Below, one piece after another: positions 1-57,451 of a stretch of 57,451 nt of DNA. Under the pieces are notes generated by a model that worked only from the letters and a program-made list of their open reading frames with translations, ran no database searches and had not been told where the DNA came from. This stretch comes from a virus. Position 1 is the stretch's first letter; each line of letters starts with the position of its first letter. The translations under genes and the position numbers were made by a program. The DNA lies in IMG/VR virus record IMGVR_UViG_3300046059_000043, positions 1 through 57,451 of that record, one strand, 5' to 3'.

Positions 1-55
1 GGGGGACCCTCTCAGGTCCCATTCTACGCCCGCAGCGTCAGTACCACCGAAAATG
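1..55. repeat. 55-bp terminal direct repeat, identical to 57397..57451. Read as the assembly overlap of a circular or terminally redundant molecule.
   Basis: The first 55 nt, GGGGGACCCTCTCAGGTCCCATTCTACGCCCGCAGCGTCAGTACCACCGAAAATG, recur exactly as the last 55 nt of the window. Confidence 0.95.
3..20 (-). terminator. Hairpin GGGACC-N6-GGTCCC downstream of leftward ORF 38..493
   Basis: 6-bp perfect inverted repeat at 3-8 and 15-20. It lies just past the stop of the minus-strand ORF. No T-run follows, so terminator function is uncertain. Confidence 0.3.
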
Positions 56-493
56 GTCCGGTTCGAGCGGTTCAAGTTCGTCCTCCGAGTCGGTCGGCTC
101 GGTTGTAAGCGCCCGGACGGCGCTGAACGCATTTTCCATCCCGGTAAAGCGGAGCGTGAACGCCGCGTGCGGGTCCTCTTCTGGATGAGGCCGCTCAACG
201 GACCCGTCCGGCGCGCACCGGATCACTTGGTATCGGCGCGGTTCCTCTGTTCGGTGTCCGGGCGGCCCGGTCGGGGGTGCCTTACTGGACACGACGGCGT
301 AAGCATGGCCGTCGGGTCCCACCGTCGGCGTGCCGTGCAAAAGCGAGCTATGAAACCGCATCGTGTCGTCGTCGAAAAAATGGCCGCCCTGTTCTTCGTG
401 GCGGCGGATCACGTCGCCCCACGGAACGGGGGGCGAAAACGGTTCGTGCGGGGATTCCCTGTGTGTGTCGGGGTGCTCTTTGGTCGCATCCAT
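38..493 (-). CDS. hypothetical protein (151 aa, acidic, His/Pro-rich)
   Basis: ORF track. The ATG at 493 sits in the recurrent GAAACCGATG start context. I recognise no motif. Confidence 0.6.
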   Translation of the reverse strand: MDATKEHPDTHRESPHEPFSPPVPWGDVIRRHEEQGGHFFDDDTMRFHSSLLHGTPTVGPDGHAYAVVSSKAPPTGPPGHRTEEPRRYQVIRCAPDGSVERPHPEEDPHAAFTLRFTGMENAFSAVRALTTEPTDSEDELEPLEPDHFRWY

Positions 494-625
494 CGGTTTC
501 GGTCCGTCTGTTCTCAGTGAGCGAATGAACGGGGAACGTCCCGTTCGCGCCGGGCGCCCGCCCCTGGCTGAATGCCAGCGAAACGGACGCCCGAAACGAG
601 CGGGGCGAAGAGTGCACGTTCAACA

Positions 626-1687
626 TCAGCTGAAGAGCCGATAAAGCGTGTAGCTCTTCCCGTGCTCCCCGATCTGGACGCGCTTCGCCACCGCCTCTTG
701 CTCGTCAAAGTAGCGGGGGGCGTCGGCATCGGGCTGTTCCTGGAATCGCTCCGTCAGCCACACCACTTCGCCGCCCGTCTCTTGGGCGAAGCGGAGCGCC
801 TCCTCAGAGGGACACGAGCGCTCCGAATACGAGGCCTCTTTGTCAAAGTCGACGCGGAAGCTGTCGTGGTAGTCCGCCGCCACGCGCTCCAGGACGTAAC
901 GGCGTTGGCAGTCGTAACCCTCTTCAAGGGCATCCTGCAAAACGTCGGAGCCGTGGGTTTCAGCCCACTCGGCCCGTTCGGCCTTTCTGAGCTCACGGCG
1001 CTTCTGTTTCTCCGCCCGGCGCGCTTCCTTGCGGCGCTCCTTTTCTGCCTCGTACGCCTCCTTTCTTTCCTTCGCCTCCTCATTGGCGCTTTTGATCTGG
1101 CCGAAATGATCGGAGTCCTCAAAATCGGAGAGGACCCCGGATTTCAGGACGAGAGGCGGTTCAAGGGTGCCCTCTCCCTCCGTCACGGTTCCGCGGTTCT
1201 CCCTGAGGAGATGCAGCAACCGCGGGGCCGCCTCATCCAAGTTTTCGACGTGCTCGGTGCGCTTCAGCTCGAAAAGGTCTTCGCGCCTGTCGAGGGCCTC
1301 TCCCAGCATGTCCGCAGTCAGAGGCTCGCTGAACTTCATGTACTGCCCCGCCGTCGAGCGCGACGTTGGAACTTGGAGCTCAGGGTAATCGCTGAGGCGC
1401 TCATAAGTGCGCCTCACCGACCCGACCGTTCGGCTGTTGTGGATTTTGTTCTCAGGGACGCGCAGGGAAACCGTTTTTGAGATGTCTCCGCTCGAACGCG
1501 TGCTCCCTACATCCGCAAGGTCGTAAAGCCTCTTCCGCACGGATGCGGGCACGTCCTCCGCGCTCACGTCCAGCGTCTGCGTCCGGTCGGGGCGCTTCCC
1601 AGTCTCGGCGAACCGCTCTTTGCGGTATTCGTCGGTGAGCGCGTATTTGATCGAAAAGGTGACAGGGGTGCTCTCTACGGTGTTCAT
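626..1687 (-). CDS. hypothetical protein with a central Lys/Glu/Arg-rich helix
   Basis: ORF track gives 626..1747. I prefer the internal ATG at 1687 (MNTVEST...). Charged helix: EEAKERKEAYEAEKERRKEARRAEKQKRRELRKAERAEW. Confidence 0.6.
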   Translation of the reverse strand: MNTVESTPVTFSIKYALTDEYRKERFAETGKRPDRTQTLDVSAEDVPASVRKRLYDLADVGSTRSSGDISKTVSLRVPENKIHNSRTVGSVRRTYERLSDYPELQVPTSRSTAGQYMKFSEPLTADMLGEALDRREDLFELKRTEHVENLDEAAPRLLHLLRENRGTVTEGEGTLEPPLVLKSGVLSDFEDSDHFGQIKSANEEAKERKEAYEAEKERRKEARRAEKQKRRELRKAERAEWAETHGSDVLQDALEEGYDCQRRYVLERVAADYHDSFRVDFDKEASYSERSCPSEEALRFAQETGGEVVWLTERFQEQPDADAPRYFDEQEAVAKRVQIGEHGKSYTLYRLFS

Positions 1688-1840
1688 AACTGAGGTTGCC
1701 GCACATGCGGCGATTTGGTTCGAATGGAATGAGCAGCACAGGCACATGCCTGTGCGGCGGGCGAGACGCCCGGCAGAGGGAACCGAAGGCTGTTCGGCTC
1801 CTCTCTGCCCGGCCTCTCGGGCCGGGGCTGTTCCCCGCAG

Positions 1841-2317
1841 CTAGATCCGCGCGGGCTTCTCCGCAAACGCGCGGACGCCGGACGGAAGCTGCTTCCACGC
1901 CTCGTGCACGACACGCGGCACGCCGCTTACGTTATCGTCGCCTTGCTGATACGGCCTCAGCGCATCCGCTTCGTAGTAGCGGCGCGGCGTGATGCGATTC
2001 GTCAGGCAGTAGGCAATGCACTGAAGCGCCGTCCGATCCTCGGTTTGGCGATGGGAGATGCGCCAATCAAGATCGCAAATGTTGGGCGTCTCGTGCGAAA
2101 AGCACACCGTCGCCCCCGGCGGCGCGTAGCGCTTCCGGTTCACCGCCTGGTATTCGCCACGCTGGTACTCCCCAGAGGACCACACCGGCGCGCCGTGATG
2201 CTCGGATTTCGGGTTGTGGTATGTGGTCAGCCGCGGAATCTGAATCCAACGACCGCGCTTCCGGATGACATAGATCGTGCGCTTTGAAGAGTCGGTTCGG
2301 GTGGATTGTCGTCTCAT
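1841..2317 (-). CDS. hypothetical protein (158 aa)
   Basis: ORF track gives 1841..2386. The ATG at 2317 (MRRQST...) is in a CGAACCGATG context and is preceded by three promoter-like boxes. Confidence 0.6.
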   Translation of the reverse strand: MRRQSTRTDSSKRTIYVIRKRGRWIQIPRLTTYHNPKSEHHGAPVWSSGEYQRGEYQAVNRKRYAPPGATVCFSHETPNICDLDWRISHRQTEDRTALQCIAYCLTNRITPRRYYEADALRPYQQGDDNVSGVPRVVHEAWKQLPSGVRAFAEKPARI

Positions 2318-2338
2318 CGGTTCGGTGATGTCTGATGC

Positions 2339-2413
2339 GAAAAAAAGTCGGTAGGGTGTCGGCAGAAAAAATGCCGGTAGGGGCACCGCCTGCGAAAAAA
2401 CGCAGGTAGGGGG
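2339..2413 (-). promoter_or_regulatory. Three tandem copies of the A-run/CGGTAGGG box (minus strand: CCCTACCG-N-T6-7-C)
   Basis: Plus strand: GAAAAAAAGTCGGTAGGG (2339-2356), GAAAAAATGCCGGTAGGGG (2365-2383) and GAAAAAACGCAGGTAGGGGG (2394-2413). They begin 22 nt upstream of the ATG at 2317. Confidence 0.45.
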
Positions 2414-2484
2414 TGCCTACTGGCGAACCGGGGCGGGGTATCGGGTCAACCGCCGAACGCCGACGGTGCGTCGATCGGATCCCT

Positions 2485-2498
2485 GAACCTGTCGGTTC
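2485..2498. promoter_or_regulatory. GAACC-N4-GGTTC palindrome (GAACCTGTCGGTTC)
   Basis: Perfect 5+5 inverted repeat in the intergenic region between ORFs 2586..3428 and 1841..2317. One of five perfect copies in the genome. Confidence 0.4.
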
Positions 2499-2585
2499 AT
2501 CGCCCGAACGGTCCGCGCCGGACGCCCCACAGCTAACGCTTCAGTGCCAGCGATTCAGCACTGCGGGGCGCCCGAAACGGGCCGT

Positions 2586-3428
2586 TCAGCGGGCGTTCGC
2601 CCGGTGAAACAGATCCGCCAGTTCAACGGCACTGGCAATCGTCGCCGTGTCGACGTAGGCAGAATCGGGCGTCTCAAAAATGAAGTGCTCCCCGATCCGC
2701 TCCATGCACTCCCGGAAGAGGGCGCGCCGCTCCTTCTCCGGGACCGAATCAAGAATGTGAAACAGCGTCTCTTCAGCGTCCATCGGATGCGTCGCGCCCG
2801 GCACGTTCGCCCGGCGCGCCCGGCGGAGAAACTGTGTCGCCCGCTCGCCCGACACTGCACGGGTCTCTAACTCCGACCAAAAATCGTCAACGGCCCACGA
2901 CCGGATCGCATCCCGGCGGAGCTCCGACCGCAGTTCTTGCCAGTCGGTTTCGTCAAGAAGCCCGGTCGAGTACCCCGTTTCCGCGCACAGCATACGAAGG
3001 TCCCGGATCACACCCGGATCGGTCACATCCCCGCGCACGAGGACACCGTGAGAGTTGTATCCGCCATGTGTCCCGTGCACGCCCTCCACATCAGAGTGCC
3101 GCTCTAAAAAGACGCGCTGGTTCGACCGCTCCACCGTGCCGTGGTGGTAGGAGCCCCACGAGGCCCGATCCGGCGAAAAAAAGAGGTACCCGGGTTCGGT
3201 CTCCCGTGTCGGCACGTGAGAGAACCAGTAGTCGGTGATGCTGTCTGGATCCTTCAGATCGCCCATCGACACAGACTCACCCGAATTGGGACGGCGGTCT
3301 ATATCATAGCTGGATAGATCACTGTCCGTGCGCCGCCGGATGCGGACCGCACGCCACCGCCCGCGGGGCGGGTCAAGGTCCCGCACGGACTGTTCTTCGG
3401 TTTGCGATTCGGTTGTTGATCGGTTCAT
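2586..3428 (-). CDS. hypothetical protein (280 aa)
   Basis: ORF track. ATG in a GAAACCGATG context. Acidic composition. Confidence 0.65.
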   Translation of the reverse strand: MNRSTTESQTEEQSVRDLDPPRGRWRAVRIRRRTDSDLSSYDIDRRPNSGESVSMGDLKDPDSITDYWFSHVPTRETEPGYLFFSPDRASWGSYHHGTVERSNQRVFLERHSDVEGVHGTHGGYNSHGVLVRGDVTDPGVIRDLRMLCAETGYSTGLLDETDWQELRSELRRDAIRSWAVDDFWSELETRAVSGERATQFLRRARRANVPGATHPMDAEETLFHILDSVPEKERRALFRECMERIGEHFIFETPDSAYVDTATIASAVELADLFHRANAR

Positions 3429-3564
3429 CGGTTTCGGTTGACTTCGTTCATCGGTTCAGTGAGTCGGACGCCGAAAGCGGCGCCCGCACCGGGCGGTCGG
3501 CTATGCCAGCAACGGTAAACACTCCGTCAGCACAGCGGACCGCCCGAGACGGGCGTCGGATGGC

Positions 3565-4344
3565 CTACACGCGCATCAGGTTCGCCACGCGGTCTGGTTC
3601 CTCCCACCGGGTGCCGAACTTCGCGTTGTGGGCACGAAGGAGCTCCACACCCATCACCGTGTATGGAAACGGCACTCCCATCGCCCCATGCGCGTACGAA
3701 TACACGAAGTGAGACGCCACGTGTGTATCACTGAGGGCGAGTTCCCGCACGGATTCGACAAAGCCCGCGGGGACCGCCGCATCATACGCCCGGTGCCCGC
3801 CCGACCGCGGTTCGATCTGTAGGCGCTCCGCTAGATACGCGTCAATGCTGAAACCGCCGTCGGGCGTGTCGTACGCCGTCGGTCCATTATCGCCGAACGG
3901 CGTGCGCCGTACCGACCGGATCCCCGCCGACACGCTCCGTTCATAACAGTCCCACAGGTTCTCCCCCGAGGCGCGCCCCTGGATCACACCCGGCACGTGA
4001 CCGCTGTACTGACGTGCGTTCATCTCTGCCTCGTGGGCTGCCCCCTCTATCGTCTCCGCGCCCGGATCCTCGCCCGGACGGGCGCGAAGCGCCGCGGTCC
4101 GCCCGTTGTGGAATCCAACTTCTACCACGTGCGTAGCGGCGCCGCGCCCATTGTCGAAACCCTCCGTCCCACCGGTCCCGCGGCGCTCTGCAATGTGGAG
4201 CATTGCTTCATCCACGGTGCCCGCGAACATACCCGGACTGCGGTGGATCGTCGCGTTGGTGACCGCATCAATGGCCTCCGCCGTGATCGCTGCTGCACGC
4301 CTGTGCTGCTGAATGTCTTCTTTGATCGCTTCCATTGGTCTCAT
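3565..4344 (-). CDS. hypothetical protein (259 aa)
   Basis: ORF track gives 3565..4530. I prefer the ATG at 4344 (MRPMEAIK...) in a CAAACCGATG context, 14 nt after a T8 run. The longer form would overlap the upstream ORF. Confidence 0.6.
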   Translation of the reverse strand: MRPMEAIKEDIQQHRRAAAITAEAIDAVTNATIHRSPGMFAGTVDEAMLHIAERRGTGGTEGFDNGRGAATHVVEVGFHNGRTAALRARPGEDPGAETIEGAAHEAEMNARQYSGHVPGVIQGRASGENLWDCYERSVSAGIRSVRRTPFGDNGPTAYDTPDGGFSIDAYLAERLQIEPRSGGHRAYDAAVPAGFVESVRELALSDTHVASHFVYSYAHGAMGVPFPYTVMGVELLRAHNAKFGTRWEEPDRVANLMRV

Positions 4345-4376
4345 CGGTTTGGTTGTCGAAAAAAAACGAGAGTACC

Positions 4377-4394
4377 CGAACGGCGAACCGTTCG
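4377..4394 (-). other. Hairpin CGAACGG-CGAA-CCGTTCG (UUCG loop on the minus-strand transcript)
   Basis: 7-bp perfect stem with a 4-nt loop, between palindrome 4408-4421 and the T8 run at 4359-4366. Confidence 0.4.
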
Positions 4395-4407
4395 CGCCGT
4401 CCGCCCC

Positions 4408-4421
4408 GAACCTTTCGGTTC
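4408..4421. promoter_or_regulatory. GAACC-N4-GGTTC palindrome (GAACCTTTCGGTTC)
   Basis: Perfect copy, identical to the one at 49187-49200. Intergenic, upstream of ORF 3565..4344. Confidence 0.4.
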
Positions 4422-4484
4422 TATTCGGTTGGGGGCGGACGAAACGAACAGCCCGTCGCCTATGACCGGGCACCCTCCACGGCG

Positions 4485-5099
4485 TCAAGCACAACGAGCG
4501 CCGTGTCGCGCCCGCCGACCGCTCGGGCAAGGGGCGTGCCGTCCGCCCGGTCGTACACGTCGTACATCTGCCCGGTCAATCACGAGACGACCGTCGTCCC
4601 GGCGCTCCGTGTCTGGGGGCAAGTCGCTTAGGGCCTCATCACAACGCGCCCGGGCAGTGCTCACAGCCGACCGAATCTCATCCGGGTCAAAGTAACCGGT
4701 TCGCGTTTCGAGGGGCTGAAAATCAATCTCTGGAACCTCGACGCGGGCGTGAAATCGTGATTTCCCTTGCGCCTGCCCCAGATCAAAGCAGAGACGGTAG
4801 CCGTCAAGGTGGCGGTTCTGGTATACACACTTTACCCATGCCCATAGGTACAGCGTCCGGTCTGCCGGAACCGGATCCCCGCGGAGGCGCTCCGCTTCCG
4901 CTTCCTCTTCATCAGTGAGCGGCACGGCCCACGGCCTGCCCCGCTCAAAGAAGTCGTCCGCTACGGGGATGCGGAGGCCCTTCGCATCCTTGCGGGCGCG
5001 GTCGTCCGAAAGGGCCTCCCCAATGCTGTAGAGGATACCGCGGGTGCTAGCGCGGCCCACGCGGTCGGAAGTGCGGTCGTCGGTGCTAGAATGACTCAT
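4485..5099 (-). CDS. hypothetical protein (204 aa)
   Basis: ORF track. ATG in a TGAACCGATG context. An A6 run lies 23 nt upstream, at 5123-5128 on the plus strand. Confidence 0.6.
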   Translation of the reverse strand: MSHSSTDDRTSDRVGRASTRGILYSIGEALSDDRARKDAKGLRIPVADDFFERGRPWAVPLTDEEEAEAERLRGDPVPADRTLYLWAWVKCVYQNRHLDGYRLCFDLGQAQGKSRFHARVEVPEIDFQPLETRTGYFDPDEIRSAVSTARARCDEALSDLPPDTERRDDGRLVIDRADVRRVRPGGRHAPCPSGRRARHGARCA

Positions 5100-5139
5100 C
5101 GGTTCAGTGTTGGTTTGGTGAGAAAAAACAGGAAGCGTG

Positions 5140-5310
5140 CTACGTTGACCAACGGCGCGACCGGGCCTCGTGGCGCCGACGGCGCACGTTCAACGGATCG
5201 GCAGTCTCAATCCGCTCGACGGCCCGCCGGTAAACGTCGGCCTCCTTTTCGGCCAACCGCCGCTCATGAACCCGGTCGCGCTCGCGGTGATAGGGGAGAG
5301 AGTCCGTCAT
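5140..5310 (-). CDS. Possible small basic protein (56 aa, MTDSLPYHRERDRVHERRLAEKEADVYRRAVERIETADPLNVRRRRHEARSRRWST), below the ORF-track cutoff
   Basis: Hand translation of the minus strand from the ATG at 5310 to the TAG at 5142-5140. Third codon positions are mostly G/C. It would be the first leftward ORF next to the 12-bp palindrome. No homology evidence. Confidence 0.35.
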   Translation of the reverse strand: MTDSLPYHRERDRVHERRLAEKEADVYRRAVERIETADPLNVRRRRHEARSRRWST

Positions 5311-5341
5311 CAGTATAGGGGATCGATTTATGGAATATCGT

Positions 5342-5353
5342 GTGATATATCAC
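5342..5353. promoter_or_regulatory. Perfect 12-bp palindrome GTGATATATCAC in the AT-rich core of the divergent control region
   Basis: Self-complementary 12-mer read directly. It sits between the leftward and rightward arms in the most AT-rich stretch of that region. Confidence 0.45.
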
Positions 5354-5695
5354 GGGCTTCGGGGGGTGTAGTTCCGGTGTGCGTGTGAAGAATCATGCGT
5401 CGGGCAACCCAACCCACAAAATTTTTTGCGCCCGAAAACCTCTTAGTGTTACGGTTCTCTGCAGTATCGGCACGCATTCCCGTGGTATATGCCACTTTGT
5501 CACCAACCGTAACGCATTCACACGGGAACCAGGGGTTGTGTAATTTTTACCCGACCCGAAACCGGGACGCCGCCCCAACACGCGTGATTTCAGGTTCCGC
5601 AATCCCCGCCGGAACCACATTGACATTCCCCACTTGATTCCCGACCAGCGGGCCGTTACCTTCTCCGTCCGTTCTTCTCACAGGGACGCAGGCGT

Positions 5696-6739
5696 ATGGC
5701 AACAGCAGCGACCATTTTCAGCGGCGGTGGCGGTGCAGACATCGGCTTATCGCAGGCGGGCTTGGGTGTGCGCTGGGGAATCGAGCAGGACGAGGCTGTC
5801 GCTCAGGTGGCCCGCGAGAACGGGTTACCCGTGCAGGTTGGGGACGTGACGGAGGTGGATCCGGGGTCGTATGAGGCGGTGGATGTGCTTCACGCCAGCC
5901 CGCCCTGTCCGAACTTTAGCGTAGCGAAGACGGCGGGTAAAGAGACGGAGGAGGATGTGTCGCTCGCCCGAGGGGCGGTTCGGTTTGTTCGGGGTGTTGA
6001 ACCGAAGCTGTTCACGCTTGAGAACGTGTGGGGATACCGGAAGAGCGATAGCTGGCGACTCATTCGGGAGGTGCTTCAGGGGGAGGGGTATCGGTGGAAC
6101 GCGTGGCGGCTCTGCGTAGCCAACTACGGGGTACCGCAGACGCGGAAGCGGATGATTGTTGCAGCGCGGAAGTGCGGGCCGCGACCGACGAGGCCGCCCG
6201 CCACGCACGCGGAGGAGCCAGGAGGAGGGGGGCTTTTTGGGGAGGGTCTGAGCGAGTGGGTTGGTTGGTACGAGGCGGTCCAGGACCTCATTCCGGGCCT
6301 TCCGGAGACGGAGCTGGCGGACTGGCAGAAGGATCGTCTTCCGGACGAGCTGGTGGAGACGACGATTGTTGACACGCAGCCGAATGCGCGGGGGCAGTGC
6401 CGTCGGGGGGCAGAGCCGACGAAGACGGTCGCGGCGGATCCGTCGGGGGGAGTGCCGCGGGCCGTTTTGGTCAGCAATATGAATACGGAGTGGGGCGATG
6501 GGATGCATGAGGGGGATGAGCCATCTCTTACAGTGACTGATCAACACGGAGGGCGTCTTCGGGCCATGTTGGGCCGCCGCGTCGTTCAGATGACGCCGCG
6601 CTGCCTGGCTCGCTTTCAGAGCTTCCCCGACTCCTACGAGCTGCCAGAGAGCAAGAGTCTCGCCTGCCGCATCATCGGCAACGCGGTCCCGCCGCTGGCG
6701 ATGCGGAAGTGGATCCAGAACTGGACGAAACACCCGTGA
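5696..6739 (+). CDS. DNA (cytosine-5)-methyltransferase
   Basis: C5-MTase motifs appear in order: I IFSGGGGADIG, IV HASPPCPNFS, VI TLENV, VIII QTRKR, X GNAVPP. Confidence 0.92.
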   Translation: MATAATIFSGGGGADIGLSQAGLGVRWGIEQDEAVAQVARENGLPVQVGDVTEVDPGSYEAVDVLHASPPCPNFSVAKTAGKETEEDVSLARGAVRFVRGVEPKLFTLENVWGYRKSDSWRLIREVLQGEGYRWNAWRLCVANYGVPQTRKRMIVAARKCGPRPTRPPATHAEEPGGGGLFGEGLSEWVGWYEAVQDLIPGLPETELADWQKDRLPDELVETTIVDTQPNARGQCRRGAEPTKTVAADPSGGVPRAVLVSNMNTEWGDGMHEGDEPSLTVTDQHGGRLRAMLGRRVVQMTPRCLARFQSFPDSYELPESKSLACRIIGNAVPPLAMRKWIQNWTKHP

Positions 6740-6798
6740 CATACCCCACGTAGTAAGAATCCACGTTCAAGTCATCCACTGACAGCCCGCTCGGACCC

Positions 6799-7872
6799 AT
6801 GAAATCAGCGAAGAGGAAGCTCCAAGACGAGTATCTTGATGGTGTCCCCACCCCGCAGCCCGGGCAGGACATGCCGGATTATTCCCACGGCCTGAAGGTG
6901 CTTGCAGAGGCGATTGATGATGTCAGGCGGAGCCTGAAGGAGGAGATTAAGGCGCTTTTTGAGGAGGTGGAGGAGACGCCGAGCATGTCCCGGGTATCTG
7001 AGGAGCTGGTGAACTTGGAAGATCGAATCAGCTCGATTAAGGAGATCACTGAGGAGATGAGCGAGGAGAGTCTCGTGTCGGAGTGGTTGAGTGAGGTAGA
7101 GGAAGAGCTGGAGGCCCTGAAGCAGGGGGAATATGGCTATGGCGAGATGGTTGGATCCGCAGCCAAGATGGGGCAGCGGGTTGATCAAAACGCGCAGCGC
7201 CTCGATGAGGCGGAGGAGGCTCGTGAGCGACTTGAGGACAGTTTGGTCGACAAGGCCCGCTCCATAGAGTCCTGCGAACAGGGTATTGAGGCGCTCGGGC
7301 GGGTGATTGATGACTTCGGGGAGAGGCTCGGCGACCTTTTTGAGAGGCTGGAGGGATTGGAGGCCCGCGTTCAGGAGGAGGATTTCGGGCCAATCGGTTC
7401 GGAGTTGGGCCGCTTGTCGGAGGGGCAGGGGAAGCTGTCATCCCTGTTGGAAGAGCTTGAGTCCCGCATTGAGGACATGGAGGAGGGGATGGACATCCAA
7501 GATGAGGAGCGAGCGAGCATGACAGGGATGATTGAGCGTCTCCGCCGGAGGGTTACCCGCCTTGAGGAGGCTTGGTTGGCTGATCGGTCCGATGCGGAGG
7601 TGGTGGAGGGCGGAAGCAGCGAGGCGACTCAGGCGGAGGCGCCCGCTCGCCCGAAGTCTCCTTTCCAGGAATCTCCTCGCTCGGATTCTTCTTCTGAGCC
7701 GTCCTGGCACGACGGGCCGCCGGAGCCGGGCGTGTACATTCGGGCGCATGAGCGTGGGAAGCCGGAAGTGGCCCGCATTGTGGCCCCGGCGGCGCTCGAC
7801 ATTCCGGAGTCGGAGACGTTTTACGGCCCGATTCCGGAGAAGGAGGGGACGGGCCTCGAAACATACGTGTAG
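6799..7872 (+). CDS. Acidic coiled-coil protein, function unknown (357 aa)
   Basis: ORF track. Long Glu/Leu/Arg heptad-like stretches, for example LEDRISSIKEITEEMSEESL and LERLEGLEARVQEED. Confidence 0.65.
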   Translation: MKSAKRKLQDEYLDGVPTPQPGQDMPDYSHGLKVLAEAIDDVRRSLKEEIKALFEEVEETPSMSRVSEELVNLEDRISSIKEITEEMSEESLVSEWLSEVEEELEALKQGEYGYGEMVGSAAKMGQRVDQNAQRLDEAEEARERLEDSLVDKARSIESCEQGIEALGRVIDDFGERLGDLFERLEGLEARVQEEDFGPIGSELGRLSEGQGKLSSLLEELESRIEDMEEGMDIQDEERASMTGMIERLRRRVTRLEEAWLADRSDAEVVEGGSSEATQAEAPARPKSPFQESPRSDSSSEPSWHDGPPEPGVYIRAHERGKPEVARIVAPAALDIPESETFYGPIPEKEGTGLETYV

Positions 7873-7930
7873 TTCCCCACGTGAAAGCGTGTCCGTCCGC
7901 AGGATCTTTCACCAGTGATCGGTGGCAAGG

Positions 7931-8182
7931 ATGAGTAGCCCGATAGATGGCCTGCCTGATCGGTACATGGGCTACCTCCCGCCGGAGTCGGAGGTCCCCG
8001 AGGGCGCGCCCAAGGAGGAGGCCGACGCGTACCGTGCGGTGAGGGCGATCATTCGGTGGGCGCAGGAGAACACCTCTGAGTCAGATGAGGTGATCGCCCG
8101 GAAGGTGATGAATGCCGTGCGGATGGGCGAGCTTGCATCGAATATGGACTTCCCTGAATCCGTCGGCTTTTTCCCAAACTAA
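7931..8182 (+). CDS. hypothetical protein (83 aa)
   Basis: ORF track gives 7922..8182 from a GTG. The first ATG is at 7931. Confidence 0.55.
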   Translation: MSSPIDGLPDRYMGYLPPESEVPEGAPKEEADAYRAVRAIIRWAQENTSESDEVIARKVMNAVRMGELASNMDFPESVGFFPN

Positions 8183-8196
8183 CGGTGATCGGTTTT

Positions 8197-8697
8197 ATGA
8201 GCGAGTCAGGAGCAGAGCCAGAGCCGGATTGGATGGAGGTCAAGCCCGGGCGGCTCTCAGTGTCAGGCCGGTCGCTTGTTGACGAGGAGGAGGTCGTCGT
8301 GGCCGAGGTGAACGGGCTGGCCTATCCGGAGGGCGTCCTCACAGAGATCGCGTGGCGGTACAACAAGTATCCGGGCCTAAAGAGCACCCGGAGTGATCTC
8401 CGAGAGGCGATCTCTGATGCCTGCTTCGCGCTGAATCACGGCAATACTGATCGTGCGAAAGGGTACCTGCTATTCGCCCTCGGCGAACGAAAACGGCCAT
8501 CTGATGAGCAGCAGTTGCGGGAGGCGCTCACCACACGTCGCTCCCACGACCGCATCTCCGGCACGGGCATCCTGCGGAGGGCAGCCGAGCAGGTGGATTC
8601 TCAGGCCCTGGCCCGAGACCTGATGTCGATGGCGTCGGATGTCGACGCCGCCCTGAACGGCAGCTCCGCTAACGACAGCCCCGCCAGCGATGAGTGA
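8197..8697 (+). CDS. hypothetical protein (166 aa)
   Basis: ORF track gives 8185..8697. The first ATG is at 8197 (MSESGAEPE...). Confidence 0.6.
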   Translation: MSESGAEPEPDWMEVKPGRLSVSGRSLVDEEEVVVAEVNGLAYPEGVLTEIAWRYNKYPGLKSTRSDLREAISDACFALNHGNTDRAKGYLLFALGERKRPSDEQQLREALTTRRSHDRISGTGILRRAAEQVDSQALARDLMSMASDVDAALNGSSANDSPASDE

Positions 8698-8983
8698 CCC
8701 GCTCTACCAGGTTGTCCACTACCTGAATAGCAATCTCACGGATCTCGGCGTGAAGCTGAAGGTGGGCATGGAGACGACTGTGCGGACAACCGTCATTATC
8801 GGCCCCCTAGAGCATGAAACGGATCTGCATGTGCGCATCACTGAGGAAGGGTGGGAGCTGGCCGGTCCGGAGGCTCAGGTCCAGCGCATCGAAGAGGAGA
8901 TCCGAGACCGGCTCGCCGTCCGGCCCCGATTGAGGAGCCGATTTCTGGAGCCGGTCTCGGATCTCCTCATCGCAACAGCATGA
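8690..8983 (+). CDS. hypothetical protein (97 aa)
   Basis: ORF track. The start overlaps the previous stop by 8 nt. Confidence 0.6.
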   Translation: MSDPLYQVVHYLNSNLTDLGVKLKVGMETTVRTTVIIGPLEHETDLHVRITEEGWELAGPEAQVQRIEEEIRDRLAVRPRLRSRFLEPVSDLLIATA

Positions 8984-9225
8984 AATTCGGTAAAATCTAC
9001 CACATACCCATGTCAAAACTCTCCGACAAAGGCGACCTGACCGGCCTGGCCGAAGACCTTGAGGCAGTGTTCGAGGAGCACAGGTTTTCGGATGTAGCCC
9101 TCGGGGTCGCGTTCACCTTGCCCGAGAATCGGCGCAAGGCCCATTGGGTCACCAACGTGTCAAGGGAGCAGGTCATCCAGCTCTTCGCGGGGACTGCCCA
9201 GAAGATGCAGTCCGAGGTGAACTGA
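8980..9225 (+). CDS. hypothetical protein (81 aa)
   Basis: The ATG at 8980 overlaps the upstream TGA (ATGA). The ORF-track form 8851..9225 would overlap most of the previous gene. Confidence 0.55.
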   Translation: MKFGKIYHIPMSKLSDKGDLTGLAEDLEAVFEEHRFSDVALGVAFTLPENRRKAHWVTNVSREQVIQLFAGTAQKMQSEVN

Positions 9226-9336
9226 TCCTACCCAGGGCAACCCTTCATGAGGCTCCAAAGAGCGACAGCTACGAAGAAACAGATAGAGCACCCACTTGCA
9301 GAGCATCTACTTACGAATAGCACCCTTCACTACCCA

Positions 9337-9363
9337 CTCATAAGGCGCAACAGACGCTATGAG
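9337..9363. repeat. 27-bp sequence CTCATAAGGCGCAACAGACGCTATGAG, repeated in perfect inverted orientation at 56682..56708
   Basis: The reverse complement of 56682-56708 equals 9337-9363 exactly. Both copies include a start codon and its 22-nt leader. Confidence 0.9.
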
Positions 9364-9943
9364 CAGGCAAAAGAAGCTCCCGAAAGTTCTCTCCAATGAG
9401 GAGACGGACTCTCTCTTTCAGCAACCGAACCGGCGCTACTTCAGCCCGCACCGCGATTACCTGATGATGCGGGTCATGCTGATGGCCGGGCTGCGGGCCG
9501 AGGAGGTGACGACGCTTCGGCCCGAGCACGTAGACCTTCAGACCGGCAAGACGAATGTCGTGGAGGGCAAGGGCGCGAAGGACCGCAACGTGTGGCTCTC
9601 CGATGGGGTCTTGTCGGAGCTGCGGGAGTGGCGGGCGCGGCGGGCAAATGCGGATCTCGGGTCGCAGTCCGCCGCCCCCCTCTTCCCGACGCAGAACGGG
9701 ACGGCGGTCGCGACCTCTCACCTGCGGCGTTCGGTAAGCCGGTACGCCAGCGATGCTGAGATCCGCGGGGTCTCCCGCGTGAGTCCGCACACGCTCAGGC
9801 ACACCTTCGCCACGCGCCTCTACAAGCAAACCGGCGACATTCGGCTGGTCCAGAAGGCGCTCGGGCACTCCGACGTGTCGACGACGATGATCTACACCCA
9901 CATCGTTGACGACGACTTGTCCAGCGCGATGCGGAGCCTGTAG
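9359..9943 (+). CDS. int: Tyrosine recombinase/integrase, catalytic domain only (194 aa)
   Basis: Catalytic signature: MAGLRAEE (Arg I), EGKGAKDR (Lys), HTLRHTFAT (His-x-x-Arg), LGHSD (His), TMIYTH (Tyr). The protein starts at the beginning of the catalytic domain, with no N-terminal core-binding domain. Confidence 0.85.
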   Translation: MSRQKKLPKVLSNEETDSLFQQPNRRYFSPHRDYLMMRVMLMAGLRAEEVTTLRPEHVDLQTGKTNVVEGKGAKDRNVWLSDGVLSELREWRARRANADLGSQSAAPLFPTQNGTAVATSHLRRSVSRYASDAEIRGVSRVSPHTLRHTFATRLYKQTGDIRLVQKALGHSDVSTTMIYTHIVDDDLSSAMRSL

Positions 9944-9986
9944 GGGGACCCCCCTCGTAGACCTGTCGCTCAGAACCGCGCCCCTC

Positions 9987-10250
9987 ATGACTATTGCAGA
10001 CCACACTGTCCAGTATTGTAAGGAGCATGATCTCCCGGGCGTATCTGCGGGCGATCTCGGTGTCATCGGCGACATCGCCGAGCGCTCAGGTGTCGCGGAG
10101 CGGAATACCATGAATCCGCACCCCCTGAATCGGCGTGACAACGTGCTCGCAGGGCTAGAGCGAGATGAGCGGTTTGAGAAGCATTACTACCGTGGTCACG
10201 ATTCGAGAGGCAGGACCCGCACGCTCCGCAGATTCATGCTCAGAGAGTGA
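9987..10250 (+). CDS. hypothetical protein (87 aa)
   Basis: ORF track gives 9906..10250. The first ATG past the integrase stop is at 9987. Confidence 0.5.
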   Translation: MTIADHTVQYCKEHDLPGVSAGDLGVIGDIAERSGVAERNTMNPHPLNRRDNVLAGLERDERFEKHYYRGHDSRGRTRTLRRFMLRE

Positions 10251-11107
10251 GCGAGGCATCTTCTTTCGACTCAACAATCCCCTTCAACGCGATGGCAGAT
10301 TCCGACCAGAGTCCTTCTGGAAATGCAGCCCAGGGTTCTTCCGGCGCTGAGGAGAAGTATGACTGGCCTGTGCGAAGCCGATTCCAAAAGAAGTATCTCC
10401 CCTACGGGGTGCGGATCTGCGATGAGACCCTGAATGAGATCCGCGTGTTCAAAGACTGCAAGGTAGTGACTGCTGCTGAAAACGGGAGGAAGGCCGTAGT
10501 TATAGAAACCCGTGAGGGAAAGCTTCGAGCGAGGTACGGAGACTGGATCATGGAGGACTCAGAGGGCAGCCACTACCCCATCGCGCACGAAGAGCTTCGG
10601 AAGACATATGAGCCGGTAGATGACGACCGGCTGAGAGCGCCTAACCAGTCATCTACTTCCGAAACCAACCGACAGGTTGATATGCCGACTAAAGAGGACG
10701 CATCGCGCTTTAGCGGTGAGGTGGCCGAGAGGCTCTCCGATCACCATGAGGAAATCGACGTGATCGCCCCGTCCAATGAGTTTCAGGGGACGCGCCAGGG
10801 GTTCTGGACGGTCCGCCTATCGAGCTTCGAGATCCGCTCAGAGCTGGAGTTTGCGGTCTGGCCCTGCCGCAAAGAGGACCGGTATCACCTGGGCGTTCGC
10901 CTGTTTGGGCAAGGAATTCAGGTGTGCCCGAACGGCCTGTTTGGTCACTCGCGCCAACTCAATTCCCTTCACACGAGTCCCGGCACGGCCTATCACCGTC
11001 TCATGGGACTCTTGAACGCGCAGGCGATCGCTCTGGGCGCTGAGGCTGAGGCTCCGGATTCTTCTGATCAGGGCGCGGATGCCGTTTCTGAGGACTGGAT
11101 TACCTGA
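10247..11107 (+). CDS. hypothetical protein (about 286 aa)
   Basis: ORF track. The GTG at 10247 overlaps the upstream TGA. An alternative ATG lies at 10292. Confidence 0.6.
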   Translation: MSEASSFDSTIPFNAMADSDQSPSGNAAQGSSGAEEKYDWPVRSRFQKKYLPYGVRICDETLNEIRVFKDCKVVTAAENGRKAVVIETREGKLRARYGDWIMEDSEGSHYPIAHEELRKTYEPVDDDRLRAPNQSSTSETNRQVDMPTKEDASRFSGEVAERLSDHHEEIDVIAPSNEFQGTRQGFWTVRLSSFEIRSELEFAVWPCRKEDRYHLGVRLFGQGIQVCPNGLFGHSRQLNSLHTSPGTAYHRLMGLLNAQAIALGAEAEAPDSSDQGADAVSEDWIT

Positions 11108-11115
11108 GCAGGTTC

Positions 11116-11130
11116 GAAACCGACAGGTTC
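11116..11130 (+). promoter_or_regulatory. GAAACCGACAGGTTC element, 2 nt upstream of the ATG at 11133
   Basis: The same 16-mer, CGAAACCGACAGGTTC, recurs at 15522-15537. It is a near-variant of the GAACC-N4-GGTTC palindrome. Confidence 0.4.
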
Positions 11131-11132
11131 AA

Positions 11133-11423
11133 ATGCGACAGACGCGGCTTTTTGACGGGAAGGCAAACAGGGATCCCCGGATCTCGTACCTGAAAGAGGC
11201 GGCGCGCGTTGCCGCCGAAGGCTACTGGAACCACGCCCTCACCGCTTTTGACCGGCGCCCGGTTGAGGTCCAAGGCGAAAAGGTGAGTGACCTCTTGGGG
11301 GCTGAGTGCGAGCGGTGCGGGGCCTACGTGCACGTGCGTCCGGAGGCGAAAGGCGGGCAGCCCAGCCTGCCACCGATCGAAGGACCCGCCGTCTCCACAA
11401 AGTGTGATAAAGCCCCTGAGTGA
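11133..11423 (+). CDS. hypothetical protein (96 aa) with a CxxC pair
   Basis: ORF track gives 11079..11423. The first ATG outside the upstream gene is at 11133 (MRQTRLF...). Contains GAECERCGAYVH. Confidence 0.5.
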   Translation: MRQTRLFDGKANRDPRISYLKEAARVAAEGYWNHALTAFDRRPVEVQGEKVSDLLGAECERCGAYVHVRPEAKGGQPSLPPIEGPAVSTKCDKAPE

Positions 11424-11424
11424 A

Positions 11425-11748
11425 ATGAAACAGAAAGTTGCCATCGCTCGCGCGAAGCAGGTCCTCGCCCCCGAGATCAAAGGGCACTGCCCCACGGAGA
11501 TCCCCATTCACCTGAGTGCCTCGGAGGATCCGACCGAGGTGATCGGATGGCTCGTCGGACAGGCGTACGTGAATTACCTCACTGATGACGGCCTCTCCGA
11601 GGGAAAGGCCAAAGAAATCGTTGCTGATCTCGCCAGCAGCAGCACTGTCAGCCTGGATGTGATCGTGCCGAAGGAGGCGACAGCTTCCGAATCGACAGAT
11701 TCAGGACTGAAAGGTCCACAATCGACAGATTCGGAACCGACAGCGTAA
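11425..11748 (+). CDS. hypothetical protein (107 aa)
   Basis: ATG at 11425 (MKQKVAIARAK...) inside ORF-track entry 11287..11748. The 3' end carries AATCGACAGATTC direct repeats. Confidence 0.5.
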   Translation: MKQKVAIARAKQVLAPEIKGHCPTEIPIHLSASEDPTEVIGWLVGQAYVNYLTDDGLSEGKAKEIVADLASSSTVSLDVIVPKEATASESTDSGLKGPQSTDSEPTA

Positions 11749-11779
11749 GAACCAACAGGGTCATAAGCGAAAGCTCAAG

Positions 11780-12040
11780 ATGGATCCCTTTGAGACCCCT
11801 CAAGACGAGACCCCGCCCCGCATCATCGAGGGGCGCGATTACTTCGACGAGACCGACGGGGCCAAAGAGCGGGCCGCCTGGTGCCACTGTCCGTACTGCC
11901 TGCGCCCGTTTTCCATCTCGCGCTGGCAGTACAAGGGGATCGTGCACATGGATTGCCGCTGGACAGATTGCAATTACAGCTTTCAGGGCGACCTCCGGGA
12001 GTTCGACACCGAGGCCCGCGACAAGCCGCTTTACGAGTGA
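11780..12040 (+). CDS. Small Cys-rich (zinc-finger-like) protein (86 aa)
   Basis: Contains CHCPYC ... HMDCRWTDC. Confidence 0.55.
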   Translation: MDPFETPQDETPPRIIEGRDYFDETDGAKERAAWCHCPYCLRPFSISRWQYKGIVHMDCRWTDCNYSFQGDLREFDTEARDKPLYE

Positions 12041-12091
12041 GCTGAAACAGGCGTGAGCTTTCCCACGTAGTAATAACAGGAACTGCTTGTC

Positions 12092-12376
12092 ATGTCCCTT
12101 GAGAAGCTCAAAGAGAGGGTCCTTACCGTCACGCAGGCCGCGCAGGAAAAGGGCTGTGAGCGGAAAACGATCCGCCGAGCCGTGTATCGGGGCGACCTGA
12201 CCCGGTTTGAACTCGGCGTCCCGCAGCGCGTCCTCATTCTCCGCGATAAGCGCTACAAGGAGTGGGAGCCGGACCCAGTCCCATTTCAGTTTCGATCCTT
12301 GGACGAGATTCGGGCGGAGGAAAGTGATACGACAGAAAACGGCTCAACCGAAGACGACTCAACTGAAGACGATTGA
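12092..12376 (+). CDS. Helix-turn-helix DNA-binding protein, possibly excisionase-like or a regulator (94 aa)
   Basis: LTVTQAAQEKGCERKTIRRAVYRGDL is an HTH-like segment near the N-terminus, followed by an acidic tail. Confidence 0.55.
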   Translation: MSLEKLKERVLTVTQAAQEKGCERKTIRRAVYRGDLTRFELGVPQRVLILRDKRYKEWEPDPVPFQFRSLDEIRAEESDTTENGSTEDDSTEDD

Positions 12377-12424
12377 GCAACCCGCCGATTCCCGCCGCAC
12401 ATTCGCGCAGCAGACGGAGCAGAA

Positions 12425-13249
12425 ATGTTTTTTGCACAGGCTAACCATGAGAAACAGGCCGCCGAGGCGCTGAACAGGTCCCTCGCCGAGCACGAGCCGC
12501 GGTCCGTCTTTCTGCTTTTCAGCGGCGGACACGACTCGCTCGTATCCACCCACTTCTCGAACCTGTTTCTGCGGTCGAAGGGGCTGGATCCGACCGTCCT
12601 GCATATTGACACGACGATCAGCGTCCCCGAAAATGAGCAGTTCGTCCGGCAGACGGCCCGCGACCTGAAGTGGGCACTGCGGATCATCCGTAATGAGGAG
12701 CATGACGGCAAATCCTACGAGGAGTGGGTCCTCGATGAGGGCTTCCCGACCCCGTTGGACCACGTGTTCGTCTACGCCCACCTGAAGCGGGAGGCCATCC
12801 GCCAAGTCGTGCGCGAAGAGAAAGAGGAGCGCTCAGATCGGGTCCTATTCGTCACCGGCGTCTACGCGGGGGAGTCCGGTCGCCGGGCCGGGTTCCACGA
12901 ACCAGAGAAGCGGGTCGGCGCTCAGGTGTGGGTCAACCCCTGCTTCGACTGGTCCGAGTCTCAAATGGCTGAGTATCGCCGCCGCCATCACTTGCCGACA
13001 AATGAGCTCGCTGCCGAGTACGGAACCTCGCCGGAGTGCCTCTGCGGAGCGTTCGCGCACCCTGGTGACCTGGAGGCTGTTGAGCACATCTGCCCGGCCC
13101 TGGCCGCAAAAATTCGGAAGCTCGATGAGATGACGACAGGGCGGGGGTATCCCTGGAGCTGGGACCACGATGAGATTCCCCAGCGCTGGAAACAGGAAAA
13201 AGAAGGTCAGAAGTCCCTTTTCGAGCCTCTTTGCACAGACTGTGGATAA
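12425..13249 (+). CDS. PAPS-reductase-family PP-loop ATP pyrophosphatase, paralog 1 (274 aa)
   Basis: PP-loop VFLLFSGGHDSLVSTH, a later ECLCG element and a C-terminal CTDCG. Clearly paralogous to 13818..14720. Confidence 0.75.
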   Translation: MFFAQANHEKQAAEALNRSLAEHEPRSVFLLFSGGHDSLVSTHFSNLFLRSKGLDPTVLHIDTTISVPENEQFVRQTARDLKWALRIIRNEEHDGKSYEEWVLDEGFPTPLDHVFVYAHLKREAIRQVVREEKEERSDRVLFVTGVYAGESGRRAGFHEPEKRVGAQVWVNPCFDWSESQMAEYRRRHHLPTNELAAEYGTSPECLCGAFAHPGDLEAVEHICPALAAKIRKLDEMTTGRGYPWSWDHDEIPQRWKQEKEGQKSLFEPLCTDCG

Positions 13250-13254
13250 CTGCT

Positions 13255-13812
13255 ATGCCCACCCGCTGTATTCGGTGCAACAGACCGCTTTCCGATCCTC
13301 GCTCTATCGCCCGAGGCATGGGGCCGGTGTGCGCCCGAAAGTCCGGCTTCACCGGCGAGAAGACCTCCAGGGAGATGCGAGACTTCCACGACGCCCGCGT
13401 GTGGGAGGACGTTACCCTCCAGGACGCCCTCGTGCTAGAGCGGGAGCCCCGCTCTGAGAAGATGGACCTGGCGAAGACCAACGTGCCGCACTTGGTCGTG
13501 CACCACTCCCCGACCGGCTTTGAGTGGGGGTACTCCGGGTCCGGGCCCGCCGACCTGGCGCTCAACGTCGTGCACTTCTTTGTCGAGGAGATGGACCTGG
13601 CCGAAGAGACGCAGGAGAGAGTGGTTGAGTGCCGTGAAGGAGAGGTTTCCCAGCTCGCCTGGGACCTGCACATCCCGTTCAAGGAGGAGGTGATCGCCAA
13701 TATCAGTGAGGATGGGGGCCGCCTCACCCCGACGCGGATCCGGGACTGGATCATGGAAGCCGCTGAGAATCGGTTCCATGACTCCGGCCCACAAGACACC
13801 CAAGTACAGTAA
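13255..13812 (+). CDS. Zinc-ribbon protein (RCIRCNRPLSDPRSIARGMGPVCARK) with a C-terminal domain of unknown function (185 aa)
   Basis: ATG at 13255. From memory, the CxxC...GxGPxC motif resembles small actinophage proteins of the DUF6011 type, and VVHHSPTGFEWGYSGSGPADLA resembles DUF6166. HMM confirmation is needed. Confidence 0.5.
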   Translation: MPTRCIRCNRPLSDPRSIARGMGPVCARKSGFTGEKTSREMRDFHDARVWEDVTLQDALVLEREPRSEKMDLAKTNVPHLVVHHSPTGFEWGYSGSGPADLALNVVHFFVEEMDLAEETQERVVECREGEVSQLAWDLHIPFKEEVIANISEDGGRLTPTRIRDWIMEAAENRFHDSGPQDTQVQ

Positions 13813-13817
13813 ACCCG

Positions 13818-14720
13818 ATGAGCACGCTTCAAGAAGCGCTCCACAAAGGCAAAACGGCTCTCCGCGAGGCCATCGGTGAGCATGAGCCGAACCAGGTGTT
13901 CGCGGCCTTCTCCGGCGGGACCGACTCGCTGGTTGCGGCCCACGCCCTGCATAAGGCGCGGCTCGGCTGTATTGGAACGCCGGTGGCCGCGCTCCACATC
14001 AACACCGGCATCGGGATGCAGCGCACCCGAAAGTACGTGCGCAGCACCTGCGATCGGATGGGGTGGGACTTGGTTGAAGAGAAGGCCACCGACAACGGCC
14101 ACCGCTATGAGGACCTGGTGCGGGGGAAGCAAAAGGGTGTGCCGGGCGGCTTTCCAGGCCCGCCCCTGCACCCGCTCTACTACCGCTACCTCAAGGAGCG
14201 CCAGATTGAGCAGGTCCACCGCGATTATAAGGGGGGGCGGGGCGGCAAGATTATGCTCGTCACCGGCATCCGGGCCGACGAGAGCCGCGTGCGGGCCGGA
14301 TACGAGAACGGGTGGATCTCCCATCACAATGGCGTCGTCTGGGTCAACCTGATCTACGACGTGACCGCCAGCCAGAAGCAAACCTACATCGACACCTTCG
14401 GCCTGGAGACCAACCCCGTCTCCGACGTGTTCGGAATGAGCGGGGAATGCCTCTGTGGGTGCTTCGACGAGAACGGCGGTCGGCTGACCGAACTGAAAGC
14501 CTGCTGCAAGCGTTTTGATGAGATGGAGACCTACCGGCGCATCACGGGCCTTCAAGACGAGGTCTCCGATCGATACCCGTGGCGATGGGACGAGCGGAAG
14601 CCCGGCTGGGCCAAGCAGGCCGAAGAGGGGCAGCTTGCGTTTGAGGGCCTTCCCGGCGCAGAGAAAAATAACCGCCTCGCTCACATGTGCGTCGGGTGCG
14701 GGAAGTCAGGGACCGCGTAA
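13818..14720 (+). CDS. PAPS-reductase-family PP-loop ATP pyrophosphatase, paralog 2 (300 aa)
   Basis: PP-loop VFAAFSGGTDSLVAAH, GECLCGCF, YPWRWD, C-terminal CVGCG. It aligns by eye with paralog 1 along its whole length. Confidence 0.75.
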   Translation: MSTLQEALHKGKTALREAIGEHEPNQVFAAFSGGTDSLVAAHALHKARLGCIGTPVAALHINTGIGMQRTRKYVRSTCDRMGWDLVEEKATDNGHRYEDLVRGKQKGVPGGFPGPPLHPLYYRYLKERQIEQVHRDYKGGRGGKIMLVTGIRADESRVRAGYENGWISHHNGVVWVNLIYDVTASQKQTYIDTFGLETNPVSDVFGMSGECLCGCFDENGGRLTELKACCKRFDEMETYRRITGLQDEVSDRYPWRWDERKPGWAKQAEEGQLAFEGLPGAEKNNRLAHMCVGCGKSGTA

Positions 14721-14749
14721 CCGATTCATATTCAGAGCCAACAGCTCGT

Positions 14750-15496
14750 ATGGGCGGATCAAATACGGAAGTCATCGTCAAGTACGTCGACTCGGAGACG
14801 GGCGAGAAGGTACCGAGAGATAAGGTCTCCGAAAAGGTGCGCCGCCTGGCCCCGGACTACCGCAAGGATGCCGTGCCGGACCTTGGGCCAGAAGACGACT
14901 TCGACTGCGACGAGCTTGCGGAGAAGTATGGCATCTGTGGGGCAGAGACGAGCGATGGCACCCCCTGCATGTTTCGAGCCGGAAGGGACACAGACCACTT
15001 CGGCTTTGGGCGCTGTTTCCGCCACGATAGTGACAGCACACTGACGAAAGGGCGGTACTCGAAACTCCGCGGGAAGATCGCGGACCGATACCACCGCCAC
15101 AAGAAGGGCAAAAACCCCTTGGACATCACCGACGAGATCGCCGCGATGCGCGCGCTCTTTGAGACGTTTATCAACGATTACGACCAGATCCGCGAGGACC
15201 TGCGCGCGTGGAACGAAGCGGAGCGAGAGGAAAGCAGCGCTGGGATTAGCCGCCCTCGCCGCCTGCCCGCCCTCCGGGACGGCTTCGAGATGCTTCAGGG
15301 CCTCTCGAAGGTGGCCCAGCGCCAACAGCAGATCGACATGGAGGATGCAGTCTCACGCCGCGAACTCAGAAGAGTCCTCCAGGAGTTTGCCCGCGTGGTC
15401 GAGCAGGAGATCCCCAAAGACATTCCCGAGGACTTAGATGGAGACGAGCTGATCCGCCGCATCAAGGACGGCTGGAACAAGATCCACATTTACTGA
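14750..15496 (+). CDS. hypothetical protein with a zinc-ribbon-like motif (248 aa)
   Basis: ATG at 14750 (MGGSNTEV...). Contains CGAETSDGTPCMFRAGRDTDHFGFGRCFRH and a helical C-terminal half. Confidence 0.55.
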   Translation: MGGSNTEVIVKYVDSETGEKVPRDKVSEKVRRLAPDYRKDAVPDLGPEDDFDCDELAEKYGICGAETSDGTPCMFRAGRDTDHFGFGRCFRHDSDSTLTKGRYSKLRGKIADRYHRHKKGKNPLDITDEIAAMRALFETFINDYDQIREDLRAWNEAEREESSAGISRPRRLPALRDGFEMLQGLSKVAQRQQQIDMEDAVSRRELRRVLQEFARVVEQEIPKDIPEDLDGDELIRRIKDGWNKIHIY

Positions 15497-15508
15497 CAGC
15501 AGGTCCAT

Positions 15509-15537
15509 GAAGCGACAGCTTCGAAACCGACAGGTTC
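15509..15537 (+). promoter_or_regulatory. Two adjacent GACA-loop hairpins or palindromes: GAAGCGACAGCTTC followed by GAAACCGACAGGTTC
   Basis: Read directly. They fill the 47-nt spacer before the GTG start at 15544. Confidence 0.4.
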
Positions 15538-15543
15538 TGACCC

Positions 15544-16080
15544 GTGCCTGAGCAGTGGCAGTACCACATCACGACCGCCGACGAGGAGCGCGCCCTGAAG
15601 GAGGCGCGGCGCCGGTGCGATCACAAGACGCGCCGCTCGGTGCCCTCGAACAAGGTCGACACCGAAGCGAGCGAGCTGGAGGTGCACGTTCGAGGGGTGT
15701 ACGGGGAGATCGCGTTTGCCAACCTGTTCGATGTCGGCCTCGACACGAAGGCGCGCATTAACGGGGACGGCGGGATCGACTTCCAGTTTACCTCCGGCCT
15801 CACCATCGACGTGAAGACCCGCTCGCAGCCGGGCCGCGACCTGGCCCTCTTCTCCCCGACCCTGCCGGGGCGCTCGGCGCACGTGTTCGTCCTCTGCTGG
15901 CGCATCACGCGCCGCACGTACCAGCTCGCCGGATGGACGACCCCCGTCGGCTTCCTCTTTGACGGGCGCGTGGAGCGCTTCCCACAGATGGGCGAGCGCC
16001 TCCTCGCTCAGCCGCAGGACCTGATGCCCCTCTCCGCCCTGAAACAACTCCGAACCGAGTGGCATTCCTCACTTGACTAA
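15544..16080 (+). CDS. Putative PD-(D/E)XK-fold nuclease (178 aa)
   Basis: GEIAFANLF ... DGGIDFQFTSGLTIDVKT fits a D...(D/E)xK arrangement. GTG start. The assignment is tentative. Confidence 0.35.
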   Translation: MPEQWQYHITTADEERALKEARRRCDHKTRRSVPSNKVDTEASELEVHVRGVYGEIAFANLFDVGLDTKARINGDGGIDFQFTSGLTIDVKTRSQPGRDLALFSPTLPGRSAHVFVLCWRITRRTYQLAGWTTPVGFLFDGRVERFPQMGERLLAQPQDLMPLSALKQLRTEWHSSLD

Positions 16081-16095
16081 CCCCTGACTTTTGAC

Positions 16096-16332
16096 ATGTC
16101 TGATCAACCCGACATTGACGTTTCCCCAGGCACGAAGGTGGAGAAGGGCGGGCACCGCTGGGTCTACTGTCGAAAGAATTTCCTCTCCAGTGACCTTCCG
16201 CTCCAGCACATGGTCGTATCGACCGTAGATGGGAGCGTGCAGATCATCTATCCTCAAATGCACGGGTCGGTCTCGAAGGCCCTCCGCGAGAATGGGTTCT
16301 CCCTTCCAAAAGCGACATCACCGCCTAGTTAA
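16096..16332 (+). CDS. hypothetical protein (78 aa)
   Basis: ORF track, ATG start. Confidence 0.5.
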   Translation: MSDQPDIDVSPGTKVEKGGHRWVYCRKNFLSSDLPLQHMVVSTVDGSVQIIYPQMHGSVSKALRENGFSLPKATSPPS

Positions 16333-16369
16333 AAGTTCAGAGGAACCCCTCCACAAGAACCCCTCCAGG

Positions 16370-16546
16370 ATGGCCCGCAGAAATCTCGAAGACGTGCCCT
16401 GGGACATCGTGTGCCGCCTTTACCGATCCGGCTACACCGGACCCCGGCTGGCAAAGCTGGTTGGGTGCCCGCCCAAAACGATCTACCGAAAGCTGCGGGA
16501 GCGGGGCATCAAGATCCGGAAGCAAGGCAAAAAACCAAACCCGTAA
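16370..16546 (+). CDS. Small HTH DNA-binding protein (58 aa)
   Basis: ATG at 16370. GPRLAKLVGCPPKTIYRKLRERGI is HTH-like, with a basic tail. Confidence 0.5.
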   Translation: MARRNLEDVPWDIVCRLYRSGYTGPRLAKLVGCPPKTIYRKLRERGIKIRKQGKKPNP

Positions 16547-16566
16547 CTGAGAGAGACTCCTGACGG

Positions 16567-16995
16567 ATGGACCTTGAAGAGTTCAACACGAAGTTCGGCG
16601 CGAGCGAGGAGGAGGTTCATAAGCAACTGGTCGAATACCTCGACCACGCGGTAGAGGAGGCCGCGCTCCTCTTCCACCCGGCCAACGGCGGCCTCATGCC
16701 AATGGGTACCGCCGGGAAGCTCAAGGGGATGGGATTAAGACAGGGCGTGCCCGACCTGCTGCTCGCGCTCCCGAAGGCGGACAAGCATGGCCTCTTCGTC
16801 GAGCTGAAGACGAAGGAGGGCCGCCTCCGGGGGAAGCAGGTGTGGTGGCTCTACCACCTCCGGCGTCAAGGCTTTGGGGCGATCTGCTGCCGCGGCTTCG
16901 AGGACGCCCGGACCCGCATTACCGCCTACATGGGCGGCAACTACAGCGAGCACCCCCTCCCTACCGAGCGCATCAAAAAGCCCGATCACGTCTGA
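16567..16995 (+). CDS. VRR-NUC domain nuclease
   Basis: GVPDLLLALPKADKHGLFVELKTKEGRLRGKQVWW matches the VRR-NUC PD...ExK core. Confidence 0.85.
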   Translation: MDLEEFNTKFGASEEEVHKQLVEYLDHAVEEAALLFHPANGGLMPMGTAGKLKGMGLRQGVPDLLLALPKADKHGLFVELKTKEGRLRGKQVWWLYHLRRQGFGAICCRGFEDARTRITAYMGGNYSEHPLPTERIKKPDHV

Positions 16996-17420
16996 TGGAC
17001 AAGCAGAGCAACGGACACCCGGAGCCGCCGACCGACGAGTATCCGCCCGACCCGCCGGAGGTGTGCCGCTACTGCCGCAGCCCTGTGAGCCTCGTCAGCG
17101 CAGAGGAGGTCTATCCGGGCATGGGGCTGGAGGCAAAACTCTACTTCTGCGAGGGATGCGGCGCTCGGGTCGGCGTGCACGAGGGGACCGACGACCCCGT
17201 TGGCTACCTGGCCGACGCGGAGCTCAGGCGGTGGCGGCGCGTCCTGCACGAGGCGCTGAGGGAGCTCCGAAAGCCGCGCTTCTACCAAAAATCGGTGCAC
17301 GGACTCATTCGAGAGGCCCTCGGCGTGCCTAGGGAGCGCGCCCGCGTGGCGATGCTCTCGATCGGGGAGGTCAAGAACATGATCGTGTGGCTGATGCGAC
17401 AGGGACCCGAAATCTCATGA
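16995..17420 (+). CDS. Zinc-finger protein (141 aa)
   Basis: The ATG overlaps the upstream TGA. Contains CRYCRSP ... CEGCGARVGVH followed by RRWRRVLHEALREL. From memory this resembles phage zinc-finger domain proteins such as DUF3268. Confidence 0.5.
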   Translation: MDKQSNGHPEPPTDEYPPDPPEVCRYCRSPVSLVSAEEVYPGMGLEAKLYFCEGCGARVGVHEGTDDPVGYLADAELRRWRRVLHEALRELRKPRFYQKSVHGLIREALGVPRERARVAMLSIGEVKNMIVWLMRQGPEIS

Positions 17421-17692
17421 GCGCCAACCCTATCTCTGATGGCGCAGTGGATATATTTCCTGTCTTTACCTCCGCTGTCAACCGGAATCAGGACAAAGGA
17501 CCCGGGAGGGCTGTGCACCTTGGAACGGAGGAGAGGTGGACGCTCTGCGGCATGGACAAGGTGCACCCGCACCTGCTCTGGAATTCTAGCTACCCGATCC
17601 ACGATCTTGAGGGGTTCCTCTCCGCGGACCCCGATGATGTGCTCTGCAGGACGTGCAGGTCGATTGCGCGCTCCCTCATAAATGGAAACTGA
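17417..17692 (+). CDS. hypothetical protein (91 aa)
   Basis: ATGA overlap with the upstream gene. ORF track gives 17387..17692. Confidence 0.5.
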   Translation: MSANPISDGAVDIFPVFTSAVNRNQDKGPGRAVHLGTEERWTLCGMDKVHPHLLWNSSYPIHDLEGFLSADPDDVLCRTCRSIARSLINGN

Positions 17693-17713
17693 ATCACCCC
17701 ACCCCACTGAGAC

Positions 17714-17914
17714 ATGCGAGACCGGCACATCCACGAACCCTGGCAGGGCGAATCAGGCCGCTGCAATCACTGCGGCACGGTCATCTCGACGGTGAAGCAA
17801 TACTGCGACCCATGCGCCCCGGACCGAAGTGTCTGCGCGCAGTGCGGGACGCCGATGAGCAAGAACCGGCGGCCACCAGTGTGTGAAGGATGCCTCAGCG
17901 AAGAGCAGCGTTGA
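17714..17914 (+). CDS. Cys-rich zinc-ribbon protein (66 aa)
   Basis: Contains CNHCG...CDPC...CAQCG...CEGC. Confidence 0.55.
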   Translation: MRDRHIHEPWQGESGRCNHCGTVISTVKQYCDPCAPDRSVCAQCGTPMSKNRRPPVCEGCLSEEQR

Positions 17915-17941
17915 TTTTCCTCAGCAAACACCCACTGAGCG

Positions 17942-18958
17942 ATGAGCGCAGTAGAAGAGTTTCCTGAGACCGTCCCCCTGAAGCCTAAGAGCGAGTTTGG
18001 CCCCGAGTGCCCCGTCGGCTTCTACGAAGGCGTGGGGCGCATGGCGTACCTCCGTCACCCCGCCCTCTCGCGGAGCGCGGTGGCGGCAGGCGCGAGGTAC
18101 TCCATCGCCCACGCCTGGCACGAGTGGAAGTCCGACCCAGAGGAGGAGATGACCGCGGCCCAGAAGTTTGGGAACGCCTTCCACCTGCTCACGCTGGAGC
18201 CAGAGCTTTTCCGCGCCCGCTACGATCGGGCGGCAGACCGGTGCCAGGGCACCCTCGCCTCCGGCGAGCAATGCTCCTACAGCCCTAAGGAGCGCTACGA
18301 CGGGGACTGGTACTGCGGCACCCACGCGCCCTCGGAGAAGGCGCCCGACGCCATCGAGACGCTCACGGCAGGCCAGTTTGAGGCATGCCACGAGATGACC
18401 AAATCCGCCGAGACGCACCCCGAGTCGAGCGCCCTGCTGAATCGGCAGCCCGGCCTTGAGGAGGTGACGATGATCTGGGTAAACCCGGAGACCGGCCTGC
18501 GGTGCAAGGCCCGCATCGACCGCCTGATTGATAACGGGTTCGGAGACGAGGTCAAACCCGCCCTCGTAGACCTGAAGACGACCGACTCCGCCCACGCGGA
18601 GGACTTCCGACGTAAGATCGGGCGGTACGGCTACTGGGCACAGGGGGCCTTCTACACGATGGGCTTCAACACGCTTGCGGCCCAGGTCTACGGCGTGCCC
18701 CCCATCCAGGAGCCGTTCCTCTTCTCGGTCGTAGAGAAGAGCGCGCCGCATGCCTGCCAGGTCTACGCCCTCAGCAGTCGGGTCCGCGAGCAAGGCACCG
18801 AGCGCGTCTTGGAGGTGATGAGCAAGCTGGCTGAGCATGAGACCGATAAGGCTCCTGCCCCAGAGCGCAGCTACAGCCCGAAGGTCGAGATGATTGGCCT
18901 CAGCCGATGGCAGAAGGAGCGCCTGCTTGGAAAAGAGGCGACGGAAGGGCCGCTCTGA
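17942..18958 (+). CDS. PD-(D/E)XK exonuclease (RecE/exonuclease VIII-like fold)
   Basis: GNAFHLLTLEP, KARIDRLID, ALVDLKTT and YWAQGAFY occur in the order typical of PDDEXK recombination exonucleases. Confidence 0.7.
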   Translation: MSAVEEFPETVPLKPKSEFGPECPVGFYEGVGRMAYLRHPALSRSAVAAGARYSIAHAWHEWKSDPEEEMTAAQKFGNAFHLLTLEPELFRARYDRAADRCQGTLASGEQCSYSPKERYDGDWYCGTHAPSEKAPDAIETLTAGQFEACHEMTKSAETHPESSALLNRQPGLEEVTMIWVNPETGLRCKARIDRLIDNGFGDEVKPALVDLKTTDSAHAEDFRRKIGRYGYWAQGAFYTMGFNTLAAQVYGVPPIQEPFLFSVVEKSAPHACQVYALSSRVREQGTERVLEVMSKLAEHETDKAPAPERSYSPKVEMIGLSRWQKERLLGKEATEGPL

Positions 18959-19039
18959 TCTGGACCCCAGGGCTTTTTATTTATCAGTCCCACCTGTAGG
19001 TTTATCTTCTGCTCTCCTCCCCAAAAAGTAACAGACCCC

Positions 19040-19510
19040 ATGCTCAATCAGCCCGCAAACAAACACTACACCGAAGTCAGCTACGCGGAATCCTCCCAGA
19101 AGACGACGATCCAGTCCGAGTCGGAGACCTCCGGCCCCGAGCGGGACGAGCATAAGGTGAAGACGCCCGCCCTCCCCCATCCGGACCTGCACGAGGTGCT
19201 TCAGGCGCTTGCGCCCTGGTTCTGCGATGTGCTGGAGTTCGGAGAGGGGTGGCTGGGCGACTGGACCGTCATCGGCGTCAAGCTCAAATATTCCGGCGGC
19301 GTGCCGGAGCTGGCCGTGACCGCGAAGCGAGAGATCCACACTGGCGACACCGTCTCCCATACGACCCCCTACCTCCCACCGAGCGGAAAGGCCCCCGCGG
19401 TGCTGGAGGCCCTCTTCGAGGAGGCGGAGAAGCACCTCTCCGGCAAGCGCGCTCAGGGGGACCTCTTCATGAAGTCCGATGGGGAGGATTCCCTCAAGGA
19501 TGTCGCTTGA
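19040..19510 (+). CDS. hypothetical protein (156 aa)
   Basis: ORF track. The ATG is preceded by AACAGACCCC. Confidence 0.55.
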   Translation: MLNQPANKHYTEVSYAESSQKTTIQSESETSGPERDEHKVKTPALPHPDLHEVLQALAPWFCDVLEFGEGWLGDWTVIGVKLKYSGGVPELAVTAKREIHTGDTVSHTTPYLPPSGKAPAVLEALFEEAEKHLSGKRAQGDLFMKSDGEDSLKDVA

Positions 19511-19567
19511 CCTGTAGCCCCCCCTATTCTTCTGAATAAGGCCCCACCTTCAGGCTGACACTTTTCT

Positions 19568-20776
19568 ATGAGAGACGTATTCGGCCAGCAGGTCGTCAAA
19601 AACGTATCCTCCCAAATTAACATCGCGTCCTCCAACCCGTACAACGCGGAGCGGTGGCGGCTCTCGGTAGATGGAACCACGGCGTTTCCACAATACGACG
19701 CGGTCCCGCAGTACAACCATGATGGAAAGCGCCATCGGCTGGAGCCGGGTGCCGGGGAGACCGTTCGGCTGCGGACAGCAGAACGCCCGAAATACGTGGT
19801 CGAGTTCGAGTCTGCCGCCACGATGTCGTGGGCGGCCAATAAGGACGCCTCCGGCCTCACGGGAGACGACCGAATCCGCATCGGACGCTTCGACGGCTCC
19901 GACGGATGGGCGATGGAATTCAACGCGGGGCACAGTGAGGAGGAATGTGACCTCCTGGTCATGCGTGGGGGGAGCGTGGTCCGGCGTAAAATCGACAGGT
20001 ATATCCCGGCAACGCTTTCGGACTTTATTCGCATTCTTCAGAAGGGAGCGTGGTACGACGCCACCCGACATGAATGGGACATCTCCCTCGTGCGGCGCGA
20101 ACGGCAGGTCAATGCGGAGGTCGGCACGGTCGGCATGGCCGGAGAGGGGCCAACAACACCGAATCTGCCGATCATGTACGAGGTCCGGGCTGACTCTTTA
20201 ACGTCGGATCTGGTGCTAAAAGCCGGGTCGGTATCGCTTGCCCAATACGGGAGGCCCTCAAATATCGTCCGGGTGAAAGAGCACGCGTTTCAGAGCACCC
20301 TCTCAACCGCAGGCGATTTTGAGCCGCTATACGCGATCCGGAAGGCCCCCTCCTACCGGGACGTAGAAGCACAGATCCTGCGGACGGAGATTTTAAAATA
20401 CGGAACTGATGAGCTTTTTGAGGTCGCCGTCCAGGCATTTCGGAGCTCAAAAGTGAGCTTCGACGGCACCGGTTCATGGGGGGTGCCCCCGGAGTGGTCC
20501 AGCAGGAACAACATCTTAGAGACTCGGAGCGACGTAGATCAAATTGCAGATCAAGACGGAAATCTTGCCGTTACGCCCTCAAATCCGGGCGGCTACCAGC
20601 TTGGGTATCACACTTCACTCGGGGATCTGGGAAGTGATAAGGGCCAGCCGTCCGAGTCGCAGACGGAAAAGGCGTTTCTCCACGAAGATGATGTGGCGAT
20701 CGTCCTCGGGAGGGTCGTGTCCAGTGGCTCCCCGTCCGACGCGACGATCTACACGAAGTGGTCGCAAGGGTGGTAG
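19568..20776 (+). CDS. hypothetical protein (402 aa), beta-rich, possibly virion-associated
   Basis: ORF track. I recognise no catalytic motif. It sits just upstream of terL and is followed by a strong hairpin. Confidence 0.55.
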   Translation: MRDVFGQQVVKNVSSQINIASSNPYNAERWRLSVDGTTAFPQYDAVPQYNHDGKRHRLEPGAGETVRLRTAERPKYVVEFESAATMSWAANKDASGLTGDDRIRIGRFDGSDGWAMEFNAGHSEEECDLLVMRGGSVVRRKIDRYIPATLSDFIRILQKGAWYDATRHEWDISLVRRERQVNAEVGTVGMAGEGPTTPNLPIMYEVRADSLTSDLVLKAGSVSLAQYGRPSNIVRVKEHAFQSTLSTAGDFEPLYAIRKAPSYRDVEAQILRTEILKYGTDELFEVAVQAFRSSKVSFDGTGSWGVPPEWSSRNNILETRSDVDQIADQDGNLAVTPSNPGGYQLGYHTSLGDLGSDKGQPSESQTEKAFLHEDDVAIVLGRVVSSGSPSDATIYTKWSQGW

Positions 20777-20808
20777 TTCGCAGTCGTTTATAACTGATCT
20801 CCCAGAAT

Positions 20809-20855
20809 AAAAAAACGCCAGGCCAGAGGCGGAGCAAGCCGCCTCGGACCTGGCG
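20809..20855. other. A7 run followed by a long GC-rich hairpin (CGCCAGG..GAGGCGG-AGCAAG-CCGCCTC..CCTGGCG)
   Basis: Two nested 7-bp stems read directly. The A-run comes before the hairpin on the plus strand, so it is not a canonical plus-strand intrinsic terminator. Confidence 0.4.
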
Positions 20856-20860
20856 CAGGT

Positions 20861-20884
20861 CACCCACTGAGGGCGCAACAGACG
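20861..20884 (+). promoter_or_regulatory. CACCCACT-GAG-GGCGCAACAGACG box upstream of terL
   Basis: Closely resembles CTACCCACT-CATAA-GGCGCAACAGACG upstream of int (9330-9356) and its inverted copy near 56686. Confidence 0.4.
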
Positions 20885-20947
20885 TACGAGGTCCTATCCC
20901 CCCTGCCCGAGCGGTGTTCCGAACCCACTTACCCGGAAGATTCCCCT

Positions 20948-22654
20948 ATGGACACGGTCGGCGATCTTTTGGAGACAGATCCCCGCGCGGCCCCGAGAAA
21001 GGGTGCTCTTGGGCACGGCCCCGAGAACCCCGCCGGGGACGTGCTCGAAAAGCGCCTCTCCGGCGAGGAGTCGCTTCTGGCCCTCCAGCGAAAGGGTAAG
21101 ATTGCCGACTGGATGGAGGAGGCGTTCGACACGACGCTCGTGCCGCCGATCCGGCGTATGATTCGATCGGTGATGGAGTATGAAGATACTGTTGTGTTGT
21201 CGGCTAACAGTATCGGTAAGACGTTCACGGCAGCTCGGCTCGCCCTCACCCTCTTCAAGTGGCTGACCGAAGACGCGGACATCAAGGACGTGGAGGTGTT
21301 CACGTCCGCGGCCCCGCCGGAGGACAACTTAGAGCGCCTTCTCTGGGGAGAGATTTACGCAGGGCTCGATGAGGCCGACGACCTCGGGCAGGGGTGGAAG
21401 ATCAACTCGATGCACATCGAGGCCGGGCCAAACTCCTACATCACTGGCGTTACCATCCCGAGGTCGGAGCGCCCGGAGGAGATGGAATCCAGGTTCAGCG
21501 GGAAGCACGCCGACGCGCTCTTTTTCATCTTCGACGAGGGGGACGCGATCCCGCGCCCGGTGTACAAGGGCGCGGAAAGCTGCATGTCGGGCGGGTCGAT
21601 CACGAAGATGCTGACGCTTCTCAACCCGCGCAGCCCGTCGGGACCTGTTTACGAGAAGGTGCGGAACGGGGAGTGCAACGTGGTTCGCATGTCGGCCTTC
21701 GAGCACCCGAACGTGAAGACGGGGACGCAGAAGATCCCCGGCGCCGTCACCCGGGAGAAGACGGTCCGCCGCATCGCGGACTGGTCGCGCCGCCTTGCAG
21801 AAAATGAGGAGGAGCCCGACGATCGGGTCACCTTCACGGTCCCGGATTTCCTCGTCGGCGAGACGGCCCGCCGCAAGGACGGCTCGACGGCAGGGCCACT
21901 TCCGCCCGGCATCCGGGTCGTGACGAACCCGAGCCTGTGCCACATGGTGCTCGCCAAGTACCCGAAGACGAGCTCGTACAAGCTCATCTCCGAATCCTGG
22001 GTGGAGGCTGCCGTCGACCGCTGGGAGGCTCACATCGACACCCATGGAGCGGAGGTGCCGGACGGGGCCATCATGGGCTACGACGTAGCGTCGGTCGGGG
22101 TGGACAAAAACGTGCTCTGCTTCCGAAAGGAAAACTTCGTGGGCCACTTCGACTGCAAGTGGGGCGGGGTCGACTCGGACGTAGGGGCCGACAAGGCGGC
22201 GATGTTCTACCAGGAGAAAGGCGCCAAAAGAGCAAAGGTGGACACGACCGGCGTTGGGGACGGGGTCCCCCGCAAGATGCGCAAGAAGGGAGCCAGCCAC
22301 ACCGACGGGGTGAAGGTGTCGGAGGCCCCGACCACCCAAGTCGCGGAGGGGGAGTTCCACCGGCTGCGCGACCAGCTTTACTGGAAGGTGCGCGAGTGGC
22401 TGAGGCCGACCGACGAAGAGCCGTCGGAGGCGATGCTCCCACCGAACGACCAGCTCAAGCGCCAGCTCACGACGCCCACCTGGTCGCAGACGAAGAAGGG
22501 GGAGATCCGGGTTATGTCCAAAGATGAGATGCGGGCGGAGATGAGCGGGGACTCCCCGGATGAATTTGACGCGCTCGCCTTGACGTTTGCCCCGGAGAAC
22601 CCATATACAGAGACCGCCCGTTGGAGCGACGACGAATTCGAGCCGCGCCTCTGA
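20948..22654 (+). CDS. terL: Terminase large subunit
   Basis: Walker A-like SANSIGKTFT, Walker B ALFFIFDEGD, and C-terminal nuclease acidic motifs GYDVASVGVD and VDTTGVGDG. It precedes the portal gene. Confidence 0.9.
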   Translation: MDTVGDLLETDPRAAPRKGALGHGPENPAGDVLEKRLSGEESLLALQRKGKIADWMEEAFDTTLVPPIRRMIRSVMEYEDTVVLSANSIGKTFTAARLALTLFKWLTEDADIKDVEVFTSAAPPEDNLERLLWGEIYAGLDEADDLGQGWKINSMHIEAGPNSYITGVTIPRSERPEEMESRFSGKHADALFFIFDEGDAIPRPVYKGAESCMSGGSITKMLTLLNPRSPSGPVYEKVRNGECNVVRMSAFEHPNVKTGTQKIPGAVTREKTVRRIADWSRRLAENEEEPDDRVTFTVPDFLVGETARRKDGSTAGPLPPGIRVVTNPSLCHMVLAKYPKTSSYKLISESWVEAAVDRWEAHIDTHGAEVPDGAIMGYDVASVGVDKNVLCFRKENFVGHFDCKWGGVDSDVGADKAAMFYQEKGAKRAKVDTTGVGDGVPRKMRKKGASHTDGVKVSEAPTTQVAEGEFHRLRDQLYWKVREWLRPTDEEPSEAMLPPNDQLKRQLTTPTWSQTKKGEIRVMSKDEMRAEMSGDSPDEFDALALTFAPENPYTETARWSDDEFEPRL

Positions 22655-22669
22655 AAGACACCGATCCCA

Positions 22670-24109
22670 ATGTTTAACCGACTGTGGACGGGCCTGAAGG
22701 CCGCAGGCCACGCGTTCAAAACGACCGTTCGTACCTTCAACCTGTCCAGCTCACGCGGCTTCTGGTCTGGCTTCAAGGCCGAGTGGACTAACGCGACGTA
22801 CCGCAACATCGCCCAGATGGCGATCCGCAACCCCACTGTGCACAGGGGGGTGAACGAGATCAAAAACCGGGTTCAGTCGGTCTTTAAGCACGTCCAGCCC
22901 GTCCGGGACACGGAGGGCGGGGGCGTAACGGAGGTCGATGACCACCCCGTCTTGCGCCTCCTTGATCAGCCCAACTCGCGCAACCCGTTCAGCTACCTGC
23001 TGGCCGGGATGACGTGGCAGTGGTGGGCCGCAGGCGAATTCTTCCTGCGCGCATGGAGCCCGTCGACGGGGCCAAGCCGCCGCCAGTACCCGCGCCGACT
23101 CCAGCTCTTTCGGGCGAGCGACTTTGCCGGGTTCGAGTTTGACCCGCAGAGCGGCTTTCCGGAGGGCTATCACTTGAGGCTGCCGAACGACAAGACCGAG
23201 CTCTTTGGAAGAGACGAGATCATCCACGCCCGCAACTACAACCCGCTCCCCCGGCATCGCTTTCGGGGGCTGCCCATCTTGATTGGCGTCCTGCGCAAGC
23301 TCGATCTCCAGCAGGCGCAGGACAAGTGGAACAAGTCTGTGAGTTCCTCCGGCGGACGGGCGCCGTTTTTCTTGATGCCGAAGGGCCTGGAGCCCGGCGA
23401 CTTCCTCTCAGAGGAGAAGCGGGACCAGACGCAGGAGAAGATCGAGAAGCAGTACGAGGGGGCGGCCACCGACTCGATGCCGTGGGTCCTGAGCGGTATG
23501 TTTGAGGTGATCGAGTCGGCCCACACGCCGGAGGAGGCCCGCATTCGGGAGGGGTACGACCAGGACACGAAGGAGCTTGCGAAGGGGATGGGCCTCTCGC
23601 CGGTCCTGCTCGGCTCGACCGACGGGGCCACCTACGACAACCTCGAAACCAGCGAGTACCAGGCGTACCGGGGCGTCGTGCTCCCCTTCGTGGACCGCAT
23701 CCTGGATGAGCTGAACCGGCACATCATGCCCCGCTTCGCCAATGCGCGGGACCGATGGGACGACGTGTACCTGCACTACAATCGCCGCTCGATCAACGCG
23801 CTCGATGTGGCGATGAAAAACAAGGTGGAGGCGCTCTCAAAATTGGTCAGCTCCGGCACCATTAGCCGGGATGAAGCCCGCTCAGAGACGGGCTGGCCCG
23901 AGCGGGGCGGCGATGCGGGGACGCTCTACGCCCCCGGCAACATGATCGCCATCGATCAGGCCGGGAGCAGGGAGGTCGGCTCCCCGGAGCGCCCCGAGCT
24001 GACGCCCGAGATGGACGACCTCATGGGGCGCTGGGCCAACATGTCTTCAGGAGCCGTCGAGAAGGAGATCGACGAGTTGTTCAGCTTCGAGAGCAACGGT
24101 CACGCCTAG
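22670..24109 (+). CDS. Portal protein
   Basis: 479 aa, placed directly after terL and before the MuF-like gene. HK97-type portal-like segment GMGLSPVLLGSTDGATYDNLETSEYQAYRGVVLPFVDRI. Confidence 0.8.
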   Translation: MFNRLWTGLKAAGHAFKTTVRTFNLSSSRGFWSGFKAEWTNATYRNIAQMAIRNPTVHRGVNEIKNRVQSVFKHVQPVRDTEGGGVTEVDDHPVLRLLDQPNSRNPFSYLLAGMTWQWWAAGEFFLRAWSPSTGPSRRQYPRRLQLFRASDFAGFEFDPQSGFPEGYHLRLPNDKTELFGRDEIIHARNYNPLPRHRFRGLPILIGVLRKLDLQQAQDKWNKSVSSSGGRAPFFLMPKGLEPGDFLSEEKRDQTQEKIEKQYEGAATDSMPWVLSGMFEVIESAHTPEEARIREGYDQDTKELAKGMGLSPVLLGSTDGATYDNLETSEYQAYRGVVLPFVDRILDELNRHIMPRFANARDRWDDVYLHYNRRSINALDVAMKNKVEALSKLVSSGTISRDEARSETGWPERGGDAGTLYAPGNMIAIDQAGSREVGSPERPELTPEMDDLMGRWANMSSGAVEKEIDELFSFESNGHA

Positions 24110-24129
24110 CGCTGACCAGCCAGAGGACA

Positions 24130-24426
24130 ATGATTGTCATAGATACCAAAGACGGAGAGCCAACCAACCCGGTTCGCACCGCTGGCGGCCACCAGGCCGC
24201 CCACGTGCTTTCCGACAAGCCGGGAGAGGCAGGGAGCAGGGAACTGATCAACTTCGCCGCAGAGATCGGTCTCCTTCAAAGGCACGTCCAGGAGCCGGGC
24301 ACGCCCAGAGAGCATCTGGATGTGTGGGGAACTAAACTCGACGCCGCCCTTGAGGCAGGAGCGGAAGAGGTAGGGATGCGTGGGGTGGTAGACGTGATGC
24401 AGAAGAAGAGAGAGCCGCATAACTGA
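24130..24426 (+). CDS. hypothetical protein (98 aa), possibly DUF4031-like
   Basis: From memory, HVLSD...ELINFAAEIGL...HLDVWGTKLDAALEAGAEEV resembles the DUF4031 pattern. Unverified. Confidence 0.45.
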   Translation: MIVIDTKDGEPTNPVRTAGGHQAAHVLSDKPGEAGSRELINFAAEIGLLQRHVQEPGTPREHLDVWGTKLDAALEAGAEEVGMRGVVDVMQKKREPHN

Positions 24427-24434
24427 CTTCAACG

Positions 24435-25469
24435 ATGCCACACACGTGCGCTCAGCCGGACATGTCGGGCAGGCAGGACACGAGGGCCTTGAAGGTGGGC
24501 CTGGCTCATGTCGCCAAAGAGCGCCTCTCCCACGTAAGGAACTCTTGGGATCCGAAGGCCAATCAGTATCCACACGGCACGCGGCGGCCTCGCGAGGAGG
24601 TGCTCCGCGACGACTGGGCAATGACGCACCGCGTGAAGGCGGCGGCCCGACAGGAGCTGCGCTCGACGCTCCGCTCGATCTGGCAGGAGCAGGGCAACCT
24701 GATCGTGCGGCGCCTGCGCGAGGTGCAGCGGTCCGGGCGCGCCACGCGGGCGATGTACGGGGCCTGGCAGTCTGCGGTAACGTCCAAAGAGGACCCCAAC
24801 CAGGCGATCCACCGCCTCATCATCCAGCGCCTGATCGAGTGGGAGAGCTGGAAGGAGCGCGTCCGCGAGGAGACCAGGCCCCTCCTTGAGCGCATCATCG
24901 AGCAGGGCGGGGAGACGGGCGGGATCCGCGTCGGGGTGAGCGGGGTCGACTTTACCTCGTCCAGTCCCTTCGTCCAGCAACAGCTCAGCGAGATCCTGGG
25001 ACTCGTCGAGTCGACGGAGGACACGTGGTCCAGTCGTCTAGCCCGCACGATCCAGCGGGGCTTGTCTGAGGGGGAAGACTTTGAGGACCTCGTGGCCCGC
25101 GCGCGGGAGCAGCAGGAGTATCAGACGGGCTCGCGCCTGCGCCGCACCGTCGAGACGGCGGGAAACGGCGGCTTTGAGGCCGGGCAGCTCCAGGCGTGGC
25201 GCGACGTGGGAATCAGTGAGCGGTTGTGGGTCACCGAGCGGGACCTGCGCGTGCGAGGGACGGCGGAAGACATCTGGGACCACCGCGGCGCCGACGGGCA
25301 GACGCAACCCCTGAACCAGCCCTTCATCATCGTGACCGTCGATGGCTTCAGCTCCGAGGTCCTCATGTACCCGGCGGCCCCGGAGGCGTCGGCGGCCAAC
25401 GCGGTCAACTGCCGTTGTAGCCAGTCCCCAGAGCTGGACCGCGGAAACCTGCCCGAATCGCTCCGTTGA
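24435..25469 (+). CDS. Head morphogenesis protein (SPP1 gp7 / Mu F-like)
   Basis: The C-terminal region DHRGADGQT...PFII...YPAAPEASAANAVNCRCS shows the typical MuF NCRC ending. Position after the portal gene fits. Confidence 0.8.
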   Translation: MPHTCAQPDMSGRQDTRALKVGLAHVAKERLSHVRNSWDPKANQYPHGTRRPREEVLRDDWAMTHRVKAAARQELRSTLRSIWQEQGNLIVRRLREVQRSGRATRAMYGAWQSAVTSKEDPNQAIHRLIIQRLIEWESWKERVREETRPLLERIIEQGGETGGIRVGVSGVDFTSSSPFVQQQLSEILGLVESTEDTWSSRLARTIQRGLSEGEDFEDLVARAREQQEYQTGSRLRRTVETAGNGGFEAGQLQAWRDVGISERLWVTERDLRVRGTAEDIWDHRGADGQTQPLNQPFIIVTVDGFSSEVLMYPAAPEASAANAVNCRCSQSPELDRGNLPESLR

Positions 25470-25551
25470 AGAAAGCAGTTGAATCTTTTGGATCCGGTGC
25501 CTTTTTTAGAGGGCACTGCGCCAACGTTTACAGGGGGAACGCGGCTCACGT

Positions 25552-27483
25552 ATGCCCTACGACATCGCTCAGCGGTCCTGCACGCAGGCAGACGGCACCG
25601 AGGGCAGTTACGTGCTGCGGAAACGGTCCTCTGGCGAGCAGGTCAGCTGCCACGTGAGCCGCGCGGCGGCGGAGTCGGCCCGGCGCATCCGCGTGCAGGC
25701 CGAAAAGGAATCAGGCGCCCCTTCAACCAAAGCCACCGAAGAGGAGATTTCCGGGCGCTACGACGAGTTTCGGGGCACCGTCAACATGAACGCCTCCGAG
25801 ATTGAGCAGTGGGGGAGCACCGCTTGCGCGGACCAGGCGTCCCAAAACCCGCAGGAGGTCCGGAATCGCGTCATCGGCCTTCTCCGCACCCCGAAGGACC
25901 AGTGGGGCGAGAGCGAATACGAGGCCGCCGGGCGCGTGATCAGCTTCGTGAGCCGCATGAGGGGCGTTCAAGGCGGGGACGCGCCGAGCGACGACTGCCC
26001 GTCGAAGCGCACGATCTCGCTCCGCAACTGGGGCTTTGATCCGAACAAGAGCGCAGGCGTCCAGGTAGGCACCGGACCTGACGAGAGTCTTTCAAGCGAC
26101 CCCTCAAAACAGACCCCCTCAATAGGGACCCCCTCAATGGAGGATCCTCTGATCAACTTCGGCGGCGGCTTGAAGGTGCTCGGGTCGGGGAAGCAGTATG
26201 GAAAGGACCCCAGCGGCCCTCGCGTGGGCGGGTACGCCATCGTCTACACGGGGCCAAACGACCTGGACTTGGACGGACAGTTCTTCTCGAAGGAGACCGA
26301 CTTTTGGCTCCCACAGGGGAGCAAAGGCTTCGTGTGGCCCATTTACGGCCACGGCCAGGACCCGACCCTCAAGAACAAACGCTTCAGCTCCGAGCCGTGG
26401 AAGGTGCGGGAGGACGATGCGGGCCTCTGGATGGAGGGGCAGCTCGAAATCGCCGACAAGTACGACGAGATGGTGCTGGAGAAGGGCATCAAGCCGGGCA
26501 AGATGGGGCTCTCCACCGGAGCGCTCTCTCACCTCGTCTCCGTCAGCCGCACGAAAGAAGGCCCAGACGGCGCTGAGCACATCGACGACTGGCCCGTCTA
26601 CGAGAATTCGATCACGCCGCAGCCGTCGGAGTTCCGGACCAAGCTGGGCCTGGAGGTCAAGGAGCATGGCATCCGTCGCCTCGGTGACCTGCCGATGCCG
26701 GGGGCGAAAGCCATCTGCACGGGCCACGGCCCCCAGCGGTTCGGGGCAGGGGAGCGCGCGGAAGAGGGGGCCGCCCGCAGCGTTCGCGCCCGGAAGGCTC
26801 AGCACGACTATTCGGAGGGGGACCTGGTCGCCTGGGAGGGAGGGGATGCTCAGGGGCGCGTCGTGAACGTGTCGACGAGCGGGACCGCGAGCGGATCGCT
26901 AGAGCCAGAGGGGACCAGCCACGAGACCTCTGAGGAGAACCCCGGCTACATCATCCAGCTCGTTGATCGGGAGGATGGGCAGATCGTGGGCCGCACCGAC
27001 GAGGACGGCAACCCGCAAACCGTCTTTCACCGTGCCGGAAGCCTCACCTCGATCACCGAGGAGGAGGTCTCACAGAAAAGCTTGCCTGAAGAGTTTCCGC
27101 TCAAGGAACTGGCGGGCTTTGCCGACTCTCTGACCGAGCAGATTGAGGCGGCGGAGGCGGGCCTCAAGCTCGACAACCTGGCGTCTGGCCTCTCTGCCCT
27201 CACGAAGAGCCTCCAGAAAGGTTCGACCCTCGGGCAGAACCTCGACCAGCAGATCATGTCGACAGTTGGAGCCAACGAGGACATGAGCCGAGCCGACGTA
27301 ATCGAAGAGATGGCGAGCGAGGCGGAGATTGACGAGAGCACCGTCCGGTCCATCCTCGGGGATTCCCCGGAAATCGACTGCCCGCCCCGCGCCCGCCTCG
27401 AAGGATTTGCCCGCGCATTTGGAATTGACACCGAAACGGTTGTAGGTTGGGCGCGAAGCGACGGATGTAGTTACGACGGATAG
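25552..27483 (+). CDS. Prohead protease (HK97/S78-type) fused to N- and C-terminal extra domains (643 aa)
   Basis: Protease core GYAIVYTGPNDLDLDGQFF...IYGHGQD...EDDAGLWMEG...MGLSTGALSH...ENSITPQPSE. The N-terminal segment SGRYDEFRGTVNMNASEIEQW...EYEAAGRVISFVSRMRG is DUF3140-like from memory. The acidic helical C-terminus looks scaffold-like. Confidence 0.75.
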   Translation: MPYDIAQRSCTQADGTEGSYVLRKRSSGEQVSCHVSRAAAESARRIRVQAEKESGAPSTKATEEEISGRYDEFRGTVNMNASEIEQWGSTACADQASQNPQEVRNRVIGLLRTPKDQWGESEYEAAGRVISFVSRMRGVQGGDAPSDDCPSKRTISLRNWGFDPNKSAGVQVGTGPDESLSSDPSKQTPSIGTPSMEDPLINFGGGLKVLGSGKQYGKDPSGPRVGGYAIVYTGPNDLDLDGQFFSKETDFWLPQGSKGFVWPIYGHGQDPTLKNKRFSSEPWKVREDDAGLWMEGQLEIADKYDEMVLEKGIKPGKMGLSTGALSHLVSVSRTKEGPDGAEHIDDWPVYENSITPQPSEFRTKLGLEVKEHGIRRLGDLPMPGAKAICTGHGPQRFGAGERAEEGAARSVRARKAQHDYSEGDLVAWEGGDAQGRVVNVSTSGTASGSLEPEGTSHETSEENPGYIIQLVDREDGQIVGRTDEDGNPQTVFHRAGSLTSITEEEVSQKSLPEEFPLKELAGFADSLTEQIEAAEAGLKLDNLASGLSALTKSLQKGSTLGQNLDQQIMSTVGANEDMSRADVIEEMASEAEIDESTVRSILGDSPEIDCPPRARLEGFARAFGIDTETVVGWARSDGCSYDG

Positions 27484-27502
27484 CCCTCTACAAACAGCCC
27501 GT

Positions 27503-27525
27503 CACCTCTCAGAGTGCAACAGACC
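27503..27525 (+). promoter_or_regulatory. CACCTCTCAGAGTGCAACAGACC box upstream of the capsid gene
   Basis: A degenerate relative of the int and terL upstream boxes, 58 nt before the ATG at 27583. Confidence 0.3.
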
Positions 27526-27582
27526 CGCTTGCCCGGCTCAGGGCGCACCTACTCTTTTTCTCACAACCGCACTCTGACACTT

Positions 27583-29031
27583 ATGAAAACGCGAATCACA
27601 ACCTTTCTCTGCGCGGTCCTTGGGGCCGTAGCGGTAGGTGTCGCCCTGGCCCTACCTGCCGAGGCCGCAGACACGCTTTCTCGTCTCGCTTCGGATCTGA
27701 TGAGCGCTCAGGCCGACCCTGGGGTCCTCCTGGCGGAGATGGCGCTCCCTGCCGCCACGAAGGAGAAGATCGACGACATCAAGAAAAACATGAAGGAGCT
27801 TCTGGACCCGGACGACGGCCTGATGGCGAAGGTGGGCACCATCGAGGGGCGCCTCGAAAACGTGAAGGAAAAGATTGAGAAGCGCTCCCTCGACAACGCT
27901 GAGTGGGTCGACGAGCTCAATGAGGCGATCAAGGAGCAGAAGATTAAGGAGGTCATGGAGGACATGTCCGAGGAGCTCCATGAGCGCATGGACGAGATCG
28001 AGAACCTCGGTGAGCTGGGCAATGGCAAGGCGGGCGGGTCCACGGGCCAGAAGATTGCCGAGAGCTTCAAGTCCGCCTACGAAAGCGCCTCGGACCCCGT
28101 CCGGGGGAAGTGGAGCGCGGACCTCTCCGGGATGCTGCTGAAGGAGATCACGAACGTCAGCGGCTCGGCGGGGCCGGCCATCGTGGAGCAGCAGCAGGAC
28201 GAGATCGTCGGCACCTCTCTCCGAGAGGTCACGATCTTCGACCTGCTGGATTCGGTCCCGGTGTCCACCGACACGGTCGACTTCGTGCGCGTGAAGGCGG
28301 TCACCGACAACGCAGGCAGCCAGCCCGGCCAAGGCGGCACCGTCCCGTTCAGCGACTGGACCTTTGAGGAGGTCAGCAAGAAGATCGAGACGATCATGAT
28401 GAAGGTGCGGGCCGCCCAGCAGGTCCTCGAAGACGAGCAGCGGCTCGAAAACTTCGTCCGCACAGAGCTGCGCCGATACCTCCTGATTGAAGCCGAAAAT
28501 CAGATCATCACCGGCGACGGCGTCGGCAACAACCTGCTCGGCCTCGTCCCGCAGTCGGTCGATTACGACAACAACTTGGAGGTCTCGGTCGTGGACAGTC
28601 CGGTCACGGACCTCGACCGCATCATGGTCGCCATCCTCCAGACGCAGCGCTCCGAGCTTCCGGCCACGGGCATCCTGATGCCCTACCTGAACTGGACCTC
28701 GATCCAGCTCATCAAGGACCAGGAGGGCCGCTACCTGTTCGTCCAGCCGCAGACTGACACGACGCCGCGCCTCTGGGGCCTGCCCGTCAATCCGACCAAC
28801 GCCCTGCCCGAAGGGTCCGCCCACGTCGGCAACTACAACCTGGGCGCCACCTTCTACGACCGGCAGGACACCGAGGTGATGGCCTCGACGGAGGACGAGG
28901 ACAATTTCCAGCGCCTGCTCGTCACGTTCCGCGCCACGATGCGGGGCCAGGTGGCCGTTAAGCGCAAGGAGGCGCTCGTCTCCATCCCGCAGGGCGAGCT
29001 GGACGGCACGGCTCCGACCGCTGGATCGTAA
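27583..29031 (+). CDS. Major capsid protein (HK97 fold) with an N-terminal coiled-coil delta/scaffold domain
   Basis: TIFDLLDSVPVSTDTVDFVRV, LEDEQRLENFVRTELRRYLLIEAENQIITGDGVGNNLLGL and ATFYDRQD...EDEDNFQRLLVTFRATMRGQVAVKRKEA are typical HK97-family blocks. The start is uncertain: 27583, or a downstream Met near 27703. Confidence 0.9.
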   Translation: MKTRITTFLCAVLGAVAVGVALALPAEAADTLSRLASDLMSAQADPGVLLAEMALPAATKEKIDDIKKNMKELLDPDDGLMAKVGTIEGRLENVKEKIEKRSLDNAEWVDELNEAIKEQKIKEVMEDMSEELHERMDEIENLGELGNGKAGGSTGQKIAESFKSAYESASDPVRGKWSADLSGMLLKEITNVSGSAGPAIVEQQQDEIVGTSLREVTIFDLLDSVPVSTDTVDFVRVKAVTDNAGSQPGQGGTVPFSDWTFEEVSKKIETIMMKVRAAQQVLEDEQRLENFVRTELRRYLLIEAENQIITGDGVGNNLLGLVPQSVDYDNNLEVSVVDSPVTDLDRIMVAILQTQRSELPATGILMPYLNWTSIQLIKDQEGRYLFVQPQTDTTPRLWGLPVNPTNALPEGSAHVGNYNLGATFYDRQDTEVMASTEDEDNFQRLLVTFRATMRGQVAVKRKEALVSIPQGELDGTAPTAGS

Positions 29032-29690
29032 TGATGCAGGATCCGGGTAAGCTCATCATCGGCGTCGGGACGGGCCGCTGCGGCACGAAGAGCCTCGTTC
29101 GGCTCTTGGCTCAGCAGCCCGCCACCCATGCCACGCACGAGCGGTTTCAGGACCGCGTGCGCTGGAACTGCCCAAAGAACCTGTGGCCCCTCCGGCTCTG
29201 GCGGGACACGGCTCAGCAGGAGGGGCCACCCGTTCGCGCGGAGGTGGCCCTTCACTGGACGCCCCACATTCGGGCGTTTCTCAAGTGGGCCGATCAGGAG
29301 GGCCGAACCCTCCGTGTCGTGGGCCTGAAGAGGAGCCGAGAGGAGACCATCGATTCCTACATGCGGTGGAAGCCCGATGCGGATCACTGGTCGTATCACG
29401 GCCATCGGTCACAGGCGACCGACGACTGGGACCACTGCTACCCGCCCGAGATGGAGGCGGACTCGAAGCGGGAGGCGATCGGCCTGTTTTGGGACCGCGT
29501 GTATTCGGAACTGGAGTCTATCGACGACGAGCGAGTGAAAGTCTTCAGGACTGAGGACCTGAACACTGAGGAGGGGGTCCGCTCTATCCTCAGCCACTGC
29601 GGCTACGAGGACCCCGTCGTAGACGTGGGAATCCAGATCCAAGCTCCTACCATCGAGGACGCCCGCAACTCGACGCAATGGGAGAGCTGA
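29031..29690 (+). CDS. Sulfotransferase-like protein (219 aa)
   Basis: IIGVGTGRCGTKSLVRLL resembles the PAPS 5'-phosphosulfate-binding loop (RSGTT type). VVGLKRSREETIDSY resembles the 3'-phosphate-binding R...S element. Its ATG overlaps the capsid stop (TAATG). Confidence 0.55.
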   Translation: MMQDPGKLIIGVGTGRCGTKSLVRLLAQQPATHATHERFQDRVRWNCPKNLWPLRLWRDTAQQEGPPVRAEVALHWTPHIRAFLKWADQEGRTLRVVGLKRSREETIDSYMRWKPDADHWSYHGHRSQATDDWDHCYPPEMEADSKREAIGLFWDRVYSELESIDDERVKVFRTEDLNTEEGVRSILSHCGYEDPVVDVGIQIQAPTIEDARNSTQWES

Positions 29691-29714
29691 CTTTCAGGAC
29701 GCTGCATAAAGAAA

Positions 29715-29744
29715 GCCCGCTCCGAGCGGTAACTCGAAGCGGGC
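29715..29744 (+). terminator. Hairpin GCCCGCT-C-CGAG-CGGTAA-CTCG-A-AGCGGGC after the sulfotransferase gene
   Basis: A 7+4 bp interrupted stem read directly. No T-run follows. Lower-GC spacer lies downstream. Confidence 0.35.
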
Positions 29745-29878
29745 ATAAGGTGTGCCAAGGGCGGCACAGACTGAAGTATTACTATGGTAACAAACGAATA
29801 CGACTGGGACAAGCCCGGACGAACACAAGAACACCGACTCTCTGAATCTTCACCTTGCCTTGACGGTGGACGAAGAGG

Positions 29879-30988
29879 ATGATTGACGAGATCGCCCACA
29901 TCATCCCGACGCACGAGCGGCCCGCCGTCGCTCAGCGCCTGGTCGATTCGATCAACCACTTTTATCCGGATTCGCAGGTCTACGTCTGCGACGACAGCCG
30001 CGCGCCAGAAACCTACGACGGGGCGACCGATGTCCCCGCGACGGCCTACGACATCGGCCTCAGCGCAAAGCGCAACCTGCTGGTGCAGGCGTCGACCGAA
30101 CCCTACGTGATGCTCTGGGACGATGACTACGTCTGTACCTCCAACACGGACCTTCGCGTCTTCTATGAGCTTCTCCAGGAGGTAGAGGGCTGTGGGATGG
30201 TCGGGGCCGAGTGGTCGCTCAGCCAAACGCAGGACCGAAATGTCTGGTTTACCGGCCAGCTCATTCCGAACGGCGCAGAAGTTAAGGTCCGCCCGCCCGA
30301 GGGAGACCCTGAGCGCATCGAGACCGGCGTGGGCACCCTCGCCTATCACGAAGTCGACCTGCTCCCGAACTGGTTCATGGCGCGGCGCGAGCTTCTGGAG
30401 ACCGTCCCGTGGGACGAGAAGCTGAAGCTGAACGAGCACCTCGAATTCTTTGCCCGCCTCACCGCGATTCGGGCAGACAGCCCACGCGGGAAGCGGTGGC
30501 GCGAGCGGTGGGAAACGCTCCAGGAGGGTGAGGACCTCTTCAAGGCCAGCCAGAATGGGAAAGCGGTCGTGCAGGCCCAAGCATCCTTCTCAAATAAGAA
30601 CCATCTGGAGCACATCGGCGGCCATGTAGCGACCGGCGACTGGATCGAGGTAGATTCCGACTACGCGGAGGAGCTAATCGACTCGGGGCTCGCCCTCCCG
30701 ATGAGCGCAGTAAGGGACACGCGCCCATTCCCATTGCTAAAGGGAACAGTGGACATGGATATGAAGTGTGTCTTAACGCCAAATACGACATCCCAGCACA
30801 TGCGAAGCGAGGGCCGCGCCTCTGAGGCGTACACGGAGAAGAGGTACCGCCGCGATCAGTTCATGCCGCTTCAGAAGGCAAAGCTCGGCATTCGGACGCG
30901 GGACCTGGTCCAGTGGTCGAGGTATCCGTACCCGTCGCCCGACTTTGACGACCCAGACCCCTCTCTACTCGAACTGCCTTCTGTCTAA
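29879..30988 (+). CDS. Family-2 (GT-A fold) glycosyltransferase with a C-terminal extension (369 aa)
   Basis: IIPTHERPAVAQRLVDSINHFYPDSQVYVCDDS follows the GT2 N-terminal pattern, and LWDDDY is a DxD motif. Confidence 0.7.
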   Translation: MIDEIAHIIPTHERPAVAQRLVDSINHFYPDSQVYVCDDSRAPETYDGATDVPATAYDIGLSAKRNLLVQASTEPYVMLWDDDYVCTSNTDLRVFYELLQEVEGCGMVGAEWSLSQTQDRNVWFTGQLIPNGAEVKVRPPEGDPERIETGVGTLAYHEVDLLPNWFMARRELLETVPWDEKLKLNEHLEFFARLTAIRADSPRGKRWRERWETLQEGEDLFKASQNGKAVVQAQASFSNKNHLEHIGGHVATGDWIEVDSDYAEELIDSGLALPMSAVRDTRPFPLLKGTVDMDMKCVLTPNTTSQHMRSEGRASEAYTEKRYRRDQFMPLQKAKLGIRTRDLVQWSRYPYPSPDFDDPDPSLLELPSV

Positions 30989-31003
30989 TTACCCTACAGT
31001 CTC

Positions 31004-31447
31004 ATGGCTACGCGCATCGAAGCACTCGCGTCCTTCGCAAACAGCGACGAGCTCGGCGACATTGGCGGGCTTATCGCTACTGGCGAAACCGCCGTCGTCG
31101 CCGACGAATACGCGGAGGAGTTGGAGCGGCAGGGGCTTGTGGAGATCATCGATACCGATGTAAACAGAAGCGATGACGGGGCGGAGGACGAATCGGACGG
31201 ATCAACCTCAACTTCCAGCTCTGAGGAGGGTGCTTCTGAGGAGCGGTCATTCGAGCACACGAGTTACGTCGATGAAGACGGCACTTTCACCGAGGAACTT
31301 CCCCACCATGAGCTGCTGGCGGAGTCAGGCGTTAATACCTTTGACGACTTGGCCGGGATCGCGGGCGCTTTTGAGTTCATAAGGGGAATCGGCCCCGCGA
31401 AGGCGGAGGACCTAAGCGAAGCCTGGGACGAAATTGTCAGTGAGTGA
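31004..31447 (+). CDS. Acidic protein with a C-terminal helix-hairpin-helix (147 aa)
   Basis: FEFIRGIGPAKAEDL is HhH-like. The N-terminal GGLIATGETAVVADEYAEELERQGL module is shared with the GT C-terminus. Confidence 0.55.
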   Translation: MATRIEALASFANSDELGDIGGLIATGETAVVADEYAEELERQGLVEIIDTDVNRSDDGAEDESDGSTSTSSSEEGASEERSFEHTSYVDEDGTFTEELPHHELLAESGVNTFDDLAGIAGAFEFIRGIGPAKAEDLSEAWDEIVSE

Positions 31448-32133
31448 TGGACGTGCGCACAGAGGACCTCATTACGAAAGATGATGTGGGCGATGCCCTG
31501 ATGCGCGCCGACGAGGGCGACGTGATTCGGGATAAGGCCCTCAAGGACGGCTCGGACTTCGAAGAGGAGGCGCTGGAGACAATTCGCTCAGTGACGGGTC
31601 GCATCCAGGACTGGCTTGCCCGCGACCTGATCGCGGCGGAGCATACCGACTACCTGAGTCCGCGCGACTGGTCGCAGAAGCGCGCCCACCCGACCCCCTC
31701 GACGGCCCACCCCTACCGCTACTACCCCCGCCAGTGGCCTCTGCTCGGCGTCACAGGCAAAAGCGACGCTGAACCCAGCGTGCACCTCGGGTCGGGCAGC
31801 AAGGTGGTCTGGTCCACCGCCTCGTCGCTTGCCTACGTGACGTACATCGCCGGTTACAAGCGCCCCGACCAGCAGCATTCGGACTTCCCGACTGTGGTCA
31901 CCGACAACGTAAGCCAAGGCGCGATCCCGCGCCTGCCAGAGAAGATCAGGCAGGTGGCCGAAAACATCGTTATCTACCGCCTCATGCAGCGGCTGAGCGG
32001 GCTGATTGGGATCTCGATGTCGGAGGTCTCATACGGGGAATTCGAGAACACGAAGAGCCAAAGGGAGGCCGACAAGGACTACGAAGAAAGGCAGCTCCGC
32101 ACGCTGACGGCGGGGCATGGCGCCATCGCCTAA
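31447..32133 (+). CDS. Putative head-tail adaptor/connector protein (228 aa)
   Basis: Assigned by position in the neck module. ATG overlaps the upstream TGA (TGATG). No strong motif. Confidence 0.4.
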   Translation: MDVRTEDLITKDDVGDALMRADEGDVIRDKALKDGSDFEEEALETIRSVTGRIQDWLARDLIAAEHTDYLSPRDWSQKRAHPTPSTAHPYRYYPRQWPLLGVTGKSDAEPSVHLGSGSKVVWSTASSLAYVTYIAGYKRPDQQHSDFPTVVTDNVSQGAIPRLPEKIRQVAENIVIYRLMQRLSGLIGISMSEVSYGEFENTKSQREADKDYEERQLRTLTAGHGAIA

Positions 32134-32174
32134 CCCACCACCCACGCGCGCCCCGCCTATATGAACATCCCTAT

Positions 32175-32804
32175 ATGAACATCAACATCGAGCACAACAT
32201 CGGCCAGGTGGCGGAGGTGTGGATGGAGGCCCCCGAGAGGCTCAAGCCGGAGGTGCTGCGGCCCTTAGCGAAGCGGATCCAGGTGCGCTTCGGCCAGATT
32301 GCGACGAACCGCTACATGCAGGAGGGGCCACCGAAGCTCCCGTGGGCCAACCGGTATCCGGACCGGCCCGCGGCGGATCCCGGTCCGCTTCGCAAGCTGC
32401 GCGGCCAGCTCGCCGCGGGCTATGAGGGCCGGTTTTACGGGGGCGAGCGGCAGGGGGAGACGAGCGTTGAGATTAGCGTGGGGGAAAGCTCGTTCCAGCT
32501 CCAGTGGAGCCGCGTCGTCAAGACGGCCTACGCCCGAATGCACGAGAAGGGCGGCTCGTTTAGCCACGAGGTCCCGATCACCGATCGGATGCGCGGCTAT
32601 CTCTACTACAAGGCGCAGGAGCAATCCTCCGGGCGCGGAACCGACTGGATGGCTCTCTTTATCGCTTCGCAGCACCAGAGCACGTTTTCTGTGGAGGGGT
32701 CCATCCCTGCCCGCCCCGTCGCAGAGCCGACGGCGGAGGACCTTCAGCCCTTCATCGTAGAGACGGCGGGTGACCTCGCCGATGACGTGCTTTCGGACCT
32801 TTGA
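32175..32804 (+). CDS. Putative neck/virion morphogenesis protein (HK97 gp10 / Mu gpG-like)
   Basis: YARMHEKGG...IPARPVAEPTAEDL resembles the conserved end of those families. Position in the neck module fits. Confidence 0.5.
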   Translation: MNINIEHNIGQVAEVWMEAPERLKPEVLRPLAKRIQVRFGQIATNRYMQEGPPKLPWANRYPDRPAADPGPLRKLRGQLAAGYEGRFYGGERQGETSVEISVGESSFQLQWSRVVKTAYARMHEKGGSFSHEVPITDRMRGYLYYKAQEQSSGRGTDWMALFIASQHQSTFSVEGSIPARPVAEPTAEDLQPFIVETAGDLADDVLSDL

Positions 32805-32828
32805 GCCGAACCAGCCCACCCCGCCGAC

Positions 32829-33401
32829 ATGAGCGCAATTCGGGAGGTCCCTCCAGCCGATAAGCGCGCGAAGCTACGCGAGCTAATTGAGGGAGTGTTC
32901 GCCGACCACGGCCTCGACTTCCAGGTGTACGAGCGCCCCGTGAACCAGCTCCTGAAGGTCTCCTCACGCTTGCAAGAGCGGATCGTGGCGGAGAGTCCTG
33001 CAAGCGAGCGGGTCCGCTTCTGCTCGATCTACTGGGCCGGGCCGCAAGATGAGAGCATGGTGAGCGGCGGCTCGCAAAATTCGCTGTTGCGGCTGGACGG
33101 CTCTCAGCACGGTGGAGTTGACCTTTTCCGCGTCACGCTTGACCTTGAATGGGAGAGTGGGGACGAGACGCCCGGCTCGGGGTCGTTCCCCGCGTGGGAG
33201 AACCTGGTGATCGGCGAGAATCCGCTCGGCCTCGTGTCGACGCTGCGCCAGCAGCCGGTCCTTCACTTGGATTCCGGCGATACGGTCTACCTCTCGGTCC
33301 CCCTGAACCCAAGCTTTCCGCCTGGCCCACGGCCCACGAAAGACCTTGGCATCGAAGCGACCCACCACGGCCAGTTTGAGGTGGCGGTCACGCACTGGTA
33401 G
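32829..33401 (+). CDS. Putative tail terminator/neck protein (190 aa)
   Basis: Assigned only by its position immediately upstream of the tail tube gene. Confidence 0.35.
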   Translation: MSAIREVPPADKRAKLRELIEGVFADHGLDFQVYERPVNQLLKVSSRLQERIVAESPASERVRFCSIYWAGPQDESMVSGGSQNSLLRLDGSQHGGVDLFRVTLDLEWESGDETPGSGSFPAWENLVIGENPLGLVSTLRQQPVLHLDSGDTVYLSVPLNPSFPPGPRPTKDLGIEATHHGQFEVAVTHW

Positions 33402-33443
33402 CACAGACGCCATTCCGCTTTTTTACAGCAGCCCGCCCCCGAT

Positions 33444-33923
33444 ATGGCTAAGCAAGGAGCATCCATCAAAGATCAGCAGCTCAAGTACGAGTACACGACC
33501 GACAACCCCTTCGAGGTCAGCTCCCCCACCTGGACGGAGATTGACGCCGTCCGCATGAGCGACGACAGCTCGGACCGGCCCCAGGTCGGATCCGTCGGCG
33601 CGACCGTCTTGGACGGTCGCCAGTCCTCGGCCCGGAAGGAGCTAGAGTTTGCCTACGCGGTCAAGAAGCACCAGAGCGAGGGCGCAGAGATTGACAACCT
33701 CCAGCAGTACGACGATGAGGAGACGCCCATCTGGGTCCGCGAGACGCCGCTTCAGGACGCAGGCACGCCCGATGTGATCGGCGGGCGCCTCGGCCTCATT
33801 CCGCGCATTGCCCAGCAGAAGCAGGGGAGCGACGGGCACCACATCTACCTGCTTGAGCTGAGCGGCACGGAGGCGCAGGCCGGGAAGCTGATGACGGAGG
33901 ATCCGAATTACACCGGCTCCTAA
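33444..33923 (+). CDS. Putative major tail (tube) protein (159 aa)
   Basis: Assigned by its position directly before the chaperone pair and the tape measure gene. Confidence 0.5.
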   Translation: MAKQGASIKDQQLKYEYTTDNPFEVSSPTWTEIDAVRMSDDSSDRPQVGSVGATVLDGRQSSARKELEFAYAVKKHQSEGAEIDNLQQYDDEETPIWVRETPLQDAGTPDVIGGRLGLIPRIAQQKQGSDGHHIYLLELSGTEAQAGKLMTEDPNYTGS

Positions 33924-33971
33924 CCCACGCGACGCGTAGCGTAGCCACTCAGACAACCACCAGTTTGGCCC

Positions 33972-34313
33972 ATGTTTCAGGTACAGCGAGACATGGAGGG
34001 TGGTGGGAAAGAGCTGGAGCTGGAGCCCCCCTTGGAGACGGTCGACAAGGAGGACATCTCGCTCCGCGACGTGTCGCGTCTGTGCCAGCTTCTGAACAAG
34101 GGTTCAGAGCAGGACGTGGACGTAGACCACATCCTCCAGGGCAAGCCGGTCAAGTTCCCCGAGCAGGTCGGCCTGCGGCAGGCGCATGAGTTTATGGACC
34201 TCATGCTCGAAAACGCCCAGGCGTACGACATCGAGGCGATGCCTGCCTACCAGGTGCAGAGCCTCTTGGGGGTGATGACCGACCATTTTATCTCTGCCTC
34301 ACGTGGCAACTGA
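33972..34313 (+). CDS. Tail assembly chaperone (gpG-like, 113 aa)
   Basis: Position upstream of the tape measure gene. A start-less -1 frame ORF overlaps and extends it. Confidence 0.7.
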   Translation: MFQVQRDMEGGGKELELEPPLETVDKEDISLRDVSRLCQLLNKGSEQDVDVDHILQGKPVKFPEQVGLRQAHEFMDLMLENAQAYDIEAMPAYQVQSLLGVMTDHFISASRGN

Positions 34314-34537
34314 GCTACGCTGAGGACTACCTGACGGAGTACCAGGAGGGGTGGTGGTTCTACCCAGCGGCGGACGAGGATTCCTCCATCGTCTCAGTCG
34401 AGACGGAGATTGCCACCCTCCCCCCGGACCGGTACGACCTGCTGGTGTGCCAGTGGCCGCTCTACAAGACCCTCATCTACATGGAGCAGTCCCGCGTGAA
34501 CGAGGAGATGGACGACTTTGCGTCTGGCGGCTCCTAA
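33972..34537 (+). CDS. Tail assembly chaperone -1 frameshift product (gpGT-like)
   Basis: The -1 frame is open from before 34200 to the TAA at 34535-34537. It encodes ...SYAEDYLTEYQEGWWFYPAADEDSSIVSVETEIATLPPDRYDLLVCQWPLYKTLIYMEQSRVNEEMDDFASGGS and has no start codon of its own. Candidate slip sites are the GGGGG run at 34268-34272 and the TTTT run at 34286-34289. Confidence 0.6.
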
Positions 34538-34576
34538 TGAGGAAGCTCCTGACCCCTCACCTGATTGCCCTCGCCT

Positions 34577-37500
34577 ATGGCGAACGTAGAAGTCACCATC
34601 ACCGTCAGCGACGAGGGGGTTGTGCAGAGCGTCCGCGCAGGGGCGGAGGAGTTTGCTCGGCTGGAGGAGTCGGTCGAGGGCGCCGCAAGCGCATCCGACG
34701 ACTTCGCGTCGACGCAGTCGCAGGTATCTGACGCCGCCCGCCAGTCCGGCGATGGCGTCGCGCAGGCCGCCAGCCAGACCAGCGCGTACGAGAAGGCGCT
34801 CCAGGCCCTCAACCAGCGCGGCATCCGGACCACCGACCAGCTCCGCGAGCAGCGGGACGAGCTGGAGCGCCTTCAGGGCCAGTTCCCCCAAAACTCGCAG
34901 GCCGCTCGCGCCCTTCAGGCCGAGATTGATCGCCTCGGTGATAAGATCGGGCAGAAGAGCGTCCAGGACATCCAGCGCCAGATCGAGCAGCTCCGCCGCC
35001 TGGAGCAGCAACTGATTACCCTGTCCGGCGTGATGCGGCAGGCGGGTGATACGCCCCCGATCAGTCGTGAGGCGGTGCAGGGCCTCGAAACCGCAGAGAA
35101 GGACCTCGACCAGTTTCAGGCCACGGCGGTCGATGCGACCGAGGCCATCGGCAATGTGCGAAGCCGCATCGAGACGCTCAATCAGGAGCTTCAGGAGACA
35201 TCGGCTCCGGACACCCAGATCAGCGCCTATGAGCAGGCGGTCCGCGACCTGAACAACGCAGGCGTCGTCACGACCGGCCAGCTCGAAGACATGCGCGATG
35301 AGCTTCAGATCCTTCAGGGCGTCTTCGAGGATGATGAGCGGGTCGTGCGCGAGCTGCAAGAGCAGATCGAACGCCTGAACCGCGAGATTGAGCTGAATGG
35401 GGAGGCATCCGAGGGGGCCTCCGAGGAGGCGGCCCAGCACGCCTCGATGCAGGAGCGTCTCAACGACGTAGGGATCCGCACGACCGACCAGATCCGGGAG
35501 CAGATCCAGATTTTAGAGAGCCTTCAGTCGGACCTGAACGAGTCCCAACGGGAGTATGGCCTACTTGAGGACCGCATCATCCGCCTCCGCGAGGAGATGA
35601 ACCGAGCCGGAAACCGCACGGCGGAGTTCGGGCGGCAAACGGCGAAGAGCCGCCAGTTCATCTTCAGCGCGGGGGATGCGGTGCAGGACCTTCGCTTCGG
35701 CGTGGCCGGGGCGGGGAACAACATCGCCTTCATGGCGGAGCAGCTCAGTGAGATGTCGGCCACGGCCACCTCGGCGGGCGGCATCATTAGCTCCTTGTCT
35801 ACGGCCATCCTCGGGCCTGCGGGGCTGATCCTTGCCCTCCAGGCAATCATTGGGCTCGGCCCAGTGGTCGCCAACAAAATTCAGGAGATCAGCCTTGCCT
35901 CTGATGAGCTGAGCGTCTCAACGGAGGACGCGAAGGAAAGCTTTTCGGAGATGGTCACACTCCTTCAAGCCAGCCAGCAAGAGTTTAGCGTAAGCCGACT
36001 GGTCGCCTCTCAGCTTCGGGACGAGCTTTCGAACGTATCGGAGGAGATTTCCTCAACCTTCTCGATGAGGTTGGAGCAACTGATTCGAGAGGTTGAGATG
36101 TTTAATGATCAATTCAACGCAGATGTATTTGAGGGTTACCGGAGGCAACTTCGTCAAGTCTTGGTCGGGAATGAGGACCTACAAGAGAGCCTCGAAGAGG
36201 TGGGGGTCAATATGGACCTGCTGATGGAGAGCGGGCAGTTGACGGAGGAGCAGATGCGCCAGTTGCGCAGGTCCTTCATTGAGAACAAGAACTCGCTGCG
36301 GAATCTTGAAACCATAACTGAAGGGGCACAGCAGTCGCTTGACGAGCTCGTGCAGTCGAGCAGGCGGGCAGAGCTTCAGCAGCGGCGCTTCAATCGGGCC
36401 ATAGAGGAGGGGCTAACTGCTCAAGAGCTCTACGCGGACACGCAGCGACAGCTCACTGAGCTTTCTGGGGAGCTTCAGGACAAGTTGGAGCTGGGTCTAA
36501 TCAGCGAGCAGAAGGCGCTGGAGCGCCAGGCAAACCTGATCGAAGAGGTGTTGAACCTGGCAGCCGGAACCGAGCTCGCGGGCACCCAGCCTATCGAGGA
36601 CCTGCGCCGACAGTGGGACCAGCTCAACGCCGAGATCAAAGAGACTGAAGACGCGACTGAGGGATCCACGGATTCGCTGACGCAGGCGCTTCAGGACTTT
36701 GAGGACCTAAAAGAGCAGCTTGCGTTCGAGGAGCGGTTCAGCATTGGCACCGAGGCGGACCGGGCGCGGCGAAAGGCTGAATTTCTGCGGGAGACAATCA
36801 AAGAACTCCACGGAGATGTCGACACCTCAGCCGAGGCGTTTCAGAACCTCGTCGAAAAGATGCACCAGTTCTCGGCTGAGGCCGACAGGCTGGAGGAGGA
36901 CAGCCTGAAGGTCGATGAGCTACGGCAGGGCTTCGAAGACCTCCTTGAGACCCAGAGTAGAGAGTTTGAGCTCGGCATCACCGATAACCTGCAGGCAGCG
37001 GAGGACCAAGTAAAGTTCTTGGAGGATGCCCTCCAGCAGATCGCAGATTCGGGCGTCGACATGGACACGAAGGGGGTTCAGGAACTGCAAAACGAGCTCG
37101 CTGCGGCAGAGGCGATCGTTCAAAGCTATGAAGGCACCGCTGAGGAGGCGCTGAGCGTCCAAGAAATCTTGTTGCAACGGTTCTCCGAAGGATCCGATGC
37201 GGCGAAGAGTTTTCAGCAGCACATCGGCAACATGTCCGATGAGATTCAAAAACTCAGCGGCATGGACCAGGTGCTGGCTGGCTTTTCAGAAGAGATCGAC
37301 CTTATCACCCGAATGATGGAGGAGGGCGACCTCGAAAACGCTGAGTTTTTCTTGGAAGCCCTCCGGAGCCAGCTCCAGCAGATGAAGCAGGAGGCGGATG
37401 GGGCCACGCCCGTCATTGACCAAATGCTCAGTAAGCTGGACCAGCTTGAGGGTAGGCTCCAGTCCCTAACCCCTGAAGTAGAAACCTTCGGGGAGCTCCT

Positions 37501-38134
37501 TGAAAACATCAAAAAGCGCGGCCAACAGCTTACAATTCGCTCGCTTACCAGCGGATTCCGTGAGCTCGGGCGAGCCATCGGTCAAGGCGCGGGGGCGATT
37601 GAGGCGTTCGGCCAGGCGGCCAAGAAAACGCTTGCAGATTTGGCTGCCATGCTGGGTCGGATGTTGATAAGAATGGGGGTGACCAATGTGGCCGCTGGAA
37701 ACATTCCCACGGGCCTTGCCCTGATCGCGGCAGGCGGAACGCTTATGACGATCAGCGGAAGCCTTGGAGGAGGCTCTCGTCGGCGTGGCCGCGGCGCTCG
37801 GGCGGGGCGGGGACGGAGTGCCGAAGCTGCCGAGCAAGAAACGTCGTTCCGCCAAGCTGAGGACATCCCTGGGCGCCGGGCGGGCGGCCCCGTCAGGGCG
37901 GGGCACCCCTACCGGGTCGGCGAGGGGGAGACGGAGGTGATGGTGCCCCAGGTGAGCGGCCAAGTCGTCCCGCAATCGGCCTTCCCCCAGCGCGGGCAGC
38001 CTGCGCGCCAGGTCGTGGAAGTGCGCTCCAGGATGGACGGCCAGGTCGAGATGGGAAGCCGCATCAGGGACCTGGGCTTTCAGCTCCGAGACCTGATTCA
38101 AGAAGCGGAAAGCTCGATCAGCGAATCTACGTGA
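34577..38134 (+). CDS. Tape measure protein (about 1185 aa)
   Basis: Very long coiled-coil-rich ORF with hydrophobic Gly/Ala-rich segments (GPAGLILALQAIIGLGPVVA; GLALIAAGGTLMTISGSLGGG), placed after the G/GT pair. First ATG at 34577; the ORF track uses a TTG at 34565. Confidence 0.9.
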   Translation: MANVEVTITVSDEGVVQSVRAGAEEFARLEESVEGAASASDDFASTQSQVSDAARQSGDGVAQAASQTSAYEKALQALNQRGIRTTDQLREQRDELERLQGQFPQNSQAARALQAEIDRLGDKIGQKSVQDIQRQIEQLRRLEQQLITLSGVMRQAGDTPPISREAVQGLETAEKDLDQFQATAVDATEAIGNVRSRIETLNQELQETSAPDTQISAYEQAVRDLNNAGVVTTGQLEDMRDELQILQGVFEDDERVVRELQEQIERLNREIELNGEASEGASEEAAQHASMQERLNDVGIRTTDQIREQIQILESLQSDLNESQREYGLLEDRIIRLREEMNRAGNRTAEFGRQTAKSRQFIFSAGDAVQDLRFGVAGAGNNIAFMAEQLSEMSATATSAGGIISSLSTAILGPAGLILALQAIIGLGPVVANKIQEISLASDELSVSTEDAKESFSEMVTLLQASQQEFSVSRLVASQLRDELSNVSEEISSTFSMRLEQLIREVEMFNDQFNADVFEGYRRQLRQVLVGNEDLQESLEEVGVNMDLLMESGQLTEEQMRQLRRSFIENKNSLRNLETITEGAQQSLDELVQSSRRAELQQRRFNRAIEEGLTAQELYADTQRQLTELSGELQDKLELGLISEQKALERQANLIEEVLNLAAGTELAGTQPIEDLRRQWDQLNAEIKETEDATEGSTDSLTQALQDFEDLKEQLAFEERFSIGTEADRARRKAEFLRETIKELHGDVDTSAEAFQNLVEKMHQFSAEADRLEEDSLKVDELRQGFEDLLETQSREFELGITDNLQAAEDQVKFLEDALQQIADSGVDMDTKGVQELQNELAAAEAIVQSYEGTAEEALSVQEILLQRFSEGSDAAKSFQQHIGNMSDEIQKLSGMDQVLAGFSEEIDLITRMMEEGDLENAEFFLEALRSQLQQMKQEADGATPVIDQMLSKLDQLEGRLQSLTPEVETFGELLENIKKRGQQLTIRSLTSGFRELGRAIGQGAGAIEAFGQAAKKTLADLAAMLGRMLIRMGVTNVAAGNIPTGLALIAAGGTLMTISGSLGGGSRRRGRGARAGRGRSAEAAEQETSFRQAEDIPGRRAGGPVRAGHPYRVGEGETEVMVPQVSGQVVPQSAFPQRGQPARQVVEVRSRMDGQVEMGSRIRDLGFQLRDLIQEAESSISEST

Positions 38135-38143
38135 GCACTCTGA

Positions 38144-41100
38144 ATGAGCAACGAGTTTTTCTCTACGTCTCTCCGGACGCGGGCGGGGACACTCGTCTTA
38201 CGAATGATCGATGACCGCCCCAACCCGACCACGATCAACTTCGGCTATTCCGTCGAGAGCGGGATTGACCTGCGCTGGGGCGAAGGTCGGTCAACGGGGT
38301 ATGGGGAACCCGTGGTGGGATCGTTTGCCGACATTACGGTCAAGGACCCGGAGAATCGGTTCCAGCAGTTCTTCGGGACCGAGTTCGATGAGCTAAGCTT
38401 CAAGGCCCTGATTGAGGGGAGCGTTGAGGGGCACCAGTTCCAGTGGAAGGGGCGCGTGCAGCAATCCCAGTTTGACCGCCCCGTAAGCCCGAGGGTCCAG
38501 AGCGAGCGAAAGACGATCCGCCTCTACGATCGGCTCGGGGCGCTGAAGGACAAAAACCCCATCCCCCGCCCGGAGATCCTGGATGTTGAGGAGTTTCTGA
38601 TGCGGACCCTGTTTCCGGCCCAGCCAAACGTTGACATCCTCTACGACATCGATGTGGAGGGGGCCTCATATTTTGACGGGTCCCCCGTCCCGCCGCAGGA
38701 GTGGTACCCCACCACCCGGCGCCCAGCCACCCGAGACGTGGGGGACACAGACGACGTGGACGATGAAGGCATCGGAGGGGGCTCCCTCCGCGAGCAGTTG
38801 GAGACGTTTGCGGGGCGCCTCGGCCTCAAGGTGTGGCAGGAGCCGTTTACGGGCACGTTCCACGTGGTGCCCCGCTTTCGGGTCGGAGAAGAGATCACGG
38901 ATGCCACCCGCATCACGTCGAACGGCTATCCCCTCGACGATAGCGCAACGCCCAGTTTCGACCGCTCGGCGACCATCCCTCAGCTTCTGGTTCAGGACCC
39001 GCCGCTGCGGGCGGAAAATCAGGACCGTTACCAGTCGGTCGAGGGGGTCAAGAAGGTGACCGTTGAGATCGAAAACTCGCCTCTCCTGAAGAACCCGCAC
39101 TTCAAGCTTTACGAATTTGTAAACAGCCGCACGGGGAGCCTGGAGGACTTCACGGCGGACTTTCTGTTCTGGGAGCAGGCCGAGAACCCGTACTTTGCGC
39201 AGAAGATGCAGGTGCTGTGGCCGTACAACAACCGCGTCTGGCGGAGCGAAGAGGAGGCAAACGACTACGTGGGCCTCAATGTCGTTGAGGACGACAATCA
39301 GCTCTCCCTGCTGCGGCAGCAAACGCGGCCCGTCTCGCGGCAGGACTTTCCCGTCACCGCGCGGCTTCTGTACCGAGCCGTGCCCATTGATCCAAACGCT
39401 CAAAAGAACGACGGATACGTCTTCAACCTCATCCTTGAGCACGTCCGAGACGACGGCACAACCAGTAGGGTCGAGACGGAAGAAATCACACCCACCTTTT
39501 TTGGGGCAGGTCTTGAGCCAGCCACCATCCCTGACGAGAAGTTTATTGAGACGCCCGCCTCACGTGAGGCGGGCCAATACAGGGTCACCGTTTCGGGAAA
39601 TAATATCTGGTTCAAGGTCGTCGGATTTGAGCTTACCGTTCAGAACCCGTCAGGGGATAACCTTCTCCTTTCGTCAATTGACATCACCCCCACCGACAAC
39701 GAGAAAGGGCGGAAAGAAGTCCAGATTAGCGATGATACCTTCTACTTCAACGGGGAGCTAAATCGGCTGAAGAATCCCCTCGGGCGAACCCAGTTTATCG
39801 AGAACTGGGAGAAAGAAACGCAACCGACGGTGCAGCCGATTGACTGGTCCAGCCCCCGCCTTGGCCGCAACTACGACAACCTGTATAAGTATCGGGCCGT
39901 CGCTCGGCTCGCCCAGCAGCCCCCCGGCACCGATGCGCTACAGACCCTGGTGGTGCCTGGCATCTTGACGCCAGGGCGAGCCATCGACATCCAGGATGAG
40001 GGGCGCCTCATTTTTGCCGGTGGGCGGACCGTGCACCTGACCGGTGAGGAGACGGGCACGACGGAACTCAACGACATTGTCGTCCCTGAGGTCCTTTCTG
40101 ATCCGATCGACCCTGGGGCTCGCCCAGAGGCGCCGGACATCCTTCTGACCTCGTTCGCCACGTACGACCTGACCGCGCAGGACGCGAGCCGAATCGAGGG
40201 GTACAAGCTGTCTCGCCGGAACGCGCCCGACGCGCCGGAAACGGAAGTTGAGCAGGCGGCGAGTCAGAATAGCCCTGAGAGCGTCGCGGATCCGAACCCG
40301 GCACCCGGCATGAACCTACATGTCGCGCGGACCTACAACTCGAACGGCGACAGCCCGCCCTCCCGCGAGGCTTTGCAGCTTCCCTCCGGCTGGTATAAAG
40401 ATGGGGATCCCGAGTTTTCGCCGAATCCCATTCCGAGCCCATCGGCAGGCGCGTCTAATGCCGCCCTGATCGACGGGGAGATGTACATTTTTGGCGGCAT
40501 AGACGGCTCTGGGCAGCACGCGCGCTGCTATAAATACGACGTGTGGGCCGACACGTGGACCCAGCTCCCGAATTATCCGGAGGGGCCGACCGAAGGACTT
40601 TTCGCTGCCGCGAGTCCCCCGAACGGCGGGATTATCGTCGGCGGCGGTATTGGCCCGGGCGGCGCTCGGCCTGGGACGCACTTCTGGAACCGATCCGTTC
40701 CGGAGTGGCAGCCGCTCGATAATTTGCCAGAACCGATCGGATACGGCGCCGTGGCCCGAGGGCGCGGCAGCGGAAACTACGAAATTCTGATCGCCCACGG
40801 CGGAGAGGATGGCGCAGGAGCCGCCACAAGCGCCGTGCAGCGGCTGAACTTAAATTCAGGGGCATGGGCTACCCTAAGCGACGCGCCCTTCTCAGAGCGT
40901 CGTCACGGCGCGGTCTACAGGCAGAGCGATGACCTGTGGTATGTGTTCGGCGGGGCGGAGGACCGCTCGCGCCTGTGGCAGTTCAACGCAAGGCAGGACG
41001 CGTGGTCATCGGTTGGGAGCGCCCCGCCCACGCCCGTATCGGAGTACGGAATCGCGTACTCAAACGCACAAGACTCTGCGTTCCTGATTGGCGGGACGCC

Positions 41101-41476
41101 CAGCGGGGGCGGCCAGGCCGAGCAGCCGCAGGAGTATTCGTTCTCCGCAGGCGCGTGGACGGAGCACGCCGGAATGCCGACTCCCAGAAGCGAGGCGCGG
41201 GGCGTCTTCATCGACGGCTTTGATGTTCTGTTCGCGGTCGGCGGGGACGGTGGCTCGCCGACGGGCATCAATGAGGTGTATGTCCTCGGGCTCAACCTCA
41301 AAAAGTCGGGCAGCGAGCCGACGTGGACGAGCTGTCAGGACTACACCGTGGATGAGCCGCTCACCGAAGAAAACGCGCCCACGTGGACGAGCTGCCAGAA
41401 CTACACCGTGACCGCCGAAACCGCAAACACGGCACCGCAGTGGACGAGCTGTCAGGATTATACGACCTCTGAATGA
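38144..41476 (+). CDS. Large tail/baseplate protein with a C-terminal Kelch-type beta-propeller and three terminal PTWTSCQDYT modules (1110 aa)
   Basis: Repeated Kelch-like blades (MYIFGGIDGSG...YKYDVWADTWTQLP; LWYVFGGAEDRSRLWQFNARQDAWSSV; FLIGGTP...YSFSAGAWTEHAGMP). It directly follows the tape measure gene. Confidence 0.75.
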   Translation: MSNEFFSTSLRTRAGTLVLRMIDDRPNPTTINFGYSVESGIDLRWGEGRSTGYGEPVVGSFADITVKDPENRFQQFFGTEFDELSFKALIEGSVEGHQFQWKGRVQQSQFDRPVSPRVQSERKTIRLYDRLGALKDKNPIPRPEILDVEEFLMRTLFPAQPNVDILYDIDVEGASYFDGSPVPPQEWYPTTRRPATRDVGDTDDVDDEGIGGGSLREQLETFAGRLGLKVWQEPFTGTFHVVPRFRVGEEITDATRITSNGYPLDDSATPSFDRSATIPQLLVQDPPLRAENQDRYQSVEGVKKVTVEIENSPLLKNPHFKLYEFVNSRTGSLEDFTADFLFWEQAENPYFAQKMQVLWPYNNRVWRSEEEANDYVGLNVVEDDNQLSLLRQQTRPVSRQDFPVTARLLYRAVPIDPNAQKNDGYVFNLILEHVRDDGTTSRVETEEITPTFFGAGLEPATIPDEKFIETPASREAGQYRVTVSGNNIWFKVVGFELTVQNPSGDNLLLSSIDITPTDNEKGRKEVQISDDTFYFNGELNRLKNPLGRTQFIENWEKETQPTVQPIDWSSPRLGRNYDNLYKYRAVARLAQQPPGTDALQTLVVPGILTPGRAIDIQDEGRLIFAGGRTVHLTGEETGTTELNDIVVPEVLSDPIDPGARPEAPDILLTSFATYDLTAQDASRIEGYKLSRRNAPDAPETEVEQAASQNSPESVADPNPAPGMNLHVARTYNSNGDSPPSREALQLPSGWYKDGDPEFSPNPIPSPSAGASNAALIDGEMYIFGGIDGSGQHARCYKYDVWADTWTQLPNYPEGPTEGLFAAASPPNGGIIVGGGIGPGGARPGTHFWNRSVPEWQPLDNLPEPIGYGAVARGRGSGNYEILIAHGGEDGAGAATSAVQRLNLNSGAWATLSDAPFSERRHGAVYRQSDDLWYVFGGAEDRSRLWQFNARQDAWSSVGSAPPTPVSEYGIAYSNAQDSAFLIGGTPSGGGQAEQPQEYSFSAGAWTEHAGMPTPRSEARGVFIDGFDVLFAVGGDGGSPTGINEVYVLGLNLKKSGSEPTWTSCQDYTVDEPLTEENAPTWTSCQNYTVTAETANTAPQWTSCQDYTTSE
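41318..41467 (+). repeat. Three in-frame copies of the P(T/Q)WTSCQ(D/N)YT module (periods of 60 and 57 nt)
   Basis: PTWTSCQDYTV at 41318-41350, PTWTSCQNYTV at 41378-41410, PQWTSCQDYTT at 41435-41467. Confidence 0.9.
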
Positions 41477-41505
41477 CCGTTTGACAACTGGCTGGCCCGA
41501 CCCTT

Positions 41506-42057
41506 ATGGCCGACAAGAAAGAGCGTGCGTCCGGCACTGGAGAGACGCTTGGCGAGAGCCAATCAGAGGTAGACAACCTGAAGAGCGTCTACACCCTGCG
41601 CGCAGAGCAGAGCGACAGCGAGATCGTTTTGCCGAAGGCGACGGCGGGTAACGTGACCGAAGTTGCGCTCTACGTCATCCGCGTCGATGACGGATCGAGC
41701 GGACATGAGGCACGGATCGCCACGAAGACGTACCCGATTCAGATTTCGCCGGGGCAAGAGGCGCCCAAGTATCGGCTGAGCGGCTTCGAGATGGTGCGCC
41801 TTTACGCTGTCCAGGCCAGGTGGTACGTTATAGCCCGCAGCAGCCTCACTCGCCTCGGCTCAGTCGGTAAGGTTCCCCCCCTGGAGTCGAAGGGGTCGGG
41901 TGCCCAGCCCGAGGTCGTGAGCGACTTGGAGGAGCTGAAGCGGGCGGTGAATCAGCTCATTGAGCGAAGCCGGGAGCAGGGCATCACCGCGGGAAGTGGC
42001 CGCCTGGACACCGACTTCTCCGAATCCGGCTCTATCGTGACGAGCACCGCTTTTTGA
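41506..42057 (+). CDS. hypothetical tail-module protein (183 aa)
   Basis: ORF track, position within the tail genes. Confidence 0.55.
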   Translation: MADKKERASGTGETLGESQSEVDNLKSVYTLRAEQSDSEIVLPKATAGNVTEVALYVIRVDDGSSGHEARIATKTYPIQISPGQEAPKYRLSGFEMVRLYAVQARWYVIARSSLTRLGSVGKVPPLESKGSGAQPEVVSDLEELKRAVNQLIERSREQGITAGSGRLDTDFSESGSIVTSTAF

Positions 42058-42089
42058 GCAACGCCTCTTGAAAAACATCGGATCTGACA

Positions 42090-43088
42090 ATGGCTGTCAC
42101 CACGATTGTCGCGTATGACGCCGACGACAACAAGGTCGACATCTACACGACCGACGACCCGGCGGAGGGCGGCGGCTCAAAACTTCAGGACATCGTTGAC
42201 GCGCTCGGGGAGGAGACTGCGACGGGCGACGAGGCGGACTCGACCGCAGCCGCTGCCCTGAACGCGCGCCTCGCGGCCCTCACCGACGCCCTGCGGTCGG
42301 GCCAGGACAACGACGCCCTCCGCGTGGCGGTAGCCGAGGACATTCTGTCCGGGCAACTGAGCGTTTCCGTCGATGGGCAGAGCGGTTTCTTTTCGGTTAC
42401 CGACAACAACTTCGTCCTCTCGGCGAACGACGGGGTTGACATCGGCGACGTGGGGATCGAAGACATTGCCCCCGTCACCGGGCAGGCAACGAAATCAGGG
42501 TCTCTGCCCGTGACGCTGGCCTCTGACAGAGACACGGTGCCGACCGCCCTTCAGGACCTCTCGCCCGTGACCGGCCAGTCGGCAAAGTCGGGTTCGGTGC
42601 CGGTCACCCTTGCCTCCGACGAGGACAACCTTGGAACCCAAATCGAAGCCATTTCCTCCGTGACTGGCGAGGCGCAGGAGTCCGGCTCCCTGCCCGTCAC
42701 GCTTGCCACCGATGAAAGCGCCGTCCCCGTTGAGCAGCAGACGGCGGTGAAGGTGGAGGACTCCGGGGGCACCGATATTGACCCGGCAAAAAACGTAGAC
42801 GGGGCCTCCGCCACCGCGAGCGTCACCGACACGTCCAACGCCACAATTCAAGTCCCCGATGGTCGGACCACGATCACCGTGATGGTGGAGGCGAGCGGCG
42901 GAGCGGTAGACACGACCGTTGAGGTGTCCACAGGCGGAACCAACTGGTACGAGAAGACCTCCGTGTTTAACTCGAACGTTTCCGACGGAGATGCGGAGGC
43001 GGAGTCGTTCCAGACGGGGGCCGAATACGTCCGCGCAAGCGGCGATGCGAACGTGGGGAGGGTCGAGGTCGCGGCCAAAGGCGCTTGA
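42090..43088 (+). CDS. Tail fibre-like protein with three 31-aa tandem repeats (332 aa)
   Basis: Repeats IAPVTGQATKSGSLPVTLASDRDTVPTALQD, LSPVTGQSAKSGSVPVTLASDEDNLGTQIEA and ISSVTGEAQESGSLPVTLATDESAVPVEQQT. Confidence 0.6.
   Translation: MAVTTIVAYDADDNKVDIYTTDDPAEGGGSKLQDIVDALGEETATGDEADSTAAAALNARLAALTDALRSGQDNDALRVAVAEDILSGQLSVSVDGQSGFFSVTDNNFVLSANDGVDIGDVGIEDIAPVTGQATKSGSLPVTLASDRDTVPTALQDLSPVTGQSAKSGSVPVTLASDEDNLGTQIEAISSVTGEAQESGSLPVTLATDESAVPVEQQTAVKVEDSGGTDIDPAKNVDGASATASVTDTSNATIQVPDGRTTITVMVEASGGAVDTTVEVSTGGTNWYEKTSVFNSNVSDGDAEAESFQTGAEYVRASGDANVGRVEVAAKGA
42465..42743 (+). repeat. 3 x 93-nt in-frame tandem repeat
   Basis: Repeat starts at 42465, 42558 and 42651. Conserved core: VTG-x4-SGS(L/V)PVTLA(S/T)D. 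Confidence 0.85.
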
Positions 43089-43149
43089 GGGCGGGATAAC
43101 CTGTTTCCACCATACCTGAGCCTGCTTCACGAACCGAGAGGTTCACCTA

Positions 43150-45087
43150 ATGTCAAAGCTGGTCACGAAGAGACTTTTTGCGCGGGTTGTGGTGTGGCAG
43201 CCCGCGACGGGGGCCGTCATCGACCTCCCGTCCCGATCGGTAACGGCAGGTGGGGGCTTCTCTCGGGACGAGAATCGAGCGGTGATGTCCGACGGCTCCG
43301 CCGAGCCGACCAGCCGCAGTCATAGTCTGAGGATCCCGATGTCGCACGAGGAGGCGCGTGTGGCAAGTCGGTTGTTCCGGCTCAATAGCTGTCCCGCGCG
43401 GGCACTGCTCATTGGCGTGGAGGGAACCGAGCACGTCCTCTGGCACGAGGAGACGCGCGTCAACATCGAAAGTTCAGAGACTGACCCAGGCCAGTCCGCG
43501 AAGGACCTCGTGCTGGAGTCCTCGATCTTCAACCCGGCGATCTTTCGCGGCATGAACCTGATTGAGGGGGTTCCTTGGCAGGCAACGGAGGCCAAAGACA
43601 CTGGCTCCGGCTTTGAGATGCGGTATCCGGGCGGCGGGTACCGGCCCGGCTACGAGGGACCCGCGTTCGGCGTAGGATCTGAAGACGTGGAGGTCGACAT
43701 GCTCGGCGTCCCGAGCGGCCTTACAGAGGCGACCGTTCAATTTGAGTTTCCGGCGTGGGGATCCGTCCTCAAGCTCGGCGCCGTCACCGGATACACGCTC
43801 GATAATGGAATCCTGAAGGCCCTGGACTGGAATGAGTCGGTGCTCGCGTTCGTCGGTGCGGGGCAGGAGCTTGAGGTTCCGGATCGCACGTGGTACGTAG
43901 AGATTGGGCTGGGCGACGCTGGGGGGCGGCCCCGCCTCGATGTGGTTCGGCCTGGCGTGGGGCAGGGCAAGTTTCTGACCGGAAACCGCGAGAAGGCGTG
44001 CGAGCGCTCCGCCGAGGAGCCGCCGTGGGACGAGATCCCTGAGCCGAACGAGCCGCCGCGGTGGGTGCGGAAAGAGCCGCTCGTGTACGGACTCGACAAC
44101 ATCCCGCCCACGTGGACGAGCTGTGAGGATTACACGACCTCTGAGGAGGGCACGGGTGGAGACAATTCACCGCCCACGTGGACGAGCTGCCAGGATTATA
44201 CTACGACGGAGGAGCAGGCTGAGCCGCCGGAGGAGACGTTCACGTACACGGCCCCGAACGTAGGGCCAACGAGTTACATCTTTACCGCCAGCGGCGGATT
44301 CTCGCGCTTTGATTACTTCCCGGCTCAGTCAAATTACGAGAACTATTTGGATCAGGACGCCGCCTACGACCTGGCCGTTGACGAGTCTGCGGGCTACGTA
44401 TTCCTTGCCATCCAGGAGGCCATTCGGCGCTTCGACTTGAGCGGCGGCTCCGGGACCAATGTGCTGCAAGAGTCCGGCAACGATCCAGTCGGGATTGCCG
44501 TCGACCCGCTCACCCAAGAGGTCTACTTCAGCTACCAGCAGCAAACGGGCATTTACAAGATTGCCTACGACGGGAGCGGGAAGACGCAGGTTGCCAGCGA
44601 CGCGGGGGAGGCGTATGCCCTCGGCGTGGCCCCGGACGGGGGCGACGGCGCGTACATCTTCGGCGTGAGTCCGACGGCGCAAGAGATTGCCCGCTGGAAC
44701 GCGGACGGGTCCGGGAAGAAGGTGCTGAAGGACCTTTCCGGAACGGTCTATTACCTCCAGCGCAACTGCCACCTGCACCTGGAGGGGGCGTGGGTCTTTT
44801 ACCAGCAGTCCAAGTCTGACTCACAGAGAAACGTGCGCCGCATCTCGATGGGCGGGGGCACCGATGAAGGAATTTTTCTTGAGGCGTCTACGTACACGAT
44901 CGCTGACCACCAGTATTGGACCGTGCTTCAAGAGGAGGATAAGTGGATTCAGCTCGAATCCGCAGAGGACGGAGCAACGCGAGTAGAAGAGCGAAACTTG
45001 GATGGGAGCGGTACTACATCCACGACCCTCTCAGGCACCTCCTATGACCTCGGAGAACGGATTGCTTCTGCACAGCTTGTCAGCTAA
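43150..45087 (+). CDS. Tail protein with two central PPTWTSC(E/Q)DYTT modules and a C-terminal YWTD/NHL-like beta-propeller (645 aa)
   Basis: Modules at 44104-44139 and 44170-44205. Propeller-like blades: GIAVDPLTQEVYFSYQQQTGIYKIAYDGSGKTQV; YALGVAPDGGDGAYIFGVSPTAQEIARWNADGSGKKVL. Confidence 0.65.
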   Translation: MSKLVTKRLFARVVVWQPATGAVIDLPSRSVTAGGGFSRDENRAVMSDGSAEPTSRSHSLRIPMSHEEARVASRLFRLNSCPARALLIGVEGTEHVLWHEETRVNIESSETDPGQSAKDLVLESSIFNPAIFRGMNLIEGVPWQATEAKDTGSGFEMRYPGGGYRPGYEGPAFGVGSEDVEVDMLGVPSGLTEATVQFEFPAWGSVLKLGAVTGYTLDNGILKALDWNESVLAFVGAGQELEVPDRTWYVEIGLGDAGGRPRLDVVRPGVGQGKFLTGNREKACERSAEEPPWDEIPEPNEPPRWVRKEPLVYGLDNIPPTWTSCEDYTTSEEGTGGDNSPPTWTSCQDYTTTEEQAEPPEETFTYTAPNVGPTSYIFTASGGFSRFDYFPAQSNYENYLDQDAAYDLAVDESAGYVFLAIQEAIRRFDLSGGSGTNVLQESGNDPVGIAVDPLTQEVYFSYQQQTGIYKIAYDGSGKTQVASDAGEAYALGVAPDGGDGAYIFGVSPTAQEIARWNADGSGKKVLKDLSGTVYYLQRNCHLHLEGAWVFYQQSKSDSQRNVRRISMGGGTDEGIFLEASTYTIADHQYWTVLQEEDKWIQLESAEDGATRVEERNLDGSGTTSTTLSGTSYDLGERIASAQLVS

Positions 45088-45090
45088 GTT

Positions 45091-45435
45091 ATGGCCCGCC
45101 AACTGACGAAAAACGCAAACGGGAACCTCCAGTTTACCGAGAAGGTGTTCGATGATGACGAGGAGAACGTGGACCACCCCCTCCCCTCAATCGTCGAGCT
45201 TGACGAGATTGACGGGCAGCCCGTCCCGAGTGCAGCGCGCACGCCGGATTGGCTTCAGGTAACTATCAATGAACTCGGGGTCGTGGTCGCGGAGGGGCGC
45301 TGGGAGGAGGAACTCACCGTGACGATCCAAAATCCGGACGAGAACTTGGAGGCGGACACGCTCTATCAGTTTCTCTTTCGGGCCACCGACGGTACCGATA
45401 CGTCTGACCACCGCGTTACACTTGAAGTTGACTGA
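45091..45435 (+). CDS. Small Ig/cadherin-like domain protein (114 aa)
   Basis: NGNLQFTEKVFDDDE...YQFLFRATDGTDTSDHRVTLEV. Paralogous to the N-terminus of the next ORF. Confidence 0.5.
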   Translation: MARQLTKNANGNLQFTEKVFDDDEENVDHPLPSIVELDEIDGQPVPSAARTPDWLQVTINELGVVVAEGRWEEELTVTIQNPDENLEADTLYQFLFRATDGTDTSDHRVTLEVD

Positions 45436-45462
45436 TGTCAGCAGAACCGAACCCTACACTTT

Positions 45463-46587
45463 ATGCCAGAGCTCACAGACCCCGACAACGACGGCATTTT
45501 AGAGTTTACCCAGACCGTCGAAGACGTGGACGGGGATTCTCTGTCCATCACGGGGGAGCTGGACCAGATCAACGGCACCACTCAAAGTGGTAGTGACCGT
45601 AACCCGAGCTGGTTTTCGTTCACAACATCGAGTTCCCTCTCCGGCGGCACTCGAACGGTGGATGTGAATATCCAGATCAACGCCTCTGAACTCGGGGGTG
45701 CGGGCACGACGTATACGTTCGAGCTTTATGCCGATGATGGGGTCAGCACGTCGACTTGCACGTTCACCCTTGAGGTCACGTCTTCATCCCCCAACACACT
45801 CTTAATCAGCTATAATGATAATGAATTTCAAACTTATGACATAAAAAATGGTACGTTTAATACGGTAATTCCGAGCGCACCGGGTGCAAACGATTATATT
45901 GTAGCGTTTGCAAAAGACTCTGCAAATGAAAGGGTTTGGTTTGCCTTAAAAGTAGACGGGGTAGACAAGGTAGAATATTACACGGCCCCATTCAGCGACC
46001 TTTCAAACTGGACAAAACAGTTTGAAGATACAACGTCATCATTAGATATAAGGGAACTTCATTACGATAATGAAAAGGACAGACTACCAGCAAGCGATAA
46101 CCAAACAGATGAGACTATTTATTATGATACTAACGGGAACCGTAACGTGGTGCGTGGTTTCACGGTTTTTCCTTTGGCATTTGATGAGAAAAGAGGAGTT
46201 TTTGGAAGTGAGGACGACATCTATGAAATTAGACACTATGATTATGGAAACAACGTGAAAGATGCTGATACGTCGGCGATTTCTACCGGCGCTGCTTTTT
46301 ACCACCCAGTGCTCGATGAATTTGTTTACTATGAAGGAAATAACAACACAATATCTAGATACGACCCTAACGATTCATATAATAAAACTGATGTAAACAA
46401 TTCATTCCAGCTTGGAAATGCTGGAATCCATGCGCCAAATGAAGGCCCAGACGCAGCCGCATGGACTGCAGACGAAAGCTCCAACGGTGAGCTTGTGGTC
46501 ATTGATTTAAGTGACGGCTCTACGATAAGAGATACAGGCGATGTTCCAACTGCCGCCCCAGATGATTATCTCTTAATCAACAAGTAG
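45463..46587 (+). CDS. Tail/receptor-binding candidate: Ig-like N-terminal domain fused to a low-GC C-terminal domain (374 aa)
   Basis: N-terminus DGILEFTQTVEDVDGD...YTFELYADDGVSTSTCTFTLEV. From about 45795 the DNA becomes AT-rich and the protein Asn/Tyr/Asp/Lys-rich. Confidence 0.6.
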   Translation: MPELTDPDNDGILEFTQTVEDVDGDSLSITGELDQINGTTQSGSDRNPSWFSFTTSSSLSGGTRTVDVNIQINASELGGAGTTYTFELYADDGVSTSTCTFTLEVTSSSPNTLLISYNDNEFQTYDIKNGTFNTVIPSAPGANDYIVAFAKDSANERVWFALKVDGVDKVEYYTAPFSDLSNWTKQFEDTTSSLDIRELHYDNEKDRLPASDNQTDETIYYDTNGNRNVVRGFTVFPLAFDEKRGVFGSEDDIYEIRHYDYGNNVKDADTSAISTGAAFYHPVLDEFVYYEGNNNTISRYDPNDSYNKTDVNNSFQLGNAGIHAPNEGPDAAAWTADESSNGELVVIDLSDGSTIRDTGDVPTAAPDDYLLINK

Positions 46588-46639
46588 TTACACTAAAGAA
46601 TATAGAAACTTATCTTTCATTACTCAAAACCCCCAACCC

Positions 46640-47167
46640 ATGCCTGAAACCGCAGAGACAAGCAATCTTGAAGAGCGTATCGCCAACGAAACCGAGGGAC
46701 TCAGCCCCGAGGACCTCGACGGCATCTCCGAGTCGATGGCCTTTAGAAAGGCCACCGCCAAACTCCTCGCAGGCGAGCTGACCGTGCCGGAGTGGGAGTG
46801 GTTCGTGAAGCGAGAATTGAACCAGCTCGTGGACATCCCCTTCGTCCCCGAGGCCGTCGAAAAGGGCATCTTTGATCAGGCCCTTGAGGTCTTGGGGACG
46901 GCGCTGGAGGGCCTCCTCACCGGCGGGTCCGGCCAGCTCGACGAGGTGACGGGTGACCCCTCGTTCCGCAGCGCCACGCTTGACCTGCTTGCGGGGAAGA
47001 CTACAGTTCCTGAGTGGATGAGCGTGGTCGGAAGGCTTTTGAGCGAGCGAGTCGATGTCCCCTATGTGCCGGAGATGGCGGAGGACATTGCCTTCGAGAA
47101 GGGGATCGAACTTCTCGGTTCAGCGCTGCACGGCCTCCTCGAAGACGGAAGCGAAGACGCGAGCTGA
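46640..47167 (+). CDS. hypothetical protein with an internal ~60-aa duplication (175 aa)
   Basis: AFRKATAKLLAGELTVPEWEWFVKRELNQLVDIPFVPEAVEKGIFDQALEVLGTALEGLL pairs with SFRSATLDLLAGKTTVPEWMSVVGRLLSERVDVPYVPEMAEDIAFEKGIELLGSALHGLL. Confidence 0.6.
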   Translation: MPETAETSNLEERIANETEGLSPEDLDGISESMAFRKATAKLLAGELTVPEWEWFVKRELNQLVDIPFVPEAVEKGIFDQALEVLGTALEGLLTGGSGQLDEVTGDPSFRSATLDLLAGKTTVPEWMSVVGRLLSERVDVPYVPEMAEDIAFEKGIELLGSALHGLLEDGSEDAS

Positions 47168-47256
47168 GACGCCGCGTAGCCCACGCCGAGAGGAGTTCCT
47201 TTGAGGAGTCCCTATATGGAGAAGAGACTGAGCCCAACCCACCCACCTGAACAATC

Positions 47257-47610
47257 GTGATCCGCAAAAACCGGAGCTACGCGTCGTTTTACCTGAAGGA
47301 CGACTCAGTTGAGCTAAAGGAGACGGAGGTCCAGGAGGCCATGATCCAAGCTGCTGCCCGCGAGTACGCTGCCGAGCCGCAGCGACTGGTGATCACCTCG
47401 GCCAACGACGGGGAGCACTCCGAGGGGTCCCTCCACTACGAGGACGAAGCCCTAGACCTGCGGGTGTGGCAGCTCGATGACCACGAGAAGACCGCCAGGC
47501 GCCTACAAGATCGGCTCGGACCCCTCTACGACGTGATCGCTGAGTGGCGCGAGAGCGAGGACCACGGCTGGGTTCCTTCTCATATCCACATCGAGTACGA
47601 TCCAAGCTGA
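47257..47610 (+). CDS. Putative endolysin, LAS/M15-type zinc peptidase (117 aa)
   Basis: H-x6-D (SLHYEDEALD) plus H-x-H (SHIHIEYD), as in VanY/M15 D-Ala-D-Ala or L-Ala-D-Glu peptidases. It lies next to a holin-like gene. GTG start. Confidence 0.6.
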   Translation: MIRKNRSYASFYLKDDSVELKETEVQEAMIQAAAREYAAEPQRLVITSANDGEHSEGSLHYEDEALDLRVWQLDDHEKTARRLQDRLGPLYDVIAEWRESEDHGWVPSHIHIEYDPS

Positions 47611-47644
47611 AGGCTCAGCTCATCCATGAAGCCTCAGCTCAGCC

Positions 47645-48235
47645 ATGCTCTCTCACCGCTGGATCCTGATGCTACGCTATTTCCTCCTTGAGCCGCTGCG
47701 CACCCTTACCGACTGGTGGCCTGTGCAGGGTATGATGGCGCTTCTCAGCGCGCTTTTGGCGAGCCTGATCACCAGGATCATCGAGGGCTACGAGATTCTG
47801 CTGGGCGCAGATGACTGGCTCATTTTAGGGGCGGTGACGATGTTTATCCTTGACCTCATGTCGGGCGTTTTCGGGGCGCTCCGACATGAGCATGTTACAT
47901 TCAGCCCGACGGCCCTGAAGCGCAGCGGCTTCAAAGCGGTAGAGTGGGGCTTCATCATCACTGGCTCGGTCATTCTCGCAGGCGCAGCGCGGGAGCAGGG
48001 CCTCTTTTTGATCGACCAGCTCCACATAGGCGCCATGTTTTGGCTCATGACGACCGACTTTATCTCGATGCTCCACAACCTCAAGGGTTCAGAAAAGCCG
48101 GGCATCATAAGCGGGCTGACCGCCCTCGCGGAGGGCGATGTGGGCGAGTTCATCGATGACGCCAAAGACGCTGCCACCGACGACGCCACCGATGATGGGC
48201 CAAACGGGGACACCCCTAGACGGGACAGCCCTTGA
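47645..48235 (+). CDS. Putative holin (multi-pass membrane protein, 196 aa)
   Basis: At least four hydrophobic segments. ILDLMSGVFGALRHEHVTFSPTALKRSGFKAVEW resembles phage holin family 4 (D..tG...A....S....G..K). Acidic C-terminal tail. Last gene of the right arm. Confidence 0.55.
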   Translation: MLSHRWILMLRYFLLEPLRTLTDWWPVQGMMALLSALLASLITRIIEGYEILLGADDWLILGAVTMFILDLMSGVFGALRHEHVTFSPTALKRSGFKAVEWGFIITGSVILAGAAREQGLFLIDQLHIGAMFWLMTTDFISMLHNLKGSEKPGIISGLTALAEGDVGEFIDDAKDAATDDATDDGPNGDTPRRDSP

Positions 48236-48311
48236 GAGCGCTATATTTTGTTTCTGAGAGGAATGACTCTCCGCCCTGCCGATGCCACCAGCCCGAGGCG
48301 ATCGTCTGTAA

Positions 48312-48331
48312 CTGCCGAGCATGGACGGCAG
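48312..48331. terminator. Hairpin CTGCCG-N8-CGGCAG at the convergence point of the two arms
   Basis: 6-bp stem read directly, in the 105-nt gap between the converging genes. No clear T-runs. Confidence 0.3.
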
Positions 48332-48340
48332 AGCAGGCCG

Positions 48341-49126
48341 CTAAGGCTCAATGAGCCCCAGCCGCTCGCATTCCTCGCGGATGTAGGGCCTGAGCTCCGC
48401 AATTTCCTCCCAGATCCAGAGGGCGTACTGCCTGTCCTTCTGCGCCAGGTCGCGGAAGGGGATCGGCCCATCGCCTGCGTGCTTTCCGAAGCAGACGAGA
48501 AGCGTCCCGTCGCCCGCCTCCTTGAGGCGCTCCTTCGAGTCAAGGTAATCGCCAGAATCCGTGGCAAAAGCTGCGATGTCGGATTCGCAGTCGTAGAAGT
48601 CCATCTGCCCCGCAGCGATCTCTAGCGTGGCCGACACGTCGGCGTGGGCCTGGTGAGCCTCCGTCAACTCCTCACGCGCGTATTTGAAGTACACATCCTC
48701 CAGCGAGCGGGACTGGAGGTCCTTCTCCTTCTTGTAGATGTCGACGTGGACGCGGCTTTCGTCTTCAGGGAAGGTGAGGCCCGCCCGGTTCATCTCCGCC
48801 TTGAGGAGGGGAAGATCGTAGGTCTTGCTGTTATAGCCGATCAGGTGGCAGCCGGAGAAGAATTTCTCCACATCCGAAGCAATTTCGGCGAAGGCGGGGG
48901 CGCCGTGGACGCTCGCGTTCGTGATGCCGGTGAGCTGGACCACGTGGTTGGGGATGGGGGAGCGCGGGTCCACCAGCTTGTTCACGGATTCGATGGGCGT
49001 GCCGTCCTCGGCGTACTTCACGGCCCCGATCTGGATGATCCGCGCTTCGGAAGGGTCTTTGCCCGTGGCCTCCAGGTCGAAGCAAATGGCGGGGCGGTCG
49101 GTGTCGAAGGGAAAATCGCCAGTCAT
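48341..49126 (-). CDS. DnaQ-like 3'-5' exonuclease (DEDDh) with an ExoX-type C-terminal domain
   Basis: Exo I ICFDLEATG, Exo II LIGYNSKTYDLPLL, Exo III HQAHADVSAT. From memory, the C-terminal FGKHAGDGPIPFRDLAQKDRQYALWIWEE resembles DUF3820. Confidence 0.85.
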   Translation of the reverse strand: MTGDFPFDTDRPAICFDLEATGKDPSEARIIQIGAVKYAEDGTPIESVNKLVDPRSPIPNHVVQLTGITNASVHGAPAFAEIASDVEKFFSGCHLIGYNSKTYDLPLLKAEMNRAGLTFPEDESRVHVDIYKKEKDLQSRSLEDVYFKYAREELTEAHQAHADVSATLEIAAGQMDFYDCESDIAAFATDSGDYLDSKERLKEAGDGTLLVCFGKHAGDGPIPFRDLAQKDRQYALWIWEEIAELRPYIREECERLGLIEP

Positions 49127-49164
49127 GGCACTCAGTGGGGTTTTTGAAAGGGTGCAGTGAAACG

Positions 49165-49182
49165 AAAAAATGCGGGAGGGGG
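49165..49182 (-). promoter_or_regulatory. A-run/G-box (AAAAAATGCGGGAGGGGG), 38 nt upstream of the ATG at 49126
   Basis: Member of the repeated box family. The next element is palindrome 49187-49200. Confidence 0.4.
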
Positions 49183-49186
49183 TGGA

Positions 49187-49200
49187 GAACCTTTCGGTTC
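49187..49200. promoter_or_regulatory. GAACC-N4-GGTTC palindrome (GAACCTTTCGGTTC)
   Basis: Perfect copy, identical to 4408-4421. Confidence 0.4.
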
Positions 49201-49483
49201 ACGGATGAATCCGACGCACCTTTGATGGGGTGTGCCCACGCTGCCGTAGTTCTTGCTCGTATTCGTCGTGGATTCGGCGCATGTCGCTGGTCACCTCTTT
49301 GCCCTGCCGCTGGCGAGATTTGATCACGGCGTGGATGTAATGGTAGCGGCACTTGAGGCGGAGGTCCTCCCTGATCGAGTCGCCCGTGAAGAGGTCCTCG
49401 ACGACCTCGCGGATGTAGGTGCCGATCCGATCTGGGGTAGACGTATCAGGCGTTGATGTGTCAGTAGTACCTTGCTTCGGCAT
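49199..49483 (-). CDS. hypothetical protein (94 aa)
   Basis: ORF track gives 49199..49516. I prefer the ATG at 49483 (MPKQGTTD...) to limit overlap with the upstream ORF. Confidence 0.45.
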   Translation of the reverse strand: MPKQGTTDTSTPDTSTPDRIGTYIREVVEDLFTGDSIREDLRLKCRYHYIHAVIKSRQRQGKEVTSDMRRIHDEYEQELRQRGHTPSKVRRIHP

Positions 49484-50009
49484 CGAGGTCTTTGCTGTTG
49501 TAGCGGTCAAGTGCATCGGACTTGAGGAGGAAAACAGGCTGGTTGTTCTCGTCGTGGCGCGTCCCGAAGTCCTCTCGCTCTAGCTCATCGATGAGTTCAA
49601 TCATCTCCATCATCGTGTCCCGATCCATCGTCGTCTGAAGGGAGGCACGAATGCGGCGAGACTGGTTTATCACCCGGTCAAAGTCAGCGGGGGTCAAGGG
49701 CTTTCCGTACCGCATCTTGTTGTCGAGGTGCTCGTCCCGCGGCAGCTCGCGGGCGGCATAGCGGATTTCGGCGTCGGTGTAGCCTTGGGCCAGCAGGTAC
49801 TGGGCGAGAACTTGGACCCGCTGCTCGTCCGCGTCGGGTTCGACGAGGCTGACGACCGTGCCGACCGCGTCTTGGACGGTCTCCGGCGAGGCGGGGGCCT
49901 CCCACGCCTCGTCATTCGTAAACTCCGGCACCGCGCCCGGCAGCTTCGAAGATTGACTTTGCTTTTTCAGCGAAGTCGTCGTGCTCTTCGGATCGCTCTT
50001 GGGGGTCAT
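49461..50009 (-). CDS. hypothetical protein (182 aa or shorter)
   Basis: ORF track. Its first 98 nt overlap the 3' end of ORF 49912..50703. A GTG at 49931 would reduce the overlap. Confidence 0.5.
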   Translation of the reverse strand: MTPKSDPKSTTTSLKKQSQSSKLPGAVPEFTNDEAWEAPASPETVQDAVGTVVSLVEPDADEQRVQVLAQYLLAQGYTDAEIRYAARELPRDEHLDNKMRYGKPLTPADFDRVINQSRRIRASLQTTMDRDTMMEMIELIDELEREDFGTRHDENNQPVFLLKSDALDRYNSKDLDAEARYY

Positions 50010-50703
50010 GGCTTGCGTTGATCATTTGAATTTGCTGTTCAAGGCGGGTCTTCACAAGGGCCGCAGAGGGATTCCAGCCCTTGTCGATGATGGTCTGGCA
50101 GACGGCGCGGAGGCAGTCCCATCCCTCCGGGCCGTTGTCTTCACACTTCTGCTCAATGTGATCCTTGATTGAGAGCCCTTGGACCGGCGTCCCGAACGCC
50201 TCCGCGGTGATGGCATCAACGTCGTTCTCCTTAATGCAGAAGGGGTCGGGGTCATCCTCGCGCGTGCCCGCAGGCGCGCGCTCAGCAGCAGTAGTAGTAT
50301 TGTCAGTATTCTCTAATAGTCCGTCTGACTTACTATCAGTATTACTAGATCCCCCATCCTGTCCATGATGGGAGGTGTCCGGGGTGGGTTCTGACCACCC
50401 TGGATCGAATCGGGGGTGGTCAGCCACGACTACTTTCCAGTTGAATGTTCCATCATCGGCGCGGACCTTCTCTCGCTTCATGTATCCGTGATTTTCTAGC
50501 TCTTCGAAAACCGACCTGATTTTGTATTTCTCACACGGGCCGCTTTCTACAATGTCGAACATTCGAGGCGTCCATTCTTCAGGCTTCGAGAAAAGGTAAC
50601 CGAGCACGCCCTTTGCTTCCCAAGAGAGCCGATCGTCTTGGAAGGGGGCGTCGTTTGCAACGTGATAGTTGCCGGAGGTAAATTTGCGCTGGACAAGAGG
50701 CAT
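49912..50703 (-). CDS. Winged-helix DNA-binding protein, possible replication initiator/organizer (263 aa)
   Basis: ATG at 50703. LSWEAKGVLGYLFSKPEEWTPRMFDIVESGPCEKYKIRSVFEELENHGYMKREKVRADDGTFNWKVVV fits the wHTH pattern of phage/plasmid replication proteins. Tentative. Confidence 0.45.
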   Translation of the reverse strand: MPLVQRKFTSGNYHVANDAPFQDDRLSWEAKGVLGYLFSKPEEWTPRMFDIVESGPCEKYKIRSVFEELENHGYMKREKVRADDGTFNWKVVVADHPRFDPGWSEPTPDTSHHGQDGGSSNTDSKSDGLLENTDNTTTAAERAPAGTREDDPDPFCIKENDVDAITAEAFGTPVQGLSIKDHIEQKCEDNGPEGWDCLRAVCQTIIDKGWNPSAALVKTRLEQQIQMINASHDPQERSEEHDDFAEKAKSIFEAAGRGAGVYE

Positions 50704-50721
50704 GGCTGGTTGAGGGTCTGG

Positions 50722-50809
50722 GTAAAAATAAAAGCCCGCCTCGAAGGAGCCTAACGGGGGACAGCACGGGCTGGTGAGTCGCATCCGCTAGGCTCCCTCC
50801 AGGCGGGCT
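50722..50809 (-). terminator. Intrinsic terminator on the minus strand: a 9+8 bp interrupted stem followed by TTTATTTTTA
   Basis: AGCCCGCCT (50733-50741) pairs with AGGCGGGCT (50801-50809), and GGAGCCTA (50746-50753) pairs with TAGGCTCC (50789-50796). The T-rich tract lies at 50722-50732 on the minus strand. Confidence 0.65.
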
Positions 50810-50963
50810 GAAGGAGAAGTCTATAAGTAGCCACCAGCCGCGCCTGTCCTAAGCGCCCCGCACGAACCTTCGGTCGTAAGCGGTGCTTGATCGACCGTCA
50901 GTCGTGAGCGGGAGTGAAAGAGTACAACCAGCCTGCCACAATCTCAACCTCAGAACCTCAACC

Positions 50964-52439
50964 TCAGAACGGCGGCTCGCCTTCAAATTCGTCCTGCGGG
51001 TCATCCGCCTCCCACGACTCGTCGTCTGCACCGCCTTCAGGGGCCTGCTCTACCTCTGACTCTTCAGCGAATCCCATCTCCTCAGCGATCCGCTGCGCCC
51101 GCTTCGGGCCGACGCCTTCGACCTTTTCGGCGAGGACGCCCTTCTGACACGCCTGGTGAAGCTCGCTGGTGCCAGTTATGCCCGCATCGACCAGCTTCTC
51201 CCGGAACGGAGTATCCTCCGGGAGCGTGACCGGCTCCTCTTCCGGCTCCACAGGGGACTCTCCTTGCGGAGGTTCTTCTTCGGGACGTTCGTCGGCGATC
51301 ATGTACCCGATCGCCTCTTGCAGGGGCTGGGGGGCATCATTGTAGTGCTGACGGATCTGCTTCGCGGCCACGTCGAAGCTCACGTTCGACGGGCGGGAGT
51401 GGAGGCTTTCCCGGGCGGCCTGTACGTGCTCGGCGTTCTCTTTCTTGAGGGTGACCCCATAGACCTCCCGCATCTCCACTTGCCCTCCGCCACCTGCTGA
51501 TTGTTTGCCAGACTGCTTGCTCTCGGATGCACGCTGGCCGCGTTGAGGAGAACGAGGCCTACCCCTACCATCACCACCTCTAGGGCTTCCATCCGGCTGC
51601 GCGCCTGCTGAGCGGCTCTGAGAGGAGGGGCTATTTGAGGGTTTCCCTTTAGAGGCGCCTTTCTCCTCCTTCACCTGGCGGGCCAGGTCTGGGTCATCGA
51701 GGTCCTGCGTGAAGATGTCGGAGGCGGCGGTGACCTGCTGGATCGTGCCGACATAGGCCCGCTTCTGGCTCATCTTCAAGCAGGTGTTATACTGCGCCTC
51801 AATCTCCTCATTTTCTTCTCGCCCTTCGATGGAGATCAGCCAGTCGCCGGTCTTGTCGTCTTTCGTTACGCCCACGTCGGCCCCTGGGGGGATGGAGACA
51901 TCGTTCTCCCGCAGGGCCTCCACCAGAAGCGAGAAGTCCGCGTTTGCCATCGAGTCGGAGTAGGACTCCCAAAAGGAGCCGGGGGGCGGGATCTCTGTAG
52001 CTCGGTCTGCCGAGCGGTATCGGTACTTCGGCTCGGCGGTCGAGCAGGACCCCTTCGCCATGCCGAGAAACTCCCCGGACCTCGAAAAAATGCGGCAGGT
52101 GGCAACGTACTCCCGGTGGCCGGGCGGGAGGTCCTCGCGCTCCCGAGAGATCCGCTGCATCTCAATGTCAAAGCGGGCGCTGAGGCGAAAGGCGAAGCTG
52201 ATCTTTTCGGCCCCTGCTTTCTTCAAGATCGGCGAGGAGGCCCACTCCGGATTCGAGTAATGCTCACCCTCGGTCATTACCTCGTTCATAAGGTTCTGGA
52301 TCTGCTGGACCTGCTTTTTGACCATCTTCGGGGCCAAAGCCGCCTGCACTAGGCCACCTGCCTGCTGGGAGGTGCTGGGTTGTGGCTGCGGCGATTCGGA
52401 GTCCTCTGTGGGCGTGAGAGCGTCTTCCGTGGGTTCCAT
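50964..52439 (-). CDS. Putative recombination/ssDNA-binding protein with a Gly/Ser/Arg linker, HhH motif and SSB-like acidic C-terminal tip (491 aa)
   Basis: ATG at 52439 (MEPTED...). The N-terminal domain carries KKAGAEKISFAF...CRIFSRSGEFLGMAKGSCS...KMSQKRAYVGTIQQVTAASDIFTQD. HhH: EKVEGVGPKRAQRIAEEMG. The C-terminus is ...DDPQDEFEGEPPF. Confidence 0.45.
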   Translation of the reverse strand: MEPTEDALTPTEDSESPQPQPSTSQQAGGLVQAALAPKMVKKQVQQIQNLMNEVMTEGEHYSNPEWASSPILKKAGAEKISFAFRLSARFDIEMQRISREREDLPPGHREYVATCRIFSRSGEFLGMAKGSCSTAEPKYRYRSADRATEIPPPGSFWESYSDSMANADFSLLVEALRENDVSIPPGADVGVTKDDKTGDWLISIEGREENEEIEAQYNTCLKMSQKRAYVGTIQQVTAASDIFTQDLDDPDLARQVKEEKGASKGKPSNSPSSQSRSAGAQPDGSPRGGDGRGRPRSPQRGQRASESKQSGKQSAGGGGQVEMREVYGVTLKKENAEHVQAARESLHSRPSNVSFDVAAKQIRQHYNDAPQPLQEAIGYMIADERPEEEPPQGESPVEPEEEPVTLPEDTPFREKLVDAGITGTSELHQACQKGVLAEKVEGVGPKRAQRIAEEMGFAEESEVEQAPEGGADDESWEADDPQDEFEGEPPF

Positions 52440-52507
52440 TTGACTATGTAGAGTTGTGGGCGTAAAATGAAATGAACGTCCCCAAGGGGGAGGCACTTGG
52501 CCTCCGC

Positions 52508-52720
52508 TTACCTGTTCTGCCGCTCGTCCACCAGGTCGCCGAGCTTGACGAGATACTTGGCTGCCCCGAAGGCGTTCGTGAGCGTTGAGGGGTGGACCCC
52601 CAGCTCCTCGGCAGCTCGTTTCAGCGAGCCGTGCCCGCCAAATTCGACATACACGTCCGACTTGACCTCGCGGATTAGGTGGTATGCTTCCTCGGCTTTC
52701 TCTTTGGTAGACTTGCTCAT
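52508..52720 (-). CDS. Small HTH DNA-binding protein (70 aa)
   Basis: GSLKRAAEELGVHPSTLTNAFGAAK is HTH-like. Confidence 0.6.
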   Translation of the reverse strand: MSKSTKEKAEEAYHLIREVKSDVYVEFGGHGSLKRAAEELGVHPSTLTNAFGAAKYLVKLGDLVDERQNR

Positions 52721-52804
52721 AGGGCGGGGACGGTCGCGTTACTCGGCAGGTAATTCAATGGGGTTTATGACGTGAAACCCCACGGGTTCCTTCGGGGGCG
52801 GCAG

Positions 52805-52821
52805 AAAAAAGTCGGTGGGGG
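52805..52821. promoter_or_regulatory. A-run/G-box (AAAAAAGTCGGTGGGGG) in a divergent 141-nt spacer
   Basis: It lies 84 nt upstream of the minus-strand ATG at 52720 and 40 nt upstream of the plus-strand ATG at 52862. Confidence 0.4.
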
Positions 52822-52861
52822 TCCTTCTCAGCTTTTCTCAAACCGCTTTTCCGCCGCTCCA

Positions 52862-53152
52862 ATGGCTGTAAACGGCTTTGCAGACGCGACCATCCTTCTC
52901 GACTACTCGACCGAGGACCCGGAACCAGTGGACGTAAAAGACCCCTACGCCGCCGACCAGCGGTGGGTGTACGCGACGGGGATTAGCGCCGACACCTTTA
53001 ACATTGAGTACCGGCCCAACACGGACCGAGCCTGGGTCACCGTCGTGGCCGATGTATCCAACGGCGTCCAGACCATGCAGCGGAGGCCGGAGGGGCAGTA
53101 TCGGGTCACGCGGAGCGGCAACACCGACCAGGCCACCATCGCCTTCATTTAG
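52862..53152 (+). CDS. hypothetical beta-rich acidic protein (96 aa), on the opposite strand to its neighbours
   Basis: ATG at 52862 inside ORF-track entry 52772..53152. Third codon positions are strongly G/C in this frame. The overlapping minus ORF 52838..53260 is Gly/Val/Pro/Arg-rich, as expected of an antisense shadow. Confidence 0.6.
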   Translation: MAVNGFADATILLDYSTEDPEPVDVKDPYAADQRWVYATGISADTFNIEYRPNTDRAWVTVVADVSNGVQTMQRRPEGQYRVTRSGNTDQATIAFI

Positions 53153-53174
53153 CCAATAGGGATCCTTCACGCCG

Positions 53175-53297
53175 ATGCGCCAGACGGTCATAGAGTCGGT
53201 GAACGTGAGAGTCGTTGCGGAAGCGGTCCGGAGCGTGGGAGTGCAGAACACCCCGCCCACGTGGTCCTCGTGCCAAGACTACACGTATGCAAAGTGA
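53175..53297 (+). CDS. Unannotated 40-aa ORF ending in the tail-protein module (MRQTVIESVNVRVVAEAVRSVGVQNTPPTWSSCQDYTYAK)
   Basis: Hand translation. It is below the ORF-track cutoff. PPTWSSCQDYT (53253-53285) matches the module repeated in ORFs 38144..41476 and 43150..45087. Confidence 0.5.
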   Translation: MRQTVIESVNVRVVAEAVRSVGVQNTPPTWSSCQDYTYAK

Positions 53298-53330
53298 CGG
53301 AGGGGGGCTGTAGCCGGTAAGCGTCAGCAG

Positions 53331-53422
53331 AAAAAACGCGGGTGGGGGTTGTCGGTCGCCAAAAAAAGTCCGGTGGGCACCCGCCCACCCGCTTGCGGCA
53401 CGCGAAAAAATGTCGGTGGGGG
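53331..53422 (-). promoter_or_regulatory. Three tandem A-run/CGGTGGGG boxes with no leftward gene downstream
   Basis: AAAAAACGCGGGTGGGGG (53331-53348), AAAAAAAGTCCGGTGGGC (53361-53378) and AAAAAATGTCGGTGGGGG (53405-53422). The middle copy overlaps a GGTGGGC-ACCC-GCCCACC hairpin. Confidence 0.4.
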
Positions 53423-53508
53423 CTGATTAATCGCGCGCGCAAAAAGAAAAGAACACGGCCCGCGGGTCGGCGGGCTAAGCGGCGTCGGTCAGGCGCCCAC
53501 ACGCAGAA

Positions 53509-53569
53509 AGGGCCGCCCCGAACGAACCTACAGGTTCGAAAGCGACAGGTAGGCTCCTAGGGCGGCCCT
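53509..53569 (-). terminator. 10-bp inverted repeat AGGGCCGCCC/GGGCGGCCCT enclosing a GAACCTACAGGTTC palindrome
   Basis: Arms at 53509-53518 and 53560-53569, with the inner palindrome at 53524-53537. It lies 40 nt past the stop of minus ORF 53610..54392. On the minus strand it is followed by TTTCT. Confidence 0.4.
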
Positions 53570-53609
53570 TCTATGCGGATGGGAGAAGAAAGCGGAGCTC
53601 ACGAGCGCA

Positions 53610-54392
53610 TCACGCAGGACGTTTGTCCAGATGCGCCTTAGCCATTCGGCGCGCCTCATCCAGGGCGTAGGACCACTGGTAGAAGCCCCAGCACGCATCG
53701 ATCTCATCCCCGCTGGGGCCGAAGAGGCGGAAGCCCACCACCTCTCCATTGAGCCACGTGCTCAGCACATCCAGCTCATTTTCGAACGTGCGGCGCGCTT
53801 TCTCTTCGGTCTCCGAGTCCGTCGGATCCCTATCCTCCGCAAAGAGCCTCTCGGACGCCACCGATCGGCAGGCGTAGATCCATCCGACTTGCCCGGAGTC
53901 CCATTTCGAACGAAAGGGGCCGAAACTGAGCTTTATTCGTCCGTGCTCGTGTTTATAGACGTTGCTGACGATGTATTCGGTCAGCGCTAAGTCACAGGCT
54001 ACGCCTTGGATGCGCTCTTCTTTCTCCTCGTGAAGGTCCCGCGTTTTATCCCAGGAGGATCCGTCTTCATCGGAGAGGGCATTGGCAACGCGGCCATTTA
54101 TCTCCTCCTCAATCTCTCGCTTATGGGCGTGAAACTTCCGCCCGGCGGCCATCGAAGCAAGCGCTTGCCAGAACTCCTTCGGCCCGGATACGTCCGGCGC
54201 GCTTTTGTCTTCGATGTGCTCCATCCTCGGGAGGCACAGGATCCCGAAGGTGGCGCGCTCCCTCGGGTTCGGGGGGCTGTTGTCCGGATAAAGGGTCGCG
54301 CGGAACGTCTGCCCGCCAATGTCAAAAGTTTCGGTTTTCAGTTCAGCGTTACTCATGTGCTCAGTGAGCGTCTGTGATGAAGATGACGACAT
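53610..54392 (-). CDS. hypothetical protein (260 aa)
   Basis: ORF track. An alternative ATG lies at 54356. Confidence 0.6.
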   Translation of the reverse strand: MSSSSSQTLTEHMSNAELKTETFDIGGQTFRATLYPDNSPPNPRERATFGILCLPRMEHIEDKSAPDVSGPKEFWQALASMAAGRKFHAHKREIEEEINGRVANALSDEDGSSWDKTRDLHEEKEERIQGVACDLALTEYIVSNVYKHEHGRIKLSFGPFRSKWDSGQVGWIYACRSVASERLFAEDRDPTDSETEEKARRTFENELDVLSTWLNGEVVGFRLFGPSGDEIDACWGFYQWSYALDEARRMAKAHLDKRPA

Positions 54393-54401
54393 TCGGGGCG
54401 C

Positions 54402-55079
54402 TCACGCCTTAATGGACAGGCCAACGCGCCCCTCCTCGGCGAGCTGCTTGATCGGGCACCGCGTCTGGTAGGGTTCAAAGTAGATGAGGCGCCCCAGGTT
54501 GCGGAGCTCCCCTCGGTCGGTGCGGTCGATTTCGTCGGACAGAATGAAGGGGTTCGAGGTAAGGCCCGCCTCACGCGGGGGGATCTGCTCAAGCCCCGAG
54601 TTGCAGATGATCGGCTCAATCATCTCGTCGAAGACGCGAACGGATTCGACGGTTCGGTCACTTCCGATGCTGCGGCGCAACTCGACCTGCAAGTCATCGC
54701 TTATCGAAAGAACGACCGTCGGGGCGGTGTCGTGGTAGTAAAGCGACACGCCGCCCTTGCGGGAACCGTGATCACCGATCCACGCGGGCGGATCCTCGGG
54801 CGTGGATACGTAATTGAGCGACACGCCCGCTAAATGCACCGTCGAAAACTGGTCTTCCAACGCGGACTTGGTTTGCATCTCAAGCTCCCGCCGCATTTTG
54901 AATTCAGGCATGTCCGGATCAATGCCAGCGAAAGCGCGGATCCAATCCCTGCGAAAGGATAGAGGCGAAACCTCACCTGTCGGTTCTGAGACGGACCGCC
55001 GAAAAACGACGGTCCCCGCGGCGCGGCACAGGTGTTCTTCAGTCGAAGCGGAAATGCGAGGGGTGTCTGTTGCGTCCAT
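54402..55079 (-). CDS. hypothetical protein (225 aa)
   Basis: ORF track gives 54402..55130. I prefer the ATG at 55079 (MDATDTPR...), 20 nt downstream of a T7 run/box. Confidence 0.6.
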   Translation of the reverse strand: MDATDTPRISASTEEHLCRAAGTVVFRRSVSEPTGEVSPLSFRRDWIRAFAGIDPDMPEFKMRRELEMQTKSALEDQFSTVHLAGVSLNYVSTPEDPPAWIGDHGSRKGGVSLYYHDTAPTVVLSISDDLQVELRRSIGSDRTVESVRVFDEMIEPIICNSGLEQIPPREAGLTSNPFILSDEIDRTDRGELRNLGRLIYFEPYQTRCPIKQLAEEGRVGLSIKA

Positions 55080-55099
55080 GATCTCAGTAGGTTGATGAG

Positions 55100-55123
55100 A
55101 AAAAAAGACGGTCGGCCCCACCG
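55100..55123 (-). promoter_or_regulatory. A-run/G-box (AAAAAAAGACGGTCGGCCCCACCG)
   Basis: Member of the box family, upstream of the ATG at 55079. Confidence 0.4.
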
Positions 55124-55190
55124 CGGGCAATGATCCCGCCGCGGCCTCACCGAGTGGGGCGATTAGACCTGTGGTTTGGACCTGTCGGTT

Positions 55191-55493
55191 TCACGGTTGC
55201 CCGTACAGGTAAGCGGACGTGATGCGGGTTTTCCCGTCGATTTGTCGAAGGAAGTTCCCTTCGGTGTATCCGTAGTCAGACAGGGCCGCCTTGAGCTCCG
55301 AGTCTTCGATGTGACGGGGGCCACGAATCAGCACGACCGGCGGGTCTCTGTCCAGATACACGTGCACGTCGAACCGTCGGAGCCGCCCGATCCAATCATC
55401 CGAAAAGGGGCGGGCGAGCTGGCTTTTCATAGCGCGGCGGATGCGCTGACGCCGCCGCTCCTCTGAAGAGTTTCCTTTGGTTGGCTGTTGCAT
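55191..55493 (-). CDS. hypothetical protein (100 aa)
   Basis: ATG at 55493 in a TGAACCGATG context, inside ORF-track entry 55191..55751. Confidence 0.5.
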   Translation of the reverse strand: MQQPTKGNSSEERRRQRIRRAMKSQLARPFSDDWIGRLRRFDVHVYLDRDPPVVLIRGPRHIEDSELKAALSDYGYTEGNFLRQIDGKTRITSAYLYGQP

Positions 55494-55546
55494 CGGTTCA
55501 TTCGTGTTTTTTAGGGAAAAGCGAAAACCGTGACTACTACCCGCTG

Positions 55547-56686
55547 CTAGTCGGTGTGCGTATTGATCTGGTGCACATCGACCGGGGATTCGAACACTTC
55601 GTGCCACGTATCCCCAAGGTCGATCATGTGGTGATCCCGGCGCGTGTGTCCGACGCGGCACCGGATAAAGAGGCGCGTTCCGCGGCTTTTGCCTGTTGGC
55701 GATTCGGTCTGGACGGCGGCGCGCTTGTGCTTGTGGGATCCGAGCGCCCAATGAATTTTCTCCGCGCCGGGAAGCTTGATCGGATCCACCGAAGGGCGGG
55801 GAACGAAGAAGTACTCGCCTTGACGGACGATCACCGATCCTTGCAGGTCGGCCCGACAGAACTGGTAGTTGACCGTTCGGTCTGATCGGTACCAGTATTT
55901 TTTCACCGATGTCTTGCCCCCGGCTTCGCGGTGGGCTTCGGCTTCCTCGTCGGTAAGATCGTGTTTGCGGTACTCATCCGACGTGATTACCGGAAGGCCG
56001 CTCGGGAACGCCTCCGTGCCGCGCATTGCCGTAGACACGTCGTCCGGCCTTAGATACTCGACAATGGCCGCCCGCACGCCTTCCGCCTCCGCGTACTCAA
56101 CCACGAAGGGCAGAAGGTCGACCGTAAACCGCCCGCCGTTGCGGGCGGTGCGGTCGTGGCCTACGCCGACCGCCCCTTCGTGCCCGTCAATCAGAACGAT
56201 ATGCCAGCGCCCGTACGCGCCGGTGCGGGGATCGGCCTCACTTTTGACATTGGTGATGTCGTACGCGTCGGTGCTGCCTGTGCGGCGGATTCGCCGTCGG
56301 CCCGTGCACCTGCGGCTATCGCTCATGTGCGCCTCTATTGCAGAGAGGGGCAGTCGGTAGTCCGCTCCGGGGGCGGGCGAGCAGTGAGCAAAGCCGGTGC
56401 TCCAGCACTGCGCGTTGTTGATGATGAGCCCGGACACGGTCCGAATCGCCTCCCGGGTGCGGTAGTGCCAGAGCGTCCCCGCGCCGTCGGGGTGCTGCTG
56501 TCCCTTGAAGTTAGGGGAGGAGTAGAGCCGCCCCTCGTTGTGGGTTGGGTATTTTCCTTCCGCCCAGGCGCGGGCCACGTCGTCTTGTCGGTCGTAGCAA
56601 GCACGCGACGTTGGTTCGTACCGTGGATGCGGGACACACGTGTCCGTCTTGGATGTGTCTGTTTTGGGTACGGTTCGGGTACTCAT
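55547..56686 (-). CDS. hypothetical protein (379 aa)
   Basis: ORF track. Its start codon and 22-nt leader are identical to those of the integrase gene. Confidence 0.65.
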   Translation of the reverse strand: MSTRTVPKTDTSKTDTCVPHPRYEPTSRACYDRQDDVARAWAEGKYPTHNEGRLYSSPNFKGQQHPDGAGTLWHYRTREAIRTVSGLIINNAQCWSTGFAHCSPAPGADYRLPLSAIEAHMSDSRRCTGRRRIRRTGSTDAYDITNVKSEADPRTGAYGRWHIVLIDGHEGAVGVGHDRTARNGGRFTVDLLPFVVEYAEAEGVRAAIVEYLRPDDVSTAMRGTEAFPSGLPVITSDEYRKHDLTDEEAEAHREAGGKTSVKKYWYRSDRTVNYQFCRADLQGSVIVRQGEYFFVPRPSVDPIKLPGAEKIHWALGSHKHKRAAVQTESPTGKSRGTRLFIRCRVGHTRRDHHMIDLGDTWHEVFESPVDVHQINTHTD

Positions 56687-56708
56687 AGCGTCTGTTGCGC
56701 CTTATGAG
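56682..56708. repeat. Inverted copy of the 27-bp int-leader sequence (partner of 9337..9363)
   Basis: CTCATAGCGTCTGTTGCGCCTTATGAG is the exact reverse complement of 9337-9363. Confidence 0.9.
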
Positions 56709-56725
56709 AAAAAAAGTGGGTAGGG
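56709..56725 (-). promoter_or_regulatory. A-run/G-box (AAAAAAAGTGGGTAGGG)
   Basis: On the minus strand it reads CCCTACCCACTTTTTTT, directly abutting the 27-bp repeat. The int copy has CTACCCA and then CTCATAAGG without the intervening 8 nt CTTTTTTT (the C and T7 run). Confidence 0.45.
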
Positions 56726-56726
56726 T

Positions 56727-56745
56727 GATGAGGAAAATCCTCATC
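56727..56745 (-). other. Hairpin GATGAGG-N5-CCTCATC
   Basis: 7-bp perfect stem between palindrome 56753-56766 and the box at 56709-56725. Confidence 0.4.
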
Positions 56746-56752
56746 TGGGGAA

Positions 56753-56766
56753 GAACCCGTCGGTTC
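56753..56766. promoter_or_regulatory. GAACC-N4-GGTTC palindrome (GAACCCGTCGGTTC)
   Basis: Perfect 5+5 inverted repeat. Confidence 0.4.
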
Positions 56767-56891
56767 AGAGCCCCGGCGGGCCGCCCTACTGGCACAGAGG
56801 ACCGATGAAGAACTGTCACCAGCGGGCCGCCCGCCGCGGCCCCGCCGATCCGACAGGATCTTAGGAGTTCCGTTGGGGACCGCGGTACGGG

Positions 56892-57299
56892 TTATTCTTC
56901 GTCAGGCATAAAGCCGCGCGCCACGTCTTGCCAGTTGACCGCGCACAGAAAGCGCTCCAAGGCCGTTTGCATGAGCCCCGGCACGGTGGCCTGGTCGAAG
57001 GTCCCTTCGCTGCCGATCGCGTGGACCGTGGCGAACGTCTCTTCAACCTTTGCCCGAATCTCGTCTGCGAGCTGCATGCGGACGGCCTCGGTTTCGGAGA
57101 TGACCCCATCAGTGAGGAATTCCGTTTGCGCCTTGGTAAGGCTGCCCGGAACGCGTTCCCGGATCTCTCGGGCCCGTCGCGTCCACATCGCGTGGTGGCG
57201 GCTGTCATTACTGAGGTGGACCTTGACCAGATGCGTGGCCTGGTCCGGGTCCACGGCGGGTCGCGTGTCGGTGGCCTGGTGGTTCGGTGCGTATGCCAT
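56892..57299 (-). CDS. hypothetical protein (135 aa)
   Basis: ATG at 57299 (MAYAPNHQ...) in a CAAACCGATG context, 30 nt after a T7 run. ORF track gives 56892..57371. Confidence 0.6.
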   Translation of the reverse strand: MAYAPNHQATDTRPAVDPDQATHLVKVHLSNDSRHHAMWTRRAREIRERVPGSLTKAQTEFLTDGVISETEAVRMQLADEIRAKVEETFATVHAIGSEGTFDQATVPGLMQTALERFLCAVNWQDVARGFMPDEE

Positions 57300-57329
57300 C
57301 GGTTTGGTGCCTCTCGGCGGTTGGTTCAG

Positions 57330-57345
57330 AAAAAAAGACGGTGGG
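57330..57345 (-). promoter_or_regulatory. A-run/G-box (AAAAAAAGACGGTGGG)
   Basis: Member of the box family, upstream of the ATG at 57299. Confidence 0.4.
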
Positions 57346-57396
57346 ACGAAGTGTCCCTCAAACAGCCCCAAGGGATCTCCCTCTTTGAGGCCGTCT

Positions 57397-57451
57397 GGGG
57401 GACCCTCTCAGGTCCCATTCTACGCCCGCAGCGTCAGTACCACCGAAAATG
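57397..57451. repeat. Second copy of the 55-bp terminal direct repeat
   Basis: Exact match to 1..55. Confidence 0.95.

What the first reader, a model, noticed from the sequence alone, without database searches (positions are those of the whole stretch)
41318..44205. A 10-aa module P(T/Q)W(T/S)SC(Q/E)(D/N)YT repeated five times in two different tail proteins
ORF 38144..41476 ends with three copies: EPTWTSCQDYTV, APTWTSCQNYTV and APQWTSCQDYTT. They are separated by short acidic linkers. ORF 43150..45087 carries two more (PPTWTSCEDYTT and PPTWTSCQDYTT) between its N-terminal domain and its beta-propeller. Four copies share the exact 17-mer CCCACGTGGACGAGCTG. The third copy and a sixth copy elsewhere (53253-53285) differ at synonymous or conservative positions. 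That pattern points to selection on the peptide rather than on a DNA site. Each copy has one Cys, one Trp, and a Tyr preceded by Asp/Asn in an acidic Ser/Thr-rich context. Asp at -1 with flanking acidic residues is the classical context for tyrosine O-sulfation by eukaryotic TPST and Xanthomonas RaxST. The Thr/Ser residues could also be O-glycosylation sites. The module could therefore be the substrate tag for the phage sulfotransferase/GT. Alternatives are a docking or disulfide clip that joins fibre components, or a metal or receptor-binding unit. I do not recognise it as a described motif.
Basis: partly seen in the sequence, partly recalled or inferred. Interest (0 to 1): 0.8.

Follow-up and report, generated by a model that had tools for sequence, protein, structure and literature searches.

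The report
Undescribed short repeat in phage tail-tip proteins
The repeated peptide is real, but it is one phage clade's version of a wider, undescribed 16-residue repeat that follows the anchor domain of a tail-tip protein, and it looks like an assembly or attachment element rather than a tag for sulfation or glycosylation.

Summary
Six in-frame copies of P[TQ]W[TS]SC[QE][DN]YT exist, and synonymous codon variation shows the peptide is under selection. Only three copies, not four, share the exact 17-mer. A seventh, degenerate copy (NEPPRWVRKEPLVYG) was missed.

The window is a siphovirus-like phage from hypersaline samples. Its nearest cultured relatives are Salinibacter ruber phages.

The exact motif is absent from viral, metagenome and genome collections. 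A profile-free search with the ORF2 N-terminal domain found a family of tail-tip proteins. In its nearest members, 2-11 tandem copies of N-x-[PA]-P-x-[WF]-x-x-[R/C/K]-x-[DN]-[LVY]-x-[YFWTV] follow the ~295-aa domain directly. In that wider family Tyr is usually Leu or Val, Cys is usually Arg, and Ser/Thr are not conserved.

The sulfotransferase-like/GT2 gene pair is equally conserved in a Salinibacter phage that has no module. The modification-tag idea is therefore not supported.

The ORF1 tail varies from 0 to 3 copies among close relatives. The module co-occurs with downstream head proteins that share an Ig-like adaptor domain.

Best reading: a structural neck or docking repeat used to assemble a tail tip with several heads. 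No Pfam, PHROG or PDB match exists. The mechanism is inferred, not shown.

The parts
38144..41476 (+). ORF1, 1110 aa. First gene after the tape-measure gene. It has a large N-terminal tail-tip part, a six-bladed Kelch propeller (about aa 770-1050) and a 62-aa C-terminal tail carrying three modules.
   Evidence: Homologues P0005-P0012 end right after the propeller (...EV.VL) with 0, 1, 2 or 3 modules.
41309..41356 (+). Module copy 1 (GSEPTWTSCQDYTVDE), ORF1 aa 1056-1071.
41369..41416 (+). Module copy 2 (ENAPTWTSCQNYTVTA), ORF1 aa 1076-1091.
41426..41473 (+). Module copy 3 (NTAPQWTSCQDYTTSE), the last 16 residues of ORF1.
43150..45087 (+). ORF2, 645 aa. Conserved ~295-aa N-terminal (anchor) domain, then a neck with three modules, then a six-bladed YWTD/LDL-receptor class B propeller.
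   Evidence: The N-domain family has 79 representative clusters. The propeller matches LRP2 at 5.7e-83 and LRP6 at 7e-29 and matches LRP6/LRP4 by fold. In the AF2 model (mean pLDDT 83.6) the neck, aa 300-349, scores only 42-46.
44047..44091 (+). Module copy 0, degenerate (NEPPRWVRKEPLVYG), ORF2 aa 300-314.
   Evidence: Module HMM score about 10 bits. The equivalent copy is NEPPEWKQKEDLVYG in P0014 and NIPPEWDNREDVLFDE in P0019.
44098..44145 (+). Module copy 4 (NIPPTWTSCEDYTTSE), ORF2 aa 317-332.
44164..44211 (+). Module copy 5 (NSPPTWTSCQDYTTTE), ORF2 aa 339-354. Its last residues (aa 351-354) are modelled as a beta strand at the start of the confidently modelled C-terminal part.
53175..53297 (+). 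40-aa ORF that ends with module copy 6 (NTPPTWSSCQDYTYAK, 53247-53294). It follows a 96-aa ORF (52862-53152) in a small plus-strand island between minus-strand genes.
   Evidence: JGI calls the ORF as a gene on Ga0496842_01740. It gives the best module HMM score, 28.6 bits. No homologue was found in phage records. Expression is not shown.
45091..45435 (+). 114-aa protein made of a single Ig-like 'adaptor' domain. It is a candidate partner of the modules (inferred).
   Evidence: The same ~105-aa domain starts every downstream head protein in module-bearing relatives.
45463..46587 (+). 374-aa head protein: adaptor domain (aa 1-110) plus a C-terminal domain, probably a beta-propeller by analogy with the L013 and L016 paralogues. 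No family matched it here. Its base composition is atypical.
29031..30988 (+). Sulfotransferase-like gene (29031-29690) and GT2 glycosyltransferase gene (29879-30988), directly after the capsid gene. They are not linked to the module.

Best explanation
**What it is.** PTWTSCQDYT is the core of a ~16-residue module. It is one halophage clade's sequence variant of an undescribed tandem repeat with consensus N-x-[PA]-P-x-[WF]-x-x-[R/C/K]-x-[DN]-[LVY]-x-[YFWTV]. The ancestral home of the repeat is the neck that directly follows the conserved ~295-aa N-terminal anchor domain of a siphophage tail-tip protein (ORF2 here).

**What it most likely does.** It is a protein-protein assembly element. It is a short beta-prone peptide with three conserved apolar or aromatic positions (6, 12, 14), set in a flexible acidic linker in this clade. 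It either zips with other copies or, more likely, serves as a docking site for the Ig-like adaptor domain that starts every downstream receptor-binding head protein. On this reading it ties several heads (Kelch, YWTD and other propellers, LamG) to one tail tip.

**The extra copies.** The three copies at the ORF1 C-terminus and the one on the 40-aa ORF are recent, evolutionarily labile additions of the same element.

**Shown:** the repeat family, its position, its copy-number variation, the conservation pattern and the co-occurrence with the adaptor domain.

**Inferred:** physical docking or zipping, and whether the 40-aa ORF is expressed.
For: 1. **Family.** phmmer of ORF2 aa 1-365 against 1.84 billion representatives gave 79 hits. 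The seven nearest clusters beyond the window's own (P0013-P0019, 35-45% identity) all carry 2-11 modules right after the N-domain. More distant members that were inspected end at ~300 aa with none.
2. **Architectures.**
   - P0018 is the N-domain plus 11 contiguous modules with a 16-18 aa period and nothing else.
   - P0015 and the L009/L010 proteins end just after the modules.
   - P0016 and P0019 have an extra single copy at the extreme C-terminus, after their propeller.
3. **Conserved positions.** N1 (34/39), P4 (35/39), W/F6 (39/39), D/N/S11 (34/39), L/Y/V/F12 (38/39) and an aromatic or beta-branched residue at 14 (36/39). The positions that suggested chemistry (Cys, Tyr, Thr/Ser) vary.
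4. **Lability.** ORF1 tails carry 3, 2, 1 or 0 copies in relatives 100-38% identical. One relative at 83% identity has none.
5. **Purifying selection on the peptide.** 51 synonymous against 20 non-synonymous codon differences.
6. **Structure model.** AF2 with a 51-sequence alignment models both ORF2 domains confidently. It leaves aa 300-349 at pLDDT 42-46. That is expected for a segment that orders only on oligomerisation or partner binding.
7. **Co-occurrence.**
   - At least one protein starting with the same ~105-aa adaptor domain, and up to four, lies downstream of the module-bearing protein in the window, L001, L005, L006, L007, L009, L010, L011, L013/L014 and L016.
   - Two relatives without modules, Salinibacter phage 14_1 and L015, show no such domain. 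L015 carries a large, unrelated 686-aa protein instead.
Against: - No multimer model, contact map or experiment supports docking.
- The co-occurrence is confounded by phylogeny: one positive clade and two negatives.
- Module and adaptor numbers show no simple stoichiometry (11 against 4 in L013; 7 against 2 in the window).
- Low pLDDT is equally compatible with a merely flexible linker.
- The contiguous 11-copy array in P0018 looks more like a self-contained fibrous or solenoid fold than a string of docking peptides.
- Cys is retained in most copies of the window's clade, and module Cys counts are even in the five loci counted (6, 2, 2, 1+1, 0). The explanation does not need or predict this.
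Confidence: 0.5

Rival explanations
1. Self-associating fibrous shaft repeat. The modules of three chains fold together into a trimeric beta structure (triple beta-spiral-like or similar). This forms a rigid neck between anchor and head. C-terminal copies form short whiskers.
For: - P0018 has 11 contiguous copies with a 16-18 aa period.
- The module always sits between the anchor domain and the head.
- Pro is conserved at positions 3/4 and apolar residues at 6, 12 and 14. This resembles the turn Pro/Gly and alternating hydrophobics of the triple beta-spiral consensus (PMC3150272).
- Monomer AF2 gives low confidence, as is usual for obligate-trimer fibres.
Against: - Only 3 conserved apolar positions per repeat, against 5 in the beta-spiral consensus.
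- In the window the copies are separated by acidic or Gly-rich spacers of variable length.
- Single isolated copies at C-termini and on a 40-aa peptide are hard to explain as a shaft.
- No sequence match to any solved fibre.
Confidence: 0.2
2. Glycan- or receptor-binding repeat. The conserved Trp, Asn/Asp, Arg and aromatic residues form repeated low-affinity sugar-binding sites, in the manner of choline-binding or cell-wall-binding repeats. Extra copies raise avidity for the host envelope.
For: - The conserved residue types (W/F, N, D/N, R, Y/W) are typical of carbohydrate-binding sites (established general knowledge).
- In P0018 the array is the distal end of the protein.
- Copy number varies quickly between close relatives, as expected for host-interaction elements.
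Against: - No match to any Pfam cell-wall or carbohydrate-binding repeat, even at E <= 1.
- In most proteins the array is proximal to a dedicated head domain, not distal.
- Arg is replaced by Cys, Ser or Ala in the window's clade.
Confidence: 0.12
3. Post-translational modification tag. The module is the acceptor for Tyr O-sulfation and/or Ser/Thr O-glycosylation by the phage sulfotransferase-like and GT2 proteins.
For: - A weak Sulfotransfer_3 match (E 0.0045, below cut-off) and a GT2 lie next to the capsid gene.
- Asp or Asn precedes Tyr in an acidic context.
- Phage-encoded glycosyltransferases are taken in the literature as a sign of virion protein glycosylation in mycobacteriophages. The held announcement PMC11256854 infers capsid glycosylation from two such genes. 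The primary demonstration rests on my own knowledge and was not read here.
Against: - Tyr, Cys and Ser/Thr are not conserved in homologous modules.
- Cys becomes Ala or Ser in close relatives.
- Both enzymes are conserved at 60% and 52% identity in Salinibacter phage 14_1, which has no module. They are also present in L013, whose modules are WDNRGSV-type.
- The enzymes sit in the head part of the operon. The capsid is therefore the more obvious target.
Confidence: 0.06
4. Inert linker sequence spread by duplication or recombination. The module has no specific function. It marks a domain-swap junction and has been copied by short-homology recombination.
For: - The module lies exactly where ORF2 homologues change architecture: fused propeller against stop codon.
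- Three copies share an identical 17-mer.
- ORF1 homologues are mosaic: P0010 and P0007 share a near-identical Kelch part but differ elsewhere.
Against: - The excess of synonymous over non-synonymous differences among copies.
- The module pattern is conserved down to 35% identity of the host protein.
- The DNA word is not conserved in relatives.
Confidence: 0.07

Closest known systems
Triple beta-spiral shaft repeats of the adenovirus fibre and reovirus sigma1 (consensus a-o as given in PMC3150272)
   Same: A short (~15-16 aa) tandem repeat in a viral attachment protein, placed between an anchoring part and a globular head. It has a conserved turn proline and alternating apolar residues, and the number of repeats varies.
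   Different: Only three conserved apolar positions instead of five. It has a conserved Asn and Trp that the beta-spiral consensus lacks. In this clade there are spacers between copies. Isolated copies occur at C-termini. There is no sequence match to solved fibres. The trimeric state is untested.
Branched or multi-receptor-binding-protein tail tips in which an upper baseplate or adaptor protein holds separate RBPs (lactococcal TP901-1 BppU-BppL; G7C gp63.1/gp66; CBA120 TSP1-4). These are recalled from my own knowledge, not read here.
   Same: A tail-tip protein with a conserved N-terminal anchor, followed by several separately encoded head proteins that share one N-terminal attachment domain. 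The heads are swapped between relatives.
   Different: In those systems attachment is through folded domains, not a tandem 16-aa peptide repeat. Binding of the module to the adaptor domain here is an inference from co-occurrence only.
Short linear motifs bound by beta-propellers (Keap1 Kelch with ETGE/DLG peptides; LRP6 YWTD propeller with NXI-motif peptides, e.g. PDB 3sov, which appears among the fold hits)
   Same: Both proteins that carry the module also carry a Kelch or a YWTD propeller. Both propeller types are known peptide-binding platforms. The module starts with a conserved Asn and is embedded in a flexible linker.
   Different: There is no evidence that these phage propellers bind the module. 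P0015, P0018 and the L009/L010 proteins have modules but no propeller in the same chain.
T4-type tail-fibre 'His boxes' (short motifs repeated in several fibre genes). Recalled from my own knowledge.
   Same: A short conserved peptide repeated in more than one fibre gene of a single phage, at boundaries where domains are exchanged.
   Different: His boxes coordinate metal through HxH. The module has no His, and its only potential ligand (Cys) is not conserved.
Virion glycosylation in mycobacteriophages: phage glycosyltransferases with capsid or tail proteins as presumed acceptors. PMC11256854 was seen; the primary work rests on my own knowledge.
   Same: A glycosyltransferase gene inside the structural operon, and acidic or Ser/Thr-rich C-terminal extensions on virion proteins.
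   Different: Here the enzyme genes are conserved whether or not the module is present, and the candidate acceptor residues are not conserved.

Membership tests
Tyrosine O-sulfation substrate (TPST / RaxST type) | The acceptor Tyr is conserved wherever the homologous peptide is conserved. | tested here: not met
   Position 12 of the module is Tyr in only 13 of 39 instances. It is Leu in 14, Val in 10, and Phe or Ala in one each (sequences).
Tyrosine O-sulfation substrate (TPST / RaxST type) | Acidic residue next to Tyr, in an acidic context. | tested here: met
   D or N at -1 in all six window copies, with acidic spacers. The same position is also D/N/S before Leu or Val in relatives, so it is not specific to Tyr.
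Tyrosine O-sulfation substrate (TPST / RaxST type) | A dedicated sulfotransferase that occurs together with the substrate. | tested here: not met
   ORF 29031-29690 matches Sulfotransfer_3 only below threshold (17.7 bits against 27). Its homologue is 60% identical in phage 14_1, which lacks the module.
Phage virion O-glycosylation tag | A glycosyltransferase encoded in the structural operon. | tested here: met
   GT2 at 29879-30988, E 3.6e-7, above the Pfam cut-off.
Phage virion O-glycosylation tag | Ser/Thr acceptors are conserved, and the tag co-varies with the enzyme. | tested here: not met
   The Thr/Ser positions are E/D/N/Q in relatives. The GT2 is present in phage 14_1 without the module and in L013 with WDNRGSV-type modules.
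Phage virion O-glycosylation tag | Modified peptides detected in virions. | not testable with these tools
   Needs MS/MS of purified virions.
Triple beta-spiral shaft repeat | About 15-residue tandem period. | tested here: met
   The period is 16-18 aa in P0018. It is 17-22 aa in window ORF2 and 19-20 aa in the ORF1 tail.
Triple beta-spiral shaft repeat | Hydrophobic residues at positions c, e, g, k and m, and Pro/Gly at turn position j (PMC3150272). | tested here: inconclusive
   Only three positions (6, 12, 14) are consistently apolar or aromatic. Pro at 3/4 can be placed at j in one register. Positions g and k are not apolar.
Triple beta-spiral shaft repeat | Homotrimeric fibre. | not testable with these tools
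   Only monomer AF2 was available. The neck has pLDDT 42-46.
Any curated repeat, domain family or solved structure (Pfam-A, PHROGs, PDB sequences) | A significant profile or sequence match over the module array. | tested here: not met
   No Pfam family at E <= 1 for P0018, P0015 or P0016. No PHROG at E <= 0.1. The best PDB sequence match has E 0.95.
Disulfide or metal clip (Cys-dependent) | The Cys is invariant. | tested here: not met
   Cys becomes Ala in P0006 copy 2 and in the L010 neck, and Ser in the P0008 tail. It is Ser or Thr in P0014 and Arg or Lys in most of the family. Even Cys counts per locus are an unexplained hint only.
Docking peptide for the Ig-like adaptor domain (proposed here, not an established family) | Module and adaptor domain occur together across genomes. 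| tested here: met
   Both are present in the window, L001, L005, L006, L007, L009, L010, L011, L013/L014 and L016. Both are absent in L008 and L015. The test is confounded by phylogeny.
Docking peptide for the Ig-like adaptor domain (proposed here, not an established family) | Physical binding of the module to the adaptor domain. | not testable with these tools
   No multimer prediction or experiment was available.

The most novel reading that the evidence does not exclude
The tandem modules are sockets of a plug-and-socket system. Each 16-residue peptide is bound, perhaps by beta-strand addition, by the ~105-aa Ig-like adaptor domain that begins every downstream head protein. A single tail-tip scaffold (ORF2-type neck, ORF1 tail, even a free 40-aa peptide) can then display a variable set of receptor-binding heads. 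This would be a cohesin-dockerin-like way of building and re-assorting multi-receptor phage tail tips. In this clade, Cys-Cys pairing after release might lock the assembly.
Probability: 0.25. Interest if true: 0.6.

Novelty: new variant of a known kind. Interest (0 to 1): 0.35.

Why it matters
- **If the module is a docking or zipper element.** It would explain how this group of halophages, and their wider relatives, attach several interchangeable receptor-binding heads to one tail tip. It would also give a very small (16 aa), portable peptide handle for engineering phage host range or for display.
- **For annotation.** The result defines a previously unnamed repeat and an unnamed N-terminal anchor domain family (79 representative clusters). 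It also shows that an attractive chemical reading (sulfo-Tyr, glycosylation, disulfide) of a short motif can disappear once more distant homologues are lined up.
- **For general biology.** It is a modest finding: a new sequence family of a familiar kind of viral fibre element.

Tried and rejected
- **Exact-motif searches.** The degenerate DNA pattern for P..W[ST][ST]C[QE][DN]YT gave 0 hits in viral contigs. It gave 1 hit in metagenome contigs and 2 in genome contigs. All three are chance matches: one is interrupted by stop codons on both sides, one has stops flanking it, and one lies in an Arg/Gly-rich reading that looks out of frame. None has the flanking module context. A 59-aa motif-only protein search gave nothing. 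The motif as written is therefore clade-restricted.
- **Direct relatives in IMG/VR.** Searches with ORF1 and ORF2 found none. blastn against GenBank phages found none.
- **AF2 of ORF2 with 5 sequences.** Uninformative, mean pLDDT 40. Repeated with 51 sequences.
- **Fold searches.** Searches against BFVD and PDB were dominated by the propeller and did not identify the N-domain.
- **DNA-site or recombination-signal reading.** Rejected as the main explanation. The DNA word is not conserved in relatives, whereas the peptide pattern is.
- **Eukaryotic C-mannosylation sequon (W-x-x-C).** W-T-S-C fits this sequon, which I recall from my own knowledge. I considered it and dropped it because the Cys is not conserved and no candidate enzyme was looked for.
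- **Bacteroidota general O-glycosylation motif D-[ST]-[AILVMT].** Recalled from my own knowledge. It does not fit (D-Y-T), and virions assemble in the cytoplasm.
- **N-glycosylation sequon.** It occurs only in copy 2 (N-Y-T).
- **The 96-aa and 40-aa ORF pair.** No homologue in phage records. It is not conserved at the equivalent place in L011.
- **Weak Caf1-antigen Pfam hit of the 114-aa adaptor protein.** E 0.0096, below cut-off. It prompted the donor-strand idea but is not evidence.

Full report
**1. The observation**

Six in-frame copies of P-[TQ]-W-[TS]-S-C-[QE]-[DN]-Y-T are present exactly where stated (DNA).
- Three copies end ORF 38144-41476.
- Two lie in ORF 43150-45087.
- One ends a 40-aa ORF at 53175-53297.

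The 17-mer CCCACGTGGACGAGCTG is exact in three copies, not four. Copy 1 has one mismatch and copy 3 has three. Seven matches at up to 3 mismatches compare with a mean of 0.35 in shuffles.

Over the ten core codons the six copies differ by 51 synonymous and 20 non-synonymous pairwise codon changes. Several codons are ones that are minor in this genome, such as TGT, GAT and TAT. The peptide, not the DNA word, is what is kept. Flanks outside the module are unrelated. Tandem Repeats Finder sees no DNA tandem repeat at these sites.

**2. Context**

The window has 62% G+C and a moderately acidic proteome. It encodes:
- terminase, portal, capsid and a 1189-aa tape-measure protein;
- a holin and an RNase T-like exonuclease;
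- an integrase, a C5 methyltransferase and two PAPS-reductase-like proteins.

The capsid protein is 41% identical to those of Salinibacter ruber M8 phages from a Mallorcan saltern. These phages are described as Phoenicisalinivirus in PMC11631230.

ORF1 (38144-41476) follows the tape-measure gene. It ends in a six-bladed Kelch propeller.

ORF2 (43150-45087) has a ~295-aa N-domain and a YWTD/LDL-receptor class B propeller. The propeller matches LRP2 at E 5.7e-83 by profile and matches LRP6/LRP4 by fold.

An AF2 model built on 51 sequences has mean pLDDT 83.6. Both domains are confident. The neck that carries the modules (aa 300-349) scores only 42-46.

**3. The motif as written is clade-restricted**

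A degenerate DNA pattern gave no hit in IMG/VR. It gave only three hits in the metagenome and genome collections, and all three are chance matches without the module context. A motif-only protein search gave nothing.

Close homologues of ORF2 (76-96% identity) keep two copies with variation:
- PPTWTNCEDYTT
- PPTWTSCPDYTV
- PPT-LDCGDYTT, with the Trp lost
- PPSWTNCPDYTV

Homologues of ORF1 stop right after the Kelch propeller, or carry tails as follows:
- three copies: the window and P0005;
- two copies: P0006, where the second copy has Cys replaced by Ala;
- one copy: P0008, with Cys replaced by Ser;
- none: P0007 at 83% identity, and P0009-P0012.

The ORF1 tail is therefore a recent and labile add-on, and the Cys is dispensable there.

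**4. The wider family**

phmmer of ORF2 aa 1-365 against 1.84 billion representative proteins found 79 proteins that share the N-domain.

The seven nearest clusters beyond the window's own (P0013-P0019, 35-45% identity) all carry the same kind of short repeat directly after the N-domain:
- NEPPEWKQKEDLVYG / NNPPTWTNSNDYEVSE / NNPPTWTGTNDYETNE in P0014, with no Cys
- NAAPVWENRDNLEF / NIEPDWEDRDNLEY in P0015, which ends there
- NDPPTWEDRDDLLHY / NTAPTFENRDDLVYF in P0016

P0018 has eleven contiguous copies and nothing else. P0016 and P0019 have one more copy at their extreme C-terminus, after the propeller.

An HMM built from 39 instances also detects a seventh, degenerate copy in window ORF2 (NEPPRWVRKEPLVYG, aa 300-314). 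It finds no further credible copies elsewhere in the window.

Column counts give the consensus N-x-[PA]-P-x-[WF]-x-x-[R/C/K]-x-[DN]-[LVY]-x-[YFWTV].
- The window's Cys corresponds to Arg or Lys in 23 of 39 instances.
- Its Tyr corresponds to Leu or Val in 24 of 39.
- Its Thr/Ser positions correspond to Glu, Asp or Asn.

More distant N-domain proteins that were inspected end near residue 300 without any module.

In L009 and L010 the ORF2 homologue is only the N-domain plus modules (339 aa). A different head gene follows. The module therefore sits exactly at a domain fusion/fission point.

**5. The modification-tag idea**

ORF 29031-29690 has a sub-threshold Sulfotransfer_3 match. ORF 29879-30988 is a GT2. 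Both lie just after the capsid gene.

Their homologues are 60% and 52% identical in Salinibacter phage 14_1, and that phage has no module. A GT2 at the same position also occurs in L009 and L013, and the L013 modules lack Tyr, Ser and Thr at the relevant positions.

Since the putative acceptor residues are also not conserved, the idea that the module exists as a sulfation or glycosylation tag is not supported. A clade-specific modification cannot be excluded without mass spectrometry.

**6. What it most likely is**

The pattern fits a structural or assembly repeat rather than a chemical one:
- three conserved apolar or aromatic positions, plus conserved Asn and Pro;
- beta-prone composition;
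- tandem arrays placed between an anchor domain and a head;
- variable copy number.

Two sub-mechanisms are open.

[quoted passage not shown] However, only three of the five apolar positions are matched. No solved fibre, Pfam family or PHROG family matches the array.

*Docking or zipper peptide.* The following favour this:
- flexible acidic spacers in this clade;
- single copies at extreme C-termini after globular heads;
- a copy on a 40-aa ORF;
- the 0-3 copy turnover in ORF1.

I prefer docking because of a further observation. In every module-bearing locus, at least one downstream protein, and up to four, begins with the same ~105-aa Ig-like domain.
- In the window these are the 114-aa ORF 45091-45435 and the N-terminus of ORF 45463-46587.
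- L013 has four paralogous adaptor-plus-propeller proteins.
- L016 has two, L010 has three and L006 has four.

Two relatives without modules, phage 14_1 and L015, show no such domain. L015 instead has a large, unrelated 686-aa protein.

The association is confounded by phylogeny, and no stoichiometry is evident. Docking is therefore an inference with about even odds overall for the assembly-element reading.

**7. Comparison and novelty**

The nearest known things are:
- viral fibre shaft repeats;
- multi-RBP baseplates with adaptor proteins;
- short peptides bound by Kelch and YWTD propellers.

The module is not a demonstrated member of any of these. It is an undescribed sequence family of a familiar kind, a short tandem element in phage attachment proteins. 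Its unusual trait is that it also appears as isolated copies on the ends of other tail proteins.

Interest is moderate to low. It would be higher if the plug-and-socket reading proves right.

**8. Unexplained**

Counts of Cys within modules are even in the five loci where I counted them:
- 6 in the window;
- 2 in L005;
- 2 in L011;
- 1+1 in L009;
- 0 in L010.

This could hint at disulfide pairing between modules after release. The sample is small and the contigs are partial.

Noticed in passing
window 29031-30988: A sulfotransferase-like gene (GxGTGRCGTKSL P-loop; Pfam match below cut-off) and a GT2 gene lie directly after the capsid gene. The pair is conserved at 52-60% identity in Salinibacter phage 14_1. 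A GT2 with a ~209-218-aa gene before it lies at the same place in L009 and L013; L011 has genes of matching size (202 and 389 aa) with no family hit on record. This may be a conserved virion (capsid?) modification module of this phage group.
   Followed up: partly
window 45463-46587: This head gene has a very atypical composition: GC3 0.46 and GC1 0.49, against about 0.75-0.85 and 0.65 in its neighbours. It still keeps the shared adaptor N-domain. It looks like a recently imported receptor-binding head.
   Followed up: partly
window 42090-43088: The 332-aa acidic protein between ORF1 and ORF2 contains three ~31-aa tandem repeats (…PVTGQATKSGSLPVTLASDRDTVP…). Part of it is 47% identical to a region of Salinibacter phage 14_1 (L008 45033-45497).
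   Followed up: no
window 46640-47167: This 175-aa acidic protein is an internal duplication of a ~70-aa unit (…LLAGxxTVPEWxxxVxRxLxxxVDxPxVPExxExxxFxxxxExLGxALxGLL…).
   Followed up: no
P0007 and P0010 (ORF1 homologues): The two proteins share an almost identical Kelch part, yet they are 83% and 51% identical to the window protein overall. This indicates recombination at the boundary between the N-terminal part and the propeller.
   Followed up: no
L009 14713-16626; L010 7686-8705: In these relatives the ORF2 homologue stops right after the modules (339 aa). The next gene encodes an adaptor domain plus a LamG-type head (L010) or a head of similar appearance (L009). A gene fusion or fission has happened exactly at the module.
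   Followed up: yes
window 12425-14720: Two PAPS-reductase-domain genes flank a DUF6011/DUF6166 gene. A C5 cytosine methyltransferase lies at 5696-6739. These may form a DNA-modification cluster. They are not sulfotransferases.
   Followed up: no
window 9359-9943 (+), overlapped by ORF 9338-10141 (-): There is a strong Phage_integrase match (E 5.8e-36) on the plus strand. My composition-based gene picking had preferred the minus-strand ORF there. The phage may be temperate.
   Followed up: no
L016 (NCBI assembly GCA_000829845.1, contig AKVG01000004.1): A module-bearing relative (P0016) lies on a 35-kb contig of a genome assembly deposited at NCBI. It could be a prophage or a co-assembled phage, and it might give a host clue for the wider family.
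   Followed up: no
window modules; L005, L009, L010, L011: The number of Cys residues inside modules is even in each locus counted (6, 2, 1+1, 0, 2). This is unexplained. It may hint at disulfide pairing between modules.
   Followed up: partly
L012 (Ga0496842_01740) against window 53300-54400: The contig that carries the identical 40-aa ORF has a different gene downstream (204 aa, against 260 aa in the window). Genome variants of this phage therefore coexist in the same sample.
   Followed up: no

Follow-up and report, generated by a model that had tools for sequence, protein, structure and literature searches.

A peptide of two phage tail-tip proteins recurs in a conserved, separately encoded 40-residue gene within a swappable slot

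We describe a peptide of ~17 residues that lies inside one tail-tip protein of a phage (gp645), is triplicated on a second tail protein (gp1110), and forms a stand-alone gene (ORF40) in a recombination slot. The existence of a tail peptide as a free and conserved 40-aa gene, as judged by sequence comparison, is the unusual aspect of this arrangement; the mosaic swap slot and the short peptide common to tail proteins are both of known kinds. ORF40 and the tail tags most likely have a partner in common, which would be either a docking site in the tail-tip assembly or an enzyme, for example the glycosyltransferase GT2, that modifies the tag. Under the reading that we favor, with a probability of roughly 45%, the tag would be read by one partner in tail-tip assembly, and ORF40 would act as a tag-only accessory component.

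RESULTS AND DISCUSSION

Genome organization and host

The window, i.e., the whole stretch of DNA analyzed (57,451 bp), corresponds to a complete circular phage genome of ~57 kb with a GC content of 62% (0.617). Its first 55 bases are identical to its last 55, and the metagenome contig L009 spans the junction of the two ends, which together indicate a circular assembly. Gene calls delineate a rightward arm from ~5.7 to 48.2 kb and a leftward arm, which extends from 57.4 to 48.3 kb and carries on from 5.1 kb to position 1. The rightward arm encodes a C5 methylase, a tyrosine recombinase, two PAPS-reductase-like proteins, the capsid protein, the GT2 glycosyltransferase, a holin, a 1185-aa tape-measure-like protein, and tail proteins. 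Two of the latter are central here, the 1110-aa Kelch-propeller tail protein gp1110 (38144..41476) and the 645-aa tail-tip protein gp645 (43150..45087). Between 48341 and 57299, independent gene calls place all genes on the minus strand except the one at 52862..53152, confirming the island opposite to its surroundings that the initial annotation of this DNA had proposed. The features discussed below are listed in Table 1.

The sole similarity to a named phage lies in the N-terminal region of gp1110, which is 24% identical to its counterpart in Salinibacter ruber M8 phages. Based on this similarity, the host is likely of the hypersaline Bacteroidota type, and the phage appears to come from a halophile-type community, with distant ties to the S. 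ruber phages. Megablast against GenBank phages gave no match, and a search of IMG/VR returned no relatives of gp645, gp1110, or the 260-aa neighbor of the island.

Table 1. Coordinates of the features discussed in the text (positions in the 57,451-bp window)
Feature	Position	Strand	Remark
ORF40 tag region G22..T37 (GVQNTPPTWSSCQDYT)	53238..53285	+	paralogous to gp645 residues 314-330
Tag copy a in gp645 (PPTWTSCEDYT)	44107..44136	+	six-frame scan
Tag copy b in gp645 (PPTWTSCQDYT)	44173..44202	+	six-frame scan
gp1110 62-aa C-terminal extension	41288..41473	+	tag copies 41318-41347, 41378-41407, 41435-41464
ORF40 allele A	53175..53297	+	40-aa protein gene
orf96	52862..53152	+	conserved 96-aa acidic protein, first gene of the rightward unit
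Variable cassette slot	53154..53326	+	orf96 stop codon to triple box cluster
Leftward box CCCACCGACTTTTTTC	52804..52819	-	upstream of the HTH gene
Triple leftward box cluster	53330..53420	-	53330-53346, 53360-53377, 53404-53420
Terminator-like hairpins	53458..53570	-	after the 248-aa gene: 53458-53475, long one 53505-53570
70-aa HTH gene	52508..52720	-	divergent; beside orf96 in all relatives
Imperfect palindrome GGGGTTTATGACGTGAAACCCC	52760..52781	.	HTH-orf96 intergenic region; partly conserved

A tag shared by ORF40 and two tail-tip proteins

ORF40 (MRQTVIESVNVRVVAEAVRSVGVQNTPPTWSSCQDYTYAK) begins with 21 conserved N-terminal residues, after which it reproduces the strand-plus-tag segment of gp645, and it ends in NTPPTWSSCQDYTYAK. 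The initial annotation had pointed out that it carries a module of two tail proteins, and this proved correct. Indeed, the module P-[TQ]-W-[TS]-S-C-[QE]-[DN]-Y-T occurs in exactly six copies in the six-frame translation of the window, three in gp1110, two in gp645, and one in ORF40. In gp1110 the copies are located at the C terminus, and in gp645 they are found mid-protein, linking two domains. The tag as a whole follows the consensus G-phi-x-N-x-P-P-[TS]-[WF]-x-S-C-x-D-Y-T, which in ORF40 corresponds to the C-terminal 17 residues, a paralogous copy. The hydrophobic-Gly-hydrophobic-x-N context reported ahead of the module is present as described, as VGVQN and AGLSN in ORF40 and as YGLDN in gp645. 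Within the window, ORF40 and the gp645 copies align over 16-19 residues with tblastn E values of 7e-7 and 2e-6, so their likeness is not due to chance.

This likeness is maintained at the peptide level, since between the cores of ORF40 and gp645 copy b, 9 of 33 nt are different, including an AGC-to-TCG serine swap, with a single amino acid change, and none of 20,000 trials in which nine substitutions were placed at random was as conservative. The use of other serine codons and the same substitution pattern led us to reject the tag as a DNA-level repeat or recombination signal. A DGR template/variable pair was also discarded: the similarity extends over only ~50 nt (the criterion being a repeat pair of at least 100 nt), serine codons are swapped, and the changes are not adenine specific. 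No reverse transcriptase was found among the proteins scanned, which covered part of the ORFs. The leader-plus-core shape of ORF40 is the only feature that recalls a RiPP precursor; this candidate was rejected because its neighbors (orf96, the HTH protein, and the 248-aa protein) match no enzyme family.

Both tag copies are retained in all four gp645 homologues (76-96% identity), in which the invariant positions are P-P-[TS], Cys, Asp, Tyr, and Thr/Ser. The tryptophan is more variable, as it is missing from copy a in two of the four homologues and is replaced by Phe in ORF40 allele B (see below). The 1071-aa homologue of gp1110 in contig L012 (55% identical) terminates in ...EVRVL and lacks the entire 62-aa triple-tag extension. 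The extension is thus optional, showing that the tag is a portable add-on. In the AF2 model of gp645, residues 260-405 form a coil (pLDDT ~25) between the N-terminal domain and the beta-propeller; with an overall pLDDT of 40, the model was too poor for a fold search, and we gave this linker coil little weight in favor of docking.

Outside ORF40, the tag was found only in the two tail-tip proteins, and it appears to be lineage specific. No match was obtained when 5.8 billion proteins were searched through a 5-mer index, and a profile search of 1.84 billion representative proteins returned solely ORF40 and a spurious protein with DNRAPTWTM repeats. Degenerate DNA scans of viral, metagenome, and genome collections gave either nothing or out-of-frame chance matches.

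A docking handle or a modification tag

We propose that the tag functions as a handle, short and linear, which is placed in acidic linkers, is marked by nearly invariant Cys, Asp/Asn, and Tyr residues, and would be read by a common partner. The likeliest partner would be a docking site in the tail-tip assembly, for which the adjacent beta-propellers of gp1110 and gp645 are the obvious candidates. As a tag-only mini-protein, ORF40 may occupy, cap, or bridge this site, and it could represent an accessory virion or assembly component in the role of the full-size tail-like protein of relatives. The proposal draws on the retention of the tag in the gp645 homologues, on the optional nature of the gp1110 extension, and on the tail- or virion-like contents of the slot in which ORF40 resides (see below), as well as on the precedent of phage receptor-binding proteins that dock through short, conserved peptides (PMC6872550, PMC13352976). 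We counted against it the location of the island, which is found within the early arm at a great distance from the structural genes.

In podophages of Klebsiella (KP32, K11, and KP34), a short conserved peptide attaches one tail protein to another, and the modules are swappable between phages (PMC6872550, PMC13352976). In these dual receptor-binding protein (RBP) systems, a second RBP of full size carries the peptide at its N terminus, and a T4gp10-like domain acts as the partner of the peptide. The phage studied here is similar in that a short conserved peptide is common to separately encoded tail proteins, counting six copies over gp1110, gp645, and ORF40. Unlike the Klebsiella peptide, its tag is internal or C-terminal, is repeated two to three times, contains an invariant Cys, and is also present as a free 40-aa protein; moreover, docking is in this case putative. 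No T4gp10-like branching domain was detected, the Pfam and PHROG matches of gp1110, gp645, and their neighbors being only Kelch and DUF5050-like propellers.

A more ambitious version, which we regard as rather doubtful, is that the tag would constitute a new portable coupling module of halophile-associated phages, tying tail-tip proteins together, possibly via the invariant Cys/Tyr, with ORF40 completing or capping the network. In this case, ORF40 would be needed only in phages whose gp1110 bears the extension. A handle for docking or coupling would make this phage a naturally occurring, minimal example of plug-and-play tail assembly. It would also help to explain how tail tips are rewired and provide a compact tag for engineering.

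The main rival to docking is that the tag serves as an acceptor of a post-translational modification, ORF40 being a free substrate, a primer, or a decoy that titrates or regulates the modifying enzyme. Candidate reactions are the O-glycosylation of the tag Thr/Ser by GT2 or chemistry on the invariant Cys/Tyr. We consider this explanation unlikely, albeit it has several points in its favor. The GT2 gene (29879..30988; Glycos_transf_2, 3.6e-7, over the Pfam cut-off) is located two genes past the major capsid gene, a proximity that keeps the modification alive and that we counted against docking. In addition, the tag is rich in Thr/Ser, varies in copy number, and lies in acidic linkers predicted, at low confidence, to be coil. 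A 219-aa ORF between the capsid gene and GT2 shows a weak match to a sulfotransferase P-loop; since this match is under the Pfam cut-off and was confirmed by neither PDB nor NCBIfam, we rejected the ORF as a sulfotransferase.

Phage-encoded glycosylation of virions has a precedent in mycobacteriophages, as stated in the passage of PMC11256854 that cites Freeman et al. 2023. In phages such as Che8, a glycosyltransferase is likewise found beside structural genes, and Ser/Thr-containing virion tags could be its acceptors. However, Che8-type glycosylation modifies the capsid and the tail tube, whereas the tag described here is absent from capsid and tail-tube proteins and restricted to two tail-tip proteins and ORF40. 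It is best conserved at Cys, Asp, and Tyr and not at any particular Ser/Thr; the acceptor role is putative, and a decoy would have no evident purpose.

ORF40 occupies a slot with exchangeable contents

Comparison with related contigs indicates that the stretch following orf96 is a recombination-swappable slot, anchored by the 3' end of orf96 on one side and by the triple box cluster on the other. Between the window and contig L003, homology ends at 53153 and restarts at 53327. The L003 slot spans 1.25 kb and holds genes for 271-aa and 136-aa proteins, and L005 begins with a gene of the 271-aa type; the slots of L001 and L002 hold genes for 104-aa and 296-aa proteins. The 296-aa and 271-aa proteins are 34% identical. 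The latter has a weak Laminin_G_3 match as well as matches to phrog_10356, annotated as a virion structural protein (2.6e-7), and to a minor tail protein, that of Gordonia phage Wocket (6e-5). In relatives, the slot thus carries tail-like genes, which indirectly supports the accessory virion component considered in the initial annotation. The fillings found are ORF40 allele A, ORF40 allele B, and a LamG-like gene that exists in two versions, both accompanied by a small gene. No empty slot was encountered among six lineages.

Contig L004 is mosaic, with the backbone of L015 and solely the ORF40 segment swapped for the allele of the window: it is otherwise 13% diverged, yet equals the window from ~53090 to 53410. 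The cassette is therefore traded between lineages by recombination in the conserved flanks. A swap slot for tail-related genes is in this way documented in the early region, outside the structural module. ORF40 and the LamG-like cassettes show no detectable relationship, and the idea that they may play the same role is an argument from position.

The initial annotation had interpreted the two genes of the island as a moron-type insertion, which is not what the comparison revealed: orf96 is present in every relative recovered, only the slot behind it varies, and the GC content does not deviate. Lambdoid morons occur in some relatives but not in others, where the neighboring genes adjoin each other; they possess their own promoter and terminator and have a deviant nucleotide composition. 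The island resembles them, and mosaic swap sites in general, as a small opposite-strand unit whose contents vary among collinear relatives, with recombination in conserved flanks. It differs from morons in that orf96 is core, no genome with an empty site occurs among the six lineages, and the contents look tail related rather than related to host fitness. Moreover, its GC content (0.617) equals that of the genome (0.617). A scan for consensus sigma-70 promoters and intrinsic terminators recognized none belonging to it.

It is also conceivable, though quite unlikely and behind modification in our ranking, that ORF40 and the alternative cassettes are host-directed, moron-like accessory genes, switched on when leftward lytic transcription is off, in a prophage or episome. 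A possible scenario would be that the tag binds a host component also recognized by the tail and that ORF40 masks the receptor or blocks superinfection. Such a role would fit the opposite-strand unit facing leftward promoters, the encoded tyrosine recombinase, which allows a temperate or episomal lifestyle, and a hypervariable slot traded between lineages, as in host-interaction arms races. However, ORF40 displays no signal peptide, lipobox, or membrane segment that would let it reach a surface receptor, and two tag-pattern scans of one genome per species, in 185,579 species, retrieved no prophage copy. Along with the undeviating GC content, PADLOC analysis of the island and cassette proteins, which gave no defense or anti-defense matches, also speaks against this scenario.

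ORF40 and orf96 as protein-coding genes

The conservation of ORF40 can be evaluated through a second, diverged allele. Four contigs, including L009 and L010 (the same phage) and L004, carry an ORF40 identical to that of the window. Allele B (MRQTVIEAVAVRTVAEAIRDAGLSNTPPSFTSCQDYTYAK) was traced through P0012, a member of the orf96 cluster, to the three metagenome contigs on which P0012 is encoded (L015, L016, and L017). It is also 40 aa long, with the ATG and the stop placed as in allele A, and is 72.5% identical. The alleles differ at 37 of 123 nt without any gap, the changes being distributed 10:6:21 over the codon positions, and for this single allele pair the NG86 method yields a pN of 0.18, a pS of 0.71, and a dN/dS of 0.09. 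By comparison, the 22 nt upstream are 36% identical and the 32 nt downstream 44%, with indels, so that the conserved block ends exactly at the borders of ORF40. The remaining five frames over ORF40 either contain stops or give ratios from 0.28 (with a stop) to 3.2. As the initial annotation had supposed, the plus-strand frame thus codes for protein: it is conserved in a diverged relative, while the minus-strand frames are interrupted or unconstrained. These comparisons identify ORF40 as a genuine protein under purifying selection, and they illustrate how one diverged allele can establish that an ORF of 40 codons, shorter than annotation cut-offs usually allow, is a real gene. ORF40 had been described as unannotated; in fact, IMG already lists it as a hypothetical protein, both on the 57,451-bp contig itself and on L009.

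The allele comparison also bears on whether ORF40 might be decaying and untranslated, a tail gene of which cassette exchange has spared only the 3' end, which we hold to be very improbable. ORF40 is indeed very short, and illegitimate or homologous exchange takes place at its slot. The codon score of ORF40 (0.16 per codon), although the highest of the six frames, falls at the 12.5th percentile of 40-codon windows taken from real genes, and the JGI gene caller missed it on L004. However, frameshifts or stops would be expected at the observed divergence, whereas the alleles share start and stop, show no indel, and have exact borders and a low dN/dS.

For orf96, the evidence confirms the acidic 96-aa plus-strand gene that had been predicted. 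Its codon log-likelihood (0.35 per codon) and GC3 (0.83) are both typical for genes of this genome, the minus-strand ORFs antisense to it have negative codon scores, and the encoded protein has a pI of 4.3. Five 96-aa homologues were found, and the protein database contains four homologue clusters, all of exactly 96 aa and with 64-90% identity. Pairwise substitutions fall mostly at third codon positions (e.g., 8:3:34), and the comparison with L015 gives a dN/dS of 0.07. In every contig recovered, orf96 is on the same strand and is flanked by the divergent 70-aa HTH gene and a leftward gene of 248 or 260 aa, and it is a core gene of this phage group. No match was obtained in Pfam, PHROG, NCBIfam, or PADLOC, and the AF2 model (pLDDT 43) was too poor for a fold search.

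Three alternative interpretations of the orf96 region were rejected. A minus-strand 140-aa ORF (52838..53260) has a negative codon score, is unconstrained in its orf96 part, and contains a stop inside its ORF40 part in both alleles. A paralogous relationship between orf96 and a domain of gp1110 was dismissed because just 19 residues align (RRPEGQYRVTRSGNT versus REAGQYRVTVSGNN; hhalign probability, 69%), and this alignment is treated as a generic beta-strand motif. Finally, a fusion of orf96 and ORF40 by programmed frameshifting or readthrough is incompatible with the +1 frame of ORF40 and the TAG at 53157-53159, just past the orf96 stop.

Boxes and the orientation of transcription

The A-run/GGTGGG boxes (AAAAANNNNGGTGGG), which read CC[CT]ACCG-N2-3-T6-8-C on the minus strand, had been described as bracketing the island. 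The copies are present there and are overrepresented, with 13 matches (exact or with one mismatch) versus 0.7 expected, the exact ones including 52805, 53332, 53363, and 53406. However, they do not mark borders, as they are spread over the arm in one orientation. At least 11 leftward-pointing boxes are known, all of them upstream of leftward genes and in the leftward arm (57329, 56708, 55101, 53404, 53360, 53330, 52804, 49164, 2394, 2365, and 2339), and five of them have an ATG 21-37 nt downstream. The single rightward-facing box (5413-5427) is found where the two arms diverge. In L001, L003, L005, and L015, the box sites are kept regardless of the cassette carried. The box upstream of the HTH gene has a 17-nt core that is invariant in five genomes, although overall identity in this intergenic region is 63%. 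The triple cluster is 89% identical to that of L015, compared with 44-62% for the adjoining sequence, and it follows the cassette in L003 and L001. Hence, rather than insertion borders, the boxes are probably leftward promoters or regulator sites.

The boxes, considered apart from the rest of the island, are comparable to phage-specific early promoters or to the stoperators of cluster A mycobacteriophages such as L5, in which a 16-20-nt asymmetric intergenic element has one orientation relative to transcription. They share with these elements their length, asymmetry, intergenic location, and single orientation. They differ in that they precede several start codons by 21-37 nt, contain a T6-8 run, form tandem triplets, and, except for the rightward copy, are restricted to the leftward arm.

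The triple cluster points into the island in the antisense direction, its middle box also forms a terminator-like hairpin, and on the minus strand the cluster is preceded by the terminator-like hairpins that follow the 248-aa gene. Together, the cluster orientation and these preceding hairpins suggest that the rightward unit is probably expressed in opposition to leftward transcription. With regard to the docking proposal, this would mean that the unit is expressed against facing leftward promoters, in anticorrelation with early leftward transcription. A consensus scan for sigma-70 promoters and intrinsic terminators recognized none on the plus strand around the island, a result that we counted against docking; Bacteroidota-type promoters fall outside the consensus used.

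That the region would matter as RNA, serving leftward transcripts from the triple cluster as a long leader or as an antisense target, is the least probable explanation of all: three tandem leftward boxes aim into the island and no minus-strand gene separates them from the HTH gene, but purifying selection acts at the protein level on both plus-strand ORFs, the minus-strand frames are interrupted or unconstrained, and the island has no Rfam match except for an miRNA hit under the threshold. Regulation by antisense might occur alongside the coding function, without replacing it.

No motif common to the upstream region of orf96 and to other genes exceeded chance. The divergent 70-aa HTH protein gives weak HTH_8, HTH_30, and HTH_1 matches, all under the Pfam curated cut-offs, and the imperfect palindrome in the region between its gene and orf96 is a candidate operator.

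Genome ends and oriented boxes

The first and last 55 bp of the window are identical (1-55 versus 57397-57451) and their junction is spanned by contig L009, which derives from the same phage. This shows the window to be a circular assembly that is complete, and its leftward arm runs on from position 57451 into 5100..1. Oriented boxes recur along this arm (see the table), twice in the window as tandem triplets, with 26-31 nt from T-run to T-run and 43 nt in one case. Promoters of Bacteroidota have a -33/-7 spacing, which the spacing of the box T-runs resembles. A single box faces rightward, at the point where the two arms diverge.

The arms also share a 27-nt exact inverted repeat, CTCATAAGGCGCAACAGACGCTATGAG, found at 9337-9363 (+) and 56682-56708 (-). 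Since each copy covers a start codon, that of the recombinase gene and that of a leftward 343/379-aa gene, these two genes of opposite arms have an identical leader and start. The recombinase, together with two PAPS-reductase-like proteins and a C5 methylase, is a hint that the phage is temperate or episomal and that DNA is modified.

Features located in the window and in a related contig (L001)
Feature	Position	Description
Boxes CC[CT]ACCG-N2-3-T6-8-C	2339-2410, 53330-53420, 5413-5427 plus eight other sites	oriented; upstream of leftward genes
C5 cytosine methylase	5768-6739	
Tyrosine recombinase	9359-9943	catalytic domain only, 194 aa
PAPS-reductase-like proteins (two)	12425-13249, 13818-14720	
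219-aa ORF	29031-29690	sulfotransferase P-loop match, sub-threshold
GT2 glycosyltransferase	29879-30988	
Imperfect palindrome GGGGTTTATGACGTGAAACCCC	52760-52781	in the HTH gene leader, within the gap separating this gene from the divergently oriented orf96
11-residue repeats, 296-aa protein	L001 7870-7990	RIGVPDATQRG, RVGVRDASQSG, RVSITDVRTEP

Virion genes, tail module and island

The 219-aa ORF and the GT2 gene lie directly 3' of the major capsid gene and possibly encode virion-modifying enzymes. Within the tail module, GC content dips to 0.49-0.53 at 45000-47000, versus 0.62. In this patch, the 374-aa ORF (45463..46587) shows a weak codon fit and has no family match, and therefore probably represents a host-range gene of recent acquisition.

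The tail-tip protein gp1110 ends in a 62-aa extension (41288-41473) carrying three copies of the tag, the short peptide shared with gp645 and ORF40; this extension is missing from the 55%-identical gp1110 homologue in the relative L012 (4500-4530). The extension starts with CTCAAAAAGTCGGGCAG, which has 10 nt in common with the box core AAAAAGTCGG; this match may be due to chance or be a vestige of the extension's acquisition.

Upstream of orf96, the 96-aa island gene, the palindrome is partially conserved in relatives and represents a candidate operator. Relatives carry two LamG-like cassette proteins, both ending in QD[WY]YSL; the 296-aa one begins with three repeats recalling the phi-G-phi-x-[DN] context found ahead of the tag in ORF40 and gp645. 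A second short similarity links the island with the tail: orf96 residues 74-88 (RRPEGQYRVTRSGNT; 53081-53125) resemble SREAGQYRVTVSGNN of gp1110 (39554-39598; hhalign probability 69%, 19 columns), likely as a generic beta-strand motif.
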